In this document: piece by piece, positions 1-33,106 of the stretch
Layout of the letters: the number at the start of each line of letters is the position of its first letter
Numbering within the stretch: position 1 is the first letter of the stretch
Assembly (NCBI GenBank): GCA_964500855.1
Contig: CAZCQK010000002.1
Coordinates: 6,728 to 39,833 of the forward strand
Source of the DNA: an uncultured Candidatus Saccharibacteria bacterium
GTDB taxonomy: Bacteria > Patescibacteriota > Minisyncoccia > Phycocordibacterales > CAIRYW01
Direction of reading: 5' to 3'
DNA: 33,106 nucleotides
The notes under the pieces: model-generated
Told to the model about the DNA's origin: nothing
The model's database searches: none
What the model saw: only the letters and a program-made list of their open reading frames with translations
Program-made: the position numbers and the translations under genes

Positions 1-124
1 ACTGTTGGGATTAGGTAACTCATGGGGAGAGTATATAGTATCAGGTATATAGTATCAAGAGTTATAGAGGGAGGGGTGGTATGCGGTATATGGTAAAAAT
101 ATAGCAAAAGGAAAAATATAGTAC

Positions 125-161
125 AAAGAAAAGAAAGCCGGTTTCGCAGAGCGAAACCGGC
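125..161 (-). terminator. Rho-independent terminator downstream of the 178..648 gene
   Basis: Perfect 11-bp stem gccggtttcgc (137-147) / gcgaaaccggc (151-161) with a 3-nt loop. On the minus strand a T-rich run follows (complement of aaagaaaagaaa, 125-136). Confidence 0.6.
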
Positions 162-177
162 AAGACACAAATTATAA

Positions 178-648
178 TTATCTTTTTCCAGCAATAAACC
201 TCAAATAAATACCGTGGATTAGGGTCAATAATTCCATTTTTACATTATGACGAGCTTCATCTATGTGCTCGGCATTAATGTGTGCGAATTGAAACATTTC
301 CATTGTAAACAGTAAGTCTGTGGCACTTATACCTAGTGGTCCGCGTGGGAATTTGAGTTGCCATGGATCTAGCTCTTTATGCGTATAATCTGGATAAGTT
401 GCGGTGTCAAAAATTTCCTTTCCAGAACAGTAAGGAAGTAATTCATTGACACTGAATCCAAATTCATCAGAAAGATCAAGAAAGACTGCATAAGCATCCG
501 AAGATGTAATGAAATCTTTTACTTTCTCAAAGACGAAGAGGTGTTCCTGTGGTGGAATTATTGCTTCAACCTCTGCAAAAACATTGAGAAAATCAGCAAA
601 ACGTTTACCAATGTTCAAATCAATAATCAGAACTTTTACTTTTTTCAT
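178..648 (-). CDS. Hypothetical protein, 156 aa, no family recognised
   Basis: Uninterrupted ORF with its own downstream terminator. Divergent from the TrmB-like gene. No motif I can name. Confidence 0.55.
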   Translation of the reverse strand: MKKVKVLIIDLNIGKRFADFLNVFAEVEAIIPPQEHLFVFEKVKDFITSSDAYAVFLDLSDEFGFSVNELLPYCSGKEIFDTATYPDYTHKELDPWQLKFPRGPLGISATDLLFTMEMFQFAHINAEHIDEARHNVKMELLTLIHGIYLRFIAGKR

Positions 649-712
649 AGTATCTTCTTTGTTTTAAAGAGCACCATTACTCTTTTCTGCAAGAATTATT
701 ATATATAGTCAA

Positions 713-741
713 TATCTGTTGTGAAAAAAGGAGGACAGATA
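713..741. promoter_or_regulatory. Inverted repeat TATCTGT-N15-ACAGATA in a divergent intergenic region
   Basis: tatctgt at 713-719 and acagata at 735-741, between the 178..648 gene (minus) and the TrmB-like gene (plus). Confidence 0.3.
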
Positions 742-800
742 GTTAAAAAAGTAATAGAATATTAGATATTTTAAGAATTTAGTAATTTTGTTAGTAAAAA

Positions 801-835
801 TTGACAAAATTTGGCTACCGAAATAGACTATATAT
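801..835 (+). promoter_or_regulatory. Sigma70-like promoter, TTGACA-17-TAGACT, ending 6 nt before the ATG
   Basis: TTGACA 801-806, 17-nt spacer, TAGACT 824-829, 6 nt, ATG at 836. No SD box. Confidence 0.55.
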
Positions 836-1639
836 ATGGCAATTCAACACGAAAATATACAAAAAAAGCTCGAGAAGTCAGGTCTTTCTGATAAAGAATC
901 GGCCATATATACAGCTCTCCTCGAGCTCGGAGGGGCATATCCATCCCGAATAGCGGAGTATACTGGACTCAATCGCAGTACTATATATATGCTCCTAGAC
1001 CAGATGAGTATAAAGGGGTTGGTTAATCAGGTAGAGAGGAGAAATAAGCAATTTTATCAGCTCGAGAGTCCAAGTAGGCTGGTCAGGAGTGCTAAGATGA
1101 AGCTTTCACTGGTCCAAGATGAGATTGAGTCGGCTCAAAGACTACTTCCTGATTTAGAAGGGCTATTCTCAGTCGCAGATAAGCCCAAAGTCACTTACTA
1201 TGAGGGGATAGATGGAGTGCTTGAGATCTATGCTACTCACGTAAACGTCTCAAAGCCCTATGAAATGCTAGCTTGGGCTAATGTTCGGGAGGTTGAGGAG
1301 CTGTTGCCACAAAATTTCTTTCAAAATTATATAAAAACCAAAAATCAGAAGGGTATAAGCTCGAGGGGGATATTTCCTGACCATGAGATGGATAAGACCT
1401 TTATTGATAGAGCATATGCCGACTTTAGGGAAGATATAATGCCAAATGTTCGTTTCATGCCTAGAGAAAAGTTTCCATTCAAATCAGAGATTACTATATA
1501 TGGGGAGAAAAACGTCTCAATAATCAATCTCGGTAAAGATAGGTTAACAGGTGTGATTATTGAAGACCCCACCATTCACGGCCTTATGAAGATGATATTC
1601 GAGTTAAGTTGGAATGGAGTGAATCAGCACTTCGCTTGA
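836..1639 (+). CDS. TrmB-family winged-helix transcriptional regulator
   Basis: N-terminal HTH pattern LSDKESAIYTALLELGGAYPSRIAEYTGLNRSTIYMLLDQMSIKGLV is typical of the TrmB/sugar-sensing regulator family. 267 aa, TGA stop. Confidence 0.8.
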   Translation: MAIQHENIQKKLEKSGLSDKESAIYTALLELGGAYPSRIAEYTGLNRSTIYMLLDQMSIKGLVNQVERRNKQFYQLESPSRLVRSAKMKLSLVQDEIESAQRLLPDLEGLFSVADKPKVTYYEGIDGVLEIYATHVNVSKPYEMLAWANVREVEELLPQNFFQNYIKTKNQKGISSRGIFPDHEMDKTFIDRAYADFREDIMPNVRFMPREKFPFKSEITIYGEKNVSIINLGKDRLTGVIIEDPTIHGLMKMIFELSWNGVNQHFA

Positions 1640-1749
1640 GGGGTGCGGAGCAGGGAGGTGTGTAGTAACCTCACCCCGTAGAAGACCACGACCCTCTCCT
1701 TATTAAGGAAAGGGTGGATTATCGGTTGGGAGAGGTGTATAGTGCGCTT

Positions 1750-2292
1750 ATGGCGAACAAACTAAAGATAGTAGAACTAGGGGATCCAATACTTCGTAAG
1801 AAGGCTAAAGCCGTTTCGAAGTCTCTGATTAGAACAAAGAAGTTTCAAAGTTTCATAGACGATTTGATTCGGACTTGCGATAAGAGCGCTGGAGTAGGTA
1901 TTGCTTCACCTCAGGTTGGAGTTTCGCAGAGATTATTTATTCTCTGGAGTAGAGCAGGTAAGAGGTATAAGAATGTGCCGAAGCTTGGTCCAATAGCAAT
2001 AATCAATCCCAAAATAATCTCAACATCTAAGAAGACAGTGAATGGTTATGAAGGATGTCTATCTCTTCCGCATATAAGAGGAATGGTCAGAAGGTTCGAG
2101 TCAGTTGATGTTGCCTTCACGACTCGAGAAGGGGAGAATGTACGAGTTACTTTTGAAGGGTTCCCTGCGCGCATCTTTCAACATGAGTTTGATCATTTGA
2201 ATGGAGTGATGTTTGTTGACCGAGTTGATATAAAGACCCTCATCACAACTAAAGAGTACGAGAAGTTAGTAAAGAAAAGTTTTAGAAAATAA
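1750..2292 (+). CDS. def: Peptide deformylase
   Basis: Three PDF motifs: GVGIASPQVG, EGCLSLP and QHEFDHLNG. I prefer ATG 1750 (MANKLKIVELGD..) to the GTG at 1714 in the ORF track. TATAGT at 1738-1743 lies 6 nt upstream. Confidence 0.9.
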   Translation: MANKLKIVELGDPILRKKAKAVSKSLIRTKKFQSFIDDLIRTCDKSAGVGIASPQVGVSQRLFILWSRAGKRYKNVPKLGPIAIINPKIISTSKKTVNGYEGCLSLPHIRGMVRRFESVDVAFTTREGENVRVTFEGFPARIFQHEFDHLNGVMFVDRVDIKTLITTKEYEKLVKKSFRK

Positions 2293-2322
2293 AAATAGCA
2301 GGCGAGGATCGAACTCGTCTGC
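2285..2322. terminator. Hairpin between convergent def and the 2342..2731 gene (probably a bidirectional terminator)
   Basis: Stem gcaggcgag (2298-2306) / ctcgtctgc (2314-2322), 7-nt loop, one G-U on the plus strand. On the minus strand it is followed by tatttttatttt. Confidence 0.5.
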
Positions 2323-2341
2323 CATGATTTGATACCACCAT

Positions 2342-2731
2342 CTACTGCGGTTCCTTCAATTGCAAAACATTTTTGTTGAGCGACGGGAACCTGATTGTAA
2401 CACCCTTTTGACTTGGAATCCCGAGGATTTTGGGTAGCTGATCACATAAGGTGTGAAAGAGTTTCCCATAGTCAGCCTCAGTCTTGACACCGCCCGCATC
2501 AACCATTGCTTTGTTGATCTTGGCGTAAATTTCATCCACCTTCCCTTTGTCTTTCTCGTTGATGCCAACGAAGGAGATTGAGAGGTAGGGGAGAGCTGGC
2601 GGATGGTCATCCGCATTGTAGAAGTAGATTGTATCGACAATCCAAACATCCTTGACCCCTGCGAAGCAGGGAGAGGATGTGAGGGTGAAGATGACGGCGA
2701 AAAGAACGGTGAACAGAGTTTGTGCTTTCAT
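2342..2731 (-). CDS. Small secreted protein, 129 aa, unknown function
   Basis: N-terminal signal peptide MKAQTLFTVLFAVIFTLTSSPCFAG. Own promoter and terminator. Visibly higher G+C than its neighbours. Confidence 0.65.
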   Translation of the reverse strand: MKAQTLFTVLFAVIFTLTSSPCFAGVKDVWIVDTIYFYNADDHPPALPYLSISFVGINEKDKGKVDEIYAKINKAMVDAGGVKTEADYGKLFHTLCDQLPKILGIPSQKGVTIRFPSLNKNVLQLKEPQ

Positions 2732-2739
2732 CAGAACTG

Positions 2740-2767
2740 ATATTAGTCATAAACTAGCTAAAGTCAA
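2740..2767 (-). promoter_or_regulatory. Promoter TTGACT-16-TAATAT, 8 nt upstream of the ATG at 2731
   Basis: Read on the minus strand: TTGACT (2767..2762), 16-nt spacer, TAATAT (2745..2740), 8 nt, ATG. Confidence 0.5.
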
Positions 2768-2815
2768 TTATTTAGTATAATCTCATTGCGAGGGATTAAA
2801 TATTAATTATTGCTA

Positions 2816-3517
2816 ATGAGACTTCATAGATTTTTTGTTGAGGAGGATTTGGGTAGAGAGACAGTTTCAATATTTGATGAGAAGTTGCTTCACCAACTTC
2901 GAGATGTTTTTAGATTGGGAACTGGAGATAGGGTAATATTTTTTAACCAACCTACTAGCGAAGCAGATGGTTTTGATTATTTATACGAAGTAGATTTTAT
3001 TTCTAAGAAAGAAGCGAGTTTTAGATTTATTTCGAAGTCCAAAAATTTTATCCCTAAGCAGAAGGTTACTCTACTAATGTCGGTTATCAAAAAAGAAAAC
3101 TTTGAGCTTGTGGTAGAGAAAGCGGTGGAGCTTGGAGTAAGCGAGATTGTGCCGATAGTAACAGAACGTACTCTAGTCAAGAATTTAAATACCGAGAGAC
3201 TTCGAAAGATAATCGTAGAAGCGAGTGAGCAGTGTGGGCGAGGAGACGTGCCGATGCTTTCAGAAACTATTGATCTCGAAACTGCACTCCAAAACTTTTC
3301 TGATATTATCGCTTTCGATATATCTGGAGGAAGCCTTGAAGCTTCAAGCTCGAAGCTCTCAACTCCAAGCTTTCTTATTGGTCCCGAAGGTGGGTGGAGT
3401 GAAAGTGAGCTCGCACTAATTAGAGAGAAAAATATTTTGATTGCAAAACTTGGTGACACTACTCTCCGTGCCGAAACAGCAGCGATCGTAGCTTGCGCGA
3501 AAGTCCTCTTAATTTAG
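2816..3517 (+). CDS. rsmE: 16S rRNA (uracil1498-N3)-methyltransferase RsmE
   Basis: MRLHRFFV start, GPEGGWSESEL and LGDTTLRAETAAI motifs are characteristic of RsmE. ATG 2816 preferred over TTG 2810. Confidence 0.85.
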   Translation: MRLHRFFVEEDLGRETVSIFDEKLLHQLRDVFRLGTGDRVIFFNQPTSEADGFDYLYEVDFISKKEASFRFISKSKNFIPKQKVTLLMSVIKKENFELVVEKAVELGVSEIVPIVTERTLVKNLNTERLRKIIVEASEQCGRGDVPMLSETIDLETALQNFSDIIAFDISGGSLEASSSKLSTPSFLIGPEGGWSESELALIREKNILIAKLGDTTLRAETAAIVACAKVLLI

Positions 3518-3775
3518 ACAGATTGTTTTTCGGGTACATACTTTCTTCAGCACGCTGTAAAATTTTGCTAAATTTTCAGCTAGTTCTCACACCGTCGTGT
3601 TCCGAAATGCTTCAGAAAACATGTACCGCTCGGCGAAATTTTATATCGAATTGGGACAGTGTTGAGGGTACAAGTTTTGAGGGGCTTCGCAGGCGGGTAG
3701 CCGAGACGGAGCAAAAAATCAGTAGAATTTTATGCGTGCCCGAACAAACTTGTACCTGAGAAAGCTGTCTGTCAC
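3518..3775 (+). ncRNA. Candidate structured RNA or structured 3' UTR, class not recognised
   Basis: Non-coding gap with nested long-range helices. Outer helix: 3517-3522/3768-3773 and 3526-3531/3758-3763, with G-U pairs valid only on the plus strand. Helix A: 3531-3551/3609-3628. Perfect 11-bp helix B: 3667-3677/3746-3756. Local hairpins at 3554-3580 and 3589-3600. Ends at the 3796-3826 terminator. Confidence 0.3.
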
Positions 3776-3795
3776 CCACTACTCATCTACAAAAC

Positions 3796-3826
3796 AAAAC
3801 AGACTGCGCGTTTCGCAGTCTGTTTT
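3796..3826. terminator. Bidirectional rho-independent terminator (rsmE side and tig side)
   Basis: 13-bp stem aaaacagactgcg / cgcagtctgtttt with a 5-nt loop. T-runs follow on both strands. Confidence 0.7.
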
Positions 3827-3856
3827 GTTTCATGGCGTGTTATTCAGAAAATAACC

Positions 3857-4864
3857 TTACTTTGCCTGTGTTTCGAGAAACTTGAATACTTCCTCCTTGG
3901 TCAACACTTCTTCTACGAAACCGTATATCCTATCTTCTGGAGAACCTGGGTAGTGTTCGATCATGTGCTTCGCTTCATGCTCGATGTCTTCCTTTTTTGG
4001 TTCTAACTTTTCGGCGCGAGCAATCTCAAGAAGTATAAGTTCGCTCTCTGCTCTCTCCTTTGCTTTCTCCTTCCATTCTTCTTTCATGCCTTCTTCGGTC
4101 TTACCTGTATCCTTTCTGTACTGCTCGAGTGTGGCTCCCATCTGACCTAGTCTATGTGAGAACTCGTTCATCATTCTCTCGAGCTCATTCTCAATTAGAA
4201 TTTCTGGTACGTCTATTTTTGAATCTTTTCGTATTGCTTCTAGAGTCTCTATTCTTCTAGTCTCTCGGGCCTTGTACTCCTTTTCGTTTTTGAGATTTTC
4301 TTTGACCTTTGCTCGGAGCTCATCAACACTCTTAAAGTCTCCAAGCTTCTTAGCGAACTCATCATCTATTTCTGGATTCTCTATTCCTTCTGCTTGCTTG
4401 CGATGGTTCTTTAGTTCTTCAAACACCTGATCAACATCCTTGTCAGTAACTTCAGTGTCGATTTTTTTATCCATTGCCTTTGATGCAATTTTCTTATAGT
4501 CAGGAAGTTTTATTTCTGGCACAACAGTAGTTTGGATTGTTACTTCGACAGGAGCATTACGAGCAATTTTGGTTATTACGATTTTTGGATTACCGAGAAT
4601 CTTGAGATTGTTTTCGATTACTACTTTGGTATAGACGTCGCCTATCGCAAGTTGGGCTGCTTCTTCTAATATCACCATCTCACCGACTTTCTCGACCAAA
4701 ATCTTTTCTGGTACATGGCCTGGTCTAAACCCATCAAGCTTCGCATGCTCGCCAATTGATTTGACTGCCTTATCCCAGTTGGCTTCTATAGTCTCACTTG
4801 CTATCTCTACTTTGATTTCTACTATTGAACCTTCCTTCTTTTCTAATGATTTTACTGTATGCAT
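3857..4864 (-). CDS. tig: Trigger factor, short form lacking the PPIase domain
   Basis: N-terminal ribosome-binding signature GFRPGHVP. The C-terminal arm region (DDEFAKKLG..SVDELRAKVKENL) follows directly. Only 335 aa. Confidence 0.85.
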   Translation of the reverse strand: MHTVKSLEKKEGSIVEIKVEIASETIEANWDKAVKSIGEHAKLDGFRPGHVPEKILVEKVGEMVILEEAAQLAIGDVYTKVVIENNLKILGNPKIVITKIARNAPVEVTIQTTVVPEIKLPDYKKIASKAMDKKIDTEVTDKDVDQVFEELKNHRKQAEGIENPEIDDEFAKKLGDFKSVDELRAKVKENLKNEKEYKARETRRIETLEAIRKDSKIDVPEILIENELERMMNEFSHRLGQMGATLEQYRKDTGKTEEGMKEEWKEKAKERAESELILLEIARAEKLEPKKEDIEHEAKHMIEHYPGSPEDRIYGFVEEVLTKEEVFKFLETQAK

Positions 4865-4910
4865 TTTGTTTATTTATTGCTCTTCGTAGGAGTGCATAAT
4901 ACATAAATTT

Positions 4911-4949
4911 TGAGAAAACACAAAAGCCCAGAACATGTAGTCCTGGGCT
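4911..4949 (-). terminator. Terminator after the 4957..5289 gene
   Basis: Stem agcccag (4925-4931) / ctgggct (4943-4949). On the minus strand it is followed by ttttgtgttttc. Confidence 0.5.
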
Positions 4950-4956
4950 TCGATTA

Positions 4957-5289
4957 TTACTTTGAGAATGATTGGTCTAGATTATCTAGTTCAACTTTTA
5001 TATCTGTGTTTCCGATTTCATCCAAATTCTTTTTGAGTGTCTCTTTAATGCTTGTTCTGTTTGGGGTCGGCTTGGTTGTTTGATTTGGTATGACGTTGTT
5101 TAGATATGGTTTGAGGTATATAAAACCGATATAGGCACATATGGCCAAGAATAAAATAATCAAAATTATTTTCGGAAACTTTCTTTTCTTGTTTTGGATT
5201 GGAATTGAGATTGGCTCTGCTTGCTTCGGTGCCTCTTGTGGGGCGGAAGGCATTTTATTTAATGCATCAGGGTTGTTTGTTATTTCCAT
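4957..5289 (-). CDS. Single-pass membrane protein, 110 aa, unknown function
   Basis: Central hydrophobic helix KIILIILFLAICAYIGFIYL preceded by KKRKFP. Tightly follows the upstream gene. Confidence 0.55.
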   Translation of the reverse strand: MEITNNPDALNKMPSAPQEAPKQAEPISIPIQNKKRKFPKIILIILFLAICAYIGFIYLKPYLNNVIPNQTTKPTPNRTSIKETLKKNLDEIGNTDIKVELDNLDQSFSK

Positions 5290-5293
5290 AAAT

Positions 5294-5833
5294 TTATTTT
5301 TGTGGCAGTGCCTCTACCACTTTCTTGTAAGCTTCAACCGCATTATCTAAGAGTGCTCGAGTCTTTGTGACTTCCTCTATTACAGCCTCCTTTGATACTA
5401 ACCCTCCATCTACCGCACTTCCAATTCCTGCATTCATTGCGTCCATGTCTATTCTTGAAGTATCAAGAGTTTGGCGAGCGGTCTTTAGTAGCGACATGAT
5501 GTTGCTAACATCAGTGCCGTTCTTTTGTTCTATTGTTATTGCGTTTTGGATTTGTTTATCTAGTTGACCTATTCTACTTATAGATCCGAGCATCTTGCTG
5601 AATACTGATGCTAGAGATCTCTTGATTTTGGTTCGATGATTTAAATCCAGTTTGATTTTTGTTCCTACCTTAGATTCTGTTATTGATTTTTTGGTTTCAG
5701 TTTGGACCTTTAGCCGTTCTGTTTGGAGTGAAGATGCGAACGGCTTGGTACTCGTGCTTGTTGAGGCGTGTGAGTAGATAGGTAGTAAAATTATAGTAGA
5801 GAATAAAATATATTTAACTTTAGATATTTTCAT
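5294..5833 (-). CDS. Secreted, predominantly helical protein, 179 aa, unknown function
   Basis: Signal peptide MKISKVKYILFSTIILLPIYSHAS. A promoter lies directly upstream. Confidence 0.6.
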   Translation of the reverse strand: MKISKVKYILFSTIILLPIYSHASTSTSTKPFASSLQTERLKVQTETKKSITESKVGTKIKLDLNHRTKIKRSLASVFSKMLGSISRIGQLDKQIQNAITIEQKNGTDVSNIMSLLKTARQTLDTSRIDMDAMNAGIGSAVDGGLVSKEAVIEEVTKTRALLDNAVEAYKKVVEALPQK

Positions 5834-5840
5834 ACTATAT

Positions 5841-5869
5841 ATTATACCGCGATGTGTCTACTATGCCAA
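5841..5869 (-). promoter_or_regulatory. Promoter TTGGCA-17-TATAAT, 7 nt upstream of the ATG at 5833
   Basis: Read on the minus strand: TTGGCA (5869..5864), 17-nt spacer, TATAAT (5846..5841), 7 nt, ATG. Confidence 0.5.
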
Positions 5870-5899
5870 AACAAAACCGCCGAGAATGTCGGCGGTTTT
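5866..5899 (-). terminator. Terminator after ppa
   Basis: Stem aaaaccgccga (5873-5883) / tcggcggtttt (5889-5899), 5-nt loop. A T-run follows on the minus strand. Confidence 0.65.
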
Positions 5900-5903
5900 G
5901 TTT

Positions 5904-6428
5904 CTATTGATTGAATTTTTGTTTGTATAGTTCCCTTGAGTGATTGAAGGCGTTTTCTATTGATTCTTTGCCTTCGAATCCAGATATAGTGACCACTTTC
6001 TTCTGGATGTTCTTATATGTTAAGAAGAAGTGCTCAATCTCTTTTATTGTGTGAGGATTTATATCCTCGAGGTCATGTACGTTATCCCATCGAGGATCAT
6101 CTACAGGGACCGCGATCACTTTCTCATCTGCTTCGCCATTGTCTACCATGTGCATGAGAGCTACTGGTCTAGACTTTACTAATATGCCTGGGAAGAGCGG
6201 ATAAGTAGTCAGAAGTACAACATCCAGTGCGTCTCCATCATCCCAAAGGGTCTGAGGTACGAATCCATAATCAAATGGATAATCCTGTGCGCTGTGTGAA
6301 GCGCGATCAAGCGCTATTAGTCCAGTCTTTTTATCTATCTCGTATTTGTTTTTTGAGCCCTTTGGTATTTCGATGATTACGTTTAGCTCATCTTTATTAC
6401 CTGCCTCAACATCGTGCCAATAGTTCAT
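5904..6428 (-). CDS. ppa: Inorganic pyrophosphatase (family I)
   Basis: DYPFDYGFVPQTLWDDGDALDVVLL and surrounding motifs are typical of soluble PPase. 174 aa. Confidence 0.9.
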   Translation of the reverse strand: MNYWHDVEAGNKDELNVIIEIPKGSKNKYEIDKKTGLIALDRASHSAQDYPFDYGFVPQTLWDDGDALDVVLLTTYPLFPGILVKSRPVALMHMVDNGEADEKVIAVPVDDPRWDNVHDLEDINPHTIKEIEHFFLTYKNIQKKVVTISGFEGKESIENAFNHSRELYKQKFNQ

Positions 6429-6450
6429 GGTGATGATTTTAGTTTTTAAT

Positions 6451-7608
6451 TTACTCAGCTGATTCTTCTGAAGATTCTTCCTCTACCTTTGTTTCGGTCT
6501 CTTCTGGTTTTGGTGTTGGAGCTCCTGAAGATTTGATATCAATTCTAAATCCTGTGAGCTTTGCTGCAAGGCGTACGTTCTGTCCTCCTCGTCCGATAGC
6601 AAGTGACTGCTGGTCTTCTGATACTGTGACTGTTGCTGTGTTTGTGTCGCTATCTACTTCAACACTCTCAACACGAGCAGGTGATAGAGAATCTTCTACG
6701 AATTTAGCGAGATCATCTGACCACTCTATTATATCTATCTTCTCACCTCCAAGCTCACTCATGACGGTAGAAACTCTTACCCCTCTTTGACCTACCATGG
6801 ATCCAATTGGATCAATATGAGAGTCGCTTGAGAATACAGCAACCTTAGAACGGCTACCTGCTTCACGAGCGATTGCTCGTATTGTTACTGTGCCAGCAAC
6901 AATTTCTGGTACTTCTGATTCAAAAAGCTTCTCTAGAAATTGTGGATGAGCACGAGATAGTCGAAGAAACACTCCTCTTGGAGTCTCCTCTACTTTAGTA
7001 AGGTACATGCGTACCTTCTCTCCTTGTCTATATCTCTCTCCTGGGATTTGTTCTTCGTAAGGAAGTATTCCAGAAGCACGTCCCATATCGAAATAGACGT
7101 TTCCTCGTTCTATTCTCTGAACTTGTCCCGTAACAATAGATCCTTCCTTTTCACCGAACTCACCAAACACAGAAACCTTCTCTGCCTCTCTAATCTTTTG
7201 GATTATGACTTGTTTAGCTGTTTGGGCTGCGATACGACCGAAGTCGCTCTTAGGTTCAAGTGGGAAAATCATCTCATCTTCAACAACTACTCCCTTCTTC
7301 ATTTTGCGGGCGTCTTCTAGAAGCATGTGGTGTTCTGGGTTGAAACGTGTCCTCTCGTCATCTTCTGCAGGCTCTTCGCCCTCCATGATTACTTGAGTTG
7401 GGTCTACAACGGTTTTGATTTGGTAGAAGTCGGTCTTGCCGGTATTGATATCAAATGATGCACGCACAATCTGACCGCGCTTTCCATATTCTTTCTTATA
7501 GGCGGTTGCGAGCGAAGCTTCAATTGCTTCAATTATTTTTTCTTTTGGGATGCCACGCTCTTCTTCTAGCTGAGCGAGGACTGAATGTATAACTTTTAGG
7601 TCAAACAT
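6451..7608 (-). CDS. nusA: Transcription termination/antitermination factor NusA
   Basis: NusA N-terminal domain (MFDLKVIHSVLAQLEEERGIPKEKIIEAIE), an S1 domain and two KH domains (GQRGVRV, GRGGQNVRLA). ATG 7608 preferred; the track start at 7701 adds a non-homologous extension. Confidence 0.9.
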   Translation of the reverse strand: MFDLKVIHSVLAQLEEERGIPKEKIIEAIEASLATAYKKEYGKRGQIVRASFDINTGKTDFYQIKTVVDPTQVIMEGEEPAEDDERTRFNPEHHMLLEDARKMKKGVVVEDEMIFPLEPKSDFGRIAAQTAKQVIIQKIREAEKVSVFGEFGEKEGSIVTGQVQRIERGNVYFDMGRASGILPYEEQIPGERYRQGEKVRMYLTKVEETPRGVFLRLSRAHPQFLEKLFESEVPEIVAGTVTIRAIAREAGSRSKVAVFSSDSHIDPIGSMVGQRGVRVSTVMSELGGEKIDIIEWSDDLAKFVEDSLSPARVESVEVDSDTNTATVTVSEDQQSLAIGRGGQNVRLAAKLTGFRIDIKSSGAPTPKPEETETKVEEESSEESAE

Positions 7609-7628
7609 GGTCTTATTCAATTGTCTTG

Positions 7629-7658
7629 TAAAAAATAAAGCTCGCCTCGAAGCGAACT
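7629..7658 (-). terminator. Intrinsic terminator-like hairpin inside the nusA leader (possible attenuator)
   Basis: Minus-strand stem agttcgc/gcgagct (7658..7639) with one G-U, which would be an A-C mismatch on the plus strand. ttatttttt follows. It lies about 20 nt upstream of the nusA ATG. Confidence 0.45.
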
Positions 7659-7702
7659 CTTTCTGCCACACAATAATATCATGTAAATCGGTACTCGGCA
7701 AG

Positions 7703-7743
7703 GTGCATAACTATTGGACATCGGATGTCCAATAGTTATGCAC
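7703..7743. repeat. 41-bp perfect palindrome (20-bp arms around one central base), with a third half-site at 7771-7780
   Basis: gtgcataactattggacatc g gatgtccaatagttatgcac. The half-site agttatgcac recurs at 7771-7780, abutting a minus-strand TATAAT (7770..7765). Confidence 0.8.
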
Positions 7744-7855
7744 AGGGCATCGAGCCGTCTATATATTATAAGTTATGCACTGTTGACTTGATTGAAACTT
7801 TGAGATGTGTGATACAATAATTGACGTAGCATACTATTTATTTCCAAAGTTCATC

Positions 7856-10084
7856 ATGAAGTTAAAATATCTATTTAGCACATTCTTATTGGTTACCTCT
7901 GTTTGTTTTGGTCTATCTATTAATACTGTTTATGGGGCTGAATCAACAGACTCAATCAAGCCAGTTTTAAGTATTTCTGTATCTAATGTTAGGGTTTCTT
8001 CTAGTCAATATTCTAAGGGAGATACGATTGGTGGTAGCTTTGTGGTAACAAACAGAGACAATCACGATATAGATGGTCTCTCATTTAGGGTACAGATAGG
8101 AGCAAATTATAGCGAACCAGCAGCTGGTTATAAGTTTGCGGGGACTTTTTTGGATGTTTCAGCTAGACAGGGAGCTTTCTACCTAGCAAAAGGCCAGTCA
8201 AAAACCCTTAATTTTGAATATAAAATACCAGATTTCTTGAGTGGCAAGAACCTTGGGGTTGAGATTGCGGTACTTGCTTCAGATGGGAGGTTGATTGCTT
8301 GGGGAGACAGTGATTATTTCACAATTTCAGGTAATTCTAAGATTGTTTCTATCACTGATGCCTCACTTTTGCTTTCTAATGGTAAGAAATTCGGTTTAGG
8401 AGACGGTCCTACTATATATAGTGACAAGGATCCAAAGAGTATTGCTCTAAACCTCTCACTCAAGAACACTTCAGGTAAAGATGTTGTTATTACTCCGGTC
8501 TTGAGTAGTTATAGGCAAAATGACGCAAAATACGCAGTATCGAAAGAACTCACTAAAATTACCCTTGCTAAAGGCAAAACCTCTTCATTTAAGATTGATT
8601 TACCTGATCAGTCGTATGTTCCTGGCATATATTTCGCTGAGCTTGTACTCAAAGATGAGTCTGGTTCACAACTAGAATCTCGTATAGGTGCTAGGTATAT
8701 AGTAGGAGGTAATATTGCTGTTGTGCACAGTGCCAATGTAAGCAACGGTGTTCTAAATGTTAATGATAAGTTTAGTTTGGCTGTTGATTTGACTGGAAGG
8801 GCGCCAGATATAGGTGCTCTATTGGCGGGCAGTAAGCCTGAGGATTCTCCTAAGGGTAAAGTAAGTATTCAGATTTATAACGAAAGAAATGAGTTGGTTG
8901 CTGGGAGTGAAGAGGATTTCAATATTTTGGGTGATACGTTCATTCAGAAAGATTATTTCGCAAAGGTGGCTTCGAAGGCTCTCAGGTTACACATGGTTGT
9001 GACCGATGACTTTGGTAAGCAGATATTGGATTATTCAAAGGAATTGAGTCTAGATTATAAGACCAAAGCGGCAATGCCTTATGATGAGAGTGTTCAGTCG
9101 GTACCATACTATATTATAGTATCAGGGCTTATAGTGCTTGCTATTATCATGATACTTATACTGATACTCATGGTAAAAAGCAGGATTAGTCGAAAGCAAG
9201 GCATGATGGCTATTGTTGGAGTACTCTTAGCATCATCAATACCGCTTTCAACTCTTGCTGGATGTGAATCAGCTGGTGTGAGCTTCACTAGTATCTCTAC
9301 CCCATTTGATTATGAAAGATTTGGTCCTGGAGTGCTTCTATATACAAGTGGAGCGGTATCATATAACGCATGTGAAAACACACCTGCGGAAATAGATTCT
9401 CTTACTGTTACATTCCAAAATCAGACAGTAAATGCTAAACCTGTGGGAGGAAGCTGGTCTGTGGGTAGAACTGGAGGACATGGATGGTACCCTGTGGGAG
9501 CTATGTTTATGGCGGGACCACTACGTGTACCAACTGCTCCTGGTACTTATGTTATCAATTATTCTGTTAAGTACACTGCTGGAGCATGTAGTGGAACCGG
9601 TAATGCTGTGCGACATATCGTGGTGGAGCCGAGTGATAGTACAGGAGGATGTGGTGCAGGACAGTTTTATTGTGACGCCACTGGTTCGTGCATGACTAAC
9701 TCTGATCAAAGTAAGTGTAATGATACAGCTAAGTACACTCCATTTAAGATAAATTCAAATATCCCAGCTCTAAATGGGCCGGTGAAGCTAAGAGGAAGAC
9801 TGACAGCAAGACCTCCAATCGTTGATAAGGGCGATAGTTGTGTGATTGAGTGGGGGAATGACTTTAATTCTTATGATCAGTACACACTCTGTAAGTTTAC
9901 AGCACCAAACATATCACTAGAATTCAAACCTGGCGATGATGCGTCACCGACATCCACAGTAATAAATAACGTAAACAACGATATACCTTATCAAATGGTT
10001 TGTGGAGAGATTGATGGTCTGACTCCGTCTACCACAGATAATGGAGTGTGTAGATTAAACTGGAAATCAAAAGAAATTAATTAA
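7856..10084 (+). CDS. Large surface protein: signal peptide, three CARDB/Ig-like repeats, TM hairpin, cysteine-containing ectodomain, shared C-terminal domain
   Basis: Start at MKLKYLFSTFLLVTSVCFGLSINTVYGAES (signal peptide); the track ATG at 7805 is less likely. About three beta-sandwich-like segments of roughly 110 aa. TM helix YYIIVSGLIVLAIIMILILILMV, then KSRISRKQG, then a second hydrophobic segment ending in LAGC. The C-terminus is homologous to that of the 11225..13150 product. Confidence 0.8.
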   Translation: MKLKYLFSTFLLVTSVCFGLSINTVYGAESTDSIKPVLSISVSNVRVSSSQYSKGDTIGGSFVVTNRDNHDIDGLSFRVQIGANYSEPAAGYKFAGTFLDVSARQGAFYLAKGQSKTLNFEYKIPDFLSGKNLGVEIAVLASDGRLIAWGDSDYFTISGNSKIVSITDASLLLSNGKKFGLGDGPTIYSDKDPKSIALNLSLKNTSGKDVVITPVLSSYRQNDAKYAVSKELTKITLAKGKTSSFKIDLPDQSYVPGIYFAELVLKDESGSQLESRIGARYIVGGNIAVVHSANVSNGVLNVNDKFSLAVDLTGRAPDIGALLAGSKPEDSPKGKVSIQIYNERNELVAGSEEDFNILGDTFIQKDYFAKVASKALRLHMVVTDDFGKQILDYSKELSLDYKTKAAMPYDESVQSVPYYIIVSGLIVLAIIMILILILMVKSRISRKQGMMAIVGVLLASSIPLSTLAGCESAGVSFTSISTPFDYERFGPGVLLYTSGAVSYNACENTPAEIDSLTVTFQNQTVNAKPVGGSWSVGRTGGHGWYPVGAMFMAGPLRVPTAPGTYVINYSVKYTAGACSGTGNAVRHIVVEPSDSTGGCGAGQFYCDATGSCMTNSDQSKCNDTAKYTPFKINSNIPALNGPVKLRGRLTARPPIVDKGDSCVIEWGNDFNSYDQYTLCKFTAPNISLEFKPGDDASPTSTVINNVNNDIPYQMVCGEIDGLTPSTTDNGVCRLNWKSKEIN

Positions 10085-10085
10085 T

Positions 10086-11225
10086 ATGAAGTTAAGGTTA
10101 CCAAGAGTAAAGAATTTTTCGGAGGAGCGTTCGACTGAATTTGTATCCGCTTTAGCATTCTTTGCTTCTATTGGCGTTGCTTTATTACTTTCTTACGTTA
10201 AGACTCCTGATTACGTCAAATTATCTTTAGATTTAACATCTGGTAATTTTGCTGATGTTATCACCATGGCTGAGCAAGTTGTGTCTCGCAGACCTAATGA
10301 TCTGGACGCCGTACATTTATTGGTTGGAGCTTATCTTAGCGAATCCACTATCACAGGCAATCCAGTATGGAAAAATAAAGCAATAGCACTGATAAATAAA
10401 ACCCTCAGTAATTATCCAGATGATCCAGAAACATTGAGACAACAGGGGAGATATTACTTAATGTCTAATGCAACAAAACTTGCATTGAATTCTTACCAAA
10501 AGGCTTTGAGTCTAGATAACAACGACTCTAGGTCTTGGAGTGAGTTAGCGAATCTCTATCAAAATATTGGTGAATTTAGCCTCTCAAGATCTTTGGTTGT
10601 TAATGCTCTACGAATAAATCCAGCTGATAGTGTCGCTAGGGTAGCAGAGATTAGACAGAATTTCTTCGATAAAAAGACCGATCTGGCGGTTACTCAATCA
10701 TTAAATCTAGTTGGCACGAGTCATGATATCCTGGCGAAGGCTAGTGTTTATGAAATGCTTGGGTTAGATGCTTTAATGAATAACAACTTTGATGAGGCTG
10801 ATAAGTACTTCTCCCAATCAATAGGTATTAATCCTCAAATGCTTTTGTCACTTACGGGCAAGGCTTCAGCACTCGTTGGTAAGTATTTCAATGTTTCTCC
10901 AAGCAGAAGAGCTTCTGTATTGGCAGAAGCAAGTGATTTGGCTAACAAGGCAATTGCAATCAAACCTGATTATTCATTGGCATACTTGGTATTACAAAAG
11001 GTTGCTATTCTAAATAATGACAGCCATCAGGCAGAGATTTTAAAGGCTCAAATAATGAAGTCGTTAAAGACCGATACCTTAACGCCGATTACAATCAAAG
11101 AAAAGATAAACAACTCTTTAACTATTAAGCCCGTCACTAATTTTAAAGTTATTTCTATCAAGCAGATAACACCAGATTCCATTTCTGCTACCAGCACCAG
11201 AGTTATAATCCTAAAAAATAAGTAA
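10086..11225 (+). CDS. Membrane-anchored TPR-repeat protein
   Basis: N-terminal TM helix FVSALAFFASIGVALLLSYV, followed by multiple TPR-like 34-aa units (for example YQKALSLDNNDSRSWSELANLYQNIGEFSLSRSLVVNALRINP). The start lies 1 nt after the upstream stop. Confidence 0.8.
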   Translation: MKLRLPRVKNFSEERSTEFVSALAFFASIGVALLLSYVKTPDYVKLSLDLTSGNFADVITMAEQVVSRRPNDLDAVHLLVGAYLSESTITGNPVWKNKAIALINKTLSNYPDDPETLRQQGRYYLMSNATKLALNSYQKALSLDNNDSRSWSELANLYQNIGEFSLSRSLVVNALRINPADSVARVAEIRQNFFDKKTDLAVTQSLNLVGTSHDILAKASVYEMLGLDALMNNNFDEADKYFSQSIGINPQMLLSLTGKASALVGKYFNVSPSRRASVLAEASDLANKAIAIKPDYSLAYLVLQKVAILNNDSHQAEILKAQIMKSLKTDTLTPITIKEKINNSLTIKPVTNFKVISIKQITPDSISATSTRVIILKNK

Positions 11226-13150
11226 TGAACAAAAAATACATATTTTATATTCTCAGTTTTTTTGTTCTAATCACTTCTTTAGTTTTTGTTTCGAACGTTT
11301 TTGCTTGCAATGATCCTTATGCTTGCAATTATGATTACGATGATTATACGTCATGTAATTATGTGAGCTGTAATGACGGTAGCTGTGTTGGTAGTAGTCT
11401 TGAGTGTGCCCAATCTACATGTGAAGATCAGAGCATGATTACCTGTCCTGATGATGGTAGTTGTGCATTTAGCTATGCAAGCTGTCCATGTAGCTTTGGA
11501 GAGTCTAGGTGCGATGATTTAAATTGCTCAAGCAATTGCTCCGAGTCTAATTGTTCGTATTCTGGTAGGTATTACTGTCCTGACGGTACATGTGCTGATA
11601 GCGCAAATGATTGTGCGTGTACTCCTGACAGCACCAATGCCGACTGTATTGTTTATTATTGCGGCAGTCCTGGGGCATTAAATACCGATACTCTCGCCGG
11701 TTGCCAAGAAAAGAATCCAAACAAGAACTGTATACCATCAGATGGTTCTTGTGAGTATTGTACTCCTGACAGCACCAATGCCGACTGTATTGTTTATTAT
11801 TGCGGAGTATCGACTGCACTAAACTTTCAAACAAAAGCAGCATGTCAGGCGGCAAATAACAATATGAACTGTATCCAAGCTGACAATCATTGCCAATACT
11901 GTGATATAACAAGCAATGATCCTAGATGTATCGTCTATTTTTGTAACGATGAGACAGCTTTGAATAGTCAGAGTACTCTGGACTGTCAAGCAAATAATCC
12001 AAACAAGAACTGTCAGATTGATAATTCACTCTGCATGTATGACGGTGGACATACCGAGAAGTATTGTCCAACAGACCCAAACGAGCCAGCAAATTGTGAG
12101 AGTGATCCTAATAATCTTTGTGAGCCAGATAACTCAGTATGTCCTCTAACATTCTGTGGCTACGATGTTGTGGTTCAATATCAGAAATTAGATGTGATTT
12201 ATAATGTGGAGATTATCGCTGCTTATTTCTATGATGCAAACATAGAAAGCTGTGTGCCACCTAACAGTAATTATATCCAGCAAATTATTGCAGATACTTT
12301 AGATCCATTACCAACACCACCACCGAGCGCAACTACTGCTACTGGTGTGCCGATTACTCCGATAGTTGATCAGTGTCCAAACATATCCGGTAACCAAGAT
12401 TACGCTGAGTTTATTGATACTTACACACGAGATTCTAATGGTGATTGTATTATACCTGTCTGCCCTGATGGTGAGGAGTGGGATAAGAGTTCTAGAGGAT
12501 GTGTCGAGAGTAATCAGTTACATGTTGGAGCATGTAATGGTGCTCTTACGACTATATCTCCTAATGATGTTACTGTAGGAATGCCATTATCTAATAATAT
12601 TGGTTGTACTCGTGGTACAGGAGGACCTGTATCATTAACTTCAAATATAAACGGAGATCCGCTTTATGTGTGGCAGTGTGTTGATACAGGAGGATCGGTA
12701 AGTTGTAATGCTCCCGTAGGGCAGTGCCCTGCTAACACTACTTATTGCTATGGCACATGTGTTAGTGGTACATGTGAACCACCAGTGGATGATGGACCAA
12801 ACCAAGACCTCGGAGGACACGCGGGTCCAGTAGAACTCAATCCAAATCTCAAGGTTACACCAATCATTAATCCTGGAGGTACCTGCGTGGTTAGTTGGGG
12901 TAAGGATGCTTTCGGGGTTAATCAAGGTGTGTTCCTCAAATCAACAACCACAACCGTATGTACCTTCTCAGATCAGAAACAAACATTCTTCTCGTTTAAC
13001 GTTACTGATCCAACTGCTCCAACATCAAAGACCCAAACAAACGTGTTGAAGGATGAGAATTATATTCTCAAATGTTCTGAGCCTACGGGGGAAGTGGCTA
13101 CCTCGACAGGTTCGTGTAGGTTGAATGTCAAACCATCAGAGTTTAATTAG
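11225..13150 (+). CDS. Secreted cysteine-rich repeat protein with the shared C-terminal domain
   Basis: Signal/anchor YIFYILSFFVLITSLVFVSNVFA. Dense CxDGSC-type motifs. Three tandem 47-aa Cys repeats. A PTPPPS linker. The C-terminal 108 aa align with the tail of the 7856..10084 product. TAATG stop/start overlap with the TPR gene. Confidence 0.8.
   Translation: MNKKYIFYILSFFVLITSLVFVSNVFACNDPYACNYDYDDYTSCNYVSCNDGSCVGSSLECAQSTCEDQSMITCPDDGSCAFSYASCPCSFGESRCDDLNCSSNCSESNCSYSGRYYCPDGTCADSANDCACTPDSTNADCIVYYCGSPGALNTDTLAGCQEKNPNKNCIPSDGSCEYCTPDSTNADCIVYYCGVSTALNFQTKAACQAANNNMNCIQADNHCQYCDITSNDPRCIVYFCNDETALNSQSTLDCQANNPNKNCQIDNSLCMYDGGHTEKYCPTDPNEPANCESDPNNLCEPDNSVCPLTFCGYDVVVQYQKLDVIYNVEIIAAYFYDANIESCVPPNSNYIQQIIADTLDPLPTPPPSATTATGVPITPIVDQCPNISGNQDYAEFIDTYTRDSNGDCIIPVCPDGEEWDKSSRGCVESNQLHVGACNGALTTISPNDVTVGMPLSNNIGCTRGTGGPVSLTSNINGDPLYVWQCVDTGGSVSCNAPVGQCPANTTYCYGTCVSGTCEPPVDDGPNQDLGGHAGPVELNPNLKVTPIINPGGTCVVSWGKDAFGVNQGVFLKSTTTTVCTFSDQKQTFFSFNVTDPTAPTSKTQTNVLKDENYILKCSEPTGEVATSTGSCRLNVKPSEFN
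11618..12040 (+). repeat. 3 x 141-bp in-frame tandem repeat inside the cysteine-rich gene
   Basis: Repeat units start at 11618, 11759 and 11900. Units 1 and 2 share an identical 47-nt run (11618-11664 = 11759-11805). Unit 3 has diverged but keeps the Cys spacing. Confidence 0.85.
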
Positions 13151-13196
13151 AAATAGTAAAACTATCACCAGTTGGTGATAGTTTTACTATTTTATA
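13151..13196 (+). terminator. Long hairpin (terminator or attenuator) between the surface module and pilB
   Basis: Perfect 19-bp stem aaatagtaaaactatcacc (13151-13169) / ggtgatagttttactattt (13174-13192), 4-nt loop, T-rich 3' side. Confidence 0.6.
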
Positions 13197-13207
13197 TGTC
13201 TTGTTTT

Positions 13208-13223
13208 TGTTATAATAATCGCA
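13208..13223 (+). promoter_or_regulatory. Extended -10 promoter TGtTATAAT, 7 nt upstream of the pilB ATG
   Basis: tgt tataat at 13208-13216, then 7 nt to the ATG at 13224. No SD box. Confidence 0.5.
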
Positions 13224-14975
13224 ATGATCCTTAATGAAAAGCATTTAGCAGAATTTTTGGTGGACTCAGGTCTCGTTAGTAGAGCTGATGTTGACGTTGC
13301 TCGTAGTGACGCAGAAAAGAAAGGTATTGGTCTTGCTGAAATGCTTGTTTCGATGGGTAAGGTTGCAGAAGATGATATGAGGAGGGCTAATGCTTATGTT
13401 TTGGGTATGCCGTTTGTTGATTTGGCTTCTACTAAATTGGATTTTGATATCCTATCATTGATACCAGAACCTATTGCTCGCAAGCATAATATCATTGCTT
13501 ATAAGAAGAATGGTATGAATCTTGAGGTTGCTATGCTTGATATCACAGATCTAGAAGCAATAGACTTCGTAAAGAAAAAGACCGGATTTAAGATAATGCC
13601 AAGACTCACATCTGCTGAGTCTATGAAGAGTTCACTCTTGCAATACCAAAAGAGTCTCAAGGCCGATTTCGGTGATTTGATTCAAAAGGAATCAGCCAAG
13701 ATCACTGCTCTTTCTGAAGGTAAAGATGAAGATCAGAACGAGGATGATTTGAAGAAGATGGCAGAAGATTTGCCTGTGGTGCGTATCGTGGATACACTTT
13801 TGAAACACGCAATACTTCAAGATGCTTCTGATATTCATATTGAGCCTTATGAGAATGAGGTGATTGTTAGGTATAGAATAGACGGTCTTCTTCATGATGC
13901 GATGGTGTTGCCGAAAAATGCTGGAGCAGGAATAACCGCGAGAATAAAGGTGCTTTCCAATCTCAAGCTAGATGAGAAACGTTTACCGCAAGACGGTAGG
14001 TTTAAGATTGATATGGATGGTCAGAGGGTGGCATTTCGTGTATCAATACTCCCTACATACTTTGGTGAGAAGACTGTTATGCGATTACTTCGCGATAATG
14101 TTTCTGGGTTTTCACTTGAGTCGCTTGGATTTCATGGTGTGTCACTTGAGAGGCTTCATGAAGCAACGAGGCTTACAACCGGCATGATACTAACAACTGG
14201 TCCAACAGGTAGCGGTAAGACCACTACTCTCTATACACTTTTAGATATTCTAAATACGCCAGATGTGAATATCTCAACAGTAGAAGATCCGATTGAGTAT
14301 CAAATGAAGAGGGTAAATCAATCTCAAGTAAAGCCTGAAATCGGATTCACATTCGCTAATGGTCTACGCTCACTTGTGAGGCAGGACCCGGACGTAATCA
14401 TGGTGGGGGAGATTCGTGATAATGAGACAGCAAGTCTTGCTATTAATGCTGCACTCACTGGTCACTTGGTACTATCTACTCTTCACACCAATAGCGCGGC
14501 AGGTGCTATACCAAGACTTCTTGATATGCATGCCGAGACCTTCCTCCTGGTATCAACACTTAATGTGGTTATTGGTCAGAGATTGGTTAGAAGGCTCGAG
14601 AAGCCGAAGGATAAATACTTTTTATCTAAGGCTGAATTGGCTGAATTGGCAAAGAAAGTCGATGTTTCGAAGGTTCTTTCTACTTTGATTGAGGAAAACA
14701 TTGTGCCCAAAGATTCTGACTGGAGTAAGGTGCCGTTTTGGAAACCAAACCCAACAGCAGAATATGCTGACGGTTTCCACTCTCGAATTGGTATTCATGA
14801 AGTACTCAAAGTTACACCAACAATAAGAGAGATAATCATGAGGGGAGGGACATCTGATGATATAGAAGCGGAGGCGAAGAAAGAGGGGATGCTTACTATG
14901 ATTGAGGATGGAATAGTAAAGGCAGTGAAAGGGCTTACGACTATTGAGGAGGTTTTGCGAGTAATATCAGAGTAG
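13224..14975 (+). CDS. pilB: Type IV pilus assembly ATPase (GspE/PilB family)
   Basis: N-terminal GspE_N-like domain, Walker [22 protein letters not shown] Asp box and [12 protein letters not shown] His box. Confidence 0.9.
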
Positions 14976-14976
14976 C

Positions 14977-16179
14977 ATGAAATACAAGGTAAATTATAAA
15001 ACACCAGACGGCACTTTCGGGGATAGAAGTTTTGATGCTTCAGATAAGTATGCGCTTTTCAAGATTTTGAAGAAGGAAAACCTTGAACCTGTTAGTATTG
15101 TTGAACAAAAGAGTTTAGAAATAAACATCCCGTTTCTTCATAGTAAGGTTAAAACTTCAGAGAAAATATTTTTTGCTCGCAATCTTAGTGCCATGCTTAA
15201 TGCTGGGCTCGCACTTTCGAGAGCGCTTATGGTAATGGAGAAGCAGGCTAAAAATAAGAAGCTAAAAGAAGTTCTTGTTAAACTGAATGCATTCGTTACT
15301 GAAGGTAAGCCATTTCATGAAGGTATGGAGGCGTTTCCTGACACTTTCAATCAATTGTTTATCGCGATGGTTAAAGCGGGCGAGGAGAGTGGTTCTTTGA
15401 CAGAGTCTCTTTCAATTGTTGGTAATCAGTTGGATAAAAACTATGCCTTGGTAAAGCGCGTCAGAGGAGCGCTCATATATCCTGCAATCATTATTACTTT
15501 GATGATTGGTATTGGAATACTGATGCTTACTTATGTTGTGCCTTCGCTTACTCAGACTTTTGCTGACTTACATGCTGACTTACCAACATCTACCAAGATT
15601 ATTATTGCCACAAGCGATTTTCTTCAGAATCATTTTATTATCGCACTTGGACTTATTGTGGGGTTGGTTATTCTTGTTGCAACGTTTCTTAAGACCAAAA
15701 GAGGTCAGGTATTTCTTGATTGGATTGTAATCCACATGCCTTTAATATCTCCAATCGCGATTGAGACCAATACAGCCCGTACCGCAAGAACATTTTCTTC
15801 TCTACTGTCTGCTGGTGTGCCCGTGGTTAGATCTGCTGAAATTACTAAAGACGTTATTCAGAATTCATATTATAAGTTTATACTTGGTGAGACAGAGGCT
15901 GTGATAGAAAAGGGTCAGCCAATCTCTGAAGTGGTTGGTAGGTATCCTAAGTTGTATCCAGCATTCTTCGTTGAGATGATCTCGGTAGGTGAGGAGACAG
16001 GTAATCTAGCTTCTATGCTAAAACAGGTTGCGGATTATTATGAGAATGAAGTAGAACAAAGAACCAAGAACCTCTCTACTGTAATCGAACCGCTACTTAT
16101 GGTATTTATTGGTCTTGCTGTTGGATTCTTTGCTATATCTATGATTACTCCTATGTATACAGTTTTAAATAATATCTAA
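14977..16179 (+). CDS. pilC: Type IV pilus platform protein (GspF/PilC family)
   Basis: Two GspF repeats ([19 protein letters not shown].. and [17 protein letters not shown]..) and three TM segments. 400 aa. Confidence 0.9.
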
Positions 16180-16622
16180 TGAATAATAGAGGATTTTCAG
16201 CTCTAGAGATTATTATTACGATTTCAATCTCATTCATACTAACTGCTATATCAGTCTCTATGTTTTCTCGTCTAAGTAATAATACTTCACTCGATAAGGA
16301 TGCCAATATTGTGCTTTCTTATATAAGTAGAGCGAGAAGCGCGGCTATTGATTCTAAGGATGCATTGGCTCACGGAGTGAAGTTTGCTAGTACTACTGTT
16401 TATATATATTCTGGCACAACATACCCTGGCACCCATAGTGAAAGCTATAATCTGCTTTCTGGGGCTAACATTTCTTCGTTAAGTTTATCTAACAGATCAA
16501 CTTCTTTTTATTTCAATAAATTAACAGGTACCCCATCTGCTACTGGGACTGTCACAGTTAGTCGAAATGGTTCATCAAAAAGCATTATTATTTACGCCAC
16601 AGGTGTTTCTGAGATACAATAG
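16179..16622 (+). CDS. Type IV pilin/pseudopilin (class III signal peptide)
   Basis: MNNRG|FSALEIIITISISFILTAISV: G-1, F+1, E+5 and a hydrophobic helix. TAATG overlap with pilC. Confidence 0.8.
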   Translation: MNNRGFSALEIIITISISFILTAISVSMFSRLSNNTSLDKDANIVLSYISRARSAAIDSKDALAHGVKFASTTVYIYSGTTYPGTHSESYNLLSGANISSLSLSNRSTSFYFNKLTGTPSATGTVTVSRNGSSKSIIIYATGVSEIQ

Positions 16623-16633
16623 TATTAACAGAA

Positions 16634-17122
16634 GTGTCTTATATAAAATCTAAAAAATCTGGTGCAAGTTTGGTTGAGGTGGTTATCGCATCTTCGATAA
16701 TCAGCTTAACTCTTGTTACCCTGGTTACAATCTACAGTCTTGTTGCTAGATATTCGCTTAATAATGTTCGTAATCTAAAAGCTACCGCACTCGTTGAAGA
16801 AGAAGCAGAGGTATTGGGCTTTCTTAGGGATTCTGGTTGGACCAGAAACATTACTAGTCTAAGTAATAACACAACTTACCGACTCTATTGGAACGGTACC
16901 TCGTGGGTCGCATCTACCACTGCTCCATTACTTGAGAATCGATACGATGTTACTTTCATACTGTATCCTGTTTATAGGAATGCTAGTTTTAATGTTGTAA
17001 CTTCAGGAGGAACACTGGACACCGGAAGCAGGAAGGCCGTTTTGACTGTTTCTTGGAGAGAGAGTCATGCAACGACAACCAAAACAGCCGAAGTGTATTT
17101 ATTTAATATTGCTAACAACTAA
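16634..17122 (+). CDS. Minor pilin-like protein
   Basis: KKSG|ASLVEVVIASSIISLTLVTLV has a prepilin-like cleavage motif with E+5. GTG start as given in the ORF track. Confidence 0.65.
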   Translation: MSYIKSKKSGASLVEVVIASSIISLTLVTLVTIYSLVARYSLNNVRNLKATALVEEEAEVLGFLRDSGWTRNITSLSNNTTYRLYWNGTSWVASTTAPLLENRYDVTFILYPVYRNASFNVVTSGGTLDTGSRKAVLTVSWRESHATTTKTAEVYLFNIANN

Positions 17123-17640
17123 TGAAAAATTTAAATTCAAATAAAGGTTTCTCATTGGTTGAACTTATCACTTATACCGCACTACTTTCTATTCTTGTTG
17201 TGGTTATTACTAATGTGATTGTTATGCTTTATAACGCAAATGCCGTGGTAAAAGCAACAAGAAATGTTGAGAATTCGGCCATTACTGCAACAGATAAACT
17301 AATAAGAGAGATAAGAGCAGCTTCGTCAGTAGATCTGGTAAACTCTTCTTTAAATAATGATAATGGAATACTGAAGTTAAATATCTCCGATTCATCTGGT
17401 TCTAGAACTTCTAGATTTTATATTCAGAATAATCGAATTATGATTGACGATAATGATGTACAGACTGGTCCACTTACAATATCTGATACTATCGTGTCTT
17501 CTCTTAGGTTTTATTATCTCGCAACAACAACATCCAAGGCAGTTAAATTCGAGATGACTCTTGTTGGACCACCCTCAACCCCTGGAATTAGTGAAAAGTA
17601 TTATGGCACGACCGTTCTTAGAGGATCATACGTTCAATAA
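17122..17640 (+). CDS. Minor pilin-like protein
   Basis: NSNKG|FSLVELITYTALLSILVVVI is a canonical prepilin N-terminus. TAATG overlap with the upstream gene. Confidence 0.75.
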   Translation: MKNLNSNKGFSLVELITYTALLSILVVVITNVIVMLYNANAVVKATRNVENSAITATDKLIREIRAASSVDLVNSSLNNDNGILKLNISDSSGSRTSRFYIQNNRIMIDDNDVQTGPLTISDTIVSSLRFYYLATTTSKAVKFEMTLVGPPSTPGISEKYYGTTVLRGSYVQ

Positions 17641-19478
17641 TGAAAACAAAATCATCAAAAAATAGAGGTCAGGTAGTAATCTTAACTGTGATATTTTTCC
17701 TAATCATTTCTGTTACTGTCATTGCTGCGGTCGTTATTCCAACAGCAAATCAAGTTAGATCTGTTACAGAGCTTTTGAGAGCAAAGCAGGGATATATGGC
17801 TGCTGATTCTGTGAATGAAGACGCTTGGTATAGACTAAGTCTTAACAAAACCTTACCTTCTACAATGACCTTGCCTTTTGCGACTCCGGTATCTACTTCG
17901 GCAACTGTCACATCATCGAGTGGGTCTGTTTCTATTAAGACTACTGGAGCTGATGGTTCTACCGTGAGACTTGCTCAAAGCACTTTCTCAGCCGGTCAAT
18001 CAGTCGGATTTCCGTATGCTCTCCAGACTGGTACAGGAGGAATATCGCTTACAGGAGGTGCTCACATAACTGGAGATGTTTACACTAATGGAAGCATTAC
18101 TTCTGATTCTTCTGGACCATATATAACAGGTTCTGCTGTTGCAGCTAATAATGCTTCAGCCTATATTGACCAAACAAATGGTTATGCCGATGGCACAACA
18201 CCTCTTACAATGAGTATTGGTATTAATGCTTCTTCTCAGGATGCATCACAGAGCTTTCAGGTAACGACCGGAAGTCTACCGATGACTGCTATAAGGCTTT
18301 ATATGAAGAAGTTTGGTTCACCAGCTAATTTGACTGTTCGCATAGTATCTGACAATGCTGGATCGCCAGGAGGTAGCGCTCTTTGGTCAGGTACTTTGAA
18401 CGCTAGTCTAGTGACCACTAATTTTACCTATATTACTTTAAATGTTTCTCCATCGCTTACCTTAACTCCGAATACTAAGTATTGGATTGTGTTTGATTCC
18501 AGTACCGCTAGTTCAGCTAAATATTATGTTACTGCCATGACCAACAATGCTTACTCATATGGGGTAGCAAAGCTTAGTTCTGGGTGGAATAGTACGAATG
18601 GAGGTACGTGGAGTACTGTATCACCAAGTACAGGGGACGCTTATTTTGATATTTTCTTAGGTGGCCTTCCAAATAAAATAAGTGGTGCTAGTCAGTACCA
18701 AAGAGTGTTAGTCGGTACAGCAGGGACTGGATTTGCTTGGGCAGATGAGATTGATAGCGCGACTTTGTATGGGACGGGCTACTGCTTTGCTAGTAATTAT
18801 ATGTATAACAGCGGTGGTACTTCTAAGTACTGTGATGAATCACGTTCAAATCCAACCCCAGCAACATATCCAATCTCTGATACCCAAATAACAGGTTGGA
18901 AGAATCTAGCGAGCGCAGGTTGGACTTATAACGGTAACCTGACTTTGGGAGGAGGTATAAGCACAACAACTGGAGCACTCAAAATAAATGGTAATTTAAC
19001 TTTGGGAGGAGGAGCTACGCTTTCTATTACCGCTCCAGTTTGGGTTACTGGATATATTGATCTAGAGGGAGGAAGTAAGATTAAGGTACCTTCATCAGCT
19101 GGGACTAGTGGTGGCATAATTATTGCTGACGGTAGGATATTCGTCGGAGGAGGATCTGACTTTAGAGGCTCAGGTACAGCAGGGAGCTACATGATGGCTA
19201 TTTCCAATTCACTTTGCCCTTATAGTGGTACCTGCTCTGGTAATGGTAGCGGGAATGCGATAGATATCGAGGGAGGATCAGGCTCCGTTATATTGGTTGC
19301 ATTAAATGGTAAGGTATCTATTCAAGGAGGAGCACAGGCTAATGACGTTGTGGCTAAGCAGATATGGGTGGATGGTGGGTCTTCGGTAGTTTATGATCCG
19401 AATCTTGTTGGACCGAGCTTTGTGGGCGCTTCTTCTGGTTCGTGGAAGGTGGGAAGTTGGGGTGAGGTGTCTGATTAA
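17640..19478 (+). CDS. Large PilX-like pilus-associated protein with a G/S/T-rich repetitive C-terminal region
   Basis: N-terminus KNRGQVVILTVIFFLIISVTVIAAVV resembles PilX_N, with no E+5. The C-terminal third has periodic GG-containing strands (LTLGGGISTTTG, LTLGGGATLSI, IDLEGGSKIKV, IFVGGGSDF, IDIEGGSGSV, SIQGGAQAN, VDGGSSVVY), which suggests a beta-helix. Confidence 0.7.
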   Translation: MKTKSSKNRGQVVILTVIFFLIISVTVIAAVVIPTANQVRSVTELLRAKQGYMAADSVNEDAWYRLSLNKTLPSTMTLPFATPVSTSATVTSSSGSVSIKTTGADGSTVRLAQSTFSAGQSVGFPYALQTGTGGISLTGGAHITGDVYTNGSITSDSSGPYITGSAVAANNASAYIDQTNGYADGTTPLTMSIGINASSQDASQSFQVTTGSLPMTAIRLYMKKFGSPANLTVRIVSDNAGSPGGSALWSGTLNASLVTTNFTYITLNVSPSLTLTPNTKYWIVFDSSTASSAKYYVTAMTNNAYSYGVAKLSSGWNSTNGGTWSTVSPSTGDAYFDIFLGGLPNKISGASQYQRVLVGTAGTGFAWADEIDSATLYGTGYCFASNYMYNSGGTSKYCDESRSNPTPATYPISDTQITGWKNLASAGWTYNGNLTLGGGISTTTGALKINGNLTLGGGATLSITAPVWVTGYIDLEGGSKIKVPSSAGTSGGIIIADGRIFVGGGSDFRGSGTAGSYMMAISNSLCPYSGTCSGNGSGNAIDIEGGSGSVILVALNGKVSIQGGAQANDVVAKQIWVDGGSSVVYDPNLVGPSFVGASSGSWKVGSWGEVSD

Positions 19479-19516
19479 GGTTTCTTGGTTTTGGATTTTG
19501 AGGTAGAATAAGCTCT

Positions 19517-20251
19517 ATGAAAAAAATAATAATCGGGAACTGGAAGCAAAACCCAAAGACTAGCAAAGAGGCTCTAAAGATTATTTCTTCTATCAAACCA
19601 AACAAAAATATTGAAATGGTGGTATGCCCACCATTTCCTTTTCTTTCTATCTTTTCTAAAAAAGGGTCTCTAAAGATTGGTGCGCAAGACGTATCGAATA
19701 TTAAAGAAGGTGCACACACAGGAGAAGTTGGTGCTTCTATGCTTAAATCAGTTGGAGTGGATTATGTGATTGTCGGTCATTCGGAGAGACGTAGTCTGGG
19801 CGATACTGGAGAAGTGGTCGCGACTAAAGCGAATCTGGTACTCAAAAATAAGATGTCTCCTGTTATCTGCATCGGAGAGAAGGAGCGTCATCATGATGGG
19901 GAGCATTGGGCGGTCATATCAAGGGAGCTACACGCATCGCTTTCTGGAATCTCTAAAGCAGATATTAAGAAAGTGGTCATAGCTTATGAGCCTATTTGGG
20001 CTATCGGGTCACATAGTAAAGGAGCGATGAAGGTAGAAGATATTGCGGAGTCTGTGATTTTTATTAGAAAGGTATTGTCTGAGATGTATAGCAATAAGAT
20101 TGCTCATGATGTGCGAGTGGTCTATGGAGGGTCGGTTGATGTTTCCGACGCATCTTCTATTTCATTAGACGGAGGAGTTTCTGGATTTCTTATTGGTAGA
20201 GAAAGTCTGAATCCGAAGCATTTTGATAAGATTGCTTTGTTTCTAAAATAA
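19517..20251 (+). CDS. tpiA: Triosephosphate isomerase
   Basis: IIGNWKQN, VGHSERR and IAYEPIWAIG motifs. Confidence 0.9.
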   Translation: MKKIIIGNWKQNPKTSKEALKIISSIKPNKNIEMVVCPPFPFLSIFSKKGSLKIGAQDVSNIKEGAHTGEVGASMLKSVGVDYVIVGHSERRSLGDTGEVVATKANLVLKNKMSPVICIGEKERHHDGEHWAVISRELHASLSGISKADIKKVVIAYEPIWAIGSHSKGAMKVEDIAESVIFIRKVLSEMYSNKIAHDVRVVYGGSVDVSDASSISLDGGVSGFLIGRESLNPKHFDKIALFLK

Positions 20252-20256
20252 TCTTT

Positions 20257-21453
20257 ATGAAAAATATTACATACAACAAAGACGCTCTTAAAGGTAAAAG
20301 AGTGTTGGTACGTGTTGACTTTAATGTTGAGCTTGAGAATGGAGTGGTTAAGAGTGAGTTTAGGCTGAAGCGTACAATACCTACCATTCGTGAGTTAACA
20401 CTATCTGGAGCAAAGGTAATACTTATGGCTCATATAGATGAGAAGGAGGGAGGGACTTTAGAACCAATTGCGCGTTATTTGGTGAAGGAATTCCCAAGGC
20501 TATTTTTTGTTAAAGATATATTTTCTACTGAAGCTAGAGATGTGTCTATTAGGATGAATGACGGGGATGTTATCTTGTTTGAGAACTTGCGAGTATGGGA
20601 CGGAGAGAAGGCGAATGATGAATCATTCGCGAAGCACTTGGCGTCATTTGGAGATATATATGTGAACGAGGCTTTCTCTGTCTCGCATAGAGAACATGCG
20701 TCAATCGTCGGTCTCCCAAAACTACTCCCATCATTTATTGGTCCTGCATTCGCGAGAGAGATAGAACACCTAAGCCAAGCCTTCAATCCTCATAAGCCAT
20801 TTCTATTGGTACTTGGTGGAGCAAAGTTCGAGACCAAAGTACCACTTCTTGATAAGTTCTTAGATCTTGCTGATTTGGTATTCGTTGCTGGAGCTATTAT
20901 GAATGACTTCTTTAAGAATAAGGGTTACTTTGTTGGAGATTCTTTGGTATCACCTAATGCCTCTCAAGGCGAGCTTCATAGATTACTGCAATCGACCAAG
21001 CTAATGCTTCCTGTTGATGTTACTACCACCTTTAAGGGTGAGAAGTTTATAAAGCTTCCATCAGAAGTTGGTATCGGAGAGAAGATTGTTGATATTGGGG
21101 ATAAGGCCATCAAAATGCTAAAGGGGATTGTGGATGAATCTCATTTCATACTTTGGAACGGTCCACTTGGTAAAAATGATTCTGGCTTTAATGCTGGTAC
21201 TGAAGCTCTCGCCAAGATAATTGCTAACTCATCTGCCATGTCTATTGTTGGAGGAGGGGATGTGGTGGCTGTAATTGAAAAGATGGATATTATGGACAAG
21301 TTCACATTCGTCTCAGCTGGAGGAGGGGCTATGCTTGATTTCCTCGCTCTTGAGACTTTGCCTGGTATTGAAGCAGTACTCGCTTCTACTCAAGAAATAA
21401 AAAAACCAGAAGCCCAAAAAGGTTTCTGGAAGAGACTCTCAGATTGGTTTTAG
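20257..21453 (+). CDS. pgk: Phosphoglycerate kinase
   Basis: RVDFNV, NLRVWDGE-type motifs and C-terminal GGGD..VSAGGGAMLDFL are typical of PGK. 398 aa. Confidence 0.92.
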   Translation: MKNITYNKDALKGKRVLVRVDFNVELENGVVKSEFRLKRTIPTIRELTLSGAKVILMAHIDEKEGGTLEPIARYLVKEFPRLFFVKDIFSTEARDVSIRMNDGDVILFENLRVWDGEKANDESFAKHLASFGDIYVNEAFSVSHREHASIVGLPKLLPSFIGPAFAREIEHLSQAFNPHKPFLLVLGGAKFETKVPLLDKFLDLADLVFVAGAIMNDFFKNKGYFVGDSLVSPNASQGELHRLLQSTKLMLPVDVTTTFKGEKFIKLPSEVGIGEKIVDIGDKAIKMLKGIVDESHFILWNGPLGKNDSGFNAGTEALAKIIANSSAMSIVGGGDVVAVIEKMDIMDKFTFVSAGGGAMLDFLALETLPGIEAVLASTQEIKKPEAQKGFWKRLSDWF

Positions 21454-21458
21454 ATTAC

Positions 21459-21872
21459 TTAATCCTTTATGCTCTCTATTATTTTTTGAGCTACTGATTC
21501 CGCTTCTCCTTCCTTGTAGTCCTTCTGGGGCCAGAGGGTGAGACCGTCGTTTGGCTTTCTTGGGATGACGTGGATATGCGCATGAAATATTACTTGGCCC
21601 GCTCCTGCTTCGTTATTCATATTTAGATTAATACCGTCAGCATCAAGTGCGTCTTTGAGCGCCAAGGCCACTTTCTTGGTAGTTAGAGAAAGTCTCGCCA
21701 AGGTCTCGTCAGGTAGGGTGTAGATATTTTCGAAGTGGTCCTTTGGTATCACTAAGGTATGACCTGGATTGACGGGTCTTATATCGAGGAAGGCGAGGGT
21801 GTGATCATCCTCATAGATCTTCTTAGAAGGTATCTCTCCAGAGACAATCTTGCAAAATATGCATTCATTCAT
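21459..21872 (-). CDS. HIT-family (histidine triad) nucleotide hydrolase
   Basis: CIFCKI, NPGHTLVIPK and the HAHIHVIP triad. An extended -10 TGcTAAAAT (21887..21879) lies 6 nt upstream of the ATG. Confidence 0.9.
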   Translation of the reverse strand: MNECIFCKIVSGEIPSKKIYEDDHTLAFLDIRPVNPGHTLVIPKDHFENIYTLPDETLARLSLTTKKVALALKDALDADGINLNMNNEAGAGQVIFHAHIHVIPRKPNDGLTLWPQKDYKEGEAESVAQKIIESIKD

Positions 21873-21962
21873 AAGCTTATTTTAGCAGGACTCTGGGCCT
21901 GTACTTATTGCTTTTTATTAAAATATGTGTTATTAATTAACCCTTGTTCTTTCTAGGATTTG

Positions 21963-22003
21963 GTTGCGGGACTGTTGGTGTTATGTGCCCACAGTCCCGC
22001 AAC
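21963..22003. other. GC-rich 13-bp perfect hairpin at the edge of a high-G+C island
   Basis: gttgcgggactgt (21963-21975) / acagtcccgcaac (21991-22003), 15-nt loop. No T-run on either strand, so it is not a classical terminator. Confidence 0.7.
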
Positions 22004-22063
22004 TAATAGAGATGATAAGCTTGGATGACCCAGGTACTTTTCTATTTTTTGGGGGATTTCATT

Positions 22064-22495
22064 ATGGTAGCAACTGAATTTTTTAAGACTGGATTCGCCA
22101 GTTTCACTGTCGCTGGCCAGAAACCCAGAAGATTCCAAGTCCGCGATTTGGTGGCGAGGGTATCCGTTGAGGATGTCATCACTCATCTTCTGGAAGTCAG
22201 CTTCATCGACCCGGATACCGTTTCCGACAGCCTTATGAAAAAAGGGCTTGCGATGGAGAAGAGTGTCTTCGAGGAGATGGTTGCCTTCAAGAAAGGCTGT
22301 CAGCATTTCTTCAGGGCGGGTCCTGGTCGACCAAGCGCTCTTGCTGATTCACACATTGAGAACTTCGCCTTCGTAAGTGATGACGGAGAAGTGCTTCTCG
22401 CTGTGGTCGATAAGGCAACGACGGAAATCGAGTATTCTGAGCTCGATCTGCATCGTGAGTTCGGAGTGTTCTCCAGACTTATCACTCTCATCTGA
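22064..22495 (+). CDS. Hypothetical protein (143 aa; 156 aa if ATG 22025 is used) in a high-G+C island; strand uncertain
   Basis: Uninterrupted plus-strand ORF. About 40% G at codon position 1. GGGGGA box at 22051-22056, 7 nt from the ATG. A hairpin plus T-run lies downstream. The antisense frame is also open, apart from one TGA. Confidence 0.45.
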   Translation: MVATEFFKTGFASFTVAGQKPRRFQVRDLVARVSVEDVITHLLEVSFIDPDTVSDSLMKKGLAMEKSVFEEMVAFKKGCQHFFRAGPGRPSALADSHIENFAFVSDDGEVLLAVVDKATTEIEYSELDLHREFGVFSRLITLI

Positions 22496-22507
22496 ATCCC
22501 AACCGTT

Positions 22508-22555
22508 CGTACCCCTCGCTCTCACCTGAAGATCGTGGGGTACGTTCATTTTTGA
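22508..22555 (+). terminator. Possible terminator after the island ORF
   Basis: 8-bp stem cgtacccc (22508-22515) / ggggtacg (22537-22544) followed by ttcattttt. The 21-nt loop is large, so confidence is low. Confidence 0.35.
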
Positions 22556-22567
22556 TAATTCATTAGG

Positions 22568-22582
22568 TGCTATAATCAAGCG
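22568..22582 (+). promoter_or_regulatory. Extended -10 promoter TGcTATAAT, 6 nt upstream of the recJ ATG
   Basis: tgc tataat at 22568-22576, 6 nt, then the ATG at 22583. Confidence 0.5.
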
Positions 22583-24292
22583 ATGAAACATTACGGTGTG
22601 AGAGAAAGGATTGATAATGCTACTGCTTCAAAGCTCAGCGACTATTCTGGCGTTCTCGCTAACTTGTTATTCCAAAGAGGCATTTTAGATAATAAAGAGG
22701 CGGAGCTATTTCTAAATATTGGTTATGATAACAATCTCCACGACCCGTTTTTGATACATGATATGAAGATTGCTTCAGAGCGAATAATTGAAGCAATCAA
22801 ACTGGATCAAAAGATTGCTATCTATTCTGATTATGATGCTGATGGGATACCGGGAGGAGTAGTGCTCCACGACTTTTTCAAAAAAATTGGGTTCTCAAAT
22901 TTTTTAAATTATATACCTGATAGGAGTGAAGAAGGGTTCGGACTCAACAAAGAAGCGCTCACGTCACTTAAAGCGAAAGGGGTAGAGCTCATTATTACTG
23001 TTGATTGTGGTACTTCGGAGGTCGAGAATGTGGAATTCGCAAATCGTCTAGGACTCGAAGTTATAATAACAGATCATCACAATGCTCCAGATGTTTTGCC
23101 CAATGCACTTGCCATAGTGAATCCAAAGCTCTCGATAGAGTATCCTTTCCCCATGCTTTGTGGAGCGGGAGTGGCATTCAAGCTCGTCCAAGCAATACTC
23201 GCAACAGACCGTTTCGGACTAAAAGATGGCGAGGAGAAGTGGCTTTTGGATATGGTTGGTATCGCAACACTCTCTGACATGGTGCCTCTCATAGGTGAGA
23301 ATAGGGTCTTGGCTACTTATGGACTCAAGGTGTTGCGCAAGAGTCGGAGGGTGGGATTAAGGAGATTATTTCAAAAGCTAAAGATTGATCAGAATAATAT
23401 TACTGAGGATGATGTGGGGTTTATGATTACTCCGAGGATAAATGCTGCTAGTCGAATGGGAGTATCTTATGATGCATTTAATTTACTCACAACCTGTAGC
23501 GCGGAGGAAGCGGATGAGTTGGTCAACAAGCTTGAGAAAGTAAATAAAGAACGAAAGGGTACGACGGCTTTCTTGGTGAAGGAGGTTAAGAAGCATATTG
23601 AAGCAAAGTATTCTCCATACTTTCAAAATAAAATAATTGTTGCTGGAGATCCTGCTTGGAAACCATCACTTCTTGGGCTCGTTGCCAATACTCTCGCATC
23701 AGAAGCATCGAAGCCGGTGTTCCTCTGGGGGCGCGATGGAGTCCAAGAGAATCTGAAGGGTTCTTGCAGGTCTGTTGGTTCTATATCAGTGACTGAGCTC
23801 ATGACTTCTGTGAGCCCTGGAATATTTACTGAGTATGGAGGGCACCATCTAGCGGGAGGATTCTCTGTTTCTTACGAATCAATTCATTTACTCGAAGATG
23901 AATTATCAAGGGTTTATGAGAAGCTGTCTATTGTGGATGAGAGATTGGAGAGCTTGGTAGATGACGTGCTTACGGTAGCCGATATCAATGAAGGGTTTAT
24001 GAGGGATATTGATAAGCTAGCGCCGTTTGGTACAGGTAATCCAAAGCCACTGTTTTTGATTAGTGAAGCAGATGTTATCTCGGTGTCACCATTTGGTAAG
24101 ACCAAGGAGCATCTCAAAATAATATTAAAGGATGCTTCTAATCGAGAGGTAGAAGCGGTAGCATTCTTCGCTCCGAAGGAACTCTTTGATAAGTCTATTG
24201 GTAGAGATAAGTTATCGATAGTTGGTAATGTGGAGCGGTCGTCATTCTTGGGTCGTAAGAGCATCCGTATACGCATAGAGGATATCGTTTAA
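22583..24292 (+). CDS. recJ: Single-stranded-DNA-specific exonuclease RecJ
   Basis: DHH-family motifs IYSDYDADG, TVDCG and ITDHH, plus a DHHA1-like GGHHLAGG motif. Confidence 0.9.
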   Translation: MKHYGVRERIDNATASKLSDYSGVLANLLFQRGILDNKEAELFLNIGYDNNLHDPFLIHDMKIASERIIEAIKLDQKIAIYSDYDADGIPGGVVLHDFFKKIGFSNFLNYIPDRSEEGFGLNKEALTSLKAKGVELIITVDCGTSEVENVEFANRLGLEVIITDHHNAPDVLPNALAIVNPKLSIEYPFPMLCGAGVAFKLVQAILATDRFGLKDGEEKWLLDMVGIATLSDMVPLIGENRVLATYGLKVLRKSRRVGLRRLFQKLKIDQNNITEDDVGFMITPRINAASRMGVSYDAFNLLTTCSAEEADELVNKLEKVNKERKGTTAFLVKEVKKHIEAKYSPYFQNKIIVAGDPAWKPSLLGLVANTLASEASKPVFLWGRDGVQENLKGSCRSVGSISVTELMTSVSPGIFTEYGGHHLAGGFSVSYESIHLLEDELSRVYEKLSIVDERLESLVDDVLTVADINEGFMRDIDKLAPFGTGNPKPLFLISEADVISVSPFGKTKEHLKIILKDASNREVEAVAFFAPKELFDKSIGRDKLSIVGNVERSSFLGRKSIRIRIEDIV

Positions 24293-24313
24293 TATTTGTG
24301 CAATAATAGGAGC

Positions 24314-25030
24314 ATGTCTAAGGCTTTGATATTTACTGATGGTTCATCGAGAGGTAATCCTGGATTGGGAGGGTATGGTGCTATTGTGTGTTATAAGAAT
24401 GAGAAGGGTAAGATGGTTCGAGAGCTTGGAGGCTTTGAGAAGAGCACTACCAACAATCGTATGGAGATGACTGCTGTTATAGAAGCATTGGTGTTTGCCA
24501 AAGAAAGTGGAGCGGACGAGATTTTGTTATTTACTGATTCGGAATATGTGAAGAAAGGGGCGACGGAATGGGCCTATGGATGGGCATCAAATAATTGGAA
24601 GACTAAGGCCAACATGCCCGTACTCAATCAAGATTTATGGCAGAAAATGTTAGTGCTTGTTGGGTCTCTAGATGTTACGTTCAAGGTTATACCTGGGCAC
24701 TTTGGTATCGCTGGTAATGAGAGGTGTGATGTTATCGCAACATCATTTGCGGATAGTAAGCCCACACCATTATTTAATGGAGCTTTTGATGATTATAAGG
24801 TGAGTCTCGAAGTCGACGTAAGTCATGGGAGCCTTAGTCAGCCCAAGGTTATGCGAAGCAAATCTGCCAAGGCATATTCTTATGTTAGTGAAGTCGGGGG
24901 TGAGGTCAGAGTCCATAAGACTTGGGCCGATTGCGAGAGTAGGGTGAAGGGAAAGCGAGGTGCACGTTACCGCAAGGCGCTCAGTAAGAATGAAGAACTA
25001 AGTTTAATAGATGAGTTCTCCAAATACTAA
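24314..25030 (+). CDS. rnhA: Ribonuclease HI with a C-terminal hybrid-binding (Cauli_VI-like) domain
   Basis: RNase H core: FTDGSSRGNPGLGGYG, NNRMEMTAVIEAL, TDSEYV. The C-terminal AYSYVSEVGGEVRVHKTWADCESRVKGKRGARYRKALSKNEE matches the pattern of the RNase H1 N-terminal/viroplasmin domain. ATG 24314 preferred over TTG 24296. Confidence 0.85.
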   Translation: MSKALIFTDGSSRGNPGLGGYGAIVCYKNEKGKMVRELGGFEKSTTNNRMEMTAVIEALVFAKESGADEILLFTDSEYVKKGATEWAYGWASNNWKTKANMPVLNQDLWQKMLVLVGSLDVTFKVIPGHFGIAGNERCDVIATSFADSKPTPLFNGAFDDYKVSLEVDVSHGSLSQPKVMRSKSAKAYSYVSEVGGEVRVHKTWADCESRVKGKRGARYRKALSKNEELSLIDEFSKY

Positions 25031-26516
25031 TTATTTTTATTCTGTTGTTTTAGGATTTATTCTTGGTATTGCCCTTGGAAGTTTGGGACTACTTACTTCT
25101 CTATATACTTTGGTTTTGGTTATATGTGTTGGTGTGTTTTGCTTCCTATTGCTTCATAGCAAGGTAAAGGCGAGACCCAAAGCCCATATAATACTCATGC
25201 TGACTGTGGCTCTCGGCTTTGCTTCGCTTGGTGCTATGAGAGTAGGGGACTTTAATAAGGTAAAGGATTTGAGATTTGATGGAGAAGTCGGTAGTCACAT
25301 CAAAGTTCTTGGTACTCTAAAGGATGATTATGATGCGAGAGATCGGAGCTTGATTGTTACGATGGAGGCTTATGAAGTAAACGGAGAAGTCTTTGATACA
25401 CAGAGAACGGATGTGATAGTTAAGTCAGAAGTTTCTGATTTGAGATTTGGGCAGAGGGTGCTATTTGATGGAGTGCTTGAGAGGCCCAAGAATTTTGATA
25501 ATAAATTTGATTATGTGAGTTATCTCAATAAGCAAGGTATAAGGTATGTATTGAATGATGCACACCTAATCAAAGCAAAGGAACGCACTCTAAATATCTA
25601 TTCAATACTTTTTGATACAAAGAAATGGTTCATCCATAATATTGAGAAGTTAGTGCCTGAGCCGGAGAGTGCGCTTGCTTTGGGAGTGACTATTGCTGGT
25701 AAAGGTTTGTTACCTAGTGATGTTAAAAATGACTTTGTTAATGCGGGGCTTATTCACGTGGTGGTGCTTTCTGGATATAACGTATCTCTAGTTATACAGG
25801 CTATGCTTCGGTCCCTGTGGTTTCTCGGGAGGAGGGCGAGAGTTGTGGGTGCGCTTATTGGAGTCATGGTGTTTGTGATTATTGTGGGTGCGAGTGCGCC
25901 CGTACTACGCTCTGCTATTATGGCGAGCATTGTGCTTATTGGCGCATTGAGTTATACCAAGGTGGCTCAAAACAGAGCGCTGTTTGTTACTCTATGCATC
26001 ATGATGCTTTCTAATCCACTTGTTATACTTGATGCCTCATTTATTCTTTCTTTTCTTGCTACGTTTGCGATTGTGAATGTTGTGCCTGTTATCACCCCTT
26101 TGCTTTCTAGAGTGACGAGTAGATTTAAAATCAAAGAGACTTTAGCAGAGACTCTTGCTACTCAGTTATTCGTCGCACCTTACTTACTATTCGCATTGGG
26201 TAGGGTATCACTTATTGCGCCTCTATCTAATCTAGTCATACTACCCATGATACCTAGTATTATGATGCTTACGTTTGGCCTCAGTCTTATTTACTTTATC
26301 CCTCTCATCTCTACTTTGACTGCCGGAGCTTTATTTATTGTTTGCTTTCTAGTTATTCGGCTTGTTGGATTATTTGCTTCAATACCGCTTTCTTCTATTG
26401 CTTTTAGTATTAACTTTTGGTTGATGGCAATGATATACATTATATACCTCGTCTTTATTTATATGATAAACAGAAGAAGGTTGCATACCAAAAGCAAAGT
26501 AGTAACATTAGGTTAG
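25011..26516 (+). CDS. comEC: ComEC/Rec2 DNA-uptake channel: OB (DUF4131-like) and competence domains only
   Basis: N-terminal TM helices, an OB-like soluble segment, and a polytopic competence domain with GLIHVVVLSGYNVSLV. There is no beta-lactamase domain. It overlaps the rnhA 3' end by 20 nt. Confidence 0.85.
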   Translation: MSSPNTNYFYSVVLGFILGIALGSLGLLTSLYTLVLVICVGVFCFLLLHSKVKARPKAHIILMLTVALGFASLGAMRVGDFNKVKDLRFDGEVGSHIKVLGTLKDDYDARDRSLIVTMEAYEVNGEVFDTQRTDVIVKSEVSDLRFGQRVLFDGVLERPKNFDNKFDYVSYLNKQGIRYVLNDAHLIKAKERTLNIYSILFDTKKWFIHNIEKLVPEPESALALGVTIAGKGLLPSDVKNDFVNAGLIHVVVLSGYNVSLVIQAMLRSLWFLGRRARVVGALIGVMVFVIIVGASAPVLRSAIMASIVLIGALSYTKVAQNRALFVTLCIMMLSNPLVILDASFILSFLATFAIVNVVPVITPLLSRVTSRFKIKETLAETLATQLFVAPYLLFALGRVSLIAPLSNLVILPMIPSIMMLTFGLSLIYFIPLISTLTAGALFIVCFLVIRLVGLFASIPLSSIAFSINFWLMAMIYIIYLVFIYMINRRRLHTKSKVVTLG

Positions 26517-26518
26517 CC

Positions 26519-26596
26519 ATGAATCCGATCTACATCACATTGTTCGTCATGGTCTGTCTCATCCTGTTTCCTCAACCTGCGCCGGAAGGGATATGA
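26519..26596 (+). CDS. Possible 25-aa hydrophobic micro-protein (MNPIYITLFVMVCLILFPQPAPEGI)
   Basis: The ATG lies 2 nt after the comEC stop. One TM-length hydrophobic stretch. A terminator follows. Locally higher G+C. No homology is assessable. Confidence 0.25.
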   Translation: MNPIYITLFVMVCLILFPQPAPEGI

Positions 26597-26606
26597 CCAA
26601 TGTCGC

Positions 26607-26639
26607 CGAGGTCCAAATGGGCCTCGACTTCTTTATTTT
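26607..26639 (+). terminator. Terminator after comEC and the micro-ORF
   Basis: Stem cgaggtcc (26607-26614) / gggcctcg (26619-26626) with a plus-strand G-U, 4-nt loop, then acttctttatttt. Confidence 0.5.
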
Positions 26640-27223
26640 ATAGCCTCCATGAAGCGCTTTCCGCTGACTTCTTGATTTGTTGCGTAGGTATATGACTCTA
26701 CGTACTTTTTCTTCTCTCCCGGAGTATAGTCGAATAAGTAAGAGTGTTCCCACATATCTACTCCGTAGATAAACGTGAGTCCGTTTAGGTGGCCCAGGTG
26801 TTGCTCATCTACCCAGTTTTGGACCAGATGTTTTGAGACTGGATCATACCAAAGTACCGCCCAACCAATACCTCGAGTCATGCAAAGTGTTTTGAAACTC
26901 TCAAACCACTTTTCTACGCTACCGAAGTCGGCAACTATCTGTTGGTTTAGAGGGTGGCTATCGTCTAGTGACTTATGACCACCTTCGAGTTGTTCGAAGT
27001 AATACTCATGATTGCGCATGCCATCGAACTCAAACGCAAACCTTCGAGATAACTCACCTAAGACGTATGCGTTAGTAGTAGGGTCGGCGCTGTATTCCTT
27101 TATCTTCTCTTGGATTAAGTTCGCATGTTTTACGTATCCTTGATAGAGCTTCATATGCTCTTCTATGGTCTTGTTACTTATTCCTTCTACTTCCTTAATA
27201 TCAAATGATTTTGGTTCGAACAT
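26633..27223 (-). CDS. Fe/Mn-family superoxide dismutase
   Basis: The metal-ligand context HMKLYQGYVKH, NHEYYFEQL and VDMWEHSYLFDY fits the Fe/Mn SOD fold. 196 aa. Confidence 0.88.
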   Translation of the reverse strand: MFEPKSFDIKEVEGISNKTIEEHMKLYQGYVKHANLIQEKIKEYSADPTTNAYVLGELSRRFAFEFDGMRNHEYYFEQLEGGHKSLDDSHPLNQQIVADFGSVEKWFESFKTLCMTRGIGWAVLWYDPVSKHLVQNWVDEQHLGHLNGLTFIYGVDMWEHSYLFDYTPGEKKKYVESYTYATNQEVSGKRFMEAIK

Positions 27224-27250
27224 ATGGTTTGCTTAGTTTCTAATTTGATA

Positions 27251-27264
27251 AGTATTATAATACT
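27251..27264. promoter_or_regulatory. Palindromic AGTATTATAATACT carrying a TATAAT on both strands
   Basis: A 14-bp perfect palindrome between divergent sod and the MBL gene. The plus-strand TATAAT at 27256-27261 is 7 nt from the ATG at 27269. Confidence 0.5.
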
Positions 27265-27268
27265 TCTT

Positions 27269-28123
27269 ATGGTGATTAGTCGCAAAGTCTCTCTTTGGTG
27301 TCTTGTTGCTCTTATTTTGCTTAGTTTTGGTCTTTATGTTATCTCACGCAACTCTTTCCCTAATCTACTTCGAGTCTCTTTCCTTGATATTGGCCAAGGG
27401 GATGCCATATTCATCGAGGCTCCGAATGGTTCGCAGTTTATTATTGATGGTGGACCAGATAACAATCTTCTCAAAGAGCTCGGTAAGGTTATGCCGTTTT
27501 TTGATCATACGATTGACGGCATTATGGTTACCAATGATGATAGTGACCACTACTCTGGGTTTATTGGAATGCTTGATAGGTATAGTACTGCTATTGAGTT
27601 TGAGTCAGGTACTAAGAAGGAGTCTACTTTATTTGATCTTTATAAAGACAAGTTGAGTAAACATGGAGTTAAGCAACTTCTAGCCAAGCGAGGAATGCGA
27701 ATTGTTTTGGATAAGGAGAGTAAAGTCTACTTGGATATTATATTTCCTGATAGAGATGTTTATAATCTTGCTACTAATGATGGGTCTATTGTTGCGAAGC
27801 TTGTTTACGGTGATACTTCCATCATGCTTCAAGGTGATTCTCCGTCTAAGATAGAGCACTACTTAGTCGGTCAGGGTATAAATCTCAAGGCGGATATTCT
27901 AAAGCTTGGTCACCACGGCTCTCGCACATCAACGAGTGAAGAATATGTTAGGGAAGTAGATCCTCGGTACGCGGTAGCAATGCTCGGAGCATCCAATCAT
28001 TATGGATTCCCTCATAAGGAGACGCTTAGTACTCTAAACAATCTCAGTATACCGTTTCTTCGTACTGATTTGATGGGGACTATTACCTTTATATCCAATG
28101 GTACCTCGTGGAAGGGGCTCTAG
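27269..28123 (+). CDS. Membrane-anchored metallo-beta-lactamase-fold protein (ComEC C-terminal nuclease-like domain)
   Basis: TM helix, then VSFLDIGQGDAIFIEAPNGSQFIIDGGP, DSDHYSG and LKLGHHGSRTS, as in the Lactamase_B domain of full-length ComEC. ATG 27269 preferred, because the ATG at 27224 abuts the sod start codon. Confidence 0.8.
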   Translation: MVISRKVSLWCLVALILLSFGLYVISRNSFPNLLRVSFLDIGQGDAIFIEAPNGSQFIIDGGPDNNLLKELGKVMPFFDHTIDGIMVTNDDSDHYSGFIGMLDRYSTAIEFESGTKKESTLFDLYKDKLSKHGVKQLLAKRGMRIVLDKESKVYLDIIFPDRDVYNLATNDGSIVAKLVYGDTSIMLQGDSPSKIEHYLVGQGINLKADILKLGHHGSRTSTSEEYVREVDPRYAVAMLGASNHYGFPHKETLSTLNNLSIPFLRTDLMGTITFISNGTSWKGL

Positions 28124-28866
28124 ATAAGCTTCCAGAGAGAATCAAATATTGAGAGTTGGGTGTTATATATACCGCTATCTTCTATTATGAGTCCGTGAGG
28201 AATATTTGATTTGGTGATTGAAATCATTGCTACCTTGCCTCCATAAATCAGGGTATATGTTGGAGCACTTTCCTTTTTTGATATCCACTTTCGCTTATCT
28301 CTACCTTGCTCGCTTCCACCTGCTCCACTTGCGATTGTGCGAACGCTTATTTTGCGTCTTATTCTCTCATCTGTGAAATTTGGGAACGCATCCTTGTGAT
28401 ATAGAAATGGTCTTACTGATGATGATGAGTAGACTGAATACTCCTTGCTCTTACTTTCTTCCATAGTGTCTAGTACGTCCCCTAATATGAACTTTACTCC
28501 TTCGTATCCTTCATAAAACTTTACAACAGGTCTTGCTGTTACTGCCTTAAGTGATGATAGGGAAGGGATGATTTGGTTTAAGCTTCTACTTGTTTCTTCT
28601 AGTTCTGACTTCCTGCGTTCTACTATTTGAGTTAGAGCCTTTGGATCTTCTGCGAGAAAGTGCTGGTGCTTAGCTTTGTGATAATAAGATACTAACCCTT
28701 CCTTTTGGAGAGTCTTTAGTGCCTCGTATGTAGATCCGCGATTTATGCCTGATGCTTCTGCTATCTTTCGGATTGCGGTTGGGCCCAGAGAAAGTAGGGA
28801 AAGGTAGACTTTGATTTCCTTTTCGTTTAGGCCGAGACCCTTTAATGTTTTATCTAAATTATTCAC
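28120..28866 (-). CDS. TrmB-family transcriptional regulator (second copy)
   Basis: GLNEKEIKVYLSLLSLGPTAIRKIAEASGINRGSTYEALKTLQKEGLV is an HTH paralogous to the 836..1639 product. GTG start. Overlaps the MBL gene end by 4 nt. Confidence 0.8.
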   Translation of the reverse strand: MNNLDKTLKGLGLNEKEIKVYLSLLSLGPTAIRKIAEASGINRGSTYEALKTLQKEGLVSYYHKAKHQHFLAEDPKALTQIVERRKSELEETSRSLNQIIPSLSSLKAVTARPVVKFYEGYEGVKFILGDVLDTMEESKSKEYSVYSSSSVRPFLYHKDAFPNFTDERIRRKISVRTIASGAGGSEQGRDKRKWISKKESAPTYTLIYGGKVAMISITKSNIPHGLIIEDSGIYNTQLSIFDSLWKLI

Positions 28867-28904
28867 GATTTAAGTATATCATTTTTAACATATTATACTG
28901 ATAT

Positions 28905-28924
28905 TGTCACTAATTTCTGTGACA
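28905..28924. promoter_or_regulatory. Operator-like inverted repeat TGTCA-N10-TGACA (site 1)
   Basis: tgtca 28905-28909 / tgaca 28920-28924, AT-rich spacer. Lies just upstream of the minus-strand TATAAT (28897..28892) of the TrmB gene. Confidence 0.5.
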
Positions 28925-28978
28925 TTATGAATAATAATAACCACGTATTTAAATATAAGGATATTTATGCACACATCT

Positions 28979-28998
28979 TGTCATAAATTTTATTGACA
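28979..28998. promoter_or_regulatory. Operator-like inverted repeat TGTCA-N10-TGACA (site 2), overlapping the -35 of the kinase promoter
   Basis: tgtca 28979-28983 / tgaca 28994-28998. Promoter: TTGACA 28993-28998, 16-nt spacer, TACAAT 29015-29020, ATG 29031. Confidence 0.5.
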
Positions 28999-29030
28999 AT
29001 ATATTTGATTTTCGTACAATTGACTTAGGT

Positions 29031-29951
29031 ATGATAGTGACATTCGGTTCTTTGAATCCGGAATTCACAGGGACGTTTGATACTCGCGGTGGTGCTGAGA
29101 AATTGGCACTTATCGAAAGTAGTCTCACGATTGCAGGGACATCTGCGTGTGTGGCTAAAGCTGCTAATCTAATCGGCAGTCAAACTCTGACAATAGGGTT
29201 TGTTGGCCCACAAGGCAGTTTGGAGTCGCAAATGCTCGGGTGGGCAATTATGCAATCCGGCCTGAATTTTAAGCTGATAGAAGCACTTGATCATACAAGT
29301 TTTGCTTTCCTTCCTATTGATATCGCATCGAAGCGTAATCGATTGGCTGGGAAGAGAGGGCTTGTTGTTGAGAGTATGGTTCAATCAGTTTCGAGTCAGG
29401 TGGGTGATATAGTAGCTTCGTGCCCAGATGCATTTGGTGTTGCAACTGGTTTGAGATGTTCGGAGATTCCTTTTGCTAAAGCGATCTATAAAAGCACCGT
29501 AAGAGGCAAGAGGGTTCTTTCTCCTAATCGAGAGCTGTGTGCAAAACTAGACGAAAGTCTTCTTGGTGAAGTGGATTGTTTGGTGCTTAACGAACTCGAG
29601 TTCGAAAGCACTTCTCAAACCATTGGATCATTAAGAGATTTGGGTCCACGAGTCGTGATTGTAACAAAGGGCAGGAAAGGAGGAGAAGTGTTGCTTAACG
29701 GTTTCTCAAGTGGTTCGTATGAACCATTTGTTATGACTGAGCGAGAATCCCCGGGAACTGGCGATTGGTTTTTGGGGGCACTGCTTGCATACTTCGACAA
29801 GTTTTCCTTGTCTTTTGATACGGTTCAAACCGATGAGCTAGGCGAGGCTCTTAAGTTTGCGGCAACCGTAGCAGGCTATAAAGCCCAGTTCTACGGAAGT
29901 GCTAAAGGTCCTGAAAGTGAATTCCTACAGAAGCTTATTCGCCAAAGCTGA
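29031..29951 (+). CDS. PfkB/ribokinase-family carbohydrate kinase
   Basis: LVLNELEFE, VVIVTKGRKGG and the nucleotide-binding-type motif PGTGDWFLGALLAY. Confidence 0.8.
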   Translation: MIVTFGSLNPEFTGTFDTRGGAEKLALIESSLTIAGTSACVAKAANLIGSQTLTIGFVGPQGSLESQMLGWAIMQSGLNFKLIEALDHTSFAFLPIDIASKRNRLAGKRGLVVESMVQSVSSQVGDIVASCPDAFGVATGLRCSEIPFAKAIYKSTVRGKRVLSPNRELCAKLDESLLGEVDCLVLNELEFESTSQTIGSLRDLGPRVVIVTKGRKGGEVLLNGFSSGSYEPFVMTERESPGTGDWFLGALLAYFDKFSLSFDTVQTDELGEALKFAATVAGYKAQFYGSAKGPESEFLQKLIRQS

Positions 29952-29956
29952 TTTGA

Positions 29957-29988
29957 CCACCCTCTTGGGTGGCCATTTTATTTTATTA
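29957..29988 (+). terminator. Terminator after the kinase gene
   Basis: ccaccc (29957-29962) tctt gggtgg (29967-29972), followed by ccattttattttatt. Confidence 0.5.
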
Positions 29989-30592
29989 AATCTTCCAAAT
30001 AGTCTATCGAATCTATCACTTCAAACATTTTCGCTACTTCTTCGTAGTCTAGATTGAGATCGGGTCTCTTGCATACCACGTACTTAATATTTGGGAAATG
30101 CTTTTGGATTTCTAGGGTCTCATCTACGTTATCATTAAATATATATACGTTACCGCTCACTTCTATGTTCCCGATTATTTTCTCTTTATTACTCGTGCAT
30201 ATTACAATATCGCTTCCGAATATTTCTTTTACTCCTGATCTCTCTAATTTTAGATTCTGGAACTTCTCTGTGCCCTTTGTGAGGAGAATAGTCTTGTGGC
30301 CAGAAGCTTTCAAATTATTTATAACCTTTGCCACGCTTCCTTTAAGATGTTTCTTTAAATCTAATCTATCGAATTGTTCAAATATCGCGCTATCTATCTG
30401 GAGTCCAAGCTTCCTAATCTCATCTACATGACCCTTGAAGTCATAATTATTGAAATTAGCTTTTCTATAACTTTTCTCAGCTTCCTCTAGTGTTTGTTTA
30501 TCTGCATGTTTAAGTAGTAGGGAATCAATCGCATCCTTAAAATCTCTCGTGTTAAACAAAGTGTGGTCGAAGTCGAATATGATTGTGGCCAT
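29978..30592 (-). CDS. HAD-superfamily hydrolase
   Basis: Motif I IIFDFDHTLFNT (DxDxT), LLTKG motif II-like. 204 aa. A minus-strand TATGAT (30604..30599) lies 6 nt upstream of the ATG. Confidence 0.85.
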   Translation of the reverse strand: MATIIFDFDHTLFNTRDFKDAIDSLLLKHADKQTLEEAEKSYRKANFNNYDFKGHVDEIRKLGLQIDSAIFEQFDRLDLKKHLKGSVAKVINNLKASGHKTILLTKGTEKFQNLKLERSGVKEIFGSDIVICTSNKEKIIGNIEVSGNVYIFNDNVDETLEIQKHFPNIKYVVCKRPDLNLDYEEVAKMFEVIDSIDYLEDLIK

Positions 30593-30615
30593 GAAGGTAT
30601 CATAGATTAAATTTT

Positions 30616-30646
30616 ATAAAAAAGAAGGTCCCGCCTGAGCGGGAAC
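30616..30646 (-). terminator. Terminator closing the small 30668..30910 transcription unit
   Basis: Minus strand: gttcccgc tcag gcgggac, followed by cttctttttt. Confidence 0.55.
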
Positions 30647-30667
30647 TAAAGTAGACTGGCGACGCCA

Positions 30668-30910
30668 TTACACCAATACCATGCCGTCACGACTGACAAC
30701 GAGAGCCCTGCGCTTACCCTGCCTTACTGGTTCAAAGTAAGTAGGGACGCTAATCCCGAGGATTGCTTGGAGTCTCCAAGACGCATAGAGTGCCTCTGGC
30801 TGAGACAATCTACTGGCATCAATTCTGGAACGCATAAGCAATTCCTTGGAAACTGACATTGGTATTGCTGACAATGTGAGATTTACATCAGAAAGGACTA
30901 GTGTGAACAT
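30668..30910 (-). CDS. Small hypothetical protein (80 aa from the second ATG), higher G+C
   Basis: ORF bracketed by two terminators. The promoter TTGACA-16-TAGTAT places the ATG at 30910 exactly 7 nt after the -10 box. The track ATG at 30919 overlaps that -10 box. No family recognised, and a non-coding RNA is not excluded. Confidence 0.45.
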   Translation of the reverse strand: MFTLVLSDVNLTLSAIPMSVSKELLMRSRIDASRLSQPEALYASWRLQAILGISVPTYFEPVRQGKRRALVVSRDGMVLV

Positions 30911-30917
30911 AGGACCC

Positions 30918-30945
30918 ATACTAGCCTCAGTTTGATATTTGTCAA
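30918..30945 (-). promoter_or_regulatory. Promoter TTGACA-16-TAGTAT
   Basis: Minus strand: TTGACA (30945..30940), 16-nt spacer, TAGTAT (30923..30918). Sits immediately downstream of the rpmB terminator. Confidence 0.5.
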
Positions 30946-30977
30946 AAAAGCCCCGCGCTTTTGCGCGGGGCTTTGGA
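30944..30977. terminator. Strong GC-rich terminator after rpmB
   Basis: gccccgcgc (30950-30958) tttt gcgcggggc (30963-30971), flanked by A-runs and T-runs on both sides. Confidence 0.75.
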
Positions 30978-30983
30978 CTTTCT

Positions 30984-31223
30984 TTAGATTATTCCGGCCT
31001 TTTTGAGAGTCTTGAAGGCGCCGTTTTTGTTGATTGTTTTGATACCTCGAGCTGAGAGTACTAGAGAGACAGTCTTTTGGAGCTCAGGGATATAGATACG
31101 CTTCTTCTGGAAGTTAGCGCTTCTTCGCACCTTTCCGCAAGGGTTAAACTGAGTCGCACGTGTGCGGTTCGAGTATTTACCTCCTACTTGAGATGATTTC
31201 TTTGTTACTGGGCAGATTTTCAT
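30984..31223 (-). CDS. rpmB: 50S ribosomal protein L28
   Basis: MKICPVTKKSSQVGGKYSNRTRATQFNPC... 79 aa, with the basic composition and pattern of L28. Confidence 0.85.
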   Translation of the reverse strand: MKICPVTKKSSQVGGKYSNRTRATQFNPCGKVRRSANFQKKRIYIPELQKTVSLVLSARGIKTINKNGAFKTLKKAGII

Positions 31224-31346
31224 TTGAATGGGTAGACAGTATTTAGTAGTTGGTATTCAGTATCAATCAAGACTTATCTTCACTGATTACTGTATACCCT
31301 ATACTATATACTGATTGCACCGCATGCTATCATATGTGTTACAGCT

Positions 31347-31964
31347 ATGCAACAGATACAATTAATTTTCCAAATCGCGGTCATTATAATATCAATAGTA
31401 GCCCATGAGCTTTCTCACGGATATACAGCCTATTTCCTTGGTGATAGGACGGCTAAGTACGCAGGACGGTTAACCATAAACCCAATAAAACACATGGAAT
31501 TATTTGGTTCTGTGATTGTGCCGATATTATCCGTTGCTTTGGGAGGTATTGTTTTTGGATGGGCGAAGCCAGTGCCATATAATCCGTATAATCTCAAGGT
31601 GGCTAAGTATGGAGAAGTTCTCGTTGCTCTCGCAGGGCCTGTTGCTAACTTCGTGATTGCCTTGGTGTTTGCGCTTTATATACGATTTGCTTCTGTCGAT
31701 ATTAATTCTCCTTTGGGCCAGATCTCATCACTTATCGTTTTGGTTAACCTTACTTTGACGTTCTTTAATCTGATGCCCTTACCTCCGCTTGATGGGTCTA
31801 AGATACTGTGGGGGATTATGCCTTATAAATGGAGTGCCCTTAAGGCTACCTTGGAGCGCAATATGATAGCCTTCATGCTTATTGTTATCTTGTTCGTGTC
31901 ATTTATTTTGGACCCTTTGGTCATCTCAATGTTTAAAATAATGACAGGTCATCAACTCAACTAG
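31347..31964 (+). CDS. Site-2 protease family (peptidase M50) membrane metalloprotease
   Basis: HELSHG zinc motif in the first TM region, a [14 protein letters not shown] second motif, and a polytopic architecture. Confidence 0.85.
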
Positions 31965-32035
31965 TAGGGGGTCTTGCGTTTATTCGTCACTTGTATTACA
32001 TTATCGGGGATCCCGCTAAGGGATTTTTAATTTAC

Positions 32036-32452
32036 ATGCCTACAGTAAACCAACTCATAAAAAGAAATAGAAAGACAAAGAAGGCTAAGCCAAAGGCTGC
32101 GGCTCTTCGTAAGGGTTTTAACGTTTTGAATAACCGCCCTACATTTTATAATGCTCCATTTAAGAAGGGGGTATGTACTAAAGTAACAACCAAGACTCCA
32201 AGAAAGCCTAACTCAGCTATTCGAAAGATTGCTCGTGTTCGACTATCTAACGGAATGGAAGTTACTGCTTATATCCCTGGTGAAGGTCACAATCTCCAAG
32301 AACACTCAGTGGTAATGCTACGAGGTGGAAAGGTAAAGGACGTAGGTCTTAGATACACAATCGTAAGAGGAGTACTAGACTGCGCAGGAGTAGAGAAGAG
32401 ACGAAAGGAGAGAAGCGCTTACGGAACAAAGAGACCAAAAGCAGCTAAATAA
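32036..32452 (+). CDS. rpsL: 30S ribosomal protein S12
   Basis: [13 protein letters not shown].., [19 protein letters not shown]-type core. ATG 32036 preferred over the TTG at 31991 in the track. Confidence 0.92.
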
Positions 32453-32503
32453 TATTAATTAATGTGGAGTATTCCTCATTTGAGGGAGAATTAAATACAC
32501 AAC

Positions 32504-32974
32504 ATGCGAAGAAAAATAAAAAACAAGAAAGTAGTAAGACCGGATCTTAAGTTCCAGTCTGAGAAAGTAGCTAAGTTTACCAACTACCTTATGGAGAGCG
32601 GTAAGAGACGAGCAGCTACTAAGATTGTCTACGATGCGCTAGATGCTATTAAGGAGATTGCTCAGGTAGAGGATCCGCTAGAAGTATTTGAGCTTGCACT
32701 CAAGAACACAGGGCCACTTATGGAAGTAAGAAGCCGAAGAGTAGGTGGTGCTAACTACCAGGTACCTCGAGAGGTAAGAGCAGAGAGAAGGAACTTCCTT
32801 TCTATGATGTGGATTATCCAAGCTGCTAGAAGCAAGAAGGGTAAGCCAATGCACATGAAGCTTGCTGAGGAGATAATCGGAGCATCTAAAAACGAAGGAG
32901 AGGCAGTCAAGAAAAGAGAGAACACTCACAAGATGGCAGAAGCAAACAAGGCCTTCGCCCACTTTGCTTGGTAA
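32504..32974 (+). CDS. rpsG: 30S ribosomal protein S7
   Basis: Conserved S7 core EVRSRRVGGANYQVPREV and C-terminus AFAHFAW. 156 aa. Confidence 0.92.
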   Translation: MRRKIKNKKVVRPDLKFQSEKVAKFTNYLMESGKRRAATKIVYDALDAIKEIAQVEDPLEVFELALKNTGPLMEVRSRRVGGANYQVPREVRAERRNFLSMMWIIQAARSKKGKPMHMKLAEEIIGASKNEGEAVKKRENTHKMAEANKAFAHFAW

Positions 32975-32995
32975 TATTTCAAACTATACTCAATC

Positions 32996-33030
32996 AAAAA
33001 CAGCGCCCTTTGGCGCTGTTTTGTGTTTTC
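32996..33030 (+). terminator. Terminator after rpsG
   Basis: cagcgcc (33001-33007) cttt ggcgctg (33012-33018), extended by A/T pairs, then ttttgtgtttt. Confidence 0.7.
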
Positions 33031-33051
33031 GGAAATTGTTTATGTTGTTAC

Positions 33052-33078
33052 AAAAAAGGCCGGAGAGTGAATCCGGTC
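33052..33078 (-). terminator. Terminator of a minus-strand gene lying beyond the right edge of the window
   Basis: Stem ccgga/tccgg (33060-33064 / 33072-33076). tttttt follows on the minus strand (complement of 33052-33057). Confidence 0.4.
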
Positions 33079-33106
33079 TTACGCTTTGACAGGCTCCAAC
33101 AGTGTC

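Follow-up and report, generated by a model that had tools for sequence, protein, structure and literature searches.

The window, that is, the whole 33,106-nt stretch of DNA that was analysed, carries three tightly packed genes directly upstream of pilB, pilC and a set of pilin genes. Gene A (7856-10084, +) encodes 742 amino acids, gene B (10086-11225, +) 379, and gene C (11225-13150, +) 641. The TAA of A ends at 10084 and is followed by a single T before the ATG of B at 10086 (a 1-nt gap), and the TAA of B overlaps the ATG of C as TAATG (11223-11227); the reading frames and both junctions (10084/10086 and 11225) are as an earlier note on this DNA had described them. An alternative upstream start for A exists at 7805; the start at 7856 is preferred because a conserved extended -10 element (7810-7818) overlaps the ATG at 7805 and because 7856 opens a signal-peptide-like N-terminus.

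The extended -10 of the A-B-C unit (7810-7818, +) emerged from an alignment of the intergenic regions between nusA and A. It reads TGATACAAT in the window, L008 and L014 and TGCTATTAT in L007 (L numbers denote loci of relatives), and it is a putative promoter element. Within the gap between C and pilB (13151-13223, 73 nt) lies a terminator-like hairpin (13151-13192, +) formed by a perfect inverted repeat. Its stability is marked (dG -28.9 kcal/mol, z=-7.4; 0/200 shuffles as stable), it was listed by a terminator scan, and its AAA-stem-TTT form is like that of the gene-end hairpins at 3792-3830 and 5869-5903 in the window. L007 and L008 lack this hairpin, and a different one is found in L009. 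A second extended -10, TGTTATAAT (13208-13216, +), is located 7 nt before the pilB ATG; its TATAAT is invariant, 7-9 nt 5' of pilB, in all four lineages compared (window, L007, L008, L009). So short a distance would imply a leaderless or near-leaderless pilB mRNA, with the transcription start predicted from the element. The gap, hairpin and extended -10 had all been noticed before; the stem is 20 bp rather than 19 bp. Together, the conserved -10 of pilB and the terminator-like hairpin after C in the window point to transcription of the trio at least partly apart from pilB. The earlier note had counted complete termination at 13151-13196 with independent regulation against its proposal; pilB's own -10 and the hairpin in the window point towards such independence. 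With its own extended -10, its 1-nt gap and TAATG joins and, in the window, the hairpin after C, A-B-C looks like a small operon of its own.

The type IV pilus (T4P) operon that follows (13224-19478, +) comprises pilB (13224-14975), pilC (14977-16179), three pilin-like genes (16179-17640) and a gene for a 612-aa protein with a pilin-like N-terminus (17640-19478). PilB combines MshEN and T2SSE domains (PF05157 and PF00437), and PilC is a T2SSF protein (PF00482). The three pilin-like ORFs give N_methyl and GspH matches (E 1e-4 to 8e-3), pil3 alone scoring above the Pfam cut-off. No member of the pilD, pilM/N/O, pilT or secretin families was found among the window ORFs scanned.

Proteins encoded by the three genes

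Protein A consists, in order, of a signal peptide, three Ig/MG-like β-sandwich domains, a transmembrane (TM) hairpin, a further β-sandwich, a Gly-rich linker, a small Cys knot and a C-terminal domain (CTD) of A type. In the AF2 model (mean pLDDT 75), the first three β-sandwich domains span aa ~38-396 and more follow the hairpin, whose helices lie at 418-442 and 450-459; hydropathy gives hydrophobic 19-mers at aa 412-446 and 449-470. Foldseek returned generic multi-β-sandwich matches alone (C3/alpha-2-macroglobulin MG domains, TM ~0.18). Thus, of the earlier description of A, the signal-peptide-like N-terminus, the three β-sandwiches and the hairpin stand, but the CARDB assignment has no Pfam match, and the Ig/MG-like character holds at the level of fold. 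All 11 Cys of mature A fall within aa 470-732. The junction between its two halves (aa 412-470; 9089-9265, +), delimited by hydropathy and the AF2 helices, consists of a TM helix, the short basic loop KSRISRKQG and a second hydrophobic segment ending in LAGC. This lipobox-like LAGC (or LASC) occurs at the junction in the three closest orthologues only, and A may be cleaved or lipidated there. In L009, L010 and L018, the C-module is replaced by separate 280-aa proteins that have a signal peptide of their own. A is a fusion of an N-module (three Ig-like domains and the TM hairpin) and this C-module.

Protein B has a single hydrophobic segment at its N-terminus (aa 16-40, with the TM anchor at aa ~20-38), ahead of a TPR array. 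Its C-terminal tail, K(I/V)IS.KK, is conserved, and the protein contains no Cys. The segment and the Pfam matches (TPR_2, 3.8e-14; TPR_1, 5.2e-11) bear out its earlier reading as a TM-anchored TPR protein. Its second-best NCBIfam match, TIGR02521 (PilW; E=7.6e-11), scores 42 bits where the family cutoff is 154, and among PDB sequences designed consensus TPRs come closest. With this score and with no Cys, and hence no lipobox, B was rejected as a PilF/PilW-type pilotin, in agreement with the earlier note. Positive charge flanking the TM helix is weakly biased (1-4 K/R on the N side, in the N-tail of all 9 homologues, and 1-3 on the C side), which makes the outward-facing orientation of the TPR domain tentative.

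Protein C begins with a signal-peptide-like N-terminus and contains 58 Cys (9.0%) in its 641 residues, as expected from the earlier account of a secreted protein rich in Cys motifs; it matches nothing in Pfam or NCBIfam. The label of a cysteine-rich module, applied to all three proteins, fits C but not A, with Cys in its last third, or B. The signal peptide of C is followed by a variable Cys-rich region, three ~47-aa Cys repeats, a conserved central domain, a 'G.C(G/N)...W.C...GG..C.A' domain, a Cys knot and a C-type CTD. In particular, the disulfide repeats (aa 130-270; 11612-12034, +) follow the pattern C.PDSTNADCIVYYCG..ALN..T...CQ..N.N.NC...D..C.YC and include a 16-aa stretch that recurs exactly (aa 132-146 and 179-193); at the DNA level they are too diverged for detection by TRF. 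In the AF2 model of C (pLDDT 69), this region reaches pLDDT 72-90 and shows a strand-helix-strand pattern three times, and Foldseek returned Fn3/Ig-like matches alone. Four homologues of C were found in 5.8 G proteins searched. In the alignment of C, Cys accounts for 26 of the 83 invariant columns; the cysteines are, on this alignment, the conserved skeleton of the protein. C is predicted to be a secreted, soluble, disulfide-scaffolded protein.

A and C have in common a CTD of ~100 aa (BLASTP of A against C, E=3e-10; HMM matches 1e-26 to 1e-37). The A-type CTD (aa 641-742; 9776-10081, +; HMM 117 bits) ends in CRLNWKSKEIN and is modelled at pLDDT 78-91, with the last 4 residues below 50, and the C-type CTD (aa 534-641; 12824-13147, +; HMM 110 bits) ends in CRLNVKPSEFN at pLDDT 77-91, with the last 5 residues below 50. 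In an alignment of 23 CTD sequences, four Cys are invariant, as are an R, an E and an N at the very C-terminus, giving an invariant, predicted-flexible tail, CR[LIV]N....E.N-COOH. A tail that is invariant and yet of low pLDDT in both models fits a peptide motif bound by a partner. There is a weak resemblance (E~1e-3) between the CTD and the 2-Cys Ig-like repeats found in giant surface proteins of Parcubacteria. In Pfam, NCBIfam, Foldseek and PDB-sequence comparisons, none of the three proteins matched a characterised family beyond generic TPR (B) and β-sandwich folds (A and C), and the earlier view that the trio includes no standard T4P component is upheld.

Distribution and divergence among relatives

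The module families are tiny, with about 20 representatives among 1.84 billion proteins, and the records of the relatives are labelled Patescibacteria, Saccharibacteria or Parcubacteria. The order CTD protein - TPR - C - pilB, the synteny that the earlier note proposed to check, is kept in the window, L007, L008, L009 and L014, and C - pilB in L019; pilB is directly downstream of the module in 6/6 loci whose contig is long enough. Each TPR-bearing locus (window, L007, L008, L009, L010, L014 with two TPR genes, and L018) has exactly two CTD genes, an A-type and a C-type one, with the TPR gene(s) between them. All TPR/C-linked loci fall in a single clade (PilB ≥80% identical). Its members share synteny of nusA, trigger factor, TIM and PGK as well; the pilB linkage may be inherited gene order. 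Identity to the window is 27-50% for A, 21-35% for B and 30-48% for C, and in the same genomes 80-86% for PilB, 85-88% for NusA, 48-77% for PilC and 31-66% for the pilins. Thus, divergence of the module equals or exceeds that of the pilins.

Outside this arrangement, two A-family proteins with a CTD are encoded in tandem, flanked by tgt and uvrB, in a Saccharibacteria MAG (L011/L012), where no TPR or T4P gene lies within 10 kb, and L017 has a 942-aa relative of A with no TPR or T4P gene on its 8.6-kb contig. An A N-module closes a complete T4P cluster of different arrangement in a Parcubacteria MAG (L016), and an A-like protein lies directly 5' of pilB in L015 (PilB 68% identical); both loci are without B and C. 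Elsewhere, in two genomes, the N-module of A is found without pilus genes, and such A homologues (L011/L012, L017) limit the earlier note's proposal.

A predicted surface complex and its possible roles

The A-B-C unit would encode a complex sited outside the cytoplasm. A would be held in the membrane by its TM hairpin and C would be soluble and disulfide-scaffolded, both exported and both ending in the Ig/Fn3-like CTD with two predicted disulfides and an exposed E-x-N-COOH tail. B would most likely act as a membrane-proximal docking or assembly scaffold recognising the CTDs or their tails. This docking hypothesis draws on TPR receptors that bind C-terminal peptide tails, namely Hop/CHIP (EEVD-COOH) and PEX5 (PTS1 tripeptide): a TPR gene sits between two genes whose products end in an invariant, predicted-flexible E-x-N-COOH. 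Those receptors are cytosolic and eukaryotic, however, and homology to B is limited to the TPR fold. The CTD recalls the CTD-type sorting domains of T9SS, likewise ~100-aa β-sandwiches at the extreme C-terminus of otherwise unrelated exported proteins, but it has no sequence match to curated sorting domains in Pfam or NCBIfam and differs in its four invariant Cys and distinct E-x-N end, and T9SS is not known from the host lineage. PilY1/PilC of Gram-negative T4P and the modular pilins of Streptococcus sanguinis are large and exported, are encoded next to pilus genes, vary between close relatives and are credited with the binding specificity of the pilus or cell. A and C are like them in size, export, location and variability; they differ in carrying Sec rather than class III (prepilin) signal peptides and, in A, a TM hairpin anchor, and neither matches PilY1/PilC in sequence or fold (no Pfam match, generic β-sandwich Foldseek matches). 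Adhesin function, a pilus-cargo role, a chaperone role of the TPR protein and TPR-tail docking are candidate roles.

It is conceivable, though rather doubtful, that the trio encodes ordinary lineage-specific envelope or surface-coat proteins with no functional tie to the pilus, pilB adjacency being inherited with the order trigger factor - nusA - module - pilB - ... - TIM - PGK. The syntenic flanking housekeeping genes (L007, L008, L014, L015), the module's own promoter element and terminator-like hairpin, the separate -10 of pilB, and A-family paralogues found elsewhere without T4P all agree with this. However, the module is always co-directional with pilB, 30-73 nt away, but divergent from nusA; the adjacency survives module turnover (A fused or split, one or two TPR genes, C of 579-902 aa); and in Parcubacteria the A N-module accompanies a T4P cluster of different organisation.

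Two readings that bind the trio more closely to the pilus both appear improbable. That it is assembly machinery replacing missing alignment or envelope-crossing parts (PilM/N/O or a pilotin-like TPR protein) is suggested by the pil and secretin families missing among the window ORFs scanned, the PilW match of B and the membrane association or export of all three proteins. PilF/PilW/Tgl/TadD, the TPR pilotins of type IV and Tad pili, are comparable in that a TPR protein of presumed extracytoplasmic assembly function is encoded in or beside the pilus locus, and TIGR02521 (PilW) is the second-best NCBIfam match of B. In contrast, the likeness of B is generic to TPRs, its TM anchor and lack of Cys preclude a lipoprotein, no secretin family accompanies it among the window ORFs scanned, and it diverges very fast (21-35% where PilB keeps 80-86%). 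Moreover, divergence of the module is 3-5 times faster than that of PilB and PilC, unlike machine parts, its families are extremely narrow, L015 and L016 have pilus genes without B and C, and the Pil genes not seen here may be located elsewhere in the genome. Alternatively, A and C could be cargo, with the CTD serving the pilus (T2SS-like) machine or fibre as a signal for export or display and B as receptor. Two proteins that are otherwise unrelated carry a CTD with the same invariant, exposed tail, and in 6/6 loci they are encoded immediately 5' of the motor genes; both points favour this idea. Against it, A and C already have Sec-type signal peptides, a monoderm-type envelope, as expected in Patescibacteria, would need no second translocation step, and CTD proteins exist without adjacent T4P genes.

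Epibiotic growth of Saccharibacteria needs T4P together with several envelope adhesin-like proteins (PMC10633639; PMC11623550). Tn-seq of Southlakia epibionticum revealed surface proteins that contribute to host attachment alongside T4P and are built of β-sandwich or lectin-like domains (PMC10633639). A and C, as predicted Patescibacteria surface proteins with β-sandwich domains, resemble them; the proteins named in that work differ in their VCBS, dockerin and Fn3 domains. The combination of a TPR protein with paired CTDs is not described in that study (PMC10633639) or in the TM7x pilus study. The reading preferred here, to which about an even chance is given, is that A, B and C form a rapidly diverging complex at the cell surface that is restricted to one lineage and genetically tied to the pilus locus, with a predicted role in attachment and with B as scaffold for the CTDs. 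Such a complex would be a fast-evolving cell-surface structure, most plausibly for attachment or host recognition, that in one Patescibacteria clade is genetically coupled to the pilB-pilC-pilin operon and yet would stand outside the conserved pilus motor.

Layout and transcription signals of the module

Genes A (7856-10084, 742 aa), B (10086-11225, 379 aa), and C (11225-13150, 641 aa), which precede pilB, are all present as open reading frames (ORFs) on the plus strand, as the earlier note had described. The tight packing that it reported was also borne out: a single base lies between the stop codon of A and the start codon of B, and the stop of B overlaps the start of C in TAATG. For A, the start at 7856 is preferred over that at 7805, which would give a 759-aa protein, because an extended -10 element (TGATACAAT, 7810-7818) conserved in relatives overlaps the ATG at 7805 and because the predicted start at 7856 results in a signal-peptide-like N-terminus. 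A gap of 73 nt separates C from pilB (MshEN and T2SSE, PF05157 and PF00437), which is followed by pilC (T2SSF, PF00482), three pilin-like ORFs with a prepilin N-methylation motif (N_methyl, E 1e-4 to 8e-3; only the third reaches the Pfam cut-off, 22.0 vs. 21.2 bits), and the gene for a 612-aa protein whose N-terminus is hydrophobic and pilin-like. It is this neighbor, not the module, that possesses the PilB-type ATPase, PilC-type platform, and prepilin-like genes of a type IV pilus (T4P) core operon.

The nusA gene lies divergently upstream of A, and the remaining genes of the window are housekeeping genes and comEC. In the window ORFs that were scanned, no pilD, pilM/N/O, pilT, or secretin family was detected, and no PilQ-type secretin partner appeared among these ORFs or the precomputed Pfam calls at the locus. 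The ComEC gene (Competence and DUF4131), at 25011-26516, follows the pilus operon at a distance of about 5.5 kb; the lack of pilT in the window would be compatible with a role of this pilus in DNA uptake. In the 612-aa gene, approx. 235 nt (18596-18830) do not align with metagenome copy L001, which carries approx. 100 nt of other sequence instead and in which no intact 612-aa gene was called; this difference points to variation between strains, or to mis-assembly, in the large pilin-like gene. A mobile element was dropped as an explanation of the module, since neither integrase nor repeats flank it and its position is stable across genomes, and a defense system was dropped because the PADLOC scan of A and C gave no matches.

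The sequence signals at the locus favor two adjacent transcription units, A-B-C and pilB. In particular, a perfect 20-bp hairpin between C and pilB (13151-13192; dG -28.9 kcal/mol, z=-7.4) shares its AAA-stem-TTT form with the gene-end hairpins at 3792-3830 and 5869-5903 and, for that reason, is most likely an intrinsic terminator. The hairpin is not conserved: it is absent from the homologous loci L007 and L008, and the hairpin of L009 is unrelated to it. A TATAAT box is located 7-9 nt before the pilB ATG (13208-13224 in the window) and is invariant in the four lineages compared (the window, L007, L008, and L009), which implies a dedicated promoter and a leaderless or near-leaderless pilB mRNA. 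Thus, both elements argue against the single operon with pilB that the layout in the earlier note had implied for the window; in relatives that lack the hairpin, read-through may occur. Gene A of locus L014 shows the same geometry as pilB, with TACAAT 7 nt before the ATG. The divergent nusA/A intergenic region contains a perfect 20-bp palindrome at 7703-7743 (GTGCATAACTATTGGACATC / GATGTCCAATAGTTATGCAC; dG -33.8 kcal/mol, z=-6.6), an insertion relative to L007, L008, and L014 and possibly an operator or small palindromic element. On the minus strand, a terminator-like hairpin with a T-run (7637-7660) lies upstream of the likely nusA ATG (7608) and may act as a nusA leader attenuator.

The three proteins and the C-terminal domain shared by A and C

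The AF2 model of A, built from a 9-sequence alignment (mean pLDDT 75), consists of three beta-sandwich domains (aa ~38-396), helices 418-442 and 450-459, which coincide with two hydrophobic segments in the hydropathy profile, another beta-sandwich (aa 475-590), a poorly modeled Gly/Cys linker, and a C-terminal beta-sandwich. Scans of Pfam, NCBIfam, and PADLOC gave no match to A, and Foldseek returned only strings of MG/Ig-like domains (complement C3, alpha-2-macroglobulin; TM ~0.18). The CARDB label previously attached to segments of A was not supported, as no Pfam CARDB match was obtained at E<=1; the Ig/MG-like beta-sandwiches are visible at fold level only (AF2, Foldseek). A is a fusion of two separable modules: an N-module with three Ig-like domains and a TM segment, and a C-module in which the C-terminal domain (CTD) described below is preceded by another hydrophobic segment, which is signal-like, and by a Cys domain. 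A lipobox-like LAGC/LASC, at which cleavage or lipidation is conceivable, terminates this signal-like segment in the window and in the two relatives closest to it.

B is a generic TPR protein. It consists of one N-terminal hydrophobic anchor of 19 aa, preceded by K/R residues, and a TPR array (TPR_2, 3.8e-14), and it scores above the cutoffs of TPR_2 (52 vs. 27 bits), TPR_1 (42.3 vs. 27.8), and TPR_19 (42.6 vs. 25). Designed consensus TPRs are its nearest PDB sequences, and its NCBIfam matches (PrsT, PilW, MamA, and others) all fall far below the respective cutoffs. The exclusion of a PilF/PilW pilotin proposed in the earlier note is upheld: B reaches 42 bits against PilW (TIGR02521; cutoff 154), and since it contains no cysteine, and hence no lipobox of the PilW/PilF kind, it cannot be a lipoprotein. 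A K/R-bearing N-tail precedes the anchor in all nine B homologues (with a weak charge bias), which makes an outward topology likely.

C has a signal-peptide-like N-terminus and 58 cysteines (9%); the term cysteine-rich, applied earlier to the whole module, fits C and neither A, whose mature form has 11 cysteines, all within aa 470-732, nor B. The AF2 model of C (pLDDT 69) runs from a disordered Cys-rich N-terminal region through three disulfide repeats (strand-helix-strand, ~47 aa each), a conserved central domain, and a small 'G.C(G/N)...W.C...GG..C.A' domain to a C-terminal beta-sandwich. In an alignment of C homologues, cysteine occupies 26 of the 83 invariant columns; TRF detected no tandem repeat in C at the DNA level. 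No match to C was found in Pfam, NCBIfam, or PADLOC, and Foldseek gave only weak Fn3/Ig matches. Compared with PDB and BFVD, the whole models of A and C resemble only generic Ig/Fn3/MG beta-sandwiches (TM <0.2). Identity of A or C with the PilY1/PilC adhesin was rejected: neither has a Pfam/NCBIfam match or a propeller in its model, and no PilY1/PilC beta-propeller is among the best 50 Foldseek matches listed for each model.

The last ~145 residues are common to A and C (BLASTP E=3e-10). An alignment of 23 C-termini from both families defines a CTD of ~100 aa with four invariant cysteines and the invariant end CR[LIV]N....E.N-COOH, which reads ...NW.Y.EVN in the A-type and ...N.K..EFN in the C-type. 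In each pilus-linked locus, the CTD HMM detects exactly one A-type and one C-type copy, and it finds no further copy in the window. The CTD is modeled with pLDDT ~80-90 in both A and C, and the last 4-5 residues fall below 50 (AF2); a terminal motif that is invariant yet unstructured is as expected of a partner-bound peptide. The CTD profile gave only chance-level matches to PDB sequences, three fragments in a word-indexed protein search, and a weak match (E~1e-3) to 2-Cys Ig-like repeats of giant Parcubacteria surface proteins. Among known sorting signals, LPXTG, PEP-CTERM and related signals, and T9SS CTDs were rejected because no terminal hydrophobic segment follows ...CRLN....E.N, and curated CTD/sorting models in NCBIfam and Pfam did not match. 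An isopeptide bond at the terminal E-x-N was also dropped, as the CTD has no invariant Lys. A second variant of the CTD, with the end ...RC...P.VIER-COOH, occurs in P0026 and in the protein at L017:1088-3916, which suggests that a wider family of tail-tagged exported proteins may exist.

Distribution and divergence among relatives

The A and C families, though real, have a narrow distribution. C has four homologues in a set of 5.8 billion clustered proteins, and A has two in addition to itself. In an exhaustive profile search of 1.84 billion representatives, full-length C-like proteins numbered about 11 and A-like proteins or fragments about 10; the other matches were to low-complexity Cys repeats alone. 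A distant C-like group (P0017-P0024) had no match in the metagenome scan. A, C, and the CTD fall outside all curated families, and literature searches found no description of the A-B-C module. As a kind of locus, it is an accessory surface-protein cluster adjoining a pilus operon; paired CTD proteins with a TM-anchored TPR protein are a new architecture.

The order nusA (divergent)-A-TPR-C-pilB-pilC is common to the window, L007, and L008 (PilB 85-86% identical to that of the window). L014, from a 'Patescibacteria group bacterium' (PilB 80%), has A-TPR-TPR-C (902 aa)-pilB. In L009 (PilB 80%), L010, and L018, a free-standing 280-aa protein that has a signal peptide of its own as well as a small Cys domain and an A-type CTD precedes the TPR gene, followed by C and pilB where the contig continues; the L010 and L018 contigs end before pilB, and L018 has an additional TPR gene upstream. 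L019 (PilB 85%) shows a divergent C-pilB-pilC. The C-type CTD gene adjoins pilB in six of six informative loci, and the invariant core is an A-type CTD protein, one or more TPR genes, and a C-type CTD protein. L007 carries, between pilC and the minor pilin genes, a diversity-generating retroelement (15083-17475) that is absent from the window. Its target is a 171-aa ORF with a variable repeat at 15452-15573; the 122-nt template repeat (15901-16022) has adenine at every repeat difference and is followed by bAvd (16026-16352, minus strand) and a reverse transcriptase gene (16444-17475).

Other arrangements involve A relatives. In L015 (PilB 68%), which lacks B and C, a 1003-aa protein between nusA and pilB joins the A N-module to Fn3-like domains without a CTD. 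A second, differently organized association of the A N-module with pilus genes is found in the Parcubacteria MAG L016 (PilB 44%): a full co-directional cluster (1249-19462; pilB, response regulator, pilT, pilC, pilin, pilD, three pilins, PilX-like) is followed by two co-directional giant proteins (1360 and 1808 aa), each beginning with the A N-module (three Ig-like domains and the TM hairpin) and continuing with many ~95-aa two-cysteine Ig-like repeats. In the Saccharibacteria MAG L011/L012, two tandem A paralogues with CTDs (804 and 842 aa) lie between tgt and uvrB, with no TPR or pilus gene, PilB included, within 10 kb, and L017/L013 encodes a 942-aa A-like protein, VIER-ended in L017, on a contig without PilB; thus, the A family is not obligatorily linked to the pilus. 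The L017 protein has three Cys-rich 'G.CG...W.C.G..GG..C' domains, and directly upstream (20-973) is a thioredoxin-like CxxC protein, which may serve specifically to assist oxidative folding.

Amino-acid identity to the window in L007/L008 and L014, respectively, is 86/85% and 80% for PilB, 88/88% and 85% for NusA, and 76/77% and 48% for PilC. The values for the module are 50/48% and 27% (A), 32/35% and 21% (B), and 48/40% and 30% (C); the pilin-like proteins have 61-66% (L007 only) and 31-43%. Module divergence is at least as great as pilin divergence. Moreover, C and its A-type partner vary in length and domain content among relatives, and the cysteine skeleton is the fixed part of C. Such a pattern is consistent with surface-exposed proteins that face diversifying pressure and not with conserved machine parts. 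Six near-identical metagenome copies (99.6-99.95% identical) contain no hypervariable segment in the module; having been chosen by an identical C protein, they are uninformative on selection.

Possible role of the module beside the pilus

The best-supported reading is that A-B-C form an extracytoplasmic complex that evolves rapidly. It would be built from two exported CTD proteins, one membrane-anchored and the other soluble and disulfide-rich, together with a membrane-anchored TPR protein whose gene lies between theirs, probably with translational coupling to both. By analogy with Hop/EEVD and PEX5/PTS1, the TPR array might dock the invariant E-x-N tails or the CTDs. The position of the module, its rates, and the known biology of Saccharibacteria (PMC10633639, PMC11623550) are consistent with a function in attachment or in recognizing the host, alongside the pilus.

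Alternatively, the three could be unrelated envelope proteins that inherited synteny has held beside pilB. All loci with TPR and C genes belong to one clade in which the housekeeping neighbors are syntenic too, so adjacency to pilB is in itself no proof of function; we regard this explanation as unlikely, though a serious candidate. That the trio represents missing pilus assembly parts is highly improbable, given the divergence rates, the lack of B and C in L015 and L016, and the low PilW score and missing lipobox of B. Similarly remote is the idea that A and C are cargo of the pilus machine. A bolder extension of the extracytoplasmic complex, which we consider quite doubtful, is that the CTD with its E-x-N-COOH tail could be a new docking signal, through which the TPR receptor B would capture the two CTD proteins and hand them to, or hold them at, the T4P machine.

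How ultrasmall Patescibacteria recognize and hold their hosts is largely obscure, and unknown surface proteins are common in their genomes. In Patescibacteria, genetic support for a part in host attachment exists solely for type IV pili and a few surface proteins (PMC10633639, PMC11623550). The value of the present locus is limited by the restriction of its families to a narrow uncultivated clade, and its role is a predicted one. Within these bounds, its conserved arrangement by pilus motor genes, new CTD with an invariant tail, membrane-anchored TPR partner, and divergence at a pace typical of proteins exposed to host or phage pressure provide concrete candidates, with testable predictions, for the surface biology of Patescibacteria. 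If the docking proposal is true, the module would constitute a hitherto unknown system, coupled to the pilus, by which monoderm-like Patescibacteria display host-recognition proteins that diversify rapidly.

Follow-up and report, generated by a model that had tools for sequence, protein, structure and literature searches.

Gene organization of the locus

The window, that is, the whole 33,106-nucleotide stretch analyzed here from an uncultured Candidatus Saccharibacteria bacterium, carries a cluster of three genes encoding protein A, a TPR protein and protein B, followed by a type IV filament operon (Table 1). The TPR gene starts 1 nt after the stop codon of A, and its own stop codon overlaps the start of B. 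The public gene call for A agrees with ours in giving a product of 742 aa. The downstream operon encodes three small prepilin-like proteins, one of them GspH-like (Pfam, NCBIfam), and sequence inspection revealed class III signal peptides of the form G/F-S-x-x-E (slash, cleavage site) in the pilin-type genes at 16179..19478. No secretin was detected in the window by Pfam and gene-content inspection.

Directly 3ʹ of the B stop codon, between A-TPR-B and pilB, lies a hairpin that is likely a terminator or attenuator separating the two gene groups. Comparable hairpins are present in the related loci L001, L011, and L012, and a TATAAT-like (−10-like) box upstream of pilB is conserved in eight loci. 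This strong hairpin after B, together with the conserved box before pilB, suggests that A-TPR-B forms a transcription unit of its own.

Table 1. Features of the A-TPR-B cluster and the adjoining operon (positions in the window)
Feature	Position (nt)	Strand	Evidence
Gene A, 742 aa	7856..10084	+	Translation, orthologue alignment, full-length AlphaFold2
Four-Cys mini-domain of A, residues 597–621	9644..9718	+	BLASTP alignment start
FN3/Ig-like beta-sandwich of A tail, residues 630–736	9743..10063	+	AlphaFold2, Foldseek, alignment
C-terminal peptide of A, K-S-K-E-I-N, and stop codon	10064..10084	+	Alignment, pLDDT
Membrane-anchored TPR protein, 379 aa	10086..11225	+	Pfam TPR_2, TPR_1, TPR_19; translation
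Gene B, 641 aa	11225..13150	+	Translation, Cys counts, TM scan of relatives
Shared module of B, residues 499–641	12719..13150	+	BLASTP, subfamily HMM scores
Perfect 20-bp hairpin and T-run	13150..13193	+	Terminator scan, fold −30.7 kcal/mol
PilB-type assembly ATPase	13224..14975	+	Pfam T2SSE 7e-118 with MshEN
PilC-type platform protein	14977..16179	+	Pfam T2SSF 8e-56
Three small prepilin-like genes	16179..16622, 16634..17122, 17122..17640	+	N_methyl, GspH matches; NCBIfam
612-aa protein, pilin-like hydrophobic N-terminus and choice-of-anchor R domain	17640..19478	+	NF041539 3e-13

A C-terminal module shared by A and B

A and B were originally predicted to share a C-terminal domain of about 100 aa. 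Translation of the window confirmed the coordinates and sequences of both tails, and in each of them we found the four Cys, the WG.D and CRLN blocks, and the stop immediately after E-[IF]-N. In BLASTP of the full proteins, residues 597–742 of A aligned with residues 499–641 of B (30% identity, E = 3e-10), and no other significant alignment between the two proteins was obtained outside this segment. The common end of the domain stood as predicted, but its start did not, as the module begins about 35 residues further upstream and is about 145 residues long. It opens with a four-Cys mini-domain, G-C-x2-G-x-[YF][YF]-C-x4-5-C-x6-8-C (starting at nt 9644 and 12719 in A and B, respectively), whose Cys residues (C599, C606, C612, and C621) are invariant in 19 aligned proteins of the A and C types described below; the whole module contains eight Cys. 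When a profile of the two tails was run against the six-frame translation of the window, only the copies in A and B were found.

Word-indexed homology searches were insufficient to find the family: the two-tail profile retrieved no more than a fragment of B from the window itself, a 33-tail profile returned nothing, and the TPR protein retrieved only itself and generic TPR proteins. An exhaustive HMMER search was needed, which identified 32 protein clusters (50% identity) with the tail domain among 1.84 billion representatives, and a metagenome scan with the closer tail subset yielded a single locus. The hosts of the tail carriers are Patescibacteria, which possess neither a Gram-negative envelope with an outer membrane nor the PilQ secretin (PMC6744442). 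In loci of up to 22 kb, there were at most two tail copies per locus, always within one gene cluster. The tails had no match in Pfam-A, NCBIfam or PDB sequences; at E ≤ 1, neither window tail matched any Pfam or NCBIfam family and the 33 aligned tails gave no consistent match, and the Lantibiotic_a match in five of the 33 (E 0.03 or worse) is noise. No description of the tail domain or of the A-TPR-B unit was found in the literature. The domain reaches the last residue in 33/33 family members. The module is accordingly, as originally predicted, an unrecognized domain at the extreme C-terminus, and neither a known family nor a mostly internal or cytoplasmic occurrence was encountered.

In the 33-sequence alignment, four Cys, T48, R104, N106, and E111 are invariant, and the conserved positions of the sandwich are the four Cys plus W, T, R, and N. 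The end C-R-[LIV]-N-x4-E-x-N-COOH occurs in 32/33 sequences: the Glu at −3 is invariant, the terminal Asn is replaced by His in a single sequence, and one further L001 orthologue has an EVP end. The distance from the last Cys to the protein end is exactly 10 residues in all 33 sequences. The tails fall into two subfamilies, type 1 ending in NW.Y.E[VI]N and type 2 in E[FY]N, and the subfamily HMMs score their own type at about 126–172 bits versus about 46–86 bits for the other. The B tail, with its terminal K-P-S-E-F-N, belongs to type 2 (149 bits versus 65 bits with the type 1 HMM), and a tail of L013 (P0032) is almost equidistant from both (49 versus 56 bits). The L013 tail hints that the subtype may follow gene position rather than protein architecture, but this idea is weak because that tail is nearly equidistant.

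Architectures of the carrier proteins

The N-terminal half of A consists of a signal peptide, three beta-sandwich domains (residues about 40–400), and a transmembrane (TM) hairpin (417–441 and 446–459), and its second half of a lipobox-like LAGC, a middle beta-sandwich (475–590), a Cys-knot, and the tail. B carries a signal peptide, a Cys-rich region with 58 Cys and three 47-aa repeats, a conserved middle region, a Cys-knot, and the tail; no membrane anchor was detected in a TM scan, and its N-terminus is variable. Orthologues of B are found in L001, L004, L007, L011, L012, and L015. B-type proteins contain 44–84 Cys, a content consistent with oxidized extracellular proteins, and disulfide-forming enzymes are enriched in Patescibacteria (PMC6744442).

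Three carrier architectures were found in the whole family: the membrane-hairpin A type, the short C type, and the Cys-rich secreted B type. Carriers of the A and C types are held in the membrane by the TM hairpin or an N-terminal anchor. A TM/signal scan revealed an N-terminal hydrophobic signal in all complete tail carriers and, in agreement with the claim that the tail has no TM segment, no C-terminal TM or hydrophobic segment in any of the 32 carriers, which end in the polar peptide x4-E-x-N. The layout of LPXTG, PEP-CTERM, GlyGly-CTERM, and PGF-CTERM signals (motif, TM helix, basic tail) was absent from the tail carriers.

As every carrier is extracytoplasmic, and C-terminal wall-binding modules are common in surface proteins of monoderms, the sandwich and peptide might bind peptidoglycan, a wall polymer or an S-layer non-covalently and so fix both proteins. 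However, the tail resembles none of the wall-binding families such as SLH, LysM, CWB, and GW, an anchor of general use should occur on many surface proteins instead of the two observed per locus, and membrane anchors are already present in the A/C-type carriers. We consider such a cell-wall or S-layer anchor highly improbable.

Fold of the tail and its terminal peptide

AlphaFold2 predicted the tail of A as an eight-stranded sandwich with pLDDT 92.8 and pTM 0.82. The top Foldseek matches were all generic FN3/Ig domains but weak (best E = 2.9e-3, query-normalized TM-score, TMq, ≤ 0.52, 10%–18% identity). On these models, the tail is predicted to be an FN3/Ig-like beta-sandwich; its fold class is clear, but no specific family stands out. 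Full-length A was modeled at pLDDT 78 and is made up largely of FN3/Ig-type sandwiches (AlphaFold2, Foldseek), and its Foldseek matches were macroglobulin- or complement-like sandwich strings (TM 0.1–0.2) that are functionally uninformative.

The terminal peptide had a pLDDT of about 51 in the isolated tail, and residues 739–742 were below 50 both there and in full-length A, although low pLDDT is common in the final residues of a chain and is weak evidence alone. Docking of the peptide within its own chain was rejected, since its pLDDT stays below 50 in the full-length model. Because AlphaFold2 cannot place the peptide, its conservation does not appear to be explained by the monomer fold or same-chain contacts. 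An intramolecular Lys-Asn isopeptide bond of the CnaB-like kind was also rejected, as the alignment contains no invariant Lys in the domain; an ester bond through the invariant T48 is conceivable.

With a generic FN3/Ig fold in a protein composed mostly of similar sandwiches, the tail could simply be an Ig-like spacer that was duplicated within one cluster and has no specific function, its terminal motif being kept for folding or stability, for example by a salt bridge from E111 or the carboxylate to the invariant R104. Such a spacer would hardly be held strictly to the last residue in 33/33 proteins of three architectures, nor would it be expected to keep the exact 10-residue Cys-to-end distance. 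The unplaced peptide, even in full-length A, and the two subfamilies, each conserved and co-occurring one of each per locus, also argue against this explanation, which we judge very unlikely.

Synteny of the tail genes and the TPR protein

In 9/12 independent loci (the window, L001, L004, L007, L011, L013, L015, L002, and L017), two complete tail genes are direct neighbors or have nothing but TPR genes between them. L016 probably also has two, the second being broken by an assembly gap; a single tail gene is present in L012, and L009 lies on a short contig. Six pilB-linked loci combine one type 1 and one type 2 tail; in L013, a type 1 tail is accompanied by the divergent tail ending in EFN. 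The original prediction placed the tails next to an assembly machine, and in most loci the tail genes do adjoin a PilB/PilC/prepilin operon: the pilB-pilC and prepilin genes lie 3ʹ of the tail cluster wherever the downstream sequence is long enough. A TPR gene adjoins a tail gene in eight of the 12 loci (the window, L001, L004, L007, L009, L011, L012, and L013), and in two others the cluster contains a TPR-like ORF (split into two ORFs in L015 and cut by the contig end in L016). The clade of L002 and L017/L018 has two tandem tail genes, both type 1, with no TPR gene and no pilB within 10 kb and no pilins or secretion machine near the L002 and L017 tail genes; adjacency to TPR and pilus genes is therefore not universal.

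The 10 TPR proteins that were aligned come from seven loci, and each has a single TM helix after a basic N-terminus. By the positive-inside rule, their TPR domains are predicted to face outward and to share a compartment with the tails. Conservation among the TPR proteins is poor, and one Lys and two Arg are nearly invariant among the 10 orthologues. Because most of the invariant positions are those of the structural TPR consensus, no conserved carboxylate clamp could be identified in this alignment.

Since the type IV filament machine adjoins the tail genes in most loci, the tail may be a secretion or sorting signal, in which case the T2SS-like PilB/PilC/pseudopilin machine or a dedicated sortase-like enzyme would recognize the sandwich and terminal peptide, export A and B across the wall or S-layer or attach them there, and possibly remove the tail. 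The tail, an Ig-like sandwich of about 100 aa at the extreme C-terminus, has the position and fold class of the T9SS CTD, and in RgpB the final residues of this CTD are also critical. However, no locus has more than two carriers and the whole family has three architectures, so that the cargo is not diverse, and the A-type carriers are membrane-embedded already. By HMM comparison, the tail matches neither Por_Secre_tail nor any other family of sorting signals; the A-TPR-B-pil cluster lacks peptidase and sortase genes, an outer membrane and a secretin are absent from Patescibacteria, and no secretion machine lies near the tail genes of the L002/L017 clade. A sorting signal is thus unlikely. The original prediction had proposed sorting or docking. 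Because the family comprises only 32 clusters of three architectures, with no more than two carriers per locus and these in one cluster, dedicated docking components fit better than a sorting tag, and the docking half of the proposal is favored over a many-cargo signal such as the T9SS CTD or PEP-CTERM.

The downstream operon, with its GspH-like prepilin, two small prepilin-like proteins and large pilin-like protein, also raises the possibility that the tail anchors A and B to a minor-pilin tip complex formed by the three prepilins and the 612-aa protein, much as PilY1 rests on minor pilins through its C-terminal domain, so that A and B would be adhesins presented by the pilus. B is Cys-rich with a variable N-terminus, like many adhesins, and both the first pilin (SEIQ) and the 612-aa protein (WGEVSD) have acidic-aliphatic ends. 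The end of pilin 1 indeed reads GVSEIQ, as originally noted, but its likeness to the tail motif is loose, because the ends of its orthologues drift to GVIDRN and GVIDIQ; the C-terminal motifs of the pilins are not conserved as those of the tails are. Moreover, the A/C-type carriers could not travel on a pilus tip because they are integral membrane proteins, and there are no pilins near the L002/L017 tail genes. Docking to the pilus tip therefore seems distinctly unlikely.

A possible docking module for a cell-surface complex

We put at about even the chances that the tail is an operon-specific extracellular docking module for protein–protein assembly, which joins its carriers into one cell-surface complex. 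The module would comprise the four-Cys mini-domain, the disulfide-bonded FN3/Ig-like sandwich, and a free six-residue peptide with the fixed E-x-N-COOH end, and would be borne by at most two dedicated proteins per locus, in most cases next to a Patescibacteria type IV filament operon. One carrier (A or C type) would be held in the membrane, and the other (B type) would be secreted, Cys-rich, and anchorless. By joining A/C and B into one surface complex beside the pilus machine, docking would keep B on the cell.

Recognition may fall on the exposed C-terminal peptide and its alpha-carboxylate. Both the docking role and the identity of the partner are inferred, and two candidate partners are roughly equally likely. 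The outward-facing membrane-anchored TPR protein might clamp the peptide, as in Hop/EEVD-COOH and PEX5/SKL-COOH; alternatively, the partner might be the other tail, through a reciprocal tail–tail contact of two invariant surface residues in the last strand, Arg and Asn. The single tail gene of L012 is a poor fit to obligatory heterotypic pairing.

A further-reaching version, possible but doubtful, is that a new docking system builds the extracellular part of the type IV filament machine in the monoderm, ultrasmall Patescibacteria, with the length-fixed E-x-N-COOH peptide displayed by a disulfide-locked Ig-like domain and captured by the TPR protein, the paired tail or both. The hypervariable B and the membrane beta-sandwich array A would then be tethered at the pilus base. 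If this is true, such a complex would functionally replace, in this lineage, the alignment, pilotin, and secretin layer, and would be a candidate for host contact or DNA capture. A large part of bacterial diversity belongs to the Patescibacteria, which are attached to other microbes and rely on type IV pili and DNA uptake. The secretin layer that diderms have is missing from their pilus machines. The module delimits a small family linking a membrane beta-sandwich protein and a Cys-rich secreted protein, mostly with an outward TPR protein and a pilB operon, and its invariant free C-terminal peptide offers a simple, testable handle on surface-complex assembly in Patescibacteria. As this rare family (32 clusters) is known so far only from uncultivated lineages, its practical reach is limited.

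Comparison with known systems

The T9SS CTD of Bacteroidota (Por_Secre_tail, TIGR04183/PF18962) is, like the tail, an Ig-like sandwich of about 80–100 residues at the extreme C-terminus of exported proteins, and its last residues are functionally important, as those of the tail are conserved. However, the tail has no Pfam or NCBIfam profile match to PF18962, TIGR04183 or TIGR04131. T9SS CTDs are found on tens of cargo proteins, whereas the tail is limited to two carriers at most per locus of ≤22 kb and 32 clusters in total, in monoderm hosts without T9SS or an outer membrane. Unlike the T9SS CTD, the module has eight Cys and the E-x-N-COOH end, and there is no sign of cleavage.

Compared with the pairs Hop/CHIP-EEVD-COOH and PEX5-PTS1 SKL-COOH and with the TPR pilotins and partners of envelope machines (PilF/PilW/Tgl, TadD, BamD), the tail carriers as clients would likewise present a short, length-fixed, acidic C-terminal peptide, and a TPR protein is encoded between the two putative clients and predicted in the same compartment. 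In contrast to these systems, the TPR proteins here have no identifiable clamp residues, the tail hosts have no secretin or outer membrane, and one clade has no TPR neighbor. PilP and the GspC HR domain, from the alignment subcomplexes of type IV pili and T2SS, are like A in belonging to membrane-anchored accessories of a type IV filament machine with a C-terminal beta-sandwich, which in their case serves for docking, and the lipobox-like LAGC of A is a further likeness to PilP. The C-terminal domain of PilP binds PilQ N0 (PMC11525922); in the tail hosts, however, the secretin partner is absent, a secreted Cys-rich protein carries the tail as well, and no Pfam profile match to PilP or GspC was found in A or B. 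PilY1 is a non-pilin protein encoded with minor pilins, whose C-terminal domain joins it to the pilus machine (PMC7541494, PMC11525922). This domain is a seven-bladed beta-propeller (PMC11525922), whereas the tail is a beta-sandwich and the A/C-type carriers are membrane-embedded.

Dockerins are Ca-binding, EF-hand-like helical repeats borne by many enzymes per genome, unlike the beta-sandwich tail, which has no sequence relation to them. In the dockerin–cohesin system, a small C-terminal module plugs dissimilar secreted proteins into a membrane- or wall-anchored scaffold, and type-specific pairs exist.

A C-terminal domain common to two surface proteins

When the whole products of ORFs A and B were compared by BLASTP, one significant segment was found (A 597-742 versus B 499-641, 30% identity, E=3e-10), and there was no likeness outside it. 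Scanning all six reading frames of the window with a profile of the two C-terminal domains (tails) yielded just the copies in A and B. Together, the two results confirm that the tail likeness is far beyond chance, and both ORFs are as first described. The shared domain of the original prediction stands, but its start does not: the module opens about 35 residues further upstream, with a four-Cys mini-domain (Cys-knot).

The tail had no match in Pfam-A, NCBIfam or PDB sequences, which bears out its description as unrecognized, and a word-indexed protein search missed the entire family. The tail profile, run exhaustively with HMMER against 1.84 billion cluster representatives, recovered 32 proteins at E<=1e-3, 23 of them at E<=1e-10. 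In all 32, the match reached the last residue, the last Cys lay exactly 10 residues from the end, and the terminal motif was C-R-[LIV]-N-x4-E-x-N, with His replacing Asn in one. Four Cys, T48, R104, N106 and E111 were invariant in a 33-sequence alignment, and W37, F41, F61, P63, D80 and N113 nearly so.

Two subfamilies were distinguished. Type 1 tails, on A and C proteins, end in NW.Y.E[VI]N and type 2 tails, on B proteins, in E[FY]N; subfamily HMMs gave about 126-172 bits for their own type versus about 46-86 bits for the other. An A-like protein of 874 aa in the related locus L003, with the diverged end ...C-T-K-N-P-N-L-I-E-I, matched the tail HMM at E=0.075 only, so further members probably fall short of the detection threshold. 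Judged from this sequence, the Asn-terminal rule appears not to be absolute among diverged tails. The A orthologue of locus L001 ends in EVP.

Features of the window and tail genes of related loci
Feature	Position (nt)	Remarks
Trigger factor	3857..4864	minus strand; 335 aa only; Trigger_N and Trigger_C matches
ORF A	7856..10084	plus strand; 742 aa
A, internal TM hairpin, then lipobox-like L-A-G-C	9104..9262	A residues ~417-469
A, upstream edge of shared module (Cys-knot)	9644	
TPR gene	10086..11225	plus strand
ORF B	11225..13150	plus strand; 641 aa
B, three tandem 47-residue Cys-rich repeats	~11618..12040	B residues ~132-272
B, small Cys-containing domain just before Cys-knot	~12530..12715	B residues ~436-497; inserts in P0017, P0023, P0028
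B, upstream edge of shared module (Cys-knot)	12719	
Perfect 20-bp hairpin and T-run	13150..13193	directly after B stop codon
Pilin 1	16179..16622	C-terminus G-[VI]-S-E-I-Q
612-aa protein	17640..19478	after three prepilins; pilin-like hydrophobic N-terminus without Glu5; choice-of-anchor R domain (NF041539)
RecJ	22583..24292	
RNase H	24296..25030	
ComEC with DUF4131	25011..26516	
Separate metallo-beta-lactamase ORF	27224..28123	
L002, tandem A-type genes	9902..15000	between TGT and UvrB
L017, tandem A-type genes	7277..12409	between TGT and UvrB
L003, A-like gene	4866..7490	

Architectures of the tail-bearing proteins

Three architectures carry the tail, with membrane topologies inferred from hydrophobicity and charge. 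A-type proteins (~750-1100 aa) comprise a signal peptide, beta-sandwich ectodomain, TM hairpin, middle sandwich, Cys-knot and tail. C-type proteins (~250-290 aa) correspond to the C-terminal half of A alone, with an N-terminal anchor and the tail. In B-type proteins (~580-850 aa), a signal peptide is followed by a Cys-rich region (44-84 Cys), a conserved middle part, Cys-knot and tail. Since the part of A after the hairpin stands as a separate ~280-aa protein in other genomes, A appears to be a fusion of two ectodomain proteins, each with a membrane anchor.

B has 58 Cys in total (relatives, 44-84). Its repeats (C-T-P-D-S-T-N-A-D-C-I-V-Y-Y-C-G...A-L-N...C-Q...N-C...C-x-Y) had no Pfam match. 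The pre-knot domain (G-x-C-G...C-x-x-G...Y-x-W-x-C...G-G...C-x-A), common to B-type and some A-type proteins, is a putative second shuffled module.

Every complete family member has an N-terminal hydrophobic signal, and none has a C-terminal TM segment, in agreement with the lack of a TM tail noted for A and B. Mostly internal or cytoplasmic occurrence had been held to speak against sorting or docking; all matches were terminal and no member looked cytoplasmic.

Predicted structure of the tail

AlphaFold2, run on the 33-sequence alignment, predicted that the A tail folds into an eight-stranded, FN3/Ig-like beta-sandwich (pLDDT 92.8, pTM 0.82). The final strand stops at C-R-L, and the eight residues beyond it form coil, with pLDDT ~51 in the last three. 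In PDB, Foldseek matched the tail to generic FN3/Ig domains alone, with E no better than 2.9e-3 and query-normalised TM-score <=0.52. The model of full-length A (19-sequence alignment, pLDDT 78) contains three N-terminal sandwiches, a helical hairpin (417-441 and 446-459), the middle sandwich (475-590), the Cys-knot and the tail; by Foldseek it resembled only macroglobulin-like sandwich arrays, with low TM-scores. Residues 739-742 again had pLDDT <50, so docking of the conserved terminal peptide within its own chain is not predicted.

Gene order in the window and in related loci

The window is chromosomal, carrying NusA, trigger factor, pyrophosphatase, deformylase, TIM, PGK, RecJ, RNase H, ComEC and SOD genes. 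The trigger factor showed no PPIase domain between its Trigger_N and Trigger_C matches. The TPR gene starts 1 nt past A, and its stop overlaps the B start. With a basic N-terminus and one TM helix, the TPR protein should expose its TPR domain outward. Downstream of B, a 73-nt gap with the hairpin is followed by PilB, PilC, three prepilins and the 612-aa pilin-like protein, the assembly machine originally proposed, and then by TIM and PGK. Strong hairpins lie 3' of B in four of eight loci examined (window, L001, L011, L012), and a TATAAT-like box (GATATAAT/GTTATAAT) precedes pilB in all eight, roughly 10-20 nt from the start where this is visible. These signals suggest that A-TPR-B forms a transcription unit apart from pilB-pilC-pilins, or is attenuated.

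The loose resemblance of the pilin 1 terminus to the tail motif recurs in L001, and the W-[GS]-E-V-x-x end of the 612-aa protein is kept in L001 and L012; such acidic-aliphatic C-termini on several products of the pilus gene cluster could be meaningful or incidental. A short way downstream come genes for DNA uptake and processing (22583..28123). The pilus cluster may have a role in competence.

The related loci are from Patescibacteria MAGs labelled Paceibacterota, Saccharibacteria or Patescibacteria group. After merging of duplicates (L006 and L010 with L009; L018 with L017), 12 independent loci were compared. The order [A or C]-TPR-B-PilB-PilC was found in the window, L001, L004 (two TPR genes) and L007, in L011 up to the contig end inside pilC, and in L015 with the TPR gene split into two ORFs. 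L013 has TPR-C-A-PilB, L009 has TPR-C-TPR before the contig end, and L016 has A-A'-TPR-like ORF before the contig end, with an assembly gap inside A'. L012 has TPR-B-PilB and lacks an A or C gene. L002 and L017, a clade labelled Saccharibacteria, carry two type 1 tails each, with neither TPR nor PilB within 10 kb. By copy numbers read from loci of <=22 kb, nine of the 12 thus hold two complete tail genes (L016 is probably a tenth); a TPR gene adjoins a tail gene in eight, and the clusters of L015 and L016 include a TPR-like ORF. Wherever both subtypes occur, the pilB-adjacent gene bears the E[FY]N tail.

Possible role of the tail

A passive spacer is unlikely: the tail is strictly terminal, its last Cys keeps a constant distance from the protein end, invariant residues lie in a peptide that plays no part in the fold, and two subtypes co-occur. 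The original prediction offered sorting or docking. Against a general sorting signal like the T9SS CTD or PEP-CTERM speak the tiny family, with three architectures and at most two copies per locus, and a cluster in which no sortase or peptidase gene occurs; profile tests against such families (Pfam-A, NCBIfam) also failed. Patescibacteria hosts lack an outer membrane (PMC6744442). Wall anchoring and a secretion-signal role are likewise less likely than docking, and the evidence best supports a dedicated module for docking or assembly.

Such a module would hold membrane-anchored A or C and anchorless, secreted B together as a single surface complex, in most cases at a type IV filament machine; the minor-pilin tip is a less likely docking site. 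Two partners are about equally plausible. Binding of free C-terminal peptides is a classic role of TPR domains, and the gene of the outward-facing TPR protein is packed tightly between both clients in the window, which makes this protein one candidate. The other candidate is the second tail, because tail-gene pairs persist even without a TPR gene, TPR proteins are poorly conserved, and the invariant R104 and N106 could form a receptor, being probably surface-exposed (exposure, like disulfide pairing, is inferred).

We found no description of the domain in the literature searched, and the tail is an undescribed, lineage-restricted family, with putative partner and function, that offers a clear, testable recognition motif. 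In its mode of action the tail would come closest to docking domains at the C-termini of envelope-machine proteins (T9SS CTD, PilP/GspC HR domain, dockerins, and TPR receptors for C-terminal peptides). By sequence profile it belongs to none of these families, and the predicted fold is a generic, FN3/Ig-like sandwich.
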